A stretch of 63,713 nt of DNA, filler included, from Craspedostauros australis (GCA_030167865.1; 9 parts of 9 records of this genome joined end to end with filler, not necessarily neighbours in it); one strand, 5' to 3'; numbered from the whole stretch's first letter, positions 1-63,713 are shown. Numbers and translations: made by a program. The notes: generated by a model not told the origin, from the sequence alone.

Positions 1-1406
1 GTGCCGGATGTCGCTGGTGGTTGGTAAGAATCGTCCTTGTCCTCTTTGGGACGTTTGGACGACGTATTCCTACCCACAACCATGACCCCACGACGCTTAT
101 CTCGCTCTTGGCGCATCTCAATTGCCTTGGACCTCTGAGCGGCCGACATGACAGACCACTCTTCTGGTGTGTAGTGGCGGTCTGTGATGACCATGTTGGG
201 GTCATACTTCTTTGCCTTGCCTTGACCTCCGCGACCTCCTTTGTTGGATGCATTGTTGCGGTTGCCGCGACCACCCTTGCCTCTTCCCATTGATCCAATG
301 TTGCGTGCGGACGTGGTGGATTGTTTGCGATCAAGGACTTCGCTGAGAGTGTTGACGGTTGTCTGGAAATTGAGGGCAATGGATTTGTTCATCATGATGG
401 AGTCACAAGCATTGGCAAGACGCTGATCACGAATCCCGGTAATGAGGTGGCGGACCTTGGCGGCTTCCACCAAAGGTTCGCCGCACTTGGACATATCCTC
501 AAAAGCAGAGTTCATCGTTTGTGCGTATTTCTCGAATGGGAAGTGACGTGCTTTGCCGTCATAGAATAGTGTGGCAATGGTGCGTGAGGCCGCTGCCTTT
601 GTCCGCGCTTGGAACGAGTCCCCGTGGTAGTGCTCTTTCAGAGCGATGTATGCGGAGCGACCGTTCCTGGTACGTTCATACCCTTGGACCCAAGCCCATG
701 CCGGACCACCATGTGTCACGTGTCGAATGACTTGCCATACAGCCGCATTGTCTGCATGGTATTTCACCCCTTCATGGAGTGCTCTATCGACGAGTTCTTC
801 TTGCATGGATGGCACACCAAATCCGGTATGGATGGGTGGTGTTCGATCTTCTGGTTTGCGGATGTCCTCTCGGATGATGTACGCCAGCGGAGCATCGATA
901 GCACCAAGCGTGCTGTCCAAGTAATTCTGGATGTCCTCCAGACTGTCTCGTACGTTCTCAACCCTGGTGAGCTGATCGGGCATGTCCATCGCCGGTGCGT
1001 CCTTGATGCGTTTCTCTTCGAGGAACAGTTCCCACAGAGCCAAAAGGCGATCCATGGGTGCTTCCATGGCAGAGAATGGACGTTGAATGCGATGAAAATG
1101 AAACCGAGCATAACGGAGTTGACGCAGTCTGAGCTCGTGGAGCCACCCGATGGTGGTTCCTGGATCCTTGATCTGGGATGGTACAGATGTTTTGCCTCCC
1201 TTGTAGGCAGGGTTATCGATCAGCCCACTGCCTACGCAAATGCGTTTGCACAGTTTGCAAAGGTCATTGTCTGTGAGTGAGAGGAGACCATCGAAGCTCA
1301 TCAAGCCTTGCTCGAACAAAGCACCAGCAATCTCTTCACTGGTGATGTTCAGAACACCTTGAATGTAGAACTTGATCTCGTTGTTGTTGATAGTTGGAAC
1401 AGCCAT
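1..1406 (-). CDS. gag: Gag of a diatom Ty1/Copia (CoDi-like) LTR retrotransposon; runs off the window start
   Basis: Absent from the ORF track because there is no stop in the window. Manual translation from ATG 1406: MAVPTINNNEIKFYIQGVL...LGAIDAPLAYIIRE...DNAAVWQVIRHVTHGGPAWAWVQGYERTRNGRSAYIALKEHYHGDSF...LFYDGKARHFPFEKY...GRGKGGRG...DRHYTPEEW. PLAYxIR, GRxAxxALxxHYxG, LxYxGxxxxFxFEKY and YTPEEW are typical of diatom Copia Gag. Confidence 0.85.
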   Translation of the reverse strand, partial: MAVPTINNNEIKFYIQGVLNITSEEIAGALFEQGLMSFDGLLSLTDNDLCKLCKRICVGSGLIDNPAYKGGKTSVPSQIKDPGTTIGWLHELRLRQLRYARFHFHRIQRPFSAMEAPMDRLLALWELFLEEKRIKDAPAMDMPDQLTRVENVRDSLEDIQNYLDSTLGAIDAPLAYIIREDIRKPEDRTPPIHTGFGVPSMQEELVDRALHEGVKYHADNAAVWQVIRHVTHGGPAWAWVQGYERTRNGRSAYIALKEHYHGDSFQARTKAAASRTIATLFYDGKARHFPFEKYAQTMNSAFEDMSKCGEPLVEAAKVRHLITGIRDQRLANACDSIMMNKSIALNFQTTVNTLSEVLDRKQSTTSARNIGSMGRGKGGRGNRNNASNKGGRGGQGKAKKYDPNMVITDRHYTPEEWSVMSAAQRSKAIEMRQERDKRRGVMVVGRNTSSKRPKEDKDDSYQPPATSG

Positions 1407-2189
1407 GTTGCCGTTGTTGTATGCGAGAGTGAGTATGACAATGACAATGTAAAAGGAAAAACGAGAAAAAGAGAACGGGTTTTGTTGTTGACAGACACAC
1501 ACTGGGACAACGTGTGTTTCGTCCAAAAGGGGATTCTGCGTGTTGATTCATGGTGTTGATCCACGGTGAGGAGCACAGGGTCGGTGAGTTTCACACGATT
1601 CCATGCTGAGAGAAACAGCAAGTGCCCTCGTAGGAATCACCGTATGGCCTACGGTAGGTGCGTCCACCATTGTCACCCCAACCTCGCGAAAGCGAACGGT
1701 AGGATTGTACCCCTCTGACACCGGCCACAAGGTGTCAGAACATCATGGTCAAAGGAGGTACAGCACAATACAAGCCGTGCCAGCTGATGACGGTTCAACC
1801 TCGAAGCGGTGCCCCAGTATGTTCGTTGCCTCTTCAGGCAGTCCCACGCGTTAACGCGTGCTCAATCGAGCGGATGAGAATGATAAACCAAGTTATTACA
1901 CGCATGAAACCCAAAAGTGTTGTGAAAGCGTACGAACGCAGATTATGAGTATTATGGAGACCTTCTTGCACGCTGAGTTACGTGGCTGTTGCTACCTGAT
2001 TGGTTGACACCTGTGTCCACGTTGTAACGCCGATTTAACCGTTTCACATGCATCCTGGTTTGATGGAACGATTGGACCAAGAAAGATTTGGAGGAGAGGA
2101 AGGAAACGGATGAGTCCGAAAGGCTACGCCGGTTATTTAGAGCTCTCTTTACATGTCCGACCAGATCGCATGTGCATGTGCTTGTCACA
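1..2189 (-). mobile_element. 5' part of a CoDi-like Copia LTR retrotransposon (putative 5' LTR about 1987-2189, leader, gag)
   Basis: Intact gag. Upstream on the minus strand, a ~200-nt segment starts TGTGACAAG (2189) and ends AGCAACA (1987), fitting TG...CA LTR ends. The second LTR is outside the window, so the boundaries are tentative. Confidence 0.6.
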
Positions 2190-2394
2190 TCGTTGCTCTA
2201 TGTTCCACTTCATTGAATGAGTGTGCTCCAACATGCATTCAAATTCACATCCACATTCAACGCAAGCAGCATCATCGCCATCACCATGAATGCAAGAAAC
2301 AGAAGTATTTGTTGTATCTGTTGTTTATATATCGTTTGCATGGTATTGTATGTATTCTGGAATGTTGCGATGTGCGTAACTTCTGCATCACCCT

Positions 2395-4104
2395 CTATTC
2401 GGACTTTGATTTCGTTCCTTCCGCATGCTCGTCATCGCATCCGCAGTGCTCGTGATCATCGTGACCACCACCACCACCGCCGCCAATCTTGAACAGACGA
2501 TTGCCCATGCCCAAGACCCCGAATGCGGCACAGAGATACTTGGCATTCTGCAAGTACCAGACGGGAAGGTCCATCATCCCGCCGCCGCCCACAGAATTGG
2601 CCTCCTGCTCAACGAGGAGATCGATGCCGGCGGCGTCCACGAGGTAGGACAGGACGAAGGCGGACCCGACGATCGCGGTCGCGACGCGCGGCAAGACGGA
2701 CCATCGCATGGATTTCGAGGTGGATGCCGACTGCACGAGCAGGATCAGGCTCGCCAGGTTGGTGGATGGCGCCGCCATCAGGAAGGCGAATGCTAATCCC
2801 GGCGAGCCACCGGCCTTTTGGATCGCGGCGGCGAACGTGACGGTGGAGTGCTCGCACAGCTGCAGCGGCAGGGCAGAGATCAGCACCAGCATGCGGATGC
2901 CGGCTTGGACGATGGGCGAATCCGGTGCGTCCGAACCGCGCAGCACGGCGTAGGCCATGGAGAGTCGCGGCATGAGGTGGACGGCGGCCGTGCTCAAGGC
3001 GAGTCCGAACAGGACGGTGGGGAACACTTCGCCGGCCGTTTCGATGCAGGTGCCGAGGAATGCCAGCAGCACGTTGCTGCTCTTGTCCTGCTTGGCAGCG
3101 TCCTTGCCACTGCTGCTCTTACCATTGACATATTTGCCGCGCGTGGATTTGGAGAACGGCATCAGCGACAGACCGGTGGCGATTGCCAGCACGACGGCAC
3201 CCAGCAACCTCCACATGGCGGCCTCCGGTCCCAAGAGACCCCAGGTGATGGCAGCGCTGTCCAATCCAGCTGATTGCGACGCGGTGAGGAACACGACGAC
3301 GGAGGCGAGCGGGATGCCGGTGTTGACAAGACCTGCGGCGATGGGAAGCGCACCGCAGGAACACAGAGGGGTTGCCAGGCCACACAAGGCAGCCTGGATG
3401 AAGGTGAGACATCGGGCGATGGTGGACGCATCGTTGTCGTAGTTGAGGATGGATTGGATAGAATCGATGGAGAAGGGAACGATGGACAGTACGGCCGTAA
3501 GCAGCACTCCCAGGGTCACCCAAGGAATAGTTTCCATGACCTCGTGGTACAACTTGGTCAGGTAGGTTGCGGACTGTCCGTGATGGGAATGTCCGTGCGA
3601 GTGGCTGTGGCTGTGGCTGTGACCATGACCCTGGCTGTGCTGGGCCTGCTCATCGTGCTGTTCCGTCGACAACCGCCTGTGCTCTTCATCTTCATGTCCA
3701 TGGTGGTCGTGAGCATGGTGGTCATGTCCATCGTGGTCGTGAACATGGTGGTCATGTCCATGGTGATCGTGTCCATGGTGATCGTGTCCATGGTGATCGT
3801 GTCCATGGTGATCGTGTCCATGGTGATCGTGTCCATGGTGATCGTGTCCATCGTGATGTCCATCTTCATGCCCAAGCACATGATCGTGGCCATGAATATG
3901 TCCGTGCTCATGTTCCTCTTCATGGCCATTCTCAAGCTTGCGTTGAGGCGTGTCGGTGACAGCCTCTTCCTTCGCTGGCGGTGCTTGCATCCACTCCGCA
4001 TGAGCGTGGTTGTGCCCGCACCCGCAGCCCTCCGAGGATGCTTGCTCCACTGCCAGCGCAAGCACGCACAGTGCCATCATTGTGGAAGACAGTGAGAGAC
4101 GCAT
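2395..4104 (-). CDS. DUF318/ArsP-type permease (SO_0444-like metal efflux family) with signal peptide and long His-rich N-terminal domain
   Basis: Start reassigned to ATG 4104 (MRLSLSSTMMALCVLALAVEQASSEG). Hallmark PLCSCGALP and second-half PLQLCEHST...AFLMAAPSTN motifs, several hydrophobic helices and a (GHDHH)n tract. Confidence 0.8.
   Translation of the reverse strand: MRLSLSSTMMALCVLALAVEQASSEGCGCGHNHAHAEWMQAPPAKEEAVTDTPQRKLENGHEEEHEHGHIHGHDHVLGHEDGHHDGHDHHGHDHHGHDHHGHDHHGHDHHGHDHHGHDHHVHDHDGHDHHAHDHHGHEDEEHRRLSTEQHDEQAQHSQGHGHSHSHSHSHGHSHHGQSATYLTKLYHEVMETIPWVTLGVLLTAVLSIVPFSIDSIQSILNYDNDASTIARCLTFIQAALCGLATPLCSCGALPIAAGLVNTGIPLASVVVFLTASQSAGLDSAAITWGLLGPEAAMWRLLGAVVLAIATGLSLMPFSKSTRGKYVNGKSSSGKDAAKQDKSSNVLLAFLGTCIETAGEVFPTVLFGLALSTAAVHLMPRLSMAYAVLRGSDAPDSPIVQAGIRMLVLISALPLQLCEHSTVTFAAAIQKAGGSPGLAFAFLMAAPSTNLASLILLVQSASTSKSMRWSVLPRVATAIVGSAFVLSYLVDAAGIDLLVEQEANSVGGGGMMDLPVWYLQNAKYLCAAFGVLGMGNRLFKIGGGGGGGHDDHEHCGCDDEHAEGTKSKSE
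3700..3860. repeat. Coding 15-bp tandem repeat (ATGGTGATCGTGTCC)n encoding GHDHH
   Basis: Six perfect copies at 3760-3849, with degenerate copies on both sides. Confidence 0.95.
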
Positions 4105-4594
4105 TGTTCGGTTTGCTCGTTTCCTTCTCTTCTCTTTGCTTCTCTTTGCTTTCTCGTCGAGGTCGATGCTGATGTCGATACTGACGGTGCCGATACCATG
4201 CAATGGGAACAAAGCACAACAGGAAGACGGCTACTCTGTTCTTCGGCTGCGGAATAATGTCTGTTTTGTGGTTGGAACCGAGCGTTGGGGTGGGTGGAGA
4301 CATTCTGTGGTGATGTCCATCATTTTCTTTCTGCGTGTCGGCGCAAGGCCCTTCGTGATTTGGCCTATTCTCAAAATCAACACGTGCGATCTTGTTCAAG
4401 AATAGGCCGCTTGTTAGTCATACTAATCACGCCTCATGACCGGAATCGGCAGCAATCCACGATTGAGGACGCCACAACAAAATCAACACACAACCAACAC
4501 ACAACCAACACGACGACAACACCGCCTCTGTTGTCACAACTCAAGCAAGCATCAGATAATAGCTCGTGCTCCACGCTACCCTGCTCGGATCAGG

Positions 4595-5863
4595 ATGCTG
4601 CTCACAGCGAGTGCTTTCAGGACAGGCGGCAGCTTCACGGTGCCCCTGCTGTTCCAACTTCTGCTGCTGCTGGTGCTGCTGGTGCTGGAGTCGGTCCACG
4701 CTGCTGCAACTGAACAGTCTGATGTCGTGCTTGTCCGACCAGCGCCTCCGGCACCAACTGATTCGGATGGATCCAACAGGCACGCATTCTTGGAGGTGTC
4801 TTGCTTTACGTCGCTCACAGAAGATGGTAGCATAGGAACATCTCCCGATGATTCTCAGCAGCGCCAGCGATGCTGCGATGCTATCCAGCAGGCTCTGGCG
4901 CAAGGCTGTCGCATTGCCATCATGGCTGACGAGTTGTGCTCCATCCACATGGCGCGGGTTCCCCCAATATCTCAACATGGGAACGATGGTTCGCATCCAT
5001 GGGCATCGCCAAGGATGGCAGAATATGTGCTCCTGCTTCCATCTGCGACAGCATCCTGCGCATCTTCGTGCCAGGAGGCTGAAGTCTGGATGCAAGGCGG
5101 TGCCGACAGGGAAGATCACAATCGATGGATGCCCTTCAATGAAGCGCAAACGCTCATACGTTGGCAGTTGGCGCACTCTTCCATCGCTCTATTTCCAAAG
5201 AGAGACGCCGATGACACGGCGTCATTGCGCATGTCATTGACGTCGTCGCTATCCAACGACGGTGGCATGCACCGATTGCTGCATCATGTCATCGACTTGC
5301 CGGAGCCTCTCGCAACTCCACTGAGGATATTCATGGCGTTGCATATTCCAGATGCCATCTTCATGGATCTGGACGACGCCCAGGAGGGGCAGGCATCCTC
5401 CAGTGATGCAGCCGACTTGATAGACGTCACGTATCATGCTGCGGAAACGATCGACATTGAACAGCCAGCGTTCGCGAGTCCATCCCATTTAGTCCTGGTC
5501 GAAGTATCCATCAGCAACGGCAGGGCGGCTACATCAGCGCCAAAGGAAGGCGGTCGCGGAAACAGGCAGATTATGTTTGCGAGCAAACTGCACCTGCGAT
5601 ATCCGCAGCCGACCAACACGAACAAGCTGAAATCAGCGTGGCGGAACGTCGTCGTATCGCCACCACAGATCGTCTTCGCAGAGACGCAGAACGCCGTCCG
5701 TGCATTCCCAACGCACCCTGCTCACGACCACGCACCCATCATCACATATGTTGCAGCTGGAGATGAAGCTGATTATCCGCTGGTTGTCTTTGTCACCTTT
5801 GCCAGCGCCATCGCCGGAGCATTCGTCATGCTGCGGGATATCCTGCAAGCCTGCGAATGGTAG
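4595..5863 (+). CDS. PIGX: PIG-X/PBN1-like subunit of GPI mannosyltransferase I
   Basis: Signal peptide from ATG 4595; GGMHRLL, IPDAIFMD, IDIEQPAFAS and LHLRYPQP motifs; single C-terminal TM helix. Confidence 0.75.
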   Translation: MLLTASAFRTGGSFTVPLLFQLLLLLVLLVLESVHAAATEQSDVVLVRPAPPAPTDSDGSNRHAFLEVSCFTSLTEDGSIGTSPDDSQQRQRCCDAIQQALAQGCRIAIMADELCSIHMARVPPISQHGNDGSHPWASPRMAEYVLLLPSATASCASSCQEAEVWMQGGADREDHNRWMPFNEAQTLIRWQLAHSSIALFPKRDADDTASLRMSLTSSLSNDGGMHRLLHHVIDLPEPLATPLRIFMALHIPDAIFMDLDDAQEGQASSSDAADLIDVTYHAAETIDIEQPAFASPSHLVLVEVSISNGRAATSAPKEGGRGNRQIMFASKLHLRYPQPTNTNKLKSAWRNVVVSPPQIVFAETQNAVRAFPTHPAHDHAPIITYVAAGDEADYPLVVFVTFASAIAGAFVMLRDILQACEW

Positions 5864-6080
5864 CAATGGTTGATGTCATGGCGCACATTGGTCACAGCAG
5901 CTACGTACAGCCAATCGAATGCCCTATCTGATACACCAAGCGATTTCAGTTGTCCTATTGTTTGGGGTGGTGTTCTGCCATGTCCTCCCGTGAGAAGCAG
6001 CAGCACCGTCGCGAGAGGCTCCCAGCGCACGGCCATCAGCGATTTCCCACTTTTGGTCGTCTACACCCAATGTGTAGTCT

Positions 6081-6146
6081 ATTGGCCGAATCGATTTTGA
6101 ACCATTCTAACGTCAATTTAACGCTTCAGAAGAGTTCAAATTTGAA
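6081..6146 (+). promoter_or_regulatory. Putative G2/M promoter module upstream of NDC80 (CHR-like TTTGAA x3, inverted CCAAT, TAACG x2)
   Basis: ATTGG 6081-6085; TTTGAA 6096-6101; palindrome TTCAAATTTGAA 6135-6146; two TAACG cores between them. Followed by a CA-rich leader. Confidence 0.45.
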
Positions 6147-6449
6147 ACGAGGAACAAAGCCGCAACAGGAAGAATGTGAAAGCGGACTGGATGCAACCAA
6201 CACAATACTTCCCCCACAACATCGTGCGAGCACCAAGGCAAGCGCAGGTGCAAGTGCGAACAAGGGAATCAAGACGTATGTCACAGCGTCGACACTCACA
6301 CCAATACCATCATCAACACCTCGAACACAAACAAAAGCTGTGCCACACACTTCCAGCCAGACGCTCAAGCATCATACCTGACGCCCACGGTGTCGGCAGT
6401 GGCAGGATAGTTGAAAGACCGCAAAGACTCGGAGATCTATCAACCAACC

Positions 6450-8794
6450 ATGCCGCAACGCACATCCTCGCGCAATCGGCGCGTGACGCTCGGCCCTGTC
6501 AGCATCAACGGCCATGAAGATGGCGTCATGACACGCAGCGGCCGCCGACGACAATCCGTCGAGCCGTCTGCGGCAGTGGCGAAGTCCCGACCTCCGCGCG
6601 GATCATCGCGCAAGTCCATGCTGCCACGTGTCGGGCGTGAGAACATGGTGCCACAGAGCCCTGCTGTTGCCAAGCCGACGGCGTCCAGCGCCAACCGACG
6701 CAAGAGCACGGCGTCGTCGCGCAGGAAGAGCAGCATGCGGGACACAGATCGTCGCCAATCCATGGTACCATCGTCATCAGGCCCACCGGCGAAGGTGGAT
6801 CCGAGGCCCATCGGCGAAAAGGCGTTCCAGCAGGAGTGCATCCGCAAGCTCATGCACTACCTCAGCCGCAACGGATACGAGTACCCCATGTCGCAACGCA
6901 CCTTGGCACGGCCATCCGGAAAGGACTTCTCCAACATCATCACCTTTCTGCTGCGCAAACTCGATCCCAACTTTCAGGTGGATAGCAGCATGAAGATGGA
7001 GGATGAAATCGCCATGAACTTCAAGGCCTTGGGATATCCCTTCACCGTTAGTAAGACGGCGTTGGTCGCGGCTGGCTCACCGCACACCTGGCCAGCGCTG
7101 CTGGCTGCGCTCACGTGGTTGATGGAGCACATTCAGGTGATCGAAGGTATCGACCCATCGCCCAAGCCTGCACCTCTGGATCAGCTGAACGCTGAATCAC
7201 CAAAATTCGAATCTCTGGACGAACTGGAGCAGTCGACAGACAGGGCTTTCTTCGTTTATTTGACCGGGGCGTACCAAGCCTTCTTGCAAGGTGACGAGGC
7301 AATGACAGAGACGCTGGAATCAGCCCTTGCTGATCGCTTCGAACGGGATGATGCTATTATTGAACACGAGATCGAGCACCTCACAGATGTGAATGGTGAA
7401 ATTGTGGAACGCATCAACCACCTCAGTGAGGACGCTGCAGAGTAAGTCATCGATGTTGCGTTGATGAGAAAGTGGAGGGCGATTGAAGATGCTCTTCATT
7501 TTCGACTCTACTATGATTGAATGCAATTCTAACATGGTTGAACATGTCATGCCTTGACTCACATCGTGCGCTCACATATATCCCACTCGCGCTCTCTCTC
7601 TCTCTCGCTCTGTTCCTCCTGCTTTCCGTTGCTGTCGTGCACCACGAATGTGCATGAATGCATGCGTACTCGCATGTATACGTGGCACTCTATCATCCAA
7701 TATGGCAACACAGTATTCCGATGTACGAAAAGAAAAAGAAAGACTACGAGACAGATCTGGAGCAGTTTCAGGATCTGCTGCAGCAGATGAATCAACACGT
7801 TTCCACGTTGGAGCAAAAGAAGAAGGAACGTACGAAAGCATTGAATGAAACCAACAGGACGCTGGAAAGGACCACGGCAGCAGTGGACGCGCTGAAGGAG
7901 ACTGTCACCTCGCAGGCTCTGTCGCAGGAAGATGTGGTCAAGATGAAGTCCGAGAAGAAAGGTGTGGAGGAGGCCATCGAGCGTGCCAACAGCACGAAGG
8001 AATTGCTGCGAAAAACTTGCTGGGAGGCCAAGGCGACCCTCGATAGTAGCTGGAACGCGCTCGAAACTGTGGTGGCGGAATACAACTCATTCATGAATGA
8101 ACTTCAGCTGCTCCCACTTGTTTCCATCAAGGGCATCGACAACAAGATCGTCCTCAACAAAAACGTCAAACTGGACAGAGACGCGAAGGTGCAGATGCTG
8201 GGAGGTGTGGACATGGTGTCAACCGTTCAACCGGCTCTGTCGGAATGCAAGCTTGATTATGCGAACAAGCTCTCCGAAGCGAAGTGGAAGTATCAGGATT
8301 CTCTGAATAAGCTGGAGGTGGCAGAGGATGAGGCTTCGGCCGTGTCATCAAAGCTCCAGATCTTGGAAGAAAAGCTCGCAAGGTGTGAAGAGACGCTGCA
8401 GGGTGAACAGCAGGCCAACGAGGCGAAGGTCAACGTCCGAACGCGTGAAGTCGAAGGCCTGCAGCAGAAGGTGGCCGCGTTGCGCGACCCGGTCGCTCGC
8501 GAGGAACAGCTCGCGTCGCTGGATCGGCAAGCGTCGGATCTGGAAACGCAGCGGGTGGAACAGCAGCGGGACCATGAGAACAAGAAGACCATGATGCTGG
8601 CGAGCATCGCTGAGGCTGTGCGTGCCATCAGCGAGTACGAGCAGGAGTGCATCCAGAAGGTTGCAGCATTGAAGTCGTACGTGGAAACACAGAAGCAATC
8701 CTTCCAGAGCATCAAGATGCACAACAACGCGTCTCAACAACAATCACAGCAGCAGGAACAGCGGCTATTGTCGCCACAAGCACACAACCAGTAA
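6450..8794 (+). CDS. NDC80: Kinetochore protein Ndc80/HEC1; 2 exons (6450-7441, 7714-8794)
   Basis: Basic N-tail; CH domain DPRPIGEKAFQQECI...PSGKDF...LGYPFTVSKTALVAAGSPHTWPALLAALTWL; long coiled coil. GTAAGT...CAG intron 7442-7713 joins the two ORFs in frame. Confidence 0.93.
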
Positions 8795-9353
8795 CGTGCT
8801 TGGAAGCGGATGAGCCACCACTTTTCAAAGCAGTGTCTCCTAAAGCGCATCCATTGTATTGATAGTAGATTTCCTGTTTCCTTTGTTTCATGCTCGTGGA
8901 ATAAGAACTACGTGATTCTCTTCTGCCTCTTCGTACTTCAGTACGTACAAAGGTTTTATCGAAGGTCGAGTACTTCACCCACCGCTTGTCTCTGTCTCAA
9001 TTGCTCTGAGCGTGTTACATAGATGTAATGTTGCATTGAATTCAGGGATGGAAACGTTGATGACGCCAATGTCAGGGTATCGGCATCGCATGGCATCGCA
9101 GACATGTTCACCATCCTCCCGTGACGGATGCACTCGCGATGGCCCTTGCACATCATCGTGAAGAATCTATCGTACTCTTCGAGTATACTATTGGAATAGA
9201 TACATTGTAGAATACTTCTCATGTATTACATGGTATTCCTCTCTAGTCTCGTGTGTGTATTGGTTGGTCTTATTGGTGTTGCTGCGCAGCTCTTGCGCGC
9301 TGTAGTACAATACTATGAATCATGTGTTGGTAACTGCAACAGGGCCACGGATT

Positions 9354-11130
9354 CTATGCATTTGCGGTTGTCTGAGTATTCGTACGGAGCTGTCGACTGC
9401 GCGACTGTGATTGCGTTCCTCTCGCCTGGTTAACATCCTGCTGCAGCCTGACCAAGTCGCCTCTCTGCCAGTAATCCACGCTGATGACGTTGACATCGAG
9501 ATCGTTGTATTCCGCCTTGCACTCCTGAATACGCTTGTTGGCAAAACTGTACTCGTTCACAACCTCCGCAGACGATTGCTTGGCGGGCGTGACGAAGTCG
9601 TTGACGGCGAAGAAGGTCCGTGACGCCGGCTCACGTTGGAGATTGCCACCGCGGGTGACCTTGCAGGAGTTTGGAGAATCCTCAAGGGCAGCTGTGTTGG
9701 GAAAGCTGAATTCTGTTTCTGCAGCGTACTCGAACCAGAAGTGCATGCCATCCGGGCATTCCGTGTCGCGGCAGTTGGGTCCATTGAAATGGAAGAATAG
9801 AATTCTCTGCAGAATAAAAAACAGAGTATTGAAATTGATGCGACAGTGATAATGGCGGTTTTGACATGAGGATGTGTGAAGACAGGTGAGATCAACAATG
9901 AACATCAAATAGAAACAGAAACCACCAAAGTAGCAACCCATCCAATGACAACTCCAACTGCGACCACACTGCATTCATCCATTCATCCGTATGTATGTAC
10001 CTTGTTGCTCGCCACCACCTGTCGTAGCGATGGCCAAACGACATCGATCGCTGGATGCACGTAGAACTTGGACAGGAGGCCATCGATGTTGGATATCATA
10101 TCGCGAAAGGCAAACAAATCCACAGCCCCATCCGCGTCGCTGTTGACTTCCATGGTAAGCATGAGGACCTCATTACGGTTGTCATCGAGAAATTGGTTGA
10201 TGTTGCGAAATGTTTCCTCAACATCCTTGGTTCCGAGATCGCAACGGCCGTGGCAAAGCTCCAGCTTGCCGCCGCAGTTGCACAGATCAACGTTGATGCC
10301 TCGGTAACCCGCCTCCAAAGCTCTCTCCAACGGTTTGACGTGGTTGGGTAAGAGAAAGAAACCATCGTCAACAGATGACATGGCGTTGTGAACCATGGAG
10401 TACATGACCTTATCGACACCTAGATCACAAATGTTATCCAGCCCGTTGATGCAGCACTGCGCGTCCGATGCGCAACGGTTGAAGGGGATAGCCGCTGTGG
10501 GTGCAGCTGTAGGCACAGCCGTCGTGCCCTGTACCGGTGACGTGGTGGGCGAGCTGGTCTTGTTGAAGTCCGGAAGGAACTTGTCGAGAGTCTCGTCGAT
10601 CGGTGCGAATTGCCAGATGACGATGCCCACCACAGCCAGCAGGACCACTGCGATGATCACCTTCGGCCAGGCTACACGCGTGGAACGGGTGGAACGGAAC
10701 CCGAAATAAATCCAGAATGGGCCAAAAGGAGTTGAGACAAGATGAATTTGACATGCATACTCATGCCAATACTCGTACAAGTAAGTTCATCAATAGCACG
10801 GAACGATACGCCGTCACGACGCACGGCATCGCTCTTGGGCCTTGAAATGCTCGTGTTACGCTCTTCAGCCTTCGACAATCTCTGTCCAACACCCAACCGG
10901 CTATGTGGTGATGAACTGTGATGATGAACTGTGATGATGCAGAAGATTTCTCTTCTCGTGGGCAGTACCAGAATACTCGCAGCGTGACCTGTTCATTGCC
11001 CAGCGCCAACGTTGCGAACGTCACGCTGCCACGCTTGCGTCTCCCATCACTGCGAGTATGAATCATGCAAACAGAACGATCACTCACTGCAGCATGATTT
11101 GCCTTCCTTGGAGTCTTTGCTGTGGCCCAT
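9354..11130 (-). CDS. Type II membrane PLC-like phosphodiesterase (PI-PLC X-domain-like); 3 exons (11130-11088, 10671-10001, 9806-9354)
   Basis: HNAMSS, LEAGYRGINVDLC, LCHGRC, FLDDNRNEVL and NVISVDYW motifs; N-terminal TM and PT-rich stalk. Both GT-AG introns splice in frame. Confidence 0.8.
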
Positions 11131-11431
11131 CTTTGCTTTCTTCTCGTTCGAACTTTGTGTGTTGGCCTTCGTTTTCTCGTTGGTGCGTATCGTTCCTGGT
11201 ACGTTGCTTTGGCTCTGTCGATGATTGATTGATTGATTGATTGACCAGAGCAGAGCAGAGTACTGTCGAGCAGCGTGGTGCGTGTTGGGGTGCGCGAAGG
11301 AGTTGACGATGGTGATGGAAGGCGCCGAGACGAAGAAATGGAGAGCGAGAATGAGAGAATGAAAGACGGACACGGAGACGCAGAACTAATAGCGTTTCGC
11401 TGTTTGTGTGCTCACAGGTACGCGCGACCCC

Positions 11432-11435
<4 letters not shown>

Positions 11436-11475
<40 letters not shown>
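11436..11475. repeat. (CT)20 microsatellite
   Basis: Read directly. A (GATT)n tract also lies at about 11223-11243. Confidence 0.95.
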
Positions 11476-11479
<4 letters not shown>

Positions 11480-12552
11480 CTTGTCCACCCTCCTCGGCAT
11501 CACGATGCCTCACACGCGATCCTCTCCGCCGATTCAGTTTCTGCGCCTCACTTTGTATTATTGTGTGGAGATTCAAACTCATACACACGCAATCGTGTCA
11601 AACTGCCAATAACGGTCATCGGCTTGGAATGAACTTGTGTGGAGACGTGGTAGTCGTACTTGTCGCAAAAACCCATCTCTCATCGTGTTTTGTGTCAACC
11701 AGTCGTGCCAACCGTTTTTGCTTCGGCTTTGTTCGTTGTTGTGTTCGCGACCATCAATCGTTTTGCTTCGAGTCATGTATAATTGATCAGTCCTGTGCAT
11801 TTTTAGTCACGAAGCAAACGGCTCTCACTTTGTGGAGATTTTCCTTCGATTCTGCTGGTGCTCTCTCACATCCACATCAATCATCAAAGGGGAACGTCGG
11901 AGGGTCCCACAACAACTCGATCCCAATCAATTGCCAATCTCACCAATGTCCACCAGGAGCAAGAAGGTTTGCCCGTGTGCGTGTACGTGCATGAGTACGA
12001 ATGCGAGTACGATTAGAGAAGTCTATGAGATACCACGAAGCAAGTTGCTGTCGTGATGAATCGACGTTACCGCAGTTGGACGTGTTGAGTGGAGATGGTA
12101 TGACATGAGCCAACGGCCGCTCGTGTAATCTGGCGCCGGAAGCAAGTGCCGCAACAACTTTCAAGAAGTGGTTGCGATTGTGTCAAGCTTGTTGGAGTAC
12201 TCCAATACAAATACAGGCCATACTAAAGATGTTAGGGCTGGCGATTGCTCACACCCATGGTGTCTGGCTGTAATGCAGAACCCCGCCCGATTGGCCTGCA
12301 CCGCAATGCCCATGCCTTCACCTGCTGTTCTCCCTCTCCCTCTGCATCGCCCGATGTCCAATATCCCAGGTGGGACTTGAAGCAAGCCTTGCTTGTGCGT
12401 CTTGCGTACGGGACCTTCCTTCCTCCCCTGAATGCGTGCGTCTGGTTGGACCATCCCGCGAGCATCCTACTCCACACTCATCCCTCCCGATCCGCTTGCA
12501 GAGAATCGGTGTGATCACTGATTGGACGACTGTGCCGCTCAGCATCGCCGCT

Positions 12553-15500
12553 CTAGATACTTGATTCATCTCCAGAGTCTTCGACCAACCCACCCGCTGT
12601 TGGGACTGCGGCGTTGACAGGTCCAGTTGTGGGAACAGGCACAGTCGCTTGTGGTGTTGCAACCTCCGACTCTTTCACCAGAGTTTTTGCAACTGCGGCC
12701 TCTGCTGGTGCCGTTGTCGCCACCGTAGGCGCAGGTGCAGTTTCGATGGCAGCCGTAGGTGTGGGTGCTTTCGCAACCGGAAGCGCTGCAGTCACAGTTG
12801 GTACTGTTGGTGTTGTCGCCACCGTTGGCGCTGGTACAGTTTCGATGGCGGTCGCAGGGGTGGGTGCTTTCGTAACTGGAGGCGCTGCAGCCACAGCTGC
12901 TACTGTTGGTGTTGTCGCTGCCGCAACAGTCGTGTTCGTCGTCGTAGTTGCAATTGTTGGTGTTGACATCGGCGTCGGCGTTGTTCCGGTCGCCACGGCG
13001 GTTACTGGCATACCCGCGCCTACAGGGACCGTTGTTGTTGCTGCTGGTGGTGCTGCTGCTGTCGGTGGTGCCACAGCTGTGTTGGAAGTCCCCGTCACGG
13101 TTACAATGCCAGCCACAACTGGGGGCGGAACGGTTGCTACGCCGTTCATTGCTGGCGCTGCTGTTGCTGTCGGTTGCACGACAGGCATGGGCGCCACAAT
13201 AGGTGCTGGAGCCGGTGCTGCTGCTGGTACAGGCACTGCCATTGCCACTGGGACTCCGACCATGGGGGCTTGTACCACTGGGGTAGTGGCAGGACGAGCA
13301 ACGACGGTATTTGGGATCAAAGCCGTTGGTGCCACCGTAGTCACGGGCAGTTTGTGCTGCGGGACAACTCCAGGCACTGCTCCTCCCATTGCGTGTCCCA
13401 ACGAGGCTGTTGCTCTGACGTCAGCGATGGCGTTGCGGACTGTCGAATTCGCTGCACCAACAGGAGCTGCTCCGGCTGGAGTTATAGGGCTGTCCACTAC
13501 CATGATTGCTTGGCCGTTGGCCATGCCCATTTGCGTTGTATTCAGTGCCCCGGGGTGTGTAGTGTCGGGAGGGTGGATGAGGCCTCGCAGCGCCGCGCGG
13601 CGTCCGAACGACGCATACAGCCGGCGGTCGTACTCCTTGAGTGCCACCTGCACCCTCTCGTTGAGCATCCATTCCATGTCGGTACGGATGTAATCCAGCA
13701 CGGCTGTGATGGTCTGGTACACAGCCCTCCGGCTCCCGCAGTCTCTTGGAGGGTAGTAGTTTCGTTGCGACGAATTCTTGCGACGTGCCGTCGTCCATCC
13801 GAGCTCGGACAGGATCTTCCATACGGTCTCCTGCATGATGGGGTTGGAGAACTTGTGCGGCCTTGGCTTGTTGAGACCGCTCTGCGGCTTCATCAATCCG
13901 TCTGCATCCTTCTCCAGCGCATCTCGTTGGCGTTTTTGCTCGTTGATGTGTTCGTCGAACAGCTTGATGTAGCCGTCAAGGCCGAACACCTTGATCTCAG
14001 GCTGGAAGCGCAGGTCGTCGCCCATGATGAAACGCAAGACGTCCACTCCATTGTCGAAGTAGTCAACGCCGAGTTTGCCTGTCAGCTGTTCCTCACTGAT
14101 TTCTTCAATCTCCTCCTCCTTTTCCTGCGCTACAGCAGGCACCACATCGGAATGAGCGGCATCCTTGACCGCTGCGGTGGAGGCAGCAGCGGCGGCGACT
14201 TCGTCTTCTTTTGCCTTCTTCGCGTCTGCAGCCACGGCGGGGATGGCCGTGAGAACTGAATTCTTGTCAATGTGCTTGTTCACAATGTCGTTTGCAGCCG
14301 CTGCAGCACGCGCCGCATCGGAGATGATGCTAGAGGTGCCGGGTGTTGCTTCGGCCGCAGCAGCCGCAGCCTCCTTTTGTGCTTTCTCGTCAGCTGCCTT
14401 CTTGGCCGCAGCCTCGGCTTCTGTGGCATTATTTCCGGGGGTCTTCGTCCCCTTGATGAACAGTTTGCGTCCCTTGTGCTTACGAACCTTCCAGCCCTGT
14501 TGCAACAGCACCTTGAGGAGGGAGTTGTTAAAGCTCGGCTCGTGAAAGTCATGACCCATGAGCTTCCTCTTGTGCCTGGGAGTTCCGAGTCCCTTGTTCT
14601 TCGTGTTGAACGACGTCGAACCTCCGACATCGCCAGTCACCTTTTCGTACTCCGCAAGTGCTTCTTGCACACGCTCGTTGTCCCTCCATTCCGGATCGAC
14701 ACGCACGTAGTCCATGACCCTGCCGATGGAGTCAAAGACGCGCACCCTTTCGCCATCGGGCTTGGGAGGTGGGTGGTAGTTGCGCTGCGTCTTGTATGGC
14801 TTGGTGGTCGTCCATCCGAGATCTGTGAGCGCCTTCCAGATCGTCTCCTGGACGATGCAGTGGTTGAAGAACACCTTCTTCGCCTTCGTTGGCTTCGAGG
14901 CCGGTGTGGATGGTGTTGCGGCGCCATTCTCGCCAACGTGGATGACAGGTGCACCCCCATTTACGGCCGGGTTCCTTGTGGCTATGACTCGTGCGATAGG
15001 TGTGGTCGGGGCAGCCTCCGTCGTGTCCATGGATGCCACGGAGTCGGGTTCGGGAGATGACGGCTTTTTGGAAGGCGACTTGCGCGTTGCTCTCTTCTTG
15101 GCCTTCTTCTTGGGAGGCGATTCGTAGTACATGACGGGCACTGCCAGGACCTCCTTGTACGATGTGTCGGGCTTCTTGGCGCTGCGGCTGAGCGACGTGC
15201 GTCGGGTGCGCACGAGGAATCTGCGACCCCGACTCCTCTTCTCACCGGCTTTGGTGCCGTCCGGCTCACCATCTACCGAATTTGCATTCGCAGAGGCTTC
15301 GTCTTTGCCGTCGCCATTTTGTTGTTCCTCCTCGTTCTCCCCATCCCCCTTGTTGGTACCGGTATCCCCCTGATCGGCGCTGGAAGGAGTCTTGTCACCG
15401 CTCCCTGATGGTGGCGTTGGTGTTGTCACTGCTGTTGCTACTGCTGTTGCAACTGCGACAGCTGCTGCCAATCCCGACCCTGTCGACGGCTGTGTGTTCA

Positions 15501-15576
15501 GCATCTCCACCTCCTCCAGATCTTCGTCTGAATCGGGAGGCAGTGGCTGGACCTTGGGCTTCTTCAGAGATGCCAT
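12553..15576 (-). CDS. Large, probably nuclear protein with three W-x2-L-x3-GW-type domains and an Ala/Pro/Thr/Val-rich tail
   Basis: Single ORF of about 1007 aa from ATG 15576 (MASLKKPK). NLS-like PPKKKAKKR. Two homologous ~80-aa domains (QETIWKALTDLGW..QRNYHPP / QETVWKILSELGW..QRNYYPP) and a split third copy (LLQQGWKV...GVDYF). Confidence 0.75.
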   Translation of the reverse strand: MASLKKPKVQPLPPDSDEDLEEVEMLNTQPSTGSGLAAAVAVATAVATAVTTPTPPSGSGDKTPSSADQGDTGTNKGDGENEEEQQNGDGKDEASANANSVDGEPDGTKAGEKRSRGRRFLVRTRRTSLSRSAKKPDTSYKEVLAVPVMYYESPPKKKAKKRATRKSPSKKPSSPEPDSVASMDTTEAAPTTPIARVIATRNPAVNGGAPVIHVGENGAATPSTPASKPTKAKKVFFNHCIVQETIWKALTDLGWTTTKPYKTQRNYHPPPKPDGERVRVFDSIGRVMDYVRVDPEWRDNERVQEALAEYEKVTGDVGGSTSFNTKNKGLGTPRHKRKLMGHDFHEPSFNNSLLKVLLQQGWKVRKHKGRKLFIKGTKTPGNNATEAEAAAKKAADEKAQKEAAAAAAEATPGTSSIISDAARAAAAANDIVNKHIDKNSVLTAIPAVAADAKKAKEDEVAAAAASTAAVKDAAHSDVVPAVAQEKEEEIEEISEEQLTGKLGVDYFDNGVDVLRFIMGDDLRFQPEIKVFGLDGYIKLFDEHINEQKRQRDALEKDADGLMKPQSGLNKPRPHKFSNPIMQETVWKILSELGWTTARRKNSSQRNYYPPRDCGSRRAVYQTITAVLDYIRTDMEWMLNERVQVALKEYDRRLYASFGRRAALRGLIHPPDTTHPGALNTTQMGMANGQAIMVVDSPITPAGAAPVGAANSTVRNAIADVRATASLGHAMGGAVPGVVPQHKLPVTTVAPTALIPNTVVARPATTPVVQAPMVGVPVAMAVPVPAAAPAPAPIVAPMPVVQPTATAAPAMNGVATVPPPVVAGIVTVTGTSNTAVAPPTAAAPPAATTTVPVGAGMPVTAVATGTTPTPMSTPTIATTTTNTTVAAATTPTVAAVAAAPPVTKAPTPATAIETVPAPTVATTPTVPTVTAALPVAKAPTPTAAIETAPAPTVATTAPAEAAVAKTLVKESEVATPQATVPVPTTGPVNAAVPTAGGLVEDSGDESSI

Positions 15577-17564
15577 GGTTCTCGGATGCTGTGTGATGAG
15601 ATGCGGTTGCAGTTGCTTGGCGGTGCTGAGATGACTGCGCAGGTCTCCTTGCTTCCGTTGGATGAATAGATCCGTTGGGTGAATAGATAGATAGATGAAT
15701 GGACGGATGGATGGAGGTGATGTGATCAACTCAGATTCCTCTGCTCTGTGGAAAGGTAGACGTCTCTGTGTGTATTGCAAAAGTACGGTCGAGTATGGTG
15801 TGGTATGGCAAGAGCAGAGTCCCAGCACGGTGGTCACCAAAAATGAGAATGGCGCGAACAAGCTGTTTCTGAGCCGGCCTGCCGTTCCGAAACAACGTGG
15901 AAAGGTGGAGTAGGTCGTTCCAGAGGGGGCTTCACCTGTCTACCAGAGAGTATCTTGTATTGCGAGCCACAGAACAGTATTGCACAGGCTTTGGTGGAAC
16001 ACAACGTTGCGGTTGTTGGTGCCGTGTGGTGTAGTCTCTTGGCAATGGTGTTTGGCCTGCGTTGTACTTGCGGTTGTTGCGGTTGTGTGAACAGGTGTCG
16101 TGTGGAATGAAGGAGAGTATGTCAGGTATGTACGGCGGTAGAGCGTTGATGAGTGAGAATGCAATTCCGTCGTGAAGGCTCTTGCTTCGTTTGTGTGTCT
16201 TCCGCGCCGCTTGTTTGTGTTGTTGTTGTCGTGTTAAAATCACGGCGCAATTGCTTCGCCAGCAAACAACACGCACAAGAATCAGCGTTCTCATCGGCCT
16301 GCCACCGACAAACACCCACAAACAACGACAAGCGCTCGCAAACACCAACACGAATAGTCGTACGCGAAGAAACTCTCCGAGGGAGAGTAGCCTGTAGTGC
16401 ACGCCAGAGTAGCTCGCTGAGCGGAGTACGTGGTCTACGTAGCCTCTCGTAGCATTTCTTCACACGGAATCACCCATGTCAGTTGGGTTTGTGCACATGA
16501 CGTGATGTTTCCGAACACTTTCTGCGAGCACGCCTTGGTAGTAGTTCGTAGCGTTTGTTCTACGACGCTCTAATACTCCCGTAGCGCTATCGTAGAAACA
16601 ATACCGGGATAGGCCATAAGAACTGGCGACGACCATGTCTTCCCCATGTCCGATTCGTTCTTGGAACTGATTGCCCCCAAATCGATAGGGATAATTGCTA
16701 GGGATAAAGAAATCAACGGATGAAGCATGGTCACGTTTCCATAGAGACTTAGAAAGTACTAATGTCCAAGCACGATTCAGTCACGCATATTTTAGTCCTG
16801 CATGAGCTGAAAAAGTAAATGCCGACGGACAAACTCGGAGCCACAAGTTCATGATCAAAATTGTCCGTGGACACTTAGCGACGAAGCCAGAAGGCATCAC
16901 GTTTGTTCAACGGTGTTGTTGACACACGTCATTGCGACTCCAGCAGAACCAGCAACGACATCGCATCAAACAGAACATTGTACTTTCAACAAGTCCGAAC
17001 GCACAGACCCTCAGAACGATCGATCGATCGATCGGTCTGTGTCGTAGTGGTGTCGTTGTGCGGTGTGAACGCAGATGTCATCGGAGTTGTGCCTGGTTCC
17101 GCTCCAGGCTATCTGTCTGCACGAGAGGGGTTGGACCAGACTTGCGACAATTGGCGAGTGAACCGATCATTTGATCTTTGAGCCTGGGACCAGCGACCAC
17201 ATGATTCCAGATGCGCAGCTGCGCTCGTGTTGGTATTATGCAGTTTGGGATCGACTCTCTGCGTGCACTCTGCTCCAAATCGTGCTCCGACTACTCTGTA
17301 TTTGTTGAACTGTTCTCGCAGGGCGACGGCTGCAGCAAAGAGCCAAACAGAGGACGGATGGCATCGGTGGCATCCTTGTACTCGAGTAAAGTAGATTGGA
17401 ATAGAGCGGAGTAGGGTGAACGTCATGGATAGCGAGCTGATGGTCTATGCTTTTAGTGATTGATGCTGCCCCCTCGGCATTCTTTGCTGGACTTCATTGG
17501 GACGCGTTTGTGTTGCGCTACGACTAGATACTCCGTCATACCATCCAACCATGGCGCCCGAGCC

Positions 17565-18491
17565 TCAGTTCTTGTACCGCAGCCTGCGCAGACACTTGGG
17601 AGTCTTGGACTTGGGTTGGCTGAAAGAAGACAGCCGCATTGGGGATGGTTCTGTCCCACGGATCGCGGAGATGCTCAAACAACTCGGTCCAGCTACGATT
17701 GCTGGAATACTCATCGTGGAACGTCTTCGCGCCGATGACGACGATTGCGACGGCGACGATTGTGGCGACGATGATGCTGGTGTCTTCGTCGATGTTGGTG
17801 CTGTTGTTGGCACTGTTGTTGACGCTGGTGGCGAAGACATGGCAGGACAAGGCTCGCGCATCCACGTTCTGGTTGGCATGATCAGCATGTCGTCCACGGC
17901 GTCGAAGGACGGCCTACGAACTGGCGGCCTCACCGATCCATGTCCATTCGTCTGCAGCCCGTGATTCTCATTTGATCTGGAGCGGGTGAGGCGCCTTGAT
18001 GATGAAGGGAAGCTCTCCCATCGCGATCTGGCCTTCTCGTTCAGCTTCCTGCGCATCGAGTAGGGCAGGAGGTCTGAGATGGATCGCTCCAGGGGGTCGA
18101 ACCCCATCTCGTCACTCACGTCCAAGGAGCGGGCGCATGGCATGGAGAGACGTCGAGTGGATCGCCAGAGCTGTCGCAGCTGCTGTCGGCGGAAGATCTT
18201 CGACGATGAGATAGACTTGGCGTTGTCGCTGATGATAATCGGTACCGATGCCGATGTAGAAACTGGGCTGTCATTGATGCTGTTGCTGCTGCTGCGTTGA
18301 ATGGCGTCGTCGTTTTCATCTGCGTCATCGAGGATGAGATGGTCGAGGCTGAGGCCCATGTCCATCTCCTGCTCTCCTCTTGTCAAGGTGGAGGCACTAT
18401 CATTTCGCTGCTGTTGCTGCTGCTCCTGTTGCTTTGGTTGAGTGTTGGACTCGCTGAGGAGGTGCTGCATGAATTCTTGGAGAGCCGACAT
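17565..18491 (-). CDS. Hypothetical Ser/Arg-rich disordered protein
   Basis: ORF from ATG 18491 (MSALQEFMQHLL) after an A-rich leader. Short motifs IISDNA, SRWES and PPVRRPS resemble those of diatom low-complexity proteins. Confidence 0.6.
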   Translation of the reverse strand: MSALQEFMQHLLSESNTQPKQQEQQQQQRNDSASTLTRGEQEMDMGLSLDHLILDDADENDDAIQRSSSNSINDSPVSTSASVPIIISDNAKSISSSKIFRRQQLRQLWRSTRRLSMPCARSLDVSDEMGFDPLERSISDLLPYSMRRKLNEKARSRWESFPSSSRRLTRSRSNENHGLQTNGHGSVRPPVRRPSFDAVDDMLIMPTRTWMREPCPAMSSPPASTTVPTTAPTSTKTPASSSPQSSPSQSSSSARRRSTMSIPAIVAGPSCLSISAIRGTEPSPMRLSSFSQPKSKTPKCLRRLRYKN

Positions 18492-21400
18492 GGTGTTTGT
18501 GTATTGAATTTTGAGTTTTGTGTCTGTTGTGCATTTTATGAGCCAGGGATGGATGAGGTGACGGATCAACAACCGCCTGAGAGGTTTCGCTGTGTTTTGG
18601 CTTTGACATGGTACGCGTGTGGTACTCCGCTTCTCTGTTGTCCTTTCCTCTCCGATTTTGCATTTGCATGTGTGCTCCGATCTGTCACGATTGTCTGTTT
18701 GGATCTGGGTTTGCCTTCTGCAGTTCCTGCGCTTGGTGTTGTTCGCCTGAGAGTGCGCGAGGATGAAATGACTTGTGATTACCTTTCGTCCCCTTCTCTC
18801 TTTCGTGCGCTAATGGACCACGCAGAGCACACGTAAAAATTGGCGGACATAGCAGGAAGGTGCTTTCTCTCTGTCTCTCGAGAGACAGAGCGACAGAAAG
18901 AGAGGTAGGGACCATAATTGTGGCCTTCATACTCGCGAGTGTCGTTGGTATGATACAAGGTCCTCGTAGACGACGTATTACAGTTCGTCCCAGTCTGGGA
19001 CCTCCCTTGTTTGTTTGCGGCTTTGAGTTGTGCTTCACATGCCTTTCGCCTGTTGGTACCAGTTTGTTGCATCTTCGTCAAATTGTGGAGCCTGAACAAT
19101 CTGATCCAATCCCTCGCGAGACAAAATGTCCGATGGTCATCTCGGTGTATGTGAGGCTATTGGCGGGCCTTTCATGATGGCCTCCACATGAACAGGAGGA
19201 CAGTGTGCGCTTTGGGGTGAGGCACAATACGACCATGGTTGTTCGTCGTTATTGCCCAACCCGGAAATCGGACATACTCTGCACCTGTGTGTTTCAGGAA
19301 AGGATGATGAGTGCAACCTCCAATGCGCGCACCACAACATGCAGAGCAAATTCCATTCCAACACTTCCATGTGGTTGGACCTCGCACAACTATTTGCAGT
19401 GAAGTATATACACGACGAGTAGATCACGAGTGATCTCAGCATGCGTGCCGATACCAGCAATACATGTATTCTCTGTCTGTCTCTATGGAAAGCGCAAGAG
19501 GGGGGGGAAGGGGAGAGGCCTTGTATGGGAGGCATGCTATTCGCAATACCTCGCACACAGAGTGATGTGAAGTTCCGCACAACCAAGGAGGAGCAACCAA
19601 CAGGAGTCAGCCAACAGACACCCTGAAGGAATAAATTCGACAAGGACCGCACAAAATCAAGTAATTTTGTCGTTGCTCTTCTTCGTCACCTTTGCGTGAT
19701 TTTTCGCGCGAGTTGGTGCTTCCGCGTGTTCGTTGGTTCGCCATTCCTTCGTGAACCATCACAAGGTTGCGTAGTTGTTCGTGGACTCCCTTCGATGTGC
19801 TCGTACTTGTGTGATGGGAATAATACAAGTTCTCGAAGAAAGAGACCGTGTGGCGGCAGAGCGATAGAACAGCTTCGGGAAATCTTGTCCTCGAAGCAAC
19901 ATCGGCATTGGCGCCCTGACATACCCCCATGTACTCTATGTACACACGGATGTCACGCATGTATACATACCTGTTGTATTCCATGAACAAGCTACTCCAT
20001 GAAAGTTGGAGTGGTTTCCAGTCAGGTAATACTCTACTGTTAGCGTCATGCAGCATTGTGGTCCCATGTGTAGCTGTGTACGACGAGGGAGAAGCCGAGA
20101 TACGAGTGGATAGATACGAGGAGATAGGGTACTCCAGAGAGAGAGAGAGAGAGGCAGCGACGACACTCGCAAGCTGCCTTTCATCCATTCAGTACGAAGA
20201 TCGGCTCGTTCGTTCTTCTTTGGTTGCGCACTTGCGCCATCGCACGCTGCGCACCTACAACCATATTCTTTGGCTATCTTCTTGCAATGGTGAATCCTTC
20301 ACGGTTCCAGGCCTCTTACACGCGCGTGACCGATAGGAACGAGAGACAGCGAACGAGAGACGAGCCCTCGTCGCTCCCCATAAATGCCAACTTGTTTGCC
20401 TGTCGCGCTGGATTCATTCCTTTCTCACGTCAACGAACCTGATGCTTGTTCAACAGCCCTGCTTCACATACCTACAGGCGTACCTACCCAGCACCTGTTG
20501 TGCACCATTCATAACATTCACACTCACGGAGTCACTGGGAACAGATCAAAGATACTCGGTATTGCAAAACCGGCATCGGCGATGTCGCGAATGCACCACC
20601 ATTCTTCAAACCACGAAGATGACGAGCAGAAGTACAACCAGGCGTATCGGCAGCATGCAACCTGATCTGTTCCAACGCTCTTCAATGGAGAGGAGAGCAC
20701 CATGCTCCACTCCGCTCCGCTGCACTCTATCTTGCTCAAATCGGATTTGATCTGACCTGGTGTGATCTGATCCAATCGGATCTGATCGGATTCGATGTCA
20801 CGAGGGAAGCAGGAATACGCATGCTCATGTACCAGTAAGATCACGATCACTCTTGTGCATGAGAGAGTATCTGCTTGGTGACAAGTATGTATCGTGTCAA
20901 GGTCCTTTGGCAAACATCTTGAAATACACGCGCCCACATTCTCTTTGCGCGTAGCTCGTGTGCAGGTCGTGTTTTCTGTTGCTCGTACGCGACTAGAGTG
21001 GCCAAGATCATGCTCTCTGCAAGATTATACTGTACTCTATTCGAAGTCATCATCCTCGTTACAAAGCGGTTGTTCCACTATGCCATACTGAAGCTCTGCG
21101 TCTTCTCTAATCGTACGTAGGCGAATTGTGTCGACACAACAGTAGCAGCACCAGAGGCGACCACAGCGGCAGCAATACGGCCAAAGACAGTCAACTGGAC
21201 TTGACCCCCACCGCATCGCACAAAGCCTCGCCATTTGGTGGAGCAAGCGCTTCCAAAATGGAGCTGAGCAGAGGAGAGCACTCCATTGTGCTGTCTTCGA
21301 GTTGAGAGACATCATGCACAGCATCCACTGGCCGGTAAGATTACTCATCGGTATTTATGCATTTGACAATCGGTTCCATCTCGCCAGATTGTGGCACGGA

Positions 21401-22837
21401 TAGCCTCCTCTGACGCAGAAAGGAACGGCACCTCACGAACAGCATCGCGAGAAGTCGCTGTGAAGCCAACGACCAACCGAGGTCATCAATCAATTCATCC
21501 ATAGCTGCCCGTACGGATACCGGCATGGCACGATCACGAATACTCTACGAGTATAGCATCACCCGTCAGCTCGTCCCTCCATCCAACAGTGTGTTGATCC
21601 ATCACGACGGATGAGAACGTGCGCCACGTGATGGCTTCATCGGGATGTCCACCGATGCCAATGCCACCACGATTTGATCTCGGTTCCACGATTCCGAAAT
21701 TGCACGAACTGCAATACTGTGTCTATGTTTGATGTGGTAGACGTCGATCGAAGAAGTCGCTGATGGCGGACATGACCGTTGAGAAATAACCGTCAAACAA
21801 CCTCCACAGAAACTTGAGGACGAGTGGTTGACACGCTCAACAATCAACATCACTCCGCCGGCCCCTCACTCATCACACACGCACACACACAACACGACGA
21901 CAGACCAACAACACCATTCTCGCAAAACACTGTGGACCAGGGGCGACACAAGCAAGAGAGAGGACAAAGACGACGAGGAAGAGAAGGGAACGCAACTGGA
22001 ACGAGGGCAACTCCACCCAACGGAAGGCCACCAACATCGTTTCTCCATCAGCATACACACACACACACGAGCGAAGTAACATCTGCCACCACATCCAACA
22101 GTGAGCATCGAACAGTGAGCAACGAGCATTGGCCGTCTTCCGCAACCCTTGCCCTCTCAACCATCACACTTCATAGAATCTAGATCGATCGTCTTCTGTA
22201 ATCAGTGAAGCCCAAATTCTGCATTGTATTGCATCGCATCGCATCGCCTGACTCGTACACTGCGGTGATAGGTTGGCGCGAAAGAACGGAGGTCTGTGAC
22301 ATCTTCGGTGTCCTTTTCGGCGTACTTTTCGGCGGTCTGCAAGGATCCTTTCTCTCGTTGGGCATCGCACTGCAAAGTCATATTATATTGTGTAACAGGC
22401 CGTACCGAAGCATCTCTAGCTCCTCTTTCTCACTCAAAGCAGCACCAGGAACAGCCACGACGACGACGTCGACAGCATCTCGGATCCGAGGTGACGGAGC
22501 CTGTCATTCTGAGACGACATTGTTGTTGTCAGCAGCAGCATTACCAACAGCATTACCAACAGCAGTAGCATCACACGACTATCCATCTGCTTCTACACAT
22601 ACCAATACTGGTGGTCCACACTTCTCGGTTGACTCTGAGGCAAACGAATATCAAAGCAGCAACAGCCACCACAACCACCGGCGGCATCAACACCAGCAGC
22701 AAGGCCAGCAGCAACACCCTCGCTCACAATTCGAAGGTGGAAGAAATACAGCTAGACAGAGTGCGCTCGTTGTATCCAACAAAGACGCAACGCCATCTTC
22801 CTCCTCCTCAATAACAACAACAACAACAACCAGCAAC

Positions 22838-25087
22838 ATGGGACGCGGTGAACACTATGGCGATGAAGGCCTCTGGAGCAACACGTGGCGCGAGATGCGC
22901 CACAACCCCTGCATGATGTCGCCCCTCTCGGCGCTCATGATTATTTTCATCGGGCTCGTCATGTTTGTGACGCTCCTGCTGCAGGCCCCAGTCTTCCTGC
23001 TTGGCTTCCTCACGACGCCGATCCTCACCAGATCGGCATGGTTCATCGAATTCCTCTACCCATGGAACATCGCCGGGTGGGCGCACTTCTTTCTCATCAA
23101 GAAGACATCCAAATCCCGCCACCGCGACGACGACAAGAACCGCGGCTTCCATTGCCGTGCCGTGGAGCAAAAGATCGAGGTCATCAAGGATCGCGTCTAC
23201 ATCCATCCCATCCCGCAGCATCTCGACAACGTGGGATACCTCGTGCTTTGTCTGCCAGGCCGCAGGAACGACCGCAGGAAGTCGGAGAACGGCGACGCCG
23301 GTGACCCCATCGTCGCCCTCATGGTGGACTGCGGTGACGCCGAGGAAACCAACCGCGCCATAGAGCTGGTGCAGAAGTACCACTACCCCAACAAACCGTT
23401 CCAGCTGCAGGCCATCTGCAGCACGCACAAGCACCATGATCACACGGGCGGCAACCGTCAGATGCTCAGAATTCATTCGGATCACTTGAATGCCATCTAC
23501 GGCGGTGAGGTGGAACGCGTGCCGTACTGCACTCACCCGGTCGTCAACGGTGACCTGCTGGAGATGCCAAAATCAGGCGGCAACGACATGGGCAGGTACG
23601 TGGAGATTGAGGTCGCCGCAGTGCCGGCCCACACGCGCGGCAGCGTCGTCTACATCCTCAGGACCAAGCAGCAAAGCAACGCCAACACTTACGTGCAGGC
23701 GCAATCCACCGTGGAGTACATGTTCACCGGGGACACCATGTTCAGCGGCGGCGGCGGCGTTCCCTTCGAGTCCGATCTGGGATCCGATTCCGATTCCAAA
23801 CTGAGCAAGAGCAACGGCAACACCATGTTTAGGGCAAGTTTGGGTCCGTACGCCATCGAACGCTGTTTCGCGGAGCTTCTGGTGCGGGCGTTGCCCAACG
23901 CGGGGCCTGGCGAAGACGTCGGGGAGCGCATCATGGTGCTGCCAGGCCACGAGTACTCCGCCGAACTGCTCACGAGACAATTCCATGCCAACATGATGGA
24001 CTCGTGCAAATGGAAGAACTTTCCACCGCGCGAATTCTTCGAAACAGTCTCGCAGATGTACGTGGCGTTGCATCGCCAGTCCCTGCCACACAACAGCGGC
24101 AAGCTCCTCGCAATCCCAACCCCCCTGAGGAAGGAGCTCTGCATCAGCCCGCACTTCCGATCCATGAAACGCAACGCAGAACTTGTCGTTCGCGCTGTCG
24201 TGTTCTGGCATTCCAACTTCTGCAAGGACCCTCTGACGGACGCGGAACGGAAACGATTCCGCAAAATGAAGACGAACCAACGAGCATCGATGGATGACGA
24301 GGATGATGAGTACGAAAAGGAAGGCAAGACGCCCTCCAAGGCAAGACGTTGGGTCGTCGACAGCAACGACATCAGCCGTGACGTCTTCACCACCGTGTAT
24401 TCCGCCGATCTCGAAGACGTCATCAAAGGCCTCGCGTCCGGTGGCATGCGCCGTGGAGATGCGGCACAACGCCTTCTCGAATTACAGGCCAAGCTCGCCA
24501 CTCCCGTCATCAACCGCAGACCCATCCCGGGGTACTTGCCGTCGGACAAGAATATCTTCAAGGGCGTGGCGGCGTTGGCGTTGCTGGGTGCCCTGCCCTG
24601 CGCAATGACGCTGTCGGACAGCAGGGTGATGAAATTGCAACCTCCCATCGACTCCAATAGCGACCGCATCAAGATCAGCAAGCAGCGGTTGATTCTCATC
24701 CTGGATCGTCTCGGCGCATTCGAGACGGAAGACGAAGGTCCCGAAGTCATTGCCATGATCGACAGGCTGTGGAATGAATCGAGGTTCTACGCGTTCGGCG
24801 GCGATGGCAAAAGCACCGACCTGGAAGCACCGCACGTCGATGAGCTGGAGCTGGGCGTCCTCAAGTGGATGATATACGGCATACCCTCCAACCAACCGTC
24901 CTGGTTCTCATGCTTCTGCATGCCATGCTCCGGAGGCCCGCCGCGCAGATCGTATCCCGAGCACCCGGCCAAGGAGATGCAAAAACGCGCAGGTGATCTC
25001 GTCGCGCACGATGTCTTGACTTGCTACCTGTGTCGCAACGCAACCGGATGTCCCGATGCCCCTGGCAAGTCGAAAGCCTCCAAGTAG
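22838..25087 (+). CDS. Membrane-anchored hydroxyacylglutathione hydrolase (glyoxalase II)/PNKD-like metallo-beta-lactamase-fold protein with long C-terminal extension
   Basis: DNVGYLV, VDCGD, STHKHHDHTGGN, PAHTRGS, FTGDT and PGHEY motifs. N-terminal TM segments. Start set at ATG 22838 (caacATGg), where coding-like composition begins. Confidence 0.85.
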   Translation: MGRGEHYGDEGLWSNTWREMRHNPCMMSPLSALMIIFIGLVMFVTLLLQAPVFLLGFLTTPILTRSAWFIEFLYPWNIAGWAHFFLIKKTSKSRHRDDDKNRGFHCRAVEQKIEVIKDRVYIHPIPQHLDNVGYLVLCLPGRRNDRRKSENGDAGDPIVALMVDCGDAEETNRAIELVQKYHYPNKPFQLQAICSTHKHHDHTGGNRQMLRIHSDHLNAIYGGEVERVPYCTHPVVNGDLLEMPKSGGNDMGRYVEIEVAAVPAHTRGSVVYILRTKQQSNANTYVQAQSTVEYMFTGDTMFSGGGGVPFESDLGSDSDSKLSKSNGNTMFRASLGPYAIERCFAELLVRALPNAGPGEDVGERIMVLPGHEYSAELLTRQFHANMMDSCKWKNFPPREFFETVSQMYVALHRQSLPHNSGKLLAIPTPLRKELCISPHFRSMKRNAELVVRAVVFWHSNFCKDPLTDAERKRFRKMKTNQRASMDDEDDEYEKEGKTPSKARRWVVDSNDISRDVFTTVYSADLEDVIKGLASGGMRRGDAAQRLLELQAKLATPVINRRPIPGYLPSDKNIFKGVAALALLGALPCAMTLSDSRVMKLQPPIDSNSDRIKISKQRLILILDRLGAFETEDEGPEVIAMIDRLWNESRFYAFGGDGKSTDLEAPHVDELELGVLKWMIYGIPSNQPSWFSCFCMPCSGGPPRRSYPEHPAKEMQKRAGDLVAHDVLTCYLCRNATGCPDAPGKSKASK

Positions 25088-25670
25088 GAGGAGAACTGAT
25101 AAAACAGAACAAACCACAGCATGACATGGCACGGCACGGCACACAACGACTTGGTTGCATGCGGCAAGGATTATGCTCATATAATACATTGGAAGAAACA
25201 TTCACAGAATAGATAGCGAGATATTGCTTGCTTCAGCAGGATTCCCACACACGAACAGGAGAGGCAGCAGGGTATACATACTTACCATACTCTCTACTCG
25301 TACGACTACAGCAGAAGCACTATCGTAACAACTAAAGCAAAAATAGACGAAGTCCTTTGCCGGGATGTGCATGTCACGTTGGTGGATGTGTCCACATGGC
25401 ATTGGTACGAATACGACTTACACGTACGAGCACGCATACGAGTAGATTGTGCGGCTGCCGAAGTACGAAATCTTTGGCGCCTTGTCGGCCACAACAAGAT
25501 TCATTTTGGCGCCATAATTCACTCCGACTTGTGCAAGAATACCGACATTCCGAAGTGTAATTGCATCCGTACCCGTTGGTTTTCGTGCCATACTCGTACA
25601 ATACATATTATATGATATTATAGAATACTATCGTACTCCATCGCATCCAACACAACAACTTAACATCACA

Positions 25671-26875
25671 ATGCGTTCCTTCAACCTCGACTTCAACACC
25701 ATCCTCATTCTTGGCCTCGCCAACGCCATGCTCTGCCATGGATTCGCAGTGAAGAGCACGTCGTCGCTATCGCATCAATCACCAACAGCGCTGTGTGCGG
25801 CGCCACCCTCCGACCTGGAACATATCCTCGCCGTCGCCGTCGACGCGTCCAAGCAGGCTGGGCAGATCATCTTGGGAAATGCGGGTGGCGCCGATGTTAG
25901 CAAAAGCAAGGCCAACAGCCGTGATCTCCTCACTCTCATCGACCCATTGTGCGAAAAGGTAAGAGCTCTGTGTTGATTGCATTGTAAACAAGGAAAAACA
26001 CGGCGATTTCAATTATTGTGGCAAAGATGTTGGGATACTAGTACTCGTAGTAGTACGTGCATTGCACTCAACGTATTATATATGATGTGGCATGCCTCTC
26101 AATGCGGCGTGCTGACCATACTTCATCATGAACAATCCCTGCCCCTCCACTCCATTGTCGAACATACGTATCCGAATCTCAACAACCGCAGACCATCAAG
26201 GAGACGGTCCTCGCTTCCTTTCCTGATCATGCCTTCTTGGGAGAAGAGGACGTGCCTCCGGGCAAGGATGCCAGCGCGGCTGCCTTGGCAAGCAAGCTCG
26301 ACAATGCCAAAGATCAGTGGTTGTGGATCGTGGATCCCATTGACGGTACCACCAACTTTGTGCACGGCATGCCACTGTCCATGCCCAGCATCGCGGCAAC
26401 GTACAACGGCGAGGTCATGGTGGGCGTGATTTACGATCCCCACCACGACGAATTGTACACGGCCACGAAAGGCGGAGGTGCCCGCATGAATGGCGAGACC
26501 ATCACGGTGGGCGAACAATCGGAGCTGGGCGATGCCGTCATCGCCATGGGCAGTCCGCCGGCGGAAGAGAGCATGGAGATGAGCCTGCGCGGTGTCAAGG
26601 CGTTGATGCCGAAGGTCCGGACCATCCGCATGATCGGCAGCGCCGCCATCATGCTTGCCTGGGTCGCCAATGGACGGCTTACGTGTTACTGGGAGTATGA
26701 TCTGAGTTCGTGGGATGTCGCGGCAGGCGCCCTGTTGGTACAGGAGGCGGGCGGCCGATTCACGGATCTGGAAGGCACTGATTTCTCCTTGCAGAATCGC
26801 AAGATCTGTGCGAGCAATGGCAAAGTCCACGAGGCTGTCCTGGACGTGTTGAACAACGAAGCAGGCGTGGTGTGA
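25671..26875 (+). CDS. Inositol monophosphatase family protein, probably plastid-targeted; 2 exons (25671-25958, 26192-26875)
   Basis: [19 protein letters not shown] and WDVAAG signatures. Signal peptide ends CHG/FAV (ASAFAP-like). GTAAG...CAG intron in frame. Confidence 0.92.
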
Positions 26876-27074
26876 AGCGACGCAAGAAAGCAAACAAGCA
26901 AAGGGCGCGAAAGAGATACTCCGACATAGAATAGTTCTATTCGGTGCGGCATACCAGATAGGAGCATAGTAACAATACGTGGTTGCTAGTTGGTATTGCT
27001 TGTTTCTCAACCACCAGCATGCGGCATGGTTTCACTCCAATCACCAACAAGCGACCTACGAGTATTCGGTCATT

Positions 27075-28833
27075 CTATTCCTCTTCCTCGTCATCGCTTG
27101 CCTCTTCGTCATCGTCGCTGGCCTCGTCGTCGTCGTAATCGTCGTCGTCATCACCATCATCATCATCATCCCCCTCTTCGTCTTCAACTGCTGCTTCCTC
27201 CACTTTTGTCGCAGCCGGCGATTCGTCAGTTTGTGCCGCGGCAACGCCTGTGGCTTCATTCGCCTCAGCGTCGGGTGGTGTTGGCAATTCCATGGCAGGC
27301 CTGGCCTTGAAGGGACGCTCGAGATTGCGTCCCAAGATGTAGACCTGGAACAATGGGTGGTAGACCAAATTCAACACGCCGGTGCAGGTTTGTATCAGCA
27401 GAGGCTGCACCTGCCCCATCTTGAAATGTAGCATCCACATGAAGAGCATGTTGAATATGACGCCGCCCTGCATGCTGTTCGCCTGCTTACGATCATACTC
27501 CATGATGGTGGATTGGGAAGAGAGGAATGACGATGCCAGATTCTTGATCATCCCGTTGGCCATGGTGCTGGATGACGCCTCGTTCTTTTCCAGCTGCGAT
27601 TTCAACACGGTCGAGAGCGGGTTGCTCAATTCGATCGGCGTTCTGTCGTTGTTGATCTTCGCCATAACTCGCACGTATATTATGAAGAGCTGCTGCAGCA
27701 CGAGGTGTGCAATGTATGCAAACCTGTTGTCGTTTCAGTACGCATCAGGAGAATGGGGAATGTCAGCATTTGAACGTGGCTTGGAATGGTATCGCATGGT
27801 GTGGCGTGGCATGGAAAAAGAGGATCCAGCGCTGTTGCAAATCAAACGAAAAAACAACGACAACAACAACAACCGCCGACTGCCAACTCACAGCTGCAGC
27901 TTGGTGTTGCAATTGCAATTGCATTTCTCATGCTCTCTTTCTCGTTGACCAATTGACTCACCTCATGATTCTGACCACCGTTGGGTTGAAGAGGTCAATC
28001 TTGTTGGCAAGCATCATAGCTCCCACAGTCGTGTATATTGCCATGATGGGTGACTGGAAGTAGGGATCGACGTAGTCCTGAGACTTTTTCTTGATGCTGG
28101 AGACGAGGGATTCATCCGTTGCCTCTTCTTCTTCCTCCTCCTCTTCGACGTCATATTCTTCCTCCTCAACATCGTACTCGTCTTCTTCTTCTTCTTCTTC
28201 TTCCACATCAGTGTCATATTCCTCGTCGTATTCGTCCTCCTCTTCGACATCACCAGCTTCGTCAGGTTCCTCTTCTTCGTCGAGATCTTCTATCTCCTCA
28301 TCCTGCGGATCAATGCAATGCAGACGAAAAACAAACACGTGATGAAAGTAATGTGGTGAATTGAGGAATCCATCATGCAGACAAAATGTGAGACTTGATT
28401 TCATTCCATTCCGTGGAGTGCAACGCGATAGCAAGCGAGGCAATGCAACGTCATGCAATGCTATGAATTGAGAAAGAAAAGATGGATCAGACGCTGTTCC
28501 AGCCGACAATCATTTGGCATTCACTTCCTTCCATTCACCCCTTCGAATCTTCACAAGTGCCACTCTTTCCAGCATCCTCACCTCGGTGATGTCTTCCTCT
28601 TGTTGCTTGGCGCCACCTCTGGGAATCGCAAATGCGATGGAGTCTTCCAACGCAAATGCAACATCACGTTTCCTCCTCTGCAGCGATGCAGTTGCTGGTG
28701 CTGCTGAGGATGATACAGCCGATGGCCTGCGCAGTGCCTCCGATGTCGGAATATTTGCCGCAGCGATCACCAACGCGATGATGCAGCAACGGCCAACGGA
28801 CAACGCCGCACTTGGGGATCGGGACGCCATCAT
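27075..28833 (-). CDS. PHO88: PHO88/SND3-family ER membrane protein with signal peptide and acidic tracts; 3 exons (28833-28582, 28302-27962, 27723-27075)
   Basis: TIMEYD and HFKMGQVQPLLIQ...HPLFQVYILGRNLERPF match the Pho88 consensus. Two GTGAG...CAG introns join three ORF pieces in frame. Confidence 0.8.
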
Positions 28834-29854
28834 CTTGCTCTTCGCCCTTGTTCGAACCTCTTCTCTTTCGTCTCGTCTTCGCTCTTGACTTCACGTCTCG
28901 GTATCAGTCTCCGTATCCGCACTTGCAAGATGGCACGAGTATGGTGGCTCGTCCCGATACTCTGTCGGCTATCTTGTGTGTGGATGCCGATTTGGGTGGT
29001 TGGTGGCGAACACAAGCGGAAAAACAAGAGAAAAGAGGAAACATGGCGATTTGCATCCGAGACATCGTTTGTGCCGATGTTTGGATTCGAAATCCACACA
29101 ACCAATCACTGTTTCCACGTGGCGAGAGCGGCGTAGATCGTATTGGCAGAGTAGAACTGTTTGACGAAGATTCCATCACGCGACTCACATGATCGCTTTG
29201 ACGATTGTGTTTGATGGTATCATTCGGGATTGAACATGTGGTACCGACTGTGTAAGTTACGGTAAACATATTATTTCACTCGATTTGACATACAAGAACC
29301 GATTCGCTGCTTCAACGTGTTTTCGTGGTTGACAACATCACACACACATCACAACGTGTAGGAGAATGTCGCAACTATTGGAGCCACGACCGCACGAGCC
29401 GGAGACATGGAGCTACGATCGCATGAATCGGAAACACAAAAGATACGACGACCACACAGCAGCGATCAAGACGCAACAGCAGAGAGAAATGAGAAGGCAA
29501 ACATCGAAATACGTGCACGAACGCTGATGGAACAGAACAAAGCGAAACACAACAAAAGTAGCAAGGTATGCCTCATATTCCCTACACAACACAGTTAGCA
29601 CACACACTGATCATCCACAGTCGTTACCATCAGCCCAGATTCCAATAGTTTATCAGGACCTTCGNCTCACTGATCGTTCCCGGACGCTTGCTGTTGCCGT
29701 TGCCGCCGCCGTCGCCGTTCGCCGTTTGATTGAGGCATTGAGGCATTTTGGGGCAGTTTGGTTTTGAGGCACTTCTTCGCGCGGAGGATTCGACTGTTGG
29801 GGGGGATACCTGGCGCTATCTCGAACTGAGACTGCTACGCACTGCGCTTGCATC

Positions 29855-30901
29855 ATGATGGCTCGCTCTGTTGAGGGGATTGTCACCACATCCGGTTTCC
29901 GGATGCCCCGCGAGCCGCCTGACAAGACAAAGCAAACCGTCGAATTCCTCCGCACCGTCCTCGGGTTTTCCGAACCCTTCATCTACCTCGCCCCGATGTT
30001 TGAGACCAAGCAAGCACGCGATGGCCTGGATATCAAACGCGTCCTCCGGAGGGTGGGATTCCTCTCACGTCTACAGACTGGATCTATATTGATCCACCTG
30101 CGATGCCCCGCCACAACCTGCTCGCTTATCCCAGACTTGATTGCGCTCCATCGCTTTCGCGCGTACATCGAGAAGGATTTGGAGACCATCGCTCCAAATC
30201 AAGTTCTTGAACCAGATCCTGACGACATAACCAAGGATGCATATGCAGCTTTTTGTGACACAGTGCTGTCCCCAATACAGGACATCACCAAGGCAGTCAT
30301 CTCACACGACAAGCACGCACAGAAGAACTCTGCGACATGGTTCGGTATCCCTGAACTCACTCCGACCGCATGGCTCAAGTGCATGAAAGGGGGTTATGAC
30401 AGTAACTTCCCGCCAGAAATATATGGCGACTTGGCCACTTTGCCATCACCTCCAGCCATCAACATCATGACACCATGTACTTCCGNNNNNNNNNNNNNNN
30501 NNNNNNNNNNNNNNNNNNNNNNNNNNNNNTTAATTAATTAANNNNNNNNNNNNNNNNNNNNNNNNNNNNNNNNNNNNNNNNNNNNCGCGTCATTCTTCTC
30601 GTTCGGAACAGCCATTGGAAGGTCGATGACCTCAACCAACTACAGCATTCCGGAGTCCGAGGCGACCACCCAAGGCAGCCATCCGGAATCTTCCGATGAG
30701 CAACCCAACGAAGTGGAGAAATCCATTCAGGAGGTCCGAGCCAAGCACCAGGCAGAACAAGACCGCACGACTGTGCAAGAACAGTCCAAGCGGATTGCCG
30801 AACTCGATCGAATCATTGCGGAGCTACAATCCCAAAAAGAAGGGGATCAGCGTCCGCACGTCCCTGCTTCAAGCACGAGCAGGGAAGGATCCAAAGACTA
30901 G
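29855..30901 (+). CDS. Putative LINE ORF1 fragments (29855-30485 and about 30626-30901, separated by a gap)
   Basis: Open frames directly upstream of ORF2 on the same strand, with a coiled-coil-like end (EQSKRIAELDRIIAELQSQKE). No recognisable domain. Confidence 0.45.
30486..30585. other. Assembly gap with artificial TTAATTAATTAA linker (also 36895-36994, 40530-40629, 42526-42625, 47003-47102, 51480-51579, 53423-53522, 58391-58490; plain N gap at 40243-40335)
   Basis: The same 12-mer, giving stops in all six frames, is centred in each 100-nt N block. Confidence 0.97.
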
Positions 30902-30950
30902 CCAAGGGCTGGGAGTAAGGGAAGCACCAACACCCGCTCCTGCAAGCCCA

Positions 30951-33900
30951 ATGGGTGCATCGGAGGAGGATTCGGGTCGCGATGAGCGAAGCCTCCACGA
31001 CCAAGAATGGGGAGACACCACCCTCAACAAGAGTACGTCCAGTATCAGGTTAGCTGCTCTGAATGTAGGGGGGCTCCCCGAGCTTGGTCGACACTGGAAG
31101 AATAAGGATTTATGGCAGTGGCTCAAGCAGGAGAAGATCGATGTGGCCATGCTCTCAGAAATTGGGATCAACTGGTCGAAAGTATCGAACTCTGACTCCT
31201 GGAAAGAGCGCACGAAGAACTACATTCAGCAAGCACGCCATTCACTAGCATACAACCGACACGAGACCCTGGGCACTGCCAGACAATGGGGCGGGACAGG
31301 ATGTCTAGCCATGGGCCACCCAGCTGGGAGATTTCGATCCAGGCAGGATGACCCCAAAGGACTTGGTAGGTGGACTAGCATGACGCTGAACGGCAAGAGA
31401 GGCAACTCCATCAGAGTAGTAAGCGTCTACGTTCCGACGAGAGGGGGATCAGGCGCTGGCACAGTGTTCAACCAACAGGCATCATGGCTGGAAGCCAACG
31501 GGTACGACAAGACTCCAATACAACAGCTTCTCGTGGACCTTCAGGCAGCCATCGAAGGTTGGCGATCTGAAAACCAAACGGTGATCATAGGCGGGGACAT
31601 CAACATGCCCGTGGAAAAGTCCCAAATGGCAACCATGCTGCGACAACAAGGCCTCAAGGAGGCAATTCTGTCACGACACGCTGACACACCCAAGGCCGCG
31701 ACGCACATCAGGTCGGAGTCAGACAGGGTGATCGACGGAATATGGGTGTCGGAGTCGATTCACGTCGTGCGAGCAGGCTACAGCAGCTTCGGCCGCTGGG
31801 ACCACCGCACCGCATGGATCGACGTGGAAGCAGAAGACCTGTTCGGGACATCAAGCCAGCCGGCCAAGAAATTTGAAGGTCGTCGGCTACGGATGAACCT
31901 CCCACAGACAGTGGCCAAATACCAGTCGAACCTCCGCACGGCATACGCCAGTACAGGGCTCCCTCAAAGAGTGCATGAGCTATGGAAAACGGTCCAGCGA
32001 CACAAGACTATCGGTTTGCAGGGCCAACGAGAAATGGAAGCCATCGACGACATCCGAGCGAACGCTATGCGAGCCGCAGAAAAGGGATCGAGGAAAGTGT
32101 TCATGGGGCGGGTCCCGTACTCGCCGCACATCAAGCAAACTGCCTTGCGAAAGAAATTCTGGGACTAGGCGTGGAAACGAAGAAGCGGGAAAAAGGTGAG
32201 CGCCCGGTACTATGATAGAACCAAACGACAAGCCGAGGTGAGCCAACCAACATCACACATGACAAACGACGACATCGACACGGCCAGGAAGGCAGCCCAC
32301 AAGGAATGGCTCGAGGTGAAGAAGAGTGCGCTGCAACACCGACGAAGCTTCCTCGAAGAAAGAGCAGACGAACAGGCCCTCGCCGGCAACCAAAAGGCGG
32401 CGGCGGCTCTGGTGGCGATCATGAAGCGCGAAGAGACAGTCGAGACGTTCAAGGCGATCCGACAAGCTATCGGCAATGCAGACGCAGGCAAAGTCACCAT
32501 GGTCATCGAGACGTCAGATGACGGGGAAGAAACCATCGCAGACGGGGAGGACGCAGTCATACAGGCGTGCATGAAGGCCAACGAAGGCAAGTACAGGCAG
32601 GCGTACGCGTCCCCACTGCAACGCACGCATCTGGAAGCCGCGGCAATGCAGTCCGGCGCCACAGGCGTCCTGCGGTCGTCTGACGACCTCGACGAGCACT
32701 CACTTATGCTTCTCGAGCAGCTACAGCAATCTGGAGCAGCGCCTCCATGGCAGCCAGAGCAGCTGACACTGACGGTGGAGGATCACCAACAGCAGTGGTC
32801 AAAGGCAAGGGAACGAACTGCCTCCGGCCCGTCCGGACTACACTTTGGTCTATGGAAGGCCAACGCCAAAGACGAGCTGCTGGCCAGCGTCGATGCGGCT
32901 ATGCGCGAGATTTCGCTTCTCACGGGGTACAACCTCAAGCGGTGGCTGCGGTGCACCGACGTAACATTGCTCAAAGAGGCCGGGAACTACCGCGTGCATC
33001 GCTTCCGTACCATAAGCCTGGTGGAAGGCGACTTCAATGCCAACCTCAAGTGGATCGGACGAGAAATGATGCGTCATGCGGAACGGCAATCTCTGCTACC
33101 GGAGGAACAATACGGCAGCAGGAAACAGAAGAGCGCCGCGGAGGTCAGCCTCAACAACCGCCTCACCGACGACATTATCCGACTCACAGCATCCACCACC
33201 ATGATCTGCTCCAACGACGCAAAGAGCTGCTATGACCGAATGGCCCATGTTCCTCTTCTGCTCAGCATGACAGCTTTGGGGGTTCCAACCCACCTCTCCG
33301 TGGGAGTGATACAGTCAGTGGAGTCCATGCAGCACCACGTTCTCACAGGTTACGGAGTGTCCTCCACAACATACCCGACCGGTGGCAGCAAACTACAAGG
33401 GCTCTTGCAAGGGCTGGGCATATCACCTGCAGGGTGGGTGGCCATGAGTTCTCCGCTGATGCAGGCAATGTCGGCGAAAGGCTTTGGTTTCAATACAATC
33501 AGTCCAGTGTCCCGCGAGAGGGTCAAGCTGGTTTGCTTCTCATTTGTTGACGATACGGACCTCATACACACCCTCCGAACGAACCCTGGCGACAAGATAG
33601 GGTGCATGAAAGAGATACAAGCCGTGGTCGACGCCTGGGAAGGCATGCTGCGAGCTACCGGAGGCGCGTTGGAGCCGTCCAAAAGCTATTGGTATCTGCT
33701 CTCCTTCAAGTGGTCCGAGAAGACATGGGAGTACGTGCCAACGGAGCAGTTTCCGGGATCCATCAGCATACGAAAGCCGGATCAGGAAACGCGAGCGACT
33801 CTCTCCAGGCTTGAAGTCCACCAGGCAAGAAAAGCGCTGGGGGTCATGGTACGACACGATGGAGTCCAGGCAAGCAACATTGACTACTACATTCAGAAGT

Positions 33901-36551
33901 CGCAAGAGTGGGCCGATAAGATCGGGCGCAGCAGACTGCAGAGGCATCAGGCGTGGGTGGCACTTCAAGCAACCATTTGGAAAACCATCGAGTACCCGTT
34001 AGCCAGCTCCACCTTCTCAAAGCTCGAAGCGGAGCTCATCATGCGGCCAGCACTAAGGGCAGCATTGCCGGCGGCAGGAGTGCAGCGCAATGTATCCAGG
34101 GATCTGGTTTACGGGCCAGCAGCGACAATGGGCATGGGAGTACCGCATCTTTACTACTCTCAAACCACGCGACACGTCGACATGATTATACGGCACTGGG
34201 GCCAGCCCACTCTCACAGGGAAGCTGCTCCGCAACACAGTGGAACAAGTAGCGCTTCAGGTCGGTCTTCCCGAGTTCTACAACGAGGACTGGGACAAGTG
34301 GAAGCATATCACAACCAACACATGGATCCAAAGTGTGTGGCAGGAACTCCAGCACCTGGGCTTGACCTTGGCAATGGAAAACCCGGTGATCTCTCCCCCC
34401 CGGGAAGGCGACGAGCCTATCATGCGGCGCCTGAGCGAAATGGGGTTCGACGCGAGGAGTATGCAGGCCATCAATCAATGCCGAATCGCCAAGAAAGTCT
34501 TCTGGATATCCGACATAGCACGCGTGGGGGGCCGGGAATTGCATCCCAGCGCAGAGGAGCCCGGTCCAATACCCATGCGATCTTCCAATATCGCATGGCC
34601 ACCAGTCGGTCCGCCAGGCGCGGCGAAGTGGAGGATGTGGAAGAACGCAGTGTGGAAATGTTTTCCAGCGTCTCGCCCTGGGTTGCGCTACATACAGCCG
34701 GCGTTGGGTCGGTGGAAGTGCTTCTCGTCCTCAGTCCCGACTCTCCGAAAAGACAATCAGGCAGACAGGGTAGTGCACACCCACAGCAACATGGAGTACC
34801 GGCGGGCGCCGAGGCGCAGACGAGTCCAGGAATACGAACCGTCAGGGGTGGCGACCACGGTCGGCAATCAGCTGGCGGACGGCTATATGCGCCGGGACAA
34901 ACTGGTTCTCACGGCATCGGCCGATGGGGTGGCTTCGATGCGGCTTACACCGCCCGCGAATCTCCGAGACGCCGTGCAACAGATGGAAGCCGGTGAGAAG
35001 TGGGCAGTGCAGCACTGGGACGTCGTTGGCGAAGAAGATGTCTTCGCGACAGCTATCCGGGAGGGAACTGCGATAGCTTGCAGCGACGGATCAGTAGCGT
35101 TCGGCAACGGGGCGTCTGGAGCAGTGATATCGGCATCTGACGGTCGACGATCAGCGAAGCTGTGGATCGCGGGACAGACTCCGGCCACCGACGGCGTGAT
35201 GCAGTCCCATCGAGCTGAGCTCGCGGGGCTGTACAGCGTGCTGGTGATGCTCGATGCCATATGCCGGGTGCATGCAATACAAGCAGGCAGCGTCACGGTG
35301 GCGTGCGACAACACTGGCGCCTTGAATGCTATCGACCTCGACTGGTACTTGAACCCGGGGACTACGGACTCTGATCTCCAACGCGCAGTAAGAGCCCGAT
35401 GCCAGGAGTTGAGCATCAAAATACGAGGGAGGCACGTCAAAGGCCACCAGGATGACGGAACTCCGTGGGATCGGTTGGATCGGTGGGCCAGGCTCAATGT
35501 GGAGGCTGACCATCTCGCCGGAGCGTGCCAGCGGCAAACCCAGCGGCAGCAGCCATATTCAGGCATTATCAAAGGGGAGAGAGTCGCACTGTTCCTCACG
35601 CACAAGGTCACGGCGGTGTCGTATGACTCAATAGCCGGCCAGCACATGCGGGAGGCAACAATGCGGGTTTTGACCAAACGAAAGGTGATTTCCAACACGG
35701 GGAGCGTCGACTGGGAGGCCTCTGGCCGAGCCATGAAGGCGTTGGACCGTAACAAACGAACGCTGACGTTCAAGTTGGTTACTGGCGAGGCAGCCGTCGG
35801 GCGAAGAATGCTGCAGTGGCAACATCGCAGCTCCTCCCAATGCCCAAGCTGTACGAGCGAGGAGACGACGGCACACTTCTGGACATGCCAATCGCCGTCT
35901 CGAGCGACAATCGCCGACGGGCAGATGGTGAAGCTCCGTCAGTGGCTGTTGGCATACCCAACACACCCCACAATGGTACAGGTGATGATGCAGCTGCTGC
36001 TTAGCCAGGCGCGAGGTACCCACTGCCTGATCCCGTTCAACGCGGGTGCCGAGCTAGCAGAGGCAGTGCGACAGCAGTCGTCCGCGGGCCCCCAGTCCTT
36101 GCGGCGAGGGATTCTGGTCACGCACTGGCGTCAGGCACAGTCAGCCTTTTTGCAGGCGAGCGGCTCCAAAAAGTCCCCCCTCAAGTGGGCGGCACAGGTG
36201 ATTCGACGCATCTGGCTCATCGCTTGGCTACAGTGGGCTTCCAGGAACGACGACATGTTCAACAACGAAGATTCGGCGGAAGGTGTTATGGAGGTTGCAG
36301 TACGCGCCAGGACAGCCTCCCTTGAGGAGCAGCTCAGGCGTGCACCGGGCCAGCATGAACGCCAACTGTCTACCCGCCCTTCCGACGACCTCCCGGTTGA
36401 AGCGCACCTGGTGTGGATAGAGCAAACTGCAGCTCGACTACGCACGGCGGTGGCCTCCGGGGCACTGCTCAAGTGGATCAAACTCCGGGCCAGAAGCAGC
36501 CGCAGGAAGTCGGCCGGTCGCCAACCCACTCCCACTACACAGAATACATGA
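30951..36551 (+). CDS. LINE ORF2 polyprotein (APE endonuclease - reverse transcriptase - RNase H - zinc finger) with one in-frame TAG at 32166-32168
   Basis: APE: LNVGG, MLSE, SVYVP, GGDIN, IDGIW, DHR. RT: SGPSG, FRTISL, EQYG, NDAKSCYD, GLLQG, FVDD. RNase H: SDGS, RAELAG, CDN, HVKGHQD, NVEADHLA. Finger: CPSC..ETTAHFWTC. The ORFs 30696-32168 and 32196-36551 are in the same frame. Confidence 0.92.
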
Positions 36552-36994
36552 GAAACTCAACCCAACACTTCAGATTCCGTGCCCTCTGCCCGCGTAGCGG
36601 GCAGTTGAAAAGGGGCGGAGAAAAGCGCCGTCGGCGCAGTCGATTAAGAGACTAATCATTGAGTTATTTATTTATTTATGGTGGGAGAATTGTCATTTGT
36701 GATGTTGGAGTGTTGTTTGTGACAGAGGTGGTCTTCTTGCGCTTGTGCTTGCTGGTGCGTGGTTTGCGTTGATTGGTTGATGTGGTTGGTGCCTTCTTCT
36801 TTTCCTTTTTGGTGATGAGTGCGAACGCAGCCGAATGCATGGGGTCATCACACTGAAGCTGCATGTGCGACGCGGTGAATTCCCATTTGAGGAANNNNNN
36901 NNNNNNNNNNNNNNNNNNNNNNNNNNNNNNNNNNNNNNTTAATTAATTAANNNNNNNNNNNNNNNNNNNNNNNNNNNNNNNNNNNNNNNNNNNN

Positions 36995-38917
36995 AGTGAA
37001 GTCAGTCCATCCTAGATCAAGAGTGGTGAGAGCTGTGAGTTGACCAATCTCGGATGGAAGCTGCCCAGTGAAGTCAGTCCATCCTAGATCAAGAGTGGTG
37101 AGAGCTGTGAGTTGGCCAATCTCGGATGGAAGACGCACAATGAAGGCATTTTTCTCCAGGCCAAGATGTCGCAAAGCTGTCAATCGACCAATCTGAGAAG
37201 GAAGGGGTCCAGCGAAGTGGTTGGCAGCCAGGTCAAGATGTGTCAATTGTGGAAGTTGATACATTTGTGACGGAAACGCACCTTGCAGTCCCATGTATTT
37301 TAGAGTTAGCTCTGAGAGCATGCTCAACATGCCAATATGACTGAAGATGATACCATCGATCTGTCCGCGAGTGATGAAATTCATTTCCATTGACCATTTC
37401 TCAAGGTGTGAGAGATGATACAGGGCCGGATCGAGCGTGCCCCGCATGTTTCTGTCACCCAAAGCTACTTTTACCACATGACCATCAACGCATGTCACAC
37501 CACCAGAGGAAGATTGCCAGTCGCACACGTCAGCATCTGATAGAAAGCCCATCTTGTCGTTCCAATTGGCTCCATCGAGTGAAAAGTATATGCTCGCAAC
37601 TGCATAGTACTTCAGTAGGCTCATGGTATTGGCTTGTACATCCTCCGCGATCATTGATGTGAGGTATGGGTGATTGCTGTTTGCCATCCAGTCCAGCGTT
37701 CGATGCGCGGTACTGATTGTGCTGGCGAGTATAGCTGTATCGACGAAAGTAGGCTCTTCTTGGAGTATGGGCGCGAGCACCTCCCAAATGGTGAAGAAAG
37801 CATTCGATTGATCGAAGCTGTACGTTGGGTTCGACGAGTGTCGATCACTCGGTTTATGCGTGGGTGTGAGGGTTGGGTTCGACGAGGGTAGATCACTCGG
37901 TGTATCCGTGGGTGTGAGGGTTGGGTTCGGCGAGGGTCGATCACTCGGTATATGCGTGGGTGTGAGGGTTGGGTTCGACGAGGGTAGATCACTCAGTGTC
38001 TGTGTGGGTGTGTGGGTTGGACTTTGTGATGGTCGATCACTCGGTATATCTGAGGGTAGATCACTTGGTATCGCCGTGGGTGTTTGAGTTGGGTTCGACG
38101 AGGGAAGATCACTTGGTATATGCGTGGGTGTGAGGGTTGGGTTCGACGAGGGTAGATCACTCAGTATATGTGTGGGTGTGTGGGTTGGACTTTGTGAGGG
38201 TCGATCACTCGGTATATGCGTGGGTGTGAGGGTTGGGTTCGACGAGGGTAGATCACTCAGCATATGTGTGGGTGTGTGAGTTGGGTTCGACAAGGGTAAA
38301 TCACTCGGTATATCCGAGGGCAGATCACTTGGTATATCCGAGGGTAGATCACTTGGTACATCCGAGGGTAGATCACTTGGTACATCCGAGGGTAGATCAC
38401 TCGGTATATCCGAGGGCAGACCACTCGGTATATCCGTGGGTGTGTGGGTTGGATTTTGTGATGGCCGATCATGGGGGCCATCTGCGGTGGGCGGATTACT
38501 CCTGCTGCCATCTATGTTGCTGTTGCTGCTGTTCTCGCCACTGGGGGAGAACACTACTCCTGCTGCAGTGGCACCGGCTACACCGACGACGAGCAACACC
38601 ACAGTCACAACACCTTTCCAGCTCCATCCTGCAGGATTATCACCATTTTCAGGGACGACCTCTGGAACTGCATCTGGAAGATCGATTTCATTCTCTGAGC
38701 TATCATCAGGGTTGTGTGGATGTCCTGGCGTTTGAGTTTGGAACAGTCGCGAAATCCTATGCAATTCCCTTTGCGTTTCAGCTATCCTTTGTGCTTGCAG
38801 TTCTGCTTCAGACGCGGTTGAGGCAGTGGTAGCAGCGGGGGCAATGGGAGCAGTGGACACAGCAGGGATTGGTGGCGGCAGTGTAGCAGACGCATCACGT
38901 GTTGTCTCTTCATCCAT
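36995..38917 (-). CDS. Type II membrane LRR protein with PSD/PT-repeat stalk (diatom receptor-like LRR family); 3' end cut by the gap
   Basis: ATG 38917; one TM (GVVTVVLLVVGVAGA); stalk; cap motif AHRTLDWM...YAVASIYFSLDGANW...CDW...GVTC; plant-type LRRs (GQLPSEIGQLTALTTLDL). Confidence 0.88.
37830..38460. repeat. Hierarchical coding tandem repeat (12-bp units PSDL/PSDI/PSSN/PTLT/PTHI, grouped into 24- and 48/60-bp units)
   Basis: Recurrent GAGGGTAGATCACT and GTGGGTGTGAGGGTTGGGTTCGAC blocks. Confidence 0.93.
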
Positions 38918-40629
38918 TGTTGGGTATGAATTTGGTTGCGGCTGCGGCTGTGTAGTTGGGCTGTGCGTCGGTCGCACCAGCGACGAAGATGTGAATGGCA
39001 CCTGCGCAACTTGGGCTCTCTCTCTCTCTGTGTGTGTCTCTCGAGATCGTAAGTGGTGGTGGTCACTGGATGATGTTGTTGATGTATTGTGAGGGTGAGG
39101 AAATAAGATGTTTCAAACGATTTCAGGCATGTCAACAAGATCAATCTTGGGCGAGGCAGAGAGAGCAACTTCGCTTCTCTGCAGCAACAATCTCTTGATC
39201 GCACTCATCAGTGAAGTCGTGGTGGCATTTGCACCACGTTTGTCATTTGCGTCCGTGGCGATGATAGTGGGCAGCTGAGGTGTCAACCATCGGTAGGGGT
39301 ACCCTTTCGTACCGTTTCGTACGCATTGGTGCTGTATCGTCCCCCATCGCACACGCTGTACTCGTACCACGCACTCTGACACTCATCCTTCTACTTCCAC
39401 AGATGTTCTTTGCTTTCACGCACACGGACCGAACAGCCAAAGCGGTAATACTCGTCCGCTTTTTTGTTCGCATGCTATGATCGCATGCAAGGTCGCACGC
39501 TCGGAAGGCGATGGGCGGAGTGCGAACTACCAACAATACATCAAGGCAGGAGTCGTCAATGCAAACAGAGAAACAGAAGGCAAGACAGACACATCCGCTC
39601 CTATGATCGCCTACTTGATCGCATGCTTGATCGCACCCTCGGAAGGCGATGGGTCAAGTACGAGTAGCAGAAGAGGTCGGTCGGAGGGCAATGCCAACCA
39701 TGCGAGTACACACCTCTCTGCTGTACACTCTAATCGTATCCACCAGCGACCTCCAAAGGCTCCTTCTGAGTGTTGTGCCGATGACCCTTCCAACATGTGC
39801 TCTGCGACCATGTCGGTGACGATGAGAAAGACTTCCGAAGAAAGTGAGATGATATATTTGATTTGCTGTGTATCTCACCCCGACAACGACCAGTCTCACC
39901 TTCAGCCGTCTCATCGACAAAGAAACCAAACGAAAGCCAACAAAATGAGTCTCCGAAAATTGGCGCCAAACAAGGCAACACATCGGAACAGACATGCAGT
40001 CACAAGCCCATGATTAGACCTCTCTGGACTGCTGAAAGAGCGTGCACGGATACGGCGATGCCAACATGAGGAGGTCACCAGTACTACCTCCAGGTCGCAG
40101 TTGATGCACTCACGATAACACTAGTTGTGGAGTTTTGGCCCCTTGTTGTCACTGGTTTGCTTGCTTTTGGGAGAAACGGCGATTGGATATTTAGAGCTAT
40201 TGTGTGTTTGCTCTCGCTGATCCGTCTTCTACGTCACAGGGANNNNNNNNNNNNNNNNNNNNNNNNNNNNNNNNNNNNNNNNNNNNNNNNNNNNNNNNNN
40301 NNNNNNNNNNNNNNNNNNNNNNNNNNNNNNNNNNNACAACAGAATGTGCCAGGCCAGGACAGCCAACAACACTCCACGTTGACCAGTCTCACAATGGAAA
40401 CCAGCAACATCCAATCGTCTCGGAATACAACGAAGCGCATTGGCAATCTGTACGACGCAGACGACAGTGCTTCGCCAATCACCACAACATCGTCTTCACC
40501 TCGGCTGCCAATCCTGTGAATGATGCATGNNNNNNNNNNNNNNNNNNNNNNNNNNNNNNNNNNNNNNNNNNNNTTAATTAATTAANNNNNNNNNNNNNNN
40601 NNNNNNNNNNNNNNNNNNNNNNNNNNNNN

Positions 40630-41356
40630 GAGCATATACTTTTCACTCGATGGAGCCAATTGGAACGACAAGATGGGCTTTCTATCAGATGCTGACGTGT
40701 GCGACTGGCAATCTTCCTCTGGTGGTGTGACATGCGTTGATGGTCATGTGGTAAAAGTAGCTTTGGGTGACAGAAACATGCGGGGCACGCTCGATCCGGC
40801 CCTGTATCATCTCTCACACCTTGAGAAATGGTCAATGGAAATGAATTTCATCACTCGCGGACAGATCGATGGTATCATCTTCAGTCATATTGGCATGTTG
40901 AGCATGCTCTCAGAGCTAACTCTAAAATACATGGGACTGCAAGGTGCGTTTCCGTCACAAATGTATCAACTTCCACAATTGACACATCTTGACCTGGCTG
41001 CCAACCACTTCGCTGGACCCCTTCCTTCTCAGATTGGTCGATTGACAGCTTTGCGACATCTTGGCCTGGAGAAAAATGCCTTCATTGTGCGTCTTCCATC
41101 CGAGATTGGCCAACTCACAGCTCTCACCACTCTTGATCTAGGATGGACTGACTTCACTGGGCAGCTTCCATCCGAGATTGGTCAACTCACAGCTCTCACC
41201 ACTCTTGATCTAGGATGGACTGACTTCACTGGGCAGCTTCCATCCGAGATTGGTCAACTGACAGCGCTCACCTTGCTTGATCTATCATGGAACAGATTCA
41301 CTCGGCCACTTCCAACTCAGCTTGGTCTCCTCACATCATTGAAAAACCCTCTGTAA
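40630..41356 (+). CDS. 3' part of the same LRR gene on a redundant, inverted contig
   Basis: 40630-41230 is the reverse complement of 36995-37595, then continues with a further LRR to a stop at 41356. Confidence 0.8.
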
Positions 41357-42627
41357 ACTGGTAATTTCACCATGCAAATGCTAGTTGTGGGCCCCACTGT
41401 GGGATTCTGTTGTGCTTTGCAGATAATAGAGCTAAACTAGTACCCACCTTAGAGAGAGAGACTACGAATCATCCGACCCGTCAGCATTCCAGTAGATCGA
41501 ATGAATACTTCACCGGCCCCCACGTTTGGGGAAAGATCCAGAACATTGAAGCAGATCTTTGGAACCCGTGTCAAGGAACCAGAAGGGTTCCGATAACCAA
41601 GCCACTGACACCCACCATTGCCAAAACGCCAACACATGGAAACAGTGCCCCAGCAATGCACATCATCGCCCCTTGTCTCTCACAGAACACAGCCAAGGGA
41701 TCTCGACCCATGGTACTTGGGCTACATGACCCATACACACTGTCACTCAGGACACCACAGGAGATCCTTCCCGCAGGGAAGAACTTTAGCACTAACCTCA
41801 TAATCCGCACGTTTCTTCACCATCTATCAGTATTCTCAATTGACTACTTGTGGAACAGAAGACTCATGTTCGGACCGCTTGCCAATCAAGCCTCTGCCTA
41901 CAGCTATCAACAGCCAAGAAGACAACAGCCATTTCGTTTGGGCTCTATTAGAATTCGCCAGCAACTAAGTGGAAAGTAGTCTGTTCTTTACATGAACTTC
42001 AACTCCTGTCATCTGTGTGCCTGAGAGTATTCGCTTCACATCCTGAGCACCCAAGCCTGTCAGAATAATTCGAAAGAATGTAGGACATGACAACACCAGC
42101 TGGAGAGGTTTGTGGGTGATGAGTCGTGTTCAAATCGACTAGTTCAGTGTGTTGGCAAGTTCCGCTCACGGTAACCTACGATTGTGGAAGATGGTGTTGG
42201 TTGATAGTCGTCTGTTTGCTATTTCATTACTTGGTTACTCCGATCCTCTCGGTGTACACCAGTTGTCTTGCCCGATGCTCTCGGCGCTTCAATCTGTTTC
42301 GTAGATTCAGTCTCCGACTATGAGTCGGTACGTGAGATCCTCTCTCGCTCCTCTCTGTATTCTCTCTCTCTCTCTCTCTCTCTCTCAACATCGTGTGCTC
42401 GTGCTACACAATACTCCGTGTTCGATGCGTACTCCGCATTAGACACTCCGTTTGTTCAGTACTGGTTCCTACTCCATGAGTACTTACCATTTGAAGTTCA
42501 CCTTCAGTATCCATGATCTTCATGGNNNNNNNNNNNNNNNNNNNNNNNNNNNNNNNNNNNNNNNNNNNNTTAATTAATTAANNNNNNNNNNNNNNNNNNN
42601 NNNNNNNNNNNNNNNNNNNNNNNNNCA

Positions 42628-45429
42628 CCATACACCAATATTCATGTCGCAAGCTTCACGAAGCAACAGCTCCACTCATGGATCACTCAACTCCTTCACC
42701 GGCACAACTCCATCGATGTCGACATACCCGTAGCGAGTGGTGACGAAGAAGATGGGGAAGATGAGGAAGATGATGCTCTCACCAAGATCACCGACTACCT
42801 CTTCAAGCGCACAAATGGCAACATCTTCCATTCTGTACAGTTGCTACAAGAGATGGAGCGCAAGAGCATCCTCCAGTATGACCGCATCATGTCCCAATGG
42901 GCGCTGAATGATGAGCTCGATACCGATGAGCTCTCCCAGTTCAGTTCATCATCAACCAATTCAAGGGGTGTCCTCCGTCTCATCTCATCCCAGATGAAGG
43001 CTTTGCCTGTCGCCCTGCAGAAGGCGCTGGCCATCGCATCGTACATCAGATCATCGTTCGATTCTGACTTGCTGCAGATCGTGCTGGACTACGAAGAGAA
43101 ACACAACCGGGCCAGTGACGAGATCATCGAGCACTCCAGAGACCGTGCCAATTCCCACCCTGCACTTGTTGCGGACGAACGCGGCAGCGATCTTTCCGAG
43201 CTGCTGGAGCAAGCCGTGCTCGAAGGCCTCCTGCACAATGCCATCGGCGGAACCACCTACCGCTTCGCTCATGATCGCATTCAGGAGGCAGCCCGGGGAC
43301 TGGTTCCATTCGGAGAGGTCCGCACCAAGCTCCGGCTGCGTGTCGGCCGATGTCTGTGGGAGTTGTGCACGGATACATCACTCAGCCACAGTCGTAGTCT
43401 GCAGGACTCTTCCTCCACAACTCATGCGCGCACTTCGGCTGGCAACGACACCAGTTTCATGTTCATAGCGACGGACCATCTGAACTGTGTGGCCAGCAAG
43501 GATCATTTGGAAACGTTGCAGCGCAATCTTCAAACGGGCGAGCATGCGCTGCAAATGGCCGCTCTATCGCCTGCTGCGACGTACCTCCGGCATGCATCGA
43601 CAGCCCTCCGCAAGCTGAAGGGCGATCCTTGGGAGGACCAGTACGACTTGGTGCTTCGATTGCTCCGCAGTCAATGCGACATCGAGCTCTTGCTTGGCAA
43701 CTACGACCAAGGTTTCGCAATTGGCAACGAGGTTCTGGATCGCGCCACATCCATCGATGACAGGCTTCCTACATATGCCACAATGGGAAGGGCTCTGGGC
43801 CATCAAGGCGAGCACACCCAAGCACTGCGACTGAGCGAGAAGGCCGCGCAGCTATGTGGCGCGTATCCCAAGCGCGGGTACTTGCTTCATGTTGCTCGCC
43901 AGATGATGTCGCTGAGGTCATACTTCCGTCGTGTCTCCAATGAGGAATTCTTGCGACGAACCCCGATTGTGACAAATCCAAAACATGTGACATCCATCTT
44001 GCTCCTGTACAACATAATATCTCGCGGCTTCATCAGCAACGACACGATATCGTGCTTGTTGGGCGTGGTGTGCATGATCAACTACACGAGGCGCGTAGGA
44101 TTTCGCGGGGAGTCAGGCTATAGCTTTTCCATCCTGGCGACAGTGTACAATAGCCTTGGAGATCCCAAGAGCGCTCGGAGATACATCGAACTGGCAAAAG
44201 CGATTGTCTGCAAGGCCAACACTCTCAGCACCGCCGATGGGACGGTGTATTTGATGGCAGCAACATTCATCGAGCCATTCTACAAGTCGCCCTCCGAGAT
44301 CGCGCAAGACTTTCGGACTGCGTACATGGAAGCGATGTCGGCGGGGAATTTCGAAATTGGCATTTTGGGGCGTTTTGGGAGCATCGTCTACGCTTTCGTC
44401 CAGGGTTATCCTCTTGCGACCCTGTTGCCCAACATCGATTCAGTCTTGGAACAAGAAAAAGCGTTGAAGGTCAGCTCGCATAAGCATTCCACCAGAGAGT
44501 ACAGCAACAGCGTCAAGCAGATCGCAGGTACACTTTCGATTGATTGGCAGAATTTCACAAACGTGAATGGGCATGACAACGACAACCACCTCTCCGACGT
44601 CGCTGTCTACTGGAGGCATCTGTTCCTTTCCATTTACCTTGGCAGATATGAACTTGCAGAGATCGTGTATGACAATATGACGGCAACTAAAATGGGAGGC
44701 GACGACTTCACTTCACAAACCACGATCCCACTCTTCATTGGATTGATGGCCTCCAACCGATACTGGCAGACAAAGCAACGCAGGTACATCAAACTGCTCC
44801 GCAAATGCAAAAAACAACTCAAGAAGATATGCGACACCAAGGGCAAGGTCATACGCAATCGGTATCTGCTTCTCTGCGCAGAAACCAAATCCATCACCTC
44901 CAGCACAACAATGCCAACGTACGTCCGCCAGTGCTATGACAAGGCAATCGACCTCTCCCAGTGCAACGGCCAGATCCACGAGGCCGGATTGGCATGCGAG
45001 ATGGCAGGCGAGCACATACTGAGGTCCAGCATCGATGGCGATGATCTGGCAGGTCCTTACTTCACCCGAGCAATGGAGTTCTATCAGGCCTGGGGTGCAG
45101 CTGCCAAGTGTGACGACTTGCGCACCAAACGTGGTAACTACATCAACGAGAGGCAGATCAAGAGATCCGCGATGAACACTACGTGTGGAGGCAAGATGGT
45201 TGAGTTCGATCCCCAACATGGAATGGCGACCAACTTTGATCTGGCGACTGTACATTCCCTGGAACATGCTGGCACGCCCACGATTTCGGGTAGGCACTCA
45301 ACAACAAACGGCACAAAGGCTTCGACGGTGAAGGAAAGTGTTGATGGAGGACCGCACAGCCTCCATGGTGAGCGTGCGGAGGATGTGGATGATGGTGACG
45401 AGGATTCCGTGCTGACGGACATTTCATAA
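42628..45429 (+). CDS. STAND-class AAA ATPase (AAA_16-type) C-terminal region: winged helix + TPR-like solenoid; version A, 5' end in the gap
   Basis: Frame is open from the gap. LFKRTNGNIF (GNPF-like), YRFAHDRIQEAA, ATDHLN, NLQTGE, YDKAI..., HEAGLACEMAG and YQAWGAAAK motifs, as in bacterial Ser/Thr kinase-AAA-His kinase sensors and their diatom relatives. Confidence 0.82.
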   Translation, partial: PYTNIHVASFTKQQLHSWITQLLHRHNSIDVDIPVASGDEEDGEDEEDDALTKITDYLFKRTNGNIFHSVQLLQEMERKSILQYDRIMSQWALNDELDTDELSQFSSSSTNSRGVLRLISSQMKALPVALQKALAIASYIRSSFDSDLLQIVLDYEEKHNRASDEIIEHSRDRANSHPALVADERGSDLSELLEQAVLEGLLHNAIGGTTYRFAHDRIQEAARGLVPFGEVRTKLRLRVGRCLWELCTDTSLSHSRSLQDSSSTTHARTSAGNDTSFMFIATDHLNCVASKDHLETLQRNLQTGEHALQMAALSPAATYLRHASTALRKLKGDPWEDQYDLVLRLLRSQCDIELLLGNYDQGFAIGNEVLDRATSIDDRLPTYATMGRALGHQGEHTQALRLSEKAAQLCGAYPKRGYLLHVARQMMSLRSYFRRVSNEEFLRRTPIVTNPKHVTSILLLYNIISRGFISNDTISCLLGVVCMINYTRRVGFRGESGYSFSILATVYNSLGDPKSARRYIELAKAIVCKANTLSTADGTVYLMAATFIEPFYKSPSEIAQDFRTAYMEAMSAGNFEIGILGRFGSIVYAFVQGYPLATLLPNIDSVLEQEKALKVSSHKHSTREYSNSVKQIAGTLSIDWQNFTNVNGHDNDNHLSDVAVYWRHLFLSIYLGRYELAEIVYDNMTATKMGGDDFTSQTTIPLFIGLMASNRYWQTKQRRYIKLLRKCKKQLKKICDTKGKVIRNRYLLLCAETKSITSSTTMPTYVRQCYDKAIDLSQCNGQIHEAGLACEMAGEHILRSSIDGDDLAGPYFTRAMEFYQAWGAAAKCDDLRTKRGNYINERQIKRSAMNTTCGGKMVEFDPQHGMATNFDLATVHSLEHAGTPTISGRHSTTNGTKASTVKESVDGGPHSLHGERAEDVDDGDEDSVLTDIS

Positions 45430-45528
45430 AGCGAAGCAATTCTAAACGATAGAATAATGCAATACCCAATACAAACAGAGTCAGCCCCAATGTGTATTCT
45501 CATTCATCGGTGCCGACACAATCCAATG

Positions 45529-46662
45529 TCACGGCCACCTGGAAAGATCCAAATTCGGCCAACCCAATCCAGGTCGCGACCAACATTCGATCGTGTCAAC
45601 TCCCGATGGTATGCTGCCAAGGCGCTCCAACCCGCTTTCTCGGAACACCTCATGAGATAGCCCAGATTCTTGCGAATGCTCAAAGGCAAACGGAGCCTGT
45701 ACCAGGATGGTCCGATCGACAAGACCGCTCTGCAAAAACGAGATCGCCGTCCTTGGGCCACCTTCCACCATCACGGATGTGATGCCAAAGTGATCTGCCA
45801 AGTGCTGGATGATTGTTTCTGGAGGCAGAATCGAAGGAAAAGGAGACTGCGTCGGTACGAATGACGATGATCCTGCCGCTGCTTTCGCTGCTTTTGGTGA
45901 TGTTGGGATCCCAACAAGGTGAACATCTGGATATCCATCCACTTGGGTAACTTGGCACTCCGACAACGATGGTGTTGGTCGATCGTCTGATGCATTGAAT
46001 GCCCCTGGAGAAGAAGAAGAATAAGAAGAAGAATAGCAGCCATGATACACGATCGTTCTATGTCCATCTTGAAAGATGTGATACCGCGACATGTCCAACG
46101 ACTGCCTCGAGTCCAATATCACGCGATATGGCTGTTCCGTAGCTGTCACACGACGGACCGTCAGACTGCAATCGTCATCCTCAACCGTCTTGCGACCCAC
46201 CAGCACTGCTTGGCAGTCACGTCGCAATCGATGCACCATGTCCAGGCTATCGCTGCATGTGAAGCGCACGGACACTTCTGCCGATGTGTCCGCCACCGCC
46301 CAATTCTGATCAACGGCGATCTTCAACGTGACACCTTGAACGAAGCGATTGTCAGCATCGTTGGTGTCGCTTTCGTCGTTGTCGCTGTCACTGTCGCTGT
46401 GATCCTCATCGTTGGGAATGGCGGCTGCGCGAAGCAAAGAAGCCGTAGATGGGATTGGACGGACCACCGGCAACACATGCGACAACGAGTATGATCGTCT
46501 CTGTTTGTGCGGCGAGAAGCGAGCGACTGTCGGCCATGCATTAACGTTGATGCTCGTACTTCTGCTCTGCCATGGTGACAGATGTAACGTACGGATGATG
46601 ATGCAGAAGGAAAAGTAGGCAGCAAGGCAGGAAGAGGAACGCATACGTGCCCTCAGTGGCAT
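45529..46662 (-). CDS. Stand-alone RibD C-terminal (pyrimidine reductase, Rib7/DHFR-like) protein, possibly plastid-targeted; copy A
   Basis: VTLKIAVD, VHRLRRDCQAVLVGRKTVEDDDCSLTVR, QPYRVILD, SVMVEGG and SGLVD motifs; no deaminase domain; N-terminal leader. Confidence 0.85.
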   Translation of the reverse strand: MPLRARMRSSSCLAAYFSFCIIIRTLHLSPWQSRSTSINVNAWPTVARFSPHKQRRSYSLSHVLPVVRPIPSTASLLRAAAIPNDEDHSDSDSDNDESDTNDADNRFVQGVTLKIAVDQNWAVADTSAEVSVRFTCSDSLDMVHRLRRDCQAVLVGRKTVEDDDCSLTVRRVTATEQPYRVILDSRQSLDMSRYHIFQDGHRTIVYHGCYSSSYSSSSPGAFNASDDRPTPSLSECQVTQVDGYPDVHLVGIPTSPKAAKAAAGSSSFVPTQSPFPSILPPETIIQHLADHFGITSVMVEGGPRTAISFLQSGLVDRTILVQAPFAFEHSQESGLSHEVFRESGLERLGSIPSGVDTIECWSRPGLGWPNLDLSRWP

Positions 46663-46928
46663 GATTTCAGCAGCAAGAGTGGCAAGAGTGATTGTGGGGG
46701 ATCGTTGACGATGGATGTTGCTTCACGACTTGCCTTGCTTGATTGATCGATTGATTGATTGATTGATTGATTGGTGGATTGGACCTCCCAAACAATGATG
46801 TGATCTGTTGAGTTTGTGTGTGAGAAAATTGGAAGGAGAATTGGATGGCGCCAATCATTGGGGGTGACGAACGATCCATCTTCCACGCCCCCTAATACTA
46901 GGGGTGGATGTCATTCACCCCCTTCAGT

Positions 46929-46940
46929 TTTGGCGCGAAA
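46929..46940. promoter_or_regulatory. Overlapping double E2F-like site TTTGGCGCGAAA (second copy at 51406-51417)
   Basis: Matches TTTSSCGC on both strands. Lies about 270 nt upstream of the reductase ATG and just before an (AACACC)n tract. Confidence 0.4.
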
Positions 46941-47104
46941 CGCAAATCGCTCATTCATCACACACAACAACACCAACACCAACACCAACACCAACACCAA
47001 CANNNNNNNNNNNNNNNNNNNNNNNNNNNNNNNNNNNNNNNNNNNNTTAATTAATTAANNNNNNNNNNNNNNNNNNNNNNNNNNNNNNNNNNNNNNNNNN
47101 NNCA

Positions 47105-49906
47105 CCATACACCAATATTCATGTCGCAAGCTTCACGAAGCAACAGCTCCACTCATGGATCACTCAACTCCTTCACCGGCACAACTCCATCGATGTCGAC
47201 ATACCCGTAGCGAGTGGTGACGAAGAAGATGGGGAAGATGAGGAAGATGATGCTCTCACCAAGATCACCGACTACCTCTTCAAGCGCACAAATGGCAACA
47301 TCTTCCATTCTGTACAGTTGCTACAAGAGATGGAGCGCAAGAGCATCCTCCAGTATGACCGCATCATGTCCCAATGGGCGCTGAATGATGAGCTCGATAC
47401 CGATGAGCTCTCCCAGTTCAGTTCATCATCAACCAATTCAAGGGGTGTCCTCCGTCTCATCTCATCCCAGATGAAGGCTTTGCCTGTCGCCCTGCAGAAG
47501 GCGCTGGCCATCGCATCGTACATCAGATCATCGTTCGATTCTGACTTGCTGCAGATCGTGCTGGACTACGAAGAGAAACACAACCGGGCCAGTGACGAGA
47601 TCATCGAGCACTCCAGAGACCGTGCCAATTCCCACCCTGCACTTGTTGCGGACGAACGCGGCAGCGATCTTTCCGAGCTGCTGGAGCAAGCCGTGCTCGA
47701 AGGCCTCCTGCACAATGCCATCGGCGGAACCACCTACCGCTTCGCTCATGATCGCATTCAGGAGGCAGCCCGGGGACTGGTTCCATTCGGAGAGGTCCGC
47801 ACCAAGCTCCGGCTGCGTGTCGGCCGATGTCTGTGGGAGTTGTGCACGGATACATCACTCAGCCACAGTCGTAGTCTGCAGGACTCTTCCTCCACAACTC
47901 ATGCGCGCACTTCGGCTGGCAACGACACCAGTTTCATGTTCATAGCGACGGACCATCTGAACTGTGTGGCCAGCAAGGATCATTTGGAAACGTTGCAGCG
48001 CAATCTTCAAACGGGCGAGCATGCGCTGCAAATGGCCGCTCTATCGCCTGCTGCGACGTACCTCCGGCATGCATCGACAGCCCTCCGCAAGCTGAAGGGC
48101 AATCCTTGGGAGGACCACTACGACTTGGTGCTTCGATTACTCCGCAGTCAATGCGACATCGAACTCTTGCTGAGCAACTACGACCACGGTTTTGCGATTG
48201 GTGGCGAAGTTCTGAAGCGCGCCGAGCCCGCACGAGACACGCTTCCGACGCGTCTTGCTATGGTGAAGGCTCTCAGTCAACAGGGCAAGAACGCAGAGGC
48301 GCTCCACCTCAACGAGGAGGCGGCACAACTCTGTGGCGTGTATCCAAAGCGTGGGTACCTGCTTTGCCTTACTCGTCAGATGATGTCGCTGAAGTCATAC
48401 TTCCGCCGTGTCTCCAACGAGGAGTTCCTGAGCCAAAGCCCCATGATGATCGACTCTCGACATTTAGCTTCGATGGATATCTTGCGCCAACTCATCCTCC
48501 GTGCATTCGTGTGCCAGGCCTTGCTCTCTGGAGTGCTGGGAATCGCACAGATCATCGCCCTCACGCGAAAGGAGGGGATATGTGGACAGTCGGCGTATGG
48601 CTTTGCTATGCTGGCGATGATTCAGAACACACTTGGCTATTGCGAGAGCGCTAGAAGGTTCGCAAGTTTGTCGAAGGCGATTGCTGAAAAGGTGGGAGAC
48701 AACGACAAGGCTGTTGGAGCGGCATACTTTGTAACAGCTTCGTTCGTTTATCCATTCTATAGACGGCCGGCCGATGTCTTCGCCGATTATCGACGTGCGC
48801 ATAGCCATGCTTTGCGAGCTGGCGATTTCGAGCGAGCCATCTTGAGCTTGTTTGCTTGCACCTTCTACGCATTCATCCAAGGATCAACACTTCCAGATTT
48901 GATGCCTGCAATCAGCCAACTCTTCGAACAAATTCGAATGTACAAGAATGATGCGCACACAATTACAATCACGGAATACACCGACGGAGCGAAACACATG
49001 ATGGGTACCCTTTCAATCGAGTGGCAGAACCTCGCAGATCTGACACGTTTCGAACAGAGCGATGCCCTCACCCAGATCGCCGTCTACTGGAAGCGGCTGT
49101 TCCTCACCACCTACTTCGGAAGGTATGAGGATGCAGAAATAATCTACAAGAAGTTCAAGGCGGCCAAGCTCAAGGTGACCGACTTCACTTCACAGACCAC
49201 GATCCCACTCTTCATTGGATTGATGGCCTCCAACCGATACTGGCAGACAAAGCAACGCAGGTACATCAAACTGCTCCGCAAATGCAAGAACCACCTCAAG
49301 AAGATATGCGACACCAAGGGCAAGGTCATACGCAATCGGTATCTGCTTCTGTGCGCAGAAACCAAATCCATCACCTCCAGCACAATCATGCCAACCTACG
49401 TCCGCCAGTGCTATGACAAGGCAATCGACCTCTCCCAGTGCAACGGCCAGGTCCACGAGGCCGGATTGGCATGTGAGATGGCAGGCGAGCACGTGCTGAG
49501 ATCCAGCATCGACAGCGATGCTCTGGCCAGATCTTACTTCACCCGAGCAATGGAGTTCTATCAGGCCTGGGGTGCAGCTGCCAAGTGTGACGACTTGCGC
49601 ACCAAACGTGGTAACTACATCAACGAGAGGCAGATCAAGAGATCCGCGATGAACACTACGTGTGGAGGCAAGATGGTTGAGTTCGATCCCCAACATGGAA
49701 TGGCGACCAACTTTGATCTGGCGACTGTACATTCCCTGGAACATGCTGGCACGCCCACGATTTCGGGTAGGCACTCAACAACAAACGGCACAAAGGCTTC
49801 GACGGTGAAGGAAAGTGTTGATGGAGGACCGCACAGCCTCCATGGTGAGCGTGCGGAGGATGTGGATGATGGTGACGAGGATTCCGTGCTGACGGACATT
49901 TCATAA
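47105..49906 (+). CDS. STAND AAA ATPase/TPR-like protein, version B, 5' end in the gap
   Basis: Same length and motifs as version A; central region strongly divergent but open and colinear. Confidence 0.82.
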   Translation, partial: PYTNIHVASFTKQQLHSWITQLLHRHNSIDVDIPVASGDEEDGEDEEDDALTKITDYLFKRTNGNIFHSVQLLQEMERKSILQYDRIMSQWALNDELDTDELSQFSSSSTNSRGVLRLISSQMKALPVALQKALAIASYIRSSFDSDLLQIVLDYEEKHNRASDEIIEHSRDRANSHPALVADERGSDLSELLEQAVLEGLLHNAIGGTTYRFAHDRIQEAARGLVPFGEVRTKLRLRVGRCLWELCTDTSLSHSRSLQDSSSTTHARTSAGNDTSFMFIATDHLNCVASKDHLETLQRNLQTGEHALQMAALSPAATYLRHASTALRKLKGNPWEDHYDLVLRLLRSQCDIELLLSNYDHGFAIGGEVLKRAEPARDTLPTRLAMVKALSQQGKNAEALHLNEEAAQLCGVYPKRGYLLCLTRQMMSLKSYFRRVSNEEFLSQSPMMIDSRHLASMDILRQLILRAFVCQALLSGVLGIAQIIALTRKEGICGQSAYGFAMLAMIQNTLGYCESARRFASLSKAIAEKVGDNDKAVGAAYFVTASFVYPFYRRPADVFADYRRAHSHALRAGDFERAILSLFACTFYAFIQGSTLPDLMPAISQLFEQIRMYKNDAHTITITEYTDGAKHMMGTLSIEWQNLADLTRFEQSDALTQIAVYWKRLFLTTYFGRYEDAEIIYKKFKAAKLKVTDFTSQTTIPLFIGLMASNRYWQTKQRRYIKLLRKCKNHLKKICDTKGKVIRNRYLLLCAETKSITSSTIMPTYVRQCYDKAIDLSQCNGQVHEAGLACEMAGEHVLRSSIDSDALARSYFTRAMEFYQAWGAAAKCDDLRTKRGNYINERQIKRSAMNTTCGGKMVEFDPQHGMATNFDLATVHSLEHAGTPTISGRHSTTNGTKASTVKESVDGGPHSLHGERAEDVDDGDEDSVLTDIS

Positions 49907-50005
49907 AGCGAAGCAATTCTAAACGATAGAATAATGCAATACCCAATACAAACAGAGTCAGCCCCAATGTGTATTCTCATTCATCGGTGCCGACACAATC
50001 CAATG

Positions 50006-51139
50006 TCACGGCCACCTGGAAAGATCCAAATTCGGCCAACCCAATCCAGGTCGCGACCAACATTCGATCGTGTCAACTCCCGATGGTATGCTGCCAAGGC
50101 GCTCCAACCCGCTTTCTCGGAACACCTCATGAGATAGCCCAGATTCTTGCGAATGCTCAAAGGCAAACGGAGCCTGTACCAGGATGGTCCGATCGACAAG
50201 ACCGCTCTGCAAAAACGAGATCGCCGTCCTTGGGCCACCTTCCACCATCACGGATGTGATGCCAAAGTGATCTGCCAAGTGCTGGATGATTGTTTCTGGA
50301 GGCAGAATCGAAGGAAAAGGAGACTGCGTCGGTACGAATGACGATGATCCTGCCGCTGCTTTCGCTGCTTTTGGTGATGTTGGGATCCCAACAAGGTGAA
50401 CATCTGGATATCCATCCACTTGGGTAACTTGGCACTCCGACAACGATGGTGTTGGTCGATCGTCTGATGCATTGAATGCCCCTGGAGAAGAAGAAGAATA
50501 AGAAGAAGAATAGCAGCCATGATACACGATCGTTCTATGTCCATCTTGAAAGATGTGATACCGCGACATGTCCAACGACTGCCTCGAGTCCAATATCACG
50601 CGATATGGCTGTTCCGTAGCTGTCACACGACGGACCGTCAGACTGCAATCGTCATCCTCAACCGTCTTGCGACCCACCAGCACTGCTTGGCAGTCACGTC
50701 GCAATCGATGCACCATGTCCAGGCTATCGCTGCATGTGAAGCGCACGGACACTTCTGCCGATGTGTCCGCCACCGCCCAATTCTGATCAACGGCGATCTT
50801 CAACGTGACACCTTGAACGAAGCGATTGTCAGCATCGTTGGTGTCGCTTTCGTCGTTGTCGCTGTCACTGTCGCTGTGATCCTCATCGTTGGGAATGGCG
50901 GCTGCGCGAAGCAAAGAAGCCGTAGATGGGATTGGACGGACCACCGGCAACACATGCGACAACGAGTATGATCGTCTCTGTTTGTGCGGCGAGAAGCGAG
51001 CGACTGTCGGCCATGCATTAACGTTGATGCTCGTACTTCTGCTCTGCCATGGTGACAGATGTAACGTACGGATGATGATGCAGAAGGAAAAGTAGGCAGC
51101 AAGGCAGGAAGAGGAACGCATACGTGCCCTCAGTGGCAT
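50006..51139 (-). CDS. RibD C-terminal reductase-like protein; copy B (same translation as copy A)
   Basis: Translation identical to 45529-46662. Confidence 0.85.
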   Translation of the reverse strand: MPLRARMRSSSCLAAYFSFCIIIRTLHLSPWQSRSTSINVNAWPTVARFSPHKQRRSYSLSHVLPVVRPIPSTASLLRAAAIPNDEDHSDSDSDNDESDTNDADNRFVQGVTLKIAVDQNWAVADTSAEVSVRFTCSDSLDMVHRLRRDCQAVLVGRKTVEDDDCSLTVRRVTATEQPYRVILDSRQSLDMSRYHIFQDGHRTIVYHGCYSSSYSSSSPGAFNASDDRPTPSLSECQVTQVDGYPDVHLVGIPTSPKAAKAAAGSSSFVPTQSPFPSILPPETIIQHLADHFGITSVMVEGGPRTAISFLQSGLVDRTILVQAPFAFEHSQESGLSHEVFRESGLERLGSIPSGVDTIECWSRPGLGWPNLDLSRWP

Positions 51140-51966
51140 GATTTCAGCAGCAAGAGTGGCAAGAGTGATTGTGGGGGATCGTTGACGATGGATGTTGCTT
51201 CACGACTTGCCTTGCTTGATTGATCGATTGATTGATTGATTGATTGATTGGTGGATTGGACCTCCCAAACAATGATGTGATCTGTTGAGTTTGTGTGTGA
51301 GAAAATTGGAAGGAGAATTGGATGGCGCCAATCATTGGGGGTGACGAACGATCCATCTTCCACGCCCCCTAATACTAGGGGTGGATGTCATTCACCCCCT
51401 TCAGTTTTGGCGCGAAACGCAAATCGCTCATTCATCACACACAACAACACCAACACCAACACCAACACCAACACCAACANNNNNNNNNNNNNNNNNNNNN
51501 NNNNNNNNNNNNNNNNNNNNNNNTTAATTAATTAANNNNNNNNNNNNNNNNNNNNNNNNNNNNNNNNNNNNNNNNNNNNTCAATCTGCCAAACCACGTAA
51601 GCAGAATTCGGGCGTCAACGTTTCCGAATCACAACGAAAGCGTCAGAACGAAGGCGGCCACGTTGCGGTGATCTTGGACACCACAAACATCCCACGCAGA
51701 ACAGCAGCGGACCTCCATTTGAATGGCTTGCAACACCACCACAAGCACACAACCCAATCATCGATCTGCTTTGCCCAACCATACGAACGTACAAAGCGCT
51801 GACAACGACACCCCCATCATCAACTCCACCCCACTCCACCCCACTCAGTAACCTGAGCATCCACACCATCTCTGCCCTACCCAAGCTTCAGACCACAGAA
51901 GAAGCAATACAGCGACTACAGATCAGACCAGCACCTCAGATTCACTGCGACGCTCAAGTCCCCACC

Positions 51967-52086
51967 AACGTCAACAACAACGTCAACAACAACGTCAACA
52001 ACAACGTCAACAACAACGTCAACAACAACGTCAACAACAACGTCAACAACAACGTCAACATCAACGTCAACTCCAACATCAACGTA
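51967..52086. repeat. 12-bp minisatellite (AACGTCAACAAC)n just upstream of the NTPase start
   Basis: Seven perfect and three degenerate units; reverse-complement copy at about 53523-53615. Confidence 0.95.
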
Positions 52087-52107
52087 GAAACCAAACCCAG
52101 AACCACC

Positions 52108-53422
52108 ATGCTCTCTCCAAGCCTCATGATCGTGATGACAGGAACTATGATGGCAATGGCGATGGCAGCCATGTCTCCTGTGATGGGATTCACCATCCCC
52201 CAACCGTTGGTTCCACGGCCATTGCAGCCATTCAGGTCTGGCTCCACCCCTTCGGTGTCGTCCTCGCCATTCCTTGCGCAACTGCGTCGTGGTCAGTGCC
52301 AACATCATCACGATGGACTTCACCAACGTTGGCACCCCGGCTTTCGCATGGCCGCACCCTCCACCAATGAGGCCGAATCCACCGGTGTTGACGCGCCGCT
52401 CAATGTGACCAGCTACGATTCTGTCTTCAAGACCTTCGACTTCTGGACCATCAAGGATGATGGCGATGTCATCAAGATGCTGAAGACGTTGCCGAAGCCC
52501 GACGAAAGCGTCATCAAGGACGCAATCAACAAAATGAATGTAACAGGTTCAGATGAAGACAAGATGAGCGCATGGGAGGTTGATTGGCTCAACAGAACGG
52601 TGGACTTCCGAAAGGAGATCATCGATAAAGTTGAAAACAAGGGCAACACGGAGGAGGGAGTACAAATGTCCTGCGAGGGCTATGCCAAGCTTCAAAAAGA
52701 CCACCTCCTCGCCCAATGGCTCTACAACGATGGCAATAAGGGCAACTCACAATACGCATGGAAGTCGATCAAGGGTCTCGGTGGACTCGATAACCCAAAA
52801 GTGGATCTCCGCGAATCGGTACTGGAGAGCCTCGAGAGGCTCTTCACCGCTGTACGGGAAGGCACAACGCATTTTCTTCGCCGCATGAAATATGGCACTG
52901 CCACAAAAGTAGCATACTACGTCGGCGAATGCAATTTCCGACATATGGGCGACAAACATGGAATCCCCCAAAGAGTGCATCTCACCCAATATAGGGAACC
53001 GGCAGCATCCAGCATTGTCCGTGTCTTCTTTTCCGGCAGCGGCACAGGCAAGACAGTCGATTTGGCCACAAGTGCAGAGTCAAGAGATGCTGTCATCACT
53101 CTGATGTACGTCGCAGAGAATGACGTAGCGACGGCGCAAGCAAGCGAAGCTCGGACGAATCAGAGCCGGGCTTATTTGAAGAAATGTATGGATGATCACT
53201 TCTTCAAAAAGAACGGCGAGGTGCTATCAACGATCGTAAACACGGTGCAGCAGCGGTTGCGTGCACTCGATGCGAAGAAGCAACGCCTGAGAGACGATAA
53301 AGGCAACACGACTGGAAACGAAGAAGACCCGAAGGTGGAGGACGACAGGATTCGGATAGTGTTTGCCATTGATGAAGCAAGGTACTGTCCCAATCTTGCG
53401 AAAGAGGTCATTCGAAACTATG
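52108..53422 (+). CDS. P-loop NTPase with bipartite (signal + transit-like) leader; 3' end in the gap
   Basis: Leader MLSPSLMIVMTGTMMAMAMAAMSPVMG/FTIP; Walker A-like VFFSGSGTGKT; Walker B IVFAIDEA. Confidence 0.7.
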
Positions 53423-53522
53423 NNNNNNNNNNNNNNNNNNNNNNNNNNNNNNNNNNNNNNNNNNNNTTAATTAATTAANNNNNNNNNNNNNNNNNNNNNN
53501 NNNNNNNNNNNNNNNNNNNNNN

Positions 53523-54002
53523 GTTGACGTTGTTGTTGACGTTGTTGTTGACGTTGTTGTTGACGTTGTTGTTGACGTTGTTGTTGACGTTGTTGTTGAC
53601 GTTGTTGTTGACGTTGGTGGGGACTTGAGCGTCGCAGTGAATCTGAGGTGCTGGTCTGATCTGTAGTCGCTGTATTGCTTCTTCTGTGGTCTGAAGCTTG
53701 GGTAGGGCAGAGATGGTGTGGATGCTCAGGTTACTGAGTGGGGTGGAGTGGGGTGGAGTTGATGATGGGGGTGTCGTTGTCAGCGCTTTGTACGTTCGTA
53801 TGGTTGGGCAAAGCAGATCGATGATTGGGTTGTGTGCTTGTGGTGGTGTTGCAAGCCATTCAAATGGAGGTCCGCTGCTGTTCTGCGTGGGATGTTTGTG
53901 GTGTCCAAGATCACCGCAACGTGGCCGCCTTCGTTCTGACGCTTTCGTTGTGATTCGGAAACGTTGACGCCCGAATTCTGCTTACGTGGTTTGGCAGATT
54001 GA
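53523..54002 (-). repeat. 480-nt inverted copy of 51580-52059 (probable contig overlap)
   Basis: Reverse-complement match; both copies abut gaps. Confidence 0.9.
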
Positions 54003-55474
54003 CGACGTCACGTTTGACAAAGCTCCGGCACTTTGCTCGACATGACAGAATTCTCGTATTTGACGCGTTCGTGGCCAGCGTTCATTCTCTCGTATCGACG
54101 GACAGGCGCGAACAGGTTATTGGTGCCGACCACTTGGATTCTGACGAACTCTATGAGCCCGATCAGTGAGTCGACCAACACTTTGAAATGGACATTCTAA
54201 CTTTTCATCTGCGATATCCAAACCAAGCACATATTTGTAATCCTTATAATCTCTTTATACATAATTAACCGTTACATTTTTTGTTAGGTCCTTATTTTAA
54301 AAAATAAGGACCCACTTGAGTGAACGAAGGTGCAGTCGCGCCTAGTCGTGACTCAGATTTTTATAAAATTTAAAATTACATATAAAAACAAAATCTAGAC
54401 CACCGTGCGATCTTATCCATATAAAAATGGTCTTCATCCGACCTTTGCTTCAAGAGTTATACACCCTTATCTACCACGCACAACGCCGTGTTATTTTTCC
54501 TCCTCAAATTTCGGAAATGGGTCTTGGTTGTTCGTGACTTAATATTTTCGATGGTGTCTTTTCGGTTAATTACGGTTATATTTTGGCGATATGCACCTCG
54601 TCAGCGTTTCTTCCCATCGCAACGTCACTATCTTGATCTATTAATGATGGGCATTTCATTGCGCTATTCTCTGGTTTCCGCAGTTGGTTGTCTCGCTTCT
54701 CCTGCAGCTTCTTGTGCATGCGAATTGCCTTGTTCGTCACAGGCTACGTGCTCTTCGTCGCCATCCTGTTTGTCAACAACCCTCCATTGGTATCATCCAT
54801 GCCATCGACAAAAAATAATCAGGGCGATCTATCCAATTCAACTATCATCTGCGTTTTTCAACTTGTTCATGAAGATCTACATCAACCATTCCGTTTTTGA
54901 CGATGGCCACCCCAGACTGCACACAAAGGTACTACTCCTTTTTCATGACGGACATGGCGTTATCTGTCATGCATTCGATGGCCACAATGATGCTGACAGC
55001 GACGGTAGTGTTGATTGGGGCAGCGTTGACATAGACAGCTGTGATGACGCCCAGGATAGCGTTGTCAGTGGCTATGGTCGCCACCACGGCAACGAAGATG
55101 GTGGTGCTAGCCACAGCGATGCTGTTGTCAAGGACGATGGTGGTGATGGCAACAAAGATGGTGATGGGGAAAGCAACTTGAATGATTCCGTCACGGAAGG
55201 CAATGGTGATGGCAATGAAGGTGGTATTGGCGAGAGAAACAGTGGTGATGATGGCAGGTGACAGCTTTCTCTGTACTTTTTACCTCTTTTCAAATCATAT
55301 TAGTCAAAATACTGGTTGGAGATTGTCCTCGAACAACTCACAATAAAAGAACAAGAGCTCTGACCAGGGCATGCAACAATGGGCCAATACGTCTCCAGTA
55401 GTTACTGGTGCACTTTGACAGATTAAGAGTCGTGGTTTACCAACAAGCTTATCACCTTTACAACATCGACCACC

Positions 55475-58100
55475 ATGGCAAGACCGATCAACAACCGAGC
55501 TTTGACAGCCGTAATCAAGGAACTTGCTGATCTTGATGACAAAGAAATGGAGTTCATCAACAAGCAACTCAGAAGGATCGAACGCGCCATCAAGAGTCCA
55601 GACAAAAACACCATCCAAGCGCTGGCTCTCTCACCAACACTCACCTCGATCAACATTGAGAACATCCTTCGCATTTTCGCTTTCGCGAAAGAACGGCAAA
55701 TCGACCAAGCAACCGATTGGGCGGCCATCAACGAGTTCACTACAACGACCGGGTATGAGGTACCAACCATCAAGACTCCTGTCGCCAGCAAGGCAACCCA
55801 AATGTGATTGAAACTCGCAATGAAGGAAGCCGCCAATCGTGAACTCGCCAAGGCAATGAGCTGCAAGGTTGTGGTACACTCACCAAGACGCCCACTGGAA
55901 GTACGCCGATCGCCATCAATGCCAACTAGATGGAAGTATGACAAGTCGCCCTGCTAGAGGCGGAGCCATTCAGCAGACTCAACATCGAATGGTACCAGTG
56001 GAAGACCGACTTCCACCGCCAGCTGGTCATGACCAGATACGCGGCATACATGAAGGAGGAGAGACCAAATGACTACTGCAAAGATGTCGACACCCAGTTC
56101 TACGCAGCGCTCAACTCGAAAACGTGCCAAGGACACGCTAACTACATGATCCTCGCGGAAAGAGATAGCAGTCATGCAGCCTTCCAGGCCCTCATCCGCA
56201 CATACGAATTCACTGAGAACAGGGCCGACATTGTGGCAACAGAGGAAGGCAAACTGTCCAAACTCGTCTACGACGGATCTGGACCGTTCAGCGCGTTCGT
56301 CAATGACTTCTCTATGTCTGTTCAGGCAATAGAAGACAACGGAAAGACAATGAGCGACAAGCAGAAGACTGCAAGATTCTTCCACAACAATAGCGATGAG
56401 CGATTCACTAGTATGGTCTCTCGCCTCCAAGAGACAGATGAGTCCTTCAATTAGGTCCGCGAGACTCTCATGAAGCACGACAAGGTCCTCTCCAACGCGG
56501 AGATCGACAGATCTCCATGGCGCAATCGACGCGCACACCAGAATGACGGGCGAACGGACTGCAAGCGACCGTTTGAAGCTACATCCGGGGATCGCAAGAA
56601 ACCGTCGATGTACCGACTTCCAGATATTGTATTCAGAAGCTGTCTGACCCCAGCACAAGTGTTTGTGGTGGAATCCTCGCGTCACTTCCGCGAGACAGGA
56701 GAACTCATCAGCGAGGAGACGTTCAAGCGCAACAAACCCGCTGAGTTCGCGAAGACCCAGGAGCATCATGCTCAACGCAAACCCAACAAGTGCGCCAGAT
56801 TTGGCAACAAGACCGATCGAACCAAGAAGTACAGACCATGTGACAACAGCTCCTGAAAACCAACAACAGGTGCTTCGCGCCAGCAGTTGGAGGTCATCAC
56901 ATGCATCAAGGACCAAGACAGTGTAGACTTGACACAAAAGGCCGCGGAGAGCGGGCCAGGGCATACAATCCCGGATACGCTACGAGAGTCGCGTCCAAGA
57001 AGCACCGACCCGCATACAGAGCACACGATTCGACGGGCAAGAGTAACGAATAGTAGCCACGGCAATATCATTCTAGACTCAGGCACGGACAGCGACATTG
57101 TTCATGAGTCTGGATGGGTGGTAGCCCAAAATCACCAGCAGCAGTTCCACCCCGAGCGGCGACAGTGGACTCGCAAATCGAGACGTTTCCAATGGTTCTC
57201 GTGGTGGCAGCGTACAAGCCGCCAGAAGGCGGAGTGATCCTCATCAAGGCATATTACATGGCTCTCGAAAAGCATCCATGGCAGATGGAGTCGCTGCTCA
57301 ATACACACCACATGCGCACATCTGACATCAGCATCTACGATCAGCTTCGACAATACGACAGGCAGCAACGGATACCATCTGGTGACATCAGCATCCTGCT
57401 GGCCAATCACGACAGCAATACCCTGTGCATCCCAATTCGTAAACCGACAGCTCGCGAGCTAACTCAAACTAAGAATATTACTATATGTGACAGACACAGA
57501 CGCCTTCGGAGATCCCACACCAGTGTTGACTTCAACAAAGTCTTCCGACATCTCCCACAACAGGTGGTCGAGAAAACGAAAGCAGTATCGACGCAGCTGG
57601 CCGATACTCCCATCGAGGCGGAGTCAAGACCCATCCCGAGGCAGTACCGTGCGCAGCAAGCGGGCGCGCTACAGCCACACCGAATCGAGGGAAGAGTGGA
57701 AACTGATCCATTCTTCTCCACGGTCCCATCCATTTGACACCACAAGTGCTTCCAGCTCTTTGCACACAGCGAATTTAAATTCATCTGGGCAAAGCCGCTC
57801 CGACGAGAGGCGATGGCGCCAGGGGCGCTCACCAATTTCATTGTGCAGGTCAGGGCACCTGACCTACTCTTCTTGGACTACTCACAGGTCCAAGCTGTCA
57901 AAGAATGGAAGGCTGTGACGATGCGGTACATGATCAAGCACTCCTTCACTGCTCCCATGAATCAGAATCATAACCGAGTGGAGCGGCCGATCGGCGACAT
58001 CAAGCGACATGCATACAAATTGCTTTGGGCGGAGTCCGTGCCACTCACCTTCTGGTGCTACGCGGTACAACACGTCATCAATGTATCGAACTACACGGGA
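55475..58100 (+). mobile_element. Decayed CoDi-like Copia element (gag - protease - integrase; RT/RNase H absent)
   Basis: Gag-like WYQWKTDF...AAFQALIRTYE...LVYDG; protease IILDSGTDS; integrase VETDPFFS...APDLLFLD...TAPMNQNHNRVERPIGDIKR...PLTFWCYAVQH. Several in-frame stops (56452, 56854, 57735) and at least two frameshifts. Confidence 0.85.
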
Positions 58101-58490
58101 ACCGCGGTAAAGACCATATATTGGTCGGATTTTGCTTTGCTCACGCTTGAGGCGTGTTGTACGGTTTTGGGATCTGTCGAGTCAACCACTAATGGTATTA
58201 CTAGAGCACGCCTTTCCCGTGTTGACTTGACGTTGCGCTTATTTACGTACGTGCTCGACATGTCGTGCACGGTGTGCCAATGCCAATGATGTCCGCTTTG
58301 CGCTCGTTCCACCCCTGTCGTGTCTGCTCCAAGACATGCCAATTTCCAGACCCACGACATCACATCGCTGTCTTCTTGTCAATATGGCCCNNNNNNNNNN
58401 NNNNNNNNNNNNNNNNNNNNNNNNNNNNNNNNNNTTAATTAATTAANNNNNNNNNNNNNNNNNNNNNNNNNNNNNNNNNNNNNNNNNNNN

Positions 58491-59414
58491 GACCTGTCTG
58501 CCGCAATCTACTCACCTGATGACATCGAGGAGATCCTCGTCTACGCCATGCCCGGATCGCAGTTCACCGCCAAGGTCCTGGCGGCCTTCGATGCCTGCAA
58601 GATCCCCCACACCTGCTTCTTCGTCAGCCCGCAGAAGGCCAAGCGCGCGAAGGAGATCCCCAGCGGCGGAACCTTGGTCCCAGAGATCAAGATCACGCTC
58701 AAGACCACGGACGAGGCCAAGGACAAAGCCAAGGACGAAGCCAAGGACGAGGACAGCACCATCCTCCTCAAGGACAGCGAGCACATCCTGGAGTGGTTCA
58801 ACGAGCACTACAAGATGGCAGACGCCGACACCCTGGGCTTCTTCCCAACGCCCGAAGCGAGCGTCGCGTCCATTCGCGCCTCCAACGGCCTCCTCGCTGG
58901 CTCCGTCTACTTTTACAACTGGGTCTACAATGACGGCTACGAGCGCAGCATGAAGGTCTCCGTGCGCCGCTTCCTCTCCATCCCGGAATGGATCCCCGCC
59001 TTCGTCACGTCCGCTCCGCTCGATATGCTCGTGGCCGGCGAACGCAGGAAATTCGCCATGGCCGCCGCCAGGTGCACCAAGCTGACGCAGGGTGGCAAGC
59101 CCTTGACGCATGCCGATGACGACAAGGTGCGCAAGGCGCTCGTGGAGGAGCTGACGCATTTCCAGACGCTGCTGTCCGACGTGTCGCCGTACATGATGGG
59201 CCAGACGAAGCCGACCGCGGCCGATTTCTCGGTCTACGTTCAGTTGGAACGCTTGGTCGGGGACACCGGCGATGTGAACATCGGGGCCGCCATTCCCGAA
59301 TTGAAGGAGGCAACGAAGGACTCTTTGGCGCTGTTGTGGAAGTGGCATGATGCCATGCGCAAGGATCATCCGATCCAATTCAAGGGCAAGCGCGGCGTGG
59401 AGGGGAAGCTGTGA
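58491..59414 (+). CDS. Glutathione S-transferase-fold protein (mPGES-2/metaxin/FAX-like); 5' end in the gap
   Basis: Frame open from the gap edge. ILVYAMPGSQFTAKV, LVPEI, DSEHIL and YMMGQTKPTAADFSVY motifs; strong GC3 bias. Confidence 0.82.
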   Translation, partial: DLSAAIYSPDDIEEILVYAMPGSQFTAKVLAAFDACKIPHTCFFVSPQKAKRAKEIPSGGTLVPEIKITLKTTDEAKDKAKDEAKDEDSTILLKDSEHILEWFNEHYKMADADTLGFFPTPEASVASIRASNGLLAGSVYFYNWVYNDGYERSMKVSVRRFLSIPEWIPAFVTSAPLDMLVAGERRKFAMAAARCTKLTQGGKPLTHADDDKVRKALVEELTHFQTLLSDVSPYMMGQTKPTAADFSVYVQLERLVGDTGDVNIGAAIPELKEATKDSLALLWKWHDAMRKDHPIQFKGKRGVEGKL

Positions 59415-60053
59415 GCTTACAAATTCGGACTTTGATGATGCAGTGAGTTGTTCAATGCAGGCGAACTGACCATGGGTGCCATTTGAAGATCTCATCGTCG
59501 TCGTCGTTCCGTTTTACAGAAGCGACAGAAGGTTGGAGTTGAATCAAGGCATCTCATGAGCTCCACCATGGAAAGTGCACGACACAACTATGTACAATAG
59601 GATCGTAGTACCATACCACACAAGACCATGGAGCACCTGGTCTCGTGAACGCCAGCTGAGTACCCCCACATGCACCATGCAAATGCGAGCATCATACGAT
59701 CGCAACTCGATATAGTAGATTCATGTTGAGTCGTGGTACATGGCGTCGTCTGAAGATGCGTCGGAGGGCGAACTAGGGAGGGCGAACTAGGGAGGGCGAC
59801 CAATGGGGAGGTCTCGTTCTGCCTCTTGGAAAAAAGAACAGTGGGGTATTAGACTGAAGGCTCTTTTGTTCTTGTGCGTTGATGGCGTAGCATCCTCTGT
59901 CGCTCGCCACATAGTAGTACGCCCCATCGTAACACTTCACCGTTGCTCCTTGTGCGGGTCTACATAGAGGTCGAATTTATCTGTCTGGCAACGTGCATCG
60001 CCGTCTTCGGCAAAAACGCAAAATGTGTCATCAAAGCTCTACCGTTTCTTGTC

Positions 60054-60614
60054 ATGTTGGTTGCATTGTGTGCGAGCAGTGGAATCAAGGGCGCCGCGTC
60101 CGTAAAAGTAGCACCTTTGCCAAGTTGGGTTTGGTGTCCACGTTCCCTGCACAGCAGATACAACAACACGGTGAAAACCCGTACTTTTTCTCACGACAAT
60201 CATCGCAAAGACGACGACGAGATGCTCGGTGGTGTTATCTTCCATTTCTCGCGACGCGAGTTGAAAGGATCGTCATCTGGCGGCAGAAGCGGATCCGGAG
60301 GCTACAAGGGAGGCGGAGGCGCCACAGCAAGCTCCAACAACAATTACAACAGGAAGGACGGAAAAGGAGATCCGCTGGTGGCTCCCGTGATATTTGTTGT
60401 CTTTGTTTTAATGTTTTGCTTGGTGGTTGTTAGGTGCAGGATTAACAGAAGCACTAGCAACGTGAGAAGGACACCACCCACGATCCCGCCAAAGCCAACA
60501 GTGACATCGGCGCCAGTGGAAGCAGAAGTAGTCGTTGTCCAAGAGAAGAAGGATACGGACGATACGGACGAAGAGACCACACCAACAACCGAGTTTTCCG
60601 TGTCCGCATCGTGA
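60054..60614 (+). CDS. Small putative type I membrane protein (signal-like leader, RREL motif, Gly/Ser/Lys-rich segment, one TM, acidic tail)
   Basis: ORF with a clear TM (LVAPVIFVVFVLMFCLVVV) followed by RCR. Start codon uncertain. Confidence 0.5.
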   Translation: MLVALCASSGIKGAASVKVAPLPSWVWCPRSLHSRYNNTVKTRTFSHDNHRKDDDEMLGGVIFHFSRRELKGSSSGGRSGSGGYKGGGGATASSNNNYNRKDGKGDPLVAPVIFVVFVLMFCLVVVRCRINRSTSNVRRTPPTIPPKPTVTSAPVEAEVVVVQEKKDTDDTDEETTPTTEFSVSAS

Positions 60615-62728
60615 GTGTCGCATCGCTATCTGTCTTTAGCAGACCGCACCCACTCACAAGGGACTTCCTCTCTACGTGGAGAGAGTTGCATCCATCCACA
60701 AAAGTAGGCAATCGATGGAGCAGGGGATCACTTTGAGAGGAATGGCCATGGACGAGTAGCTTGTAGACATCATCAGTATCACGAAAAGACACAGTTTCTC
60801 TGTCTCTCTCTGCGCGGTCTACTCTAGTCGTCGACTCATCATGCCGACATTCCGTCCGGACAGCCGATCCCATCTACTTCGTATGGTTTGGCACCTTCCT
60901 CCTTGTTGGTCGGATGGCTGCTTTGAGCCTTCCTACAACCTCAGAACCCACCAACTTCCTCCTTTGCGATGTTTTCTCCTACGCTTGCACATTCGTCATG
61001 TTTGTTGGCTCCTGTGGATTGGGCATCGATCTGCTGCAAACCGTGATCCATACCGGCAACTCTCTTTGTTGGCTGCGATGGCGCATGAATCAGCCTCCTG
61101 CAGATGCGACTGTGAACCAGCAAGCGTCAATCATCCCACGATTCACATGTTGGTGGAGGTGCGATGCCTCTCCCTTCTTCCCTCTGTCTCCAAAGACCTG
61201 CATGTTGTGTTCCTTGGATGTGAGTATCTTTGTGTGAATGGTGATTCCGGAGCAGCTGCTTTCCCCGACTTGTGGATCCGATGACATGGTGCCTCCATCT
61301 CATCATTTGCAGTTGTGGCTGCGATGCATCGCTTTGAGCTTCAGCATGAGCGGGCGTCGGTGGTAATGGTGCATGTAGTGGTGGCGTAATAGAAGGAGTA
61401 TCTCCAAACAGCTGGTGCTCTAGGCCCCAAAGAAGTTGCTGCATCCGGTCTCATGAATGCACTCGTCCAGCAGGCATTGAATCTCAGCTGCCGACGGCAC
61501 ATCCAGCGTGGGCATTGCTGCTGATCACTTGAATCCGGGTTTATCACGGAACCATGGCGTCTCTCACCACTGTTATTGGCACCGTTGTTGGTGCTGCGAT
61601 TGTTCATTCGATTATTTACCTATGCAATTGCCTTGATATCTTCCTTGCTGATGTCGCCGATCGATGCGATGCGTTTGCAGTCGCTCCTCATCACCACTTC
61701 CCATTCGTCATCATCATCTCCGTCTCCGTCTCTTGCCATGGTCGCCTTCATCCATCATTTTCGGCATGTGGCGTTGTGCGTGGCTGGTTGTTTCACCCAT
61801 GCATTGCTTTACTGGTCATGTATGCGTACGACTATGACACATTGGCTGACGCCTCCATCAATGCACGTAGTTCTACACAAGTACAACAATGATCTCTTCC
61901 ACAGAACGAGGACATGTATTGCCATAGTCGTTGAGTAGTTGTTCTGTGTGACATCAACATCAACAGTTAGTTGTTTTCGGTGATGTCAAGAATTGTTGGT
62001 ACGCTTCAATCGTCTGCCTGTCGTCCGTGGTTGATCGTGTTTGGGGTAATACGATGCCAGTAGGAATGGTTTGGACTTGGTGACAGGTGCAGGTGGAATC
62101 AATGTAAATGGTTTGTGGTGTGCGGATCTGTTGATGTTGATGTTGATGTTGATGTTGATGTCGATGTTGCCACTGTTTGTGTTGATGTTGATGTCGATGC
62201 CGATGTCGATGTTGTGTTCTGCCAGAGATGTGCGTGTTTGTGATAGATCTTTGTGTTGGTCATTTCCGTGTTTGGATTCCGATTTGTTCGCATACTTCTA
62301 GCTTGACTGTGACCAGTGTGTTGTCAACGAAGGATGGTTCTCATTCCTTGTTCTTCCACACCCATCACACCCACGTTGCGTCGACTTTGGTGGTCCCACC
62401 AGTCATGGATACCCTTGCCTCAACATGTCCAGATCAGTACCTCTTCTTCTGTTCCACTTCGTCTCATCTAGTTTCGTTTCGTTCGTACCCAACACTCCAC
62501 ACAACTCAGACCTGGACACAACAAGGATCTGCATTCCATGTTGACGGTCCTCCTCGATGAGCCATGTATGGCATGAGTCCATGCTCATACCATGCCAAGA
62601 GGCACCATGTGATACCATACAACATCCAACCATTCAACCATGCGATACCATTCAACCAATCAAACAATCATCCAATCATCCAACACCCGTCCAGCAACCT
62701 CTCCACAGCTATCGACCACCATCTCAAC

Positions 62729-62900
62729 ATGCCAGATGTCTCAAACAAGCAACTCTTTGCTGCTTCCAGCACTGGTGATCTGACAGCAATGAAGAAATGA
62801 AAGAAGCAAAATGAAAGAGGTGATATCAACAAGGCAACAAGCAGCCAGGAATGCACTCTGCTTCATTATGCACATGCATGCAGCAAGTGACAATGAGGAT
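62729..62900 (+). pseudogene. Ankyrin-repeat gene relic
   Basis: One frame reads MPDVSNKQLFAASSTGDLTAMKK*KKQNERGDINKATSSQECTLLHYAHACSK*Q*, resembling the ankyrin consensus LxxAxxxG...GxDIN...TxLHxA, with TGA stops. Confidence 0.5.
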
Positions 62901-63713
62901 GGTTGCTGGAGACACACATTCTTTGTTTACCCATGGAGACTCCAGCAAGTTGTTTTGGAAGCCTCAGCTGATGGGAGACATCCATGCCCTCTTTCATGGT
63001 GGAACAATGAACCACAGATTTGATGATGAGTACATTGCAATGCCCATGATGGAGTTGTGCAAGGTTATGGAGAAGACAAGGGTACTGGGCAAGTCGATTC
63101 ATTGGAGTGATGGTGACAGCTCACAGTGGAAATGGCAATCAGTCCACTGATGTGTCACACATTCCAAGTCACTCATTGGCTCAACACTTCCATGCGCATG
63201 CAGTGAAAAGACGATGGCAAGTGTGCATGTGGTATAGAAGGTGATGCAGGTGATGTACTCCATCATACAATGGATAGCTTGCACTTCATGATTTGGTTTG
63301 GTTGTGGATAGTGAGACAGGATGGATGTGGCTGTGAGTGGGTGAGGAGCTTGGAATATCAACAGCATTGAACCTCAGTCGGAGTCACTATTGACACTTTC
63401 ATCATAATTGCATTGTTGGGTCCTTGCGGTACGCAACCATTCACCCGATTGTTCGGACCAGCCATGGGGCAGCTGGTGAGCCGACGAGCAAAGAAAAAGC
63501 CATGCACCTTGCCAATTGCGCTTTGGTCAAGCTTGATGCAACCAAAGCATATGTTTGCAATACCCTGGAAGATTTCCAACACTTGTGCCCTCATCACTGT
63601 GTCGAACAATGCTCTGAATGATCACTTGATGAAGCTTGTGAATGTTGCGATGACATCTGACTTGACTGTGTAGGTGGCTCTTGATCTGGATTTGGTGCAC
63701 GATTGGGATCAAG

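Follow-up and report, generated by a model that had tools for sequence, protein, structure and literature searches.

How a diatom genome assembly comes to hold two versions of a STAND-family gene, alike at both ends and deeply different in the middle, is the question raised by a locus of Craspedostauros australis (GCA_030167865.1). The stretch of DNA analysed, hereafter the window, is 63,713 nucleotides long and consists of nine contigs joined via N44-TTAATTAATTAA-N44 spacers. Two of these contigs, consecutive in the file and here called A and B, carry the two versions. Their features, in positions of the window, are as follows.

42626..47002: contig A, 4377 nt, with N44-TTAATTAATTAA-N44 spacers at both edges
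47103..51479: contig B, 4377 nt, its ends identical to those of A, offset +4477
42628..45429, + strand: version A open reading frame (ORF; P0004), 933 codons plus stop, 5′ end truncated at the contig edge
47105..49906, + strand: version B ORF (P0005), length and frame as in A, 5′ end open
43624..43722 in A and 48101-48199 in B, + strand: left shoulder, 9/99 nt differing, dS 0.31, dN 0.05
43723..44703, + strand: core cassette A, aa 366-692, 403/981 nt differing from B
48200..49180, + strand: core cassette B, aa 366-692
44704..45055 in A and 49181-49532 in B, + strand: right shoulder, 20/352 nt differing, dS 0.14, dN 0.04
45529..46662, - strand: RibD_C-domain reductase-like protein (P0003; Pfam PF01872, E 1e-23)
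46964..47002 in A and 51441-51479 in B: (ACACCA)n microsatellite, closing each contig on the right

Compared position by position, contigs A and B differ at 432 positions with 0 indels, and all differences are confined to 43624-45055 (first at 43624/48101, last at 45055/49532), confirming the identical flanks and divergent centre described in an initial annotation of this DNA. Not a letter differs over the left flank (0/998 nt) or the right flank (0/1947 nt), the latter containing the 3′ end of the STAND ORF, a 99 nt spacer and the RibD_C gene, which is convergent with the STAND ORF and has its identical copy in contig B at 50006-51139. Along the gene the nucleotide difference rises stepwise from 0% through 5–9% to 41% and then falls back, with a sharp step from the core to the right shoulder at 44702/44703. 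The 194 residue differences between the two ORFs all lie at aa 333-810. Within the core, 146/327 residues are identical, and BLASTP of core A against core B gave a single ungapped alignment with 45% identity over 324 aa (307 bits); an earlier hand count of 24 identical residues out of 70 falls below the core-wide value and is consistent with the most diverged stretches. Neither ORF has an internal stop or a frameshift, and the entire TPR region lies in a single 933-codon open frame in A and B alike, so the earlier claim of equal ORFs (both 933 codons plus stop) with no stops and no net indel was upheld. The absence of indels is uncommon, not exceptional: of 77 family pairs at 38–60% identity in the core segment, A/B among them, 9 show no internal gap.

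Other contig pairs in the window have identical ends of 601 nt and 480 nt, as expected of neighbours in an assembly graph, and the flanks of A and B may likewise be one assembly-graph node output twice, so that their identity is no proof of two physical molecules sharing flanks. The microsatellite at the right end is the likely reason for the assembly break there; the left end lies within the STAND gene, with no simple repeat present. The spacer and convergent gene in the contigs, together with a 30-kb multi-gene contig in the window, indicate genomic DNA. Mutually exclusive exons or transcript isoforms were rejected, because the contigs hold spacer DNA and the convergent gene.

The STAND ORF starts downstream of the NTPase domain, as the contig begins after it, and the other contigs of the window encode no NTPase domain. 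Homologues, with full-length matches down to E 4e-112, place the family. AAA_16 (PF13191) was present in all of the homologues scanned (35/35), and in the 30 nearest relatives it is the sole Pfam domain save for overlapping P-loop or TPR co-matches. In the alignments, the homologues' Walker A/B motifs (GxxGxGKS, FLDDLQW) lie just upstream of the first residue that the window encodes, and the post-NTPase arm retains a TxGNxFF-like motif (TNGNIFH) and YRFAHDRIQ, both conserved with the homologues. AAA_16 in every homologue scanned, the conserved post-NTPase motifs and the TPR-like solenoid of the model agree with the initial assignment to STAND NTPases with TPR solenoids. The accompanying label "NLR-like" is valid only in the broad STAND sense, because the homologues' NTPase is AAA_16 (MalT-type) and not NACHT/NB-ARC; a NACHT co-match appeared in 1/35 homologues, where it overlapped AAA_16 and was weak (29.7 bits). 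The family is large: a threshold of E<=1e-30 yields 162 cluster representatives, and E<=1e-3 yields 7050. Searches of PDB chains by sequence returned only generic P-loop or repeat matches. The C-terminus consists only of a helical cap and an acidic tail, and neither a DNA-binding domain nor any other known output domain was found there.

Residues ~1-275 of the ORF are the arm, or winged-helix region, that follows the NTPase; residues 276-853 form a TPR-like solenoid, and the remainder is a disordered acidic tail. AlphaFold models of A and B have the same helix layout, with pLDDT 84.4/84.5 and pTM 0.77/0.76; the two alignments have homologues in common, so these confidences are not independent of each other. 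The modelled arm contains helix-strand-strand modules (aa 46-93; aa 189-223), and both models have paired helices over aa 276-853, where pLDDT is mostly >90. By sequence, A matches Pfam TPR_12 just above the cut-off (30.4 versus 30.1 bits), and in B there is only a sub-threshold TPR_10. VIA-align of model residues ~284-691 matched the Rap protein 4gyo_A (Z 17.2, rmsd 5.7, 344 aligned, model 293-691), NprR 5dbk_A (Z 14.5, rmsd 6.3, 345 aligned) and, from residue 284, MalT domain III 1hz4 (Z 13.8, rmsd 5.0, 341 aligned), where a Z of ~13-14 between helical repeats can mean a common arrangement alone. Foldseek matches were TPR proteins, 6mfv included (rank 42, E 1.3e-3). The core, whose last residue is aa 692, stops one residue past the end of the matched sub-domain (aa 691), and its ~17 helices make up most of that sub-domain. 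The swapped segment (aa 366-692) is the sensor, as initially proposed, and the fold similarity suggests that this sensor binds a ligand.

We next consider the age of the cores and the constraint on them. The core has pS 0.66, dS ~1.6 (saturated), dN 0.45 and dN/dS ~0.28. From left flank through shoulder, core and shoulder to right flank, dS runs 0, 0.31, ~1.6, 0.14 and 0, the zeros in the flanks possibly reflecting assembly-graph collapse. The differences between A and B comprise 179 at third, 134 at first and 90 at second codon positions, a bias which argues that the divergence is neither chance nor noise. No 30-codon window exceeds a dN/dS of 0.61 where dS is finite; as an average from two sequences, the ratio could still hide a few selected sites. 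Differences avoid the family-conserved columns: A and B are identical at 53/81 positions of the most conserved quartile of columns versus 25/82 of the least (Mann-Whitney p = 1e-5). Neither tandem nor dispersed repeats were present in 43624-45055, and a self-BLAST of the contig gave no self-match. The description of the core as hypervariable is thus unsupported, given a dN/dS of ~0.28, saturated dS, shared residues at family-conserved columns and no internal repeats, and dN/dS along the core did not reveal diversifying selection in the sensor. The two cores look like the product of ancient divergence under constraint rather than of rapid diversification. One patch of low synonymous difference inside the core, aa 411-440 (pS 0.38 versus ~0.69; Fisher p = 0.007, for a patch chosen after inspection of about 11 windows), hints at a secondary conversion tract.

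Several other origins of the divergence were rejected. A foreign source for one core disagrees with its GC3 (0.65 and 0.62 in the cores versus 0.64-0.66 in the flanks) and with its native codon usage. The target of a diversity-generating retroelement would carry adenine-only changes; substitutions between the cores are of all 12 types (205 transitions, 198 transversions), and there is no repeat copy. Repeat shuffling was dismissed for want of internal repeats.

Within the family, each core has the other as its nearest relative. Among 161 family proteins, the best outsider reached 159 bits at 30% identity. In a tree of 69 rows, A and B are sisters (SH-aLRT 100), separated by a path of 1.06 changes per site versus at least 2.27 to any other row. 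An index-free search found no family representative more than 50% identical, and shorter protein fragments (30-512 aa) gave no match at E<=0.001; the word-index protein search covered proteins up to 1633 aa. As judged by sequence, cores A and B are a lineage-specific pair, and the constraint, the equal models and the mutual nearest-relative status together point to two old, constrained lineages.

Public data add variation at the same locus. P0003 is identical at 372/377 residues to a named diatom transcriptome protein, and the protein exists in three variants, which differ in the last 52 residues only, at the end adjoining the STAND gene. Contigs of a relative (run X1; 0.29 of words) contain a single contig over 44702-46728 with a third sequence type, differing from the window at 39/446 letters over the shoulder and 37/1498 over the flank. 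At 5 comparable places where A and B differ, among the differences listed, it agrees with B at 2 and carries a third letter at the remaining 3. With the three RibD_C variants and this third type, public data show the locus to be polymorphic. The X1 contig has nothing over 42626-44701 and starts, with no loose end, at 44702, the site of the last core difference and within a base of the right edge of the core; the assembly of the relative could branch here too, and, as the end of a single-run contig, we leave it uncounted. No relatives turned up in metagenome contigs scanned with the A and B alignment or with the right shoulder plus tail.

What, then, are the two versions? The choice initially offered, between an assembly bubble and homogenised paralogs, is still the right one for identical flanks around a diverged core, and two deeply diverged alleles of one locus are the most likely identity as far as the sequences tell. 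We give about even chances to the full form of this reading, in which the diatom, a diploid raphid species, would carry two haplotypes of a gene for a MalT-type (AAA_16) STAND signalling ATPase, with the N-terminal NTPase beyond the contig edge, and the assembler would have output two bubble arms, each with the shared neighbouring graph nodes. Most of the TPR-like sensor sub-domain (aa 366-692) would differ between the haplotypes, its two forms long diverged and under equal constraint; little or nothing would distinguish their arms, C-terminal helical caps and tails. MalT and Rap/NprR suggest by analogy that a ligand in the sensor groove would release the ATPase to oligomerise, and versions A and B may answer to different ligands through one common signalling chassis. 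An immune or allorecognition role, as initially suggested, is at most a candidate function of this gene. The stepwise divergence would record an old two-class polymorphism whose surroundings have repeatedly recombined or been converted. Both arms enter the same neighbour gene and spacer and the contigs are consecutive in the file, as expected of one locus, and the shoulders of B, diverged by 5–9% over 99 and 352 nt, argue that its arm is a true mosaic and not a crude join. A synonymous divergence above 1 is extreme between alleles of one species.

Alternatively, A and B may be paralogous copies at different places, their near-identical flanks collapsed and output twice by the assembler, a reading we consider somewhat unlikely. 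The copies could stem from a recent segmental duplication that included the RibD_C neighbour, or be older with flanks homogenised by conversion; their sensors would differ because conversion does not cross the block, or because one block derives from a third and diverged member of the family. With so large a family, donors and duplicates are plausible. Three shoulder and flank types (A, B and X1) and three variants of the neighbour's 3′ end are in keeping with several copies, and X1 would be a third copy, hence evidence of paralogs, if it came from the same strain. The left contig end, within the gene and without a simple repeat, would agree with a branch from further copies, and the stepwise divergence agrees with nested conversion tracts. 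However, no second copy or donor was found in the remaining 55 kb of the window, and the cores are closest to one another rather than kin of different known subfamilies. A duplication must also span at least 1.9 kb of neighbour and spacer with zero fixed differences, unless the assembler collapsed them.

Much less probable is an assembly artefact, with one core from an unlinked old paralogue, another strain or another organism threaded between the wrong flanks. The assembly is fragmented and prints contigs with shared ends, A and B are exactly equal in extent, and a microsatellite sits at their right end. Such a join would have to preserve frame, length and helix layout exactly, as well as native codon usage and GC3, and the arm of B has shoulders of its own (91% and 94% identity over 99 and 352 nt), which imply that the molecule bearing core B is all but identical to A in the adjoining sequence.

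Known systems resemble parts of this locus. Rap, NprR and PlcR are TPR receptors that hold their ligand in a groove. These RRNPP peptide-pheromone receptors provide the best structural match of the diatom sensor sub-domain (4gyo_A), whereas they have no NTPase and are 8–12% identical to it in sequence; the resemblance is one of fold only, so we claim no RRNPP membership. The bacterial and fungal Pkinase-AAA_16-TPR_CHK1-GAF-histidine kinase or cyclase proteins are distant relatives over the AAA_16-to-TPR part and carry kinase, GAF and output domains, unlike the 30 nearest relatives of the diatom protein. For MalT, we know of no two-version sensor. MalT-type STAND proteins (E. coli MalT; Pyrococcus PH0952, 6mfv; PMC6468293, PMC4381067) share with the diatom protein the TPR-like superhelical sensor and the order of an AAA_16-type NTPase (seen here in the homologues), an arm or winged helix, and then the sensor. 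The diatom protein, in contrast, is eukaryotic and its C-terminus has no DNA-binding or known output domain, with the NTPase absent from the window.

Among stramenopiles, the Ectocarpus NB-ARC-TPR candidate receptors are likewise STAND proteins with a variable TPR part, for which one repeat per exon, exon shuffling and diversifying selection are reported (PMC3341825); the diatom TPR region, in contrast, is an uninterrupted ORF without repeated units at the DNA level and with dN/dS ~0.28. Fungal het/NLR genes of HET-E, HET-D and NWD type, with other examples of deep allelic dimorphism, among them het-c and Plasmodium MSP-1 (PMC4986451 and general background), have a few very old allele classes with recombined flanks. 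The likeness lies in a STAND sensor or surface protein occurring in old classes, which in the diatom would be allelic; fungal NLR variability involves near-identical internal repeats and positively selected sites, neither of which was seen in the diatom gene. The assembly of Fragilariopsis cylindrus, also a diploid diatom, likewise separates highly diverged haplotypes amid homozygous DNA, and whole regions are reported to diverge moderately there (PMC5634323). Here, in contrast to those published haplotypes of whole regions, one 1.4-kb block in one gene stands out between identical sequences, with a 1-kb core at 41% nt difference (59% identity).

To our knowledge, very little is known of how diatoms sense pathogens, mates and kin. 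A full-text word search of open papers returned no diatom STAND/NLR-type receptor with allele classes, which does not prove their absence. If A and B are paralogs or a collapsed repeat, the gene is an ordinary member of an expanded family, accompanied by a remark on the assembly. If they are alleles, the locus is compact and testable, with one chassis, two old sensors, known edges and a neighbour gene as a PCR anchor. A bolder extension, which we think improbable, holds that raphid diatoms keep the sensor sub-domain of a MalT-type STAND ATPase in two or more ancient allele classes that predate the split of strains or species under balancing selection, at a diatom recognition locus. Recombination would then repeatedly erase divergence up to fixed edges, and recognition of pathogen, partner or self/non-self would use a bacterial-type chassis and not NACHT/NB-ARC. 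Allelism of A and B would allow long-term balancing selection and ligand specificity to be checked in an ecologically dominant algal group.

The nine contigs of the window are separated by N44-TTAATTAATTAA-N44 spacers, and two of them, contigs A and B, carry the two versions of one STAND-family ORF. A base-by-base comparison of these contigs found 432 differing places and no indel, all of them within 43624-45055 of A. The observation of the initial annotation, that the gene is present in two versions differing in one central block, is therefore borne out. The layout is as follows (positions are those of A unless stated otherwise).

Features of contigs A and B
42626-47002: contig A, 4377 nt
47103-51479: contig B, 4377 nt
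42628-45429 (B: 47105-49906), + strand: STAND-family ORF, open at the contig 5' end, stop at 45429 (B: 49906), 933 codons in each version
Left flank: 0 of 998 nt different between A and B
43624-43722: left shoulder, 9 of 99 nt different, 91% identity
43723-44703: core, 403 of 981 nt different
44704-45055: right shoulder, 20 of 352 nt different, 94% identity
Right flank: 0 of 1947 nt different between A and B
45529-46662, - strand: RibD_C-domain reductase-like gene, Pfam E 1e-23

On its right side the core ends abruptly, with 10 of the 12 bases at 44691-44702 differing and then just 1 of 108. The ORF versions have 194 amino-acid differences, which are confined to residues 333-810. The RibD_C gene is convergent with the ORF, lies 99 nt downstream of it and has the same sequence in both contigs.

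On the ORF, Pfam returned a borderline TPR_12 match in A, a sub-threshold TPR_10 match in B and nothing else. A word-index protein search recovered relatives at 30–37% identity, several of them carrying AAA_16, and an index-free search found 7050 cluster representatives at E≤1e-3, of which 162 reached E≤1e-30, with no representative more than 50% identical to the query. We scanned 35 homologues, namely 30 full-length proteins picked by rank among the best 42 matches and five long distant ones, and AAA_16 was present in all 35. The 30 near homologues had no other kind of domain; all five long distant ones had an N-terminal protein kinase and GAF, followed by either a histidine kinase or a cyclase, and two of these five also matched TPR_CHK1. 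The Walker A and B motifs of the homologues align immediately upstream of the first residue of the window ORF, and ORF residues 1-330 match the post-NTPase arm of the family (TNGNIFH for GNxFF, plus YRFAHDRIQ). The rest of the window does not encode the missing NTPase either. The most fitting label for the gene is MalT-type (AAA_16) STAND ATPase with a TPR-like sensor; its own NTPase lies off the contig, and the term "NLR-like" holds for it in the broad STAND sense only, the family NTPase being AAA_16.

The AlphaFold model of the ORF shows two helix-strand-strand modules followed by paired helices over residues ~276-853. Foldseek matches were TPR proteins, among them the STAND-TPR protein 6mfv (rank 42) and Avs3 (rank 43), and the top VIA-align matches all cover model residues ~284-691. 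For helical repeats such as these, a VIA-align Z near 13 may mean a shared arrangement only.

Top VIA-align matches of the model
Rap 4gyo_A: Z 17.2, rmsd 5.7, 344 residues aligned
NprR 5dbk_A: Z 14.5, rmsd 6.3, 345 residues aligned
MalT domain III 1hz4: Z 13.8, rmsd 5.0, 341 residues aligned

A PDB sequence search with the ORF found no chain beyond generic P-loop or repeat matches. The structurally matched sub-domain and the divergent core stop one residue apart, at 691 and 692, so the core (residues 366-692) is predicted to form the greater part of a discrete sensor-like sub-domain. It is this sub-domain that holds the ligand in MalT and the Rap family. The arm, the C-terminal helical cap (residues 693-853) and the acidic tail are unchanged or nearly so between the versions.

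The divergence between A and B is real coding divergence. Differences in the core fall 179 at third, 134 at first and 90 at second codon positions; all twelve substitution types are present, and the 205 transitions nearly equal the 198 transversions, as expected near saturation. Nei-Gojobori estimates along the gene gave dS = 0 in the flanks, dS 0.31 and dN 0.05 in the left shoulder, dS 0.14 and dN 0.04 in the right shoulder, and, in the core, pS 0.66, an effectively saturated dS of ~1.6 and dN 0.45, for a dN/dS of ~0.28. Among 30-codon windows with a finite dS, none exceeded a dN/dS of 0.61. Residues shared by A and B gather at family-conserved columns (53 of 81 in the top quartile vs 25 of 82 in the lowest; 68 homologues, Mann-Whitney p = 1e-5), core GC3 is 0.65 and 0.62, equal to that of the flanks, and the AlphaFold models of A and B, which are not independent as their alignments share homologues, have the same helix layout with pLDDT of 84.4 and 84.5 and pTM of 0.77 and 0.76. 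The saturated dS, low dN/dS, sharing of conserved columns, native GC3 and matching models indicate age and constraint in both versions, which are apparently functional. Of the earlier interpretation, a STAND-family gene with its TPR-like sensor swapped stands, whereas "hypervariable", meaning fast or positively selected change, is unsupported, although an average over two sequences could mask a few selected sites. Inside the core, 30 codons (residues 411-440, 43858-43947, AYPKRGYLL...SNEEF) have a pS of 0.38 vs ~0.69 elsewhere; this patch, picked post hoc, hints at a younger secondary conversion tract or nucleotide-level constraint.

The two cores align ungapped at 45% identity (146 of 327 residues, 307 bits), while their next-best match among 161 family proteins reaches 159 bits and 30% identity. 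In a quick-search tree of the core segment (69 rows), A and B are sisters with an SH-aLRT of 100, separated by a path of 1.06 changes per site, with the nearest other rows at least 2.27 away. As the cores are sisters and far nearer each other than any outsider, the split arose inside their own lineage, yet it is as deep as that between many separate 50%-identity clusters of the family. Alignment free of internal gaps was found in 9 of 77 family pairs at 38-60% identity, the A/B pair included, so the lack of indels is uncommon but not exceptional.

Elsewhere in the window, which contains eukaryotic genes including Ndc80/HEC and PIG-X, the contig at 30586-36894 has a 1460-codon open frame (32169-36551, + strand), probably of a retrotransposon, that carries a reverse transcriptase domain (RVT_1, E 3e-10). 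The contigs at 36995-40529 and 40630-42525 are packed with 72-nt tandem units and have an identical 601-nt end in opposite orientation; an ORF of the former (36947-39112, - strand) has LRR and PT-repeat Pfam matches, and the pair looks like a single LRR-repeat gene split by the assembler at repeats. The contigs at 51580-53422 and 53523-58390 likewise have an identical 480-nt end in opposite orientation, a second sign of shared graph nodes printed in neighbouring contigs. A 93-N run at 40243-40335, inside the contig at 36995-40529, and a single N at 29665 in the first contig are within-contig gaps or masked bases, not joins.

The shared ends of these two contig pairs (601 and 480 nt) bear on what A and B are. 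Together with the (ACACCA)n microsatellite in which contigs A and B both terminate, they make the assembly look like a graph whose shared nodes were printed in each path; the identity of the flanks therefore carries less weight than is apparent, and lone heterozygous flank sites could have been collapsed by the assembler. We give an even chance to A and B being alleles of one locus. An assembly artefact, in which the core of an unlinked old paralogue was joined to copied flanks, is improbable, since differences proper to B continue for 99 and 352 nt past the core. Given the 91% and 94% identity of these shoulders, the molecule carrying core B is truly near-identical to A just beyond the core, and the B arm is a real mosaic. 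That A and B are paralogs with homogenised or collapsed flanks is possible, if rather doubtful, and public data bear on it together with the allelic reading. The RibD_C neighbour protein is identical at 372 of 377 residues to a UniRef/MMETSP protein with a taxon name beginning 'Crasp', which would fit the raphid diatom genus Craspedostauros; most of its other named matches come from diatoms (Cylindrotheca, Fistulifera and a Bacillariaceae MAG, with one Nannochloropsis), and Bacillariophyta make up most of its closest Atlas cluster. In public protein sets the neighbour occurs as three variants that differ solely in the last 52 residues, the first 325 being invariant in every member covering that part, and the variable end (45529-45690, the 3' end) faces the STAND gene. 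A 2163-nt contig from X1, a relative's sequencing run held as contigs, is a third sequence type, with 39 of 446 letters differing over the shoulder and 37 of 1498 over the flank; at the five comparable A/B-different places among the differences listed, it agrees with B at two and carries a letter of neither version at three. The locus is thus variable in public data. Variants that stem from other strains would suggest several alleles; should any of them share the window's clone, more than one locus is required. The X1 contig begins at 44702, no more than one base from where the core ends on the right, and has no loose end; we take this as coincidence and do not count it, a contig end in a single run being no evidence. 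Its 83-nt stretch of the disordered tail (45148-45230) has kept its length but diverged beyond alignment; the parts on either side of it are 91% and 97.5% identical.

The nearest sequence relatives of the gene are uncharacterised proteins with AAA_16 plus helical repeats from diatoms and other marine eukaryotes; its architecture is most like that of MalT and PH0952, and the swapped part is closest in fold to Rap/NprR receptors and MalT domain III. In idea, the closest are the Ectocarpus NB-ARC-TPR genes (PMC3341825) and fungal het/NLR genes (PMC4986451), for which the cited accounts describe an exon-per-repeat structure, shuffling of near-identical repeats and diversifying selection; each was tested in the A/B ORF and not found. 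For the diatom Fragilariopsis cylindrus, diverged haplotypes have been described, but the divergence as portrayed there is regional and far milder than the A/B block (PMC5634323). Our search of the open full-text literature turned up no two-class STAND sensor described from diatoms.

In the cited descriptions of MalT-type STANDs, an inducer in the sensor relieves autoinhibition and the ATPase oligomerises (PMC6468293, PMC4381067). By analogy, a ligand in the diatom sensor would release autoinhibition and lead to oligomerisation of the ATPase, and two sensor versions on one chassis may answer different ligands. The stepwise divergence profile is consistent with an old polymorphism of two classes, or an old gene pair, around which the sequence was repeatedly recombined or converted up to the sub-domain edges. 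The sequence pattern of the two contigs, in a diatom STAND gene that is as yet uncharacterised, is real and unusual.
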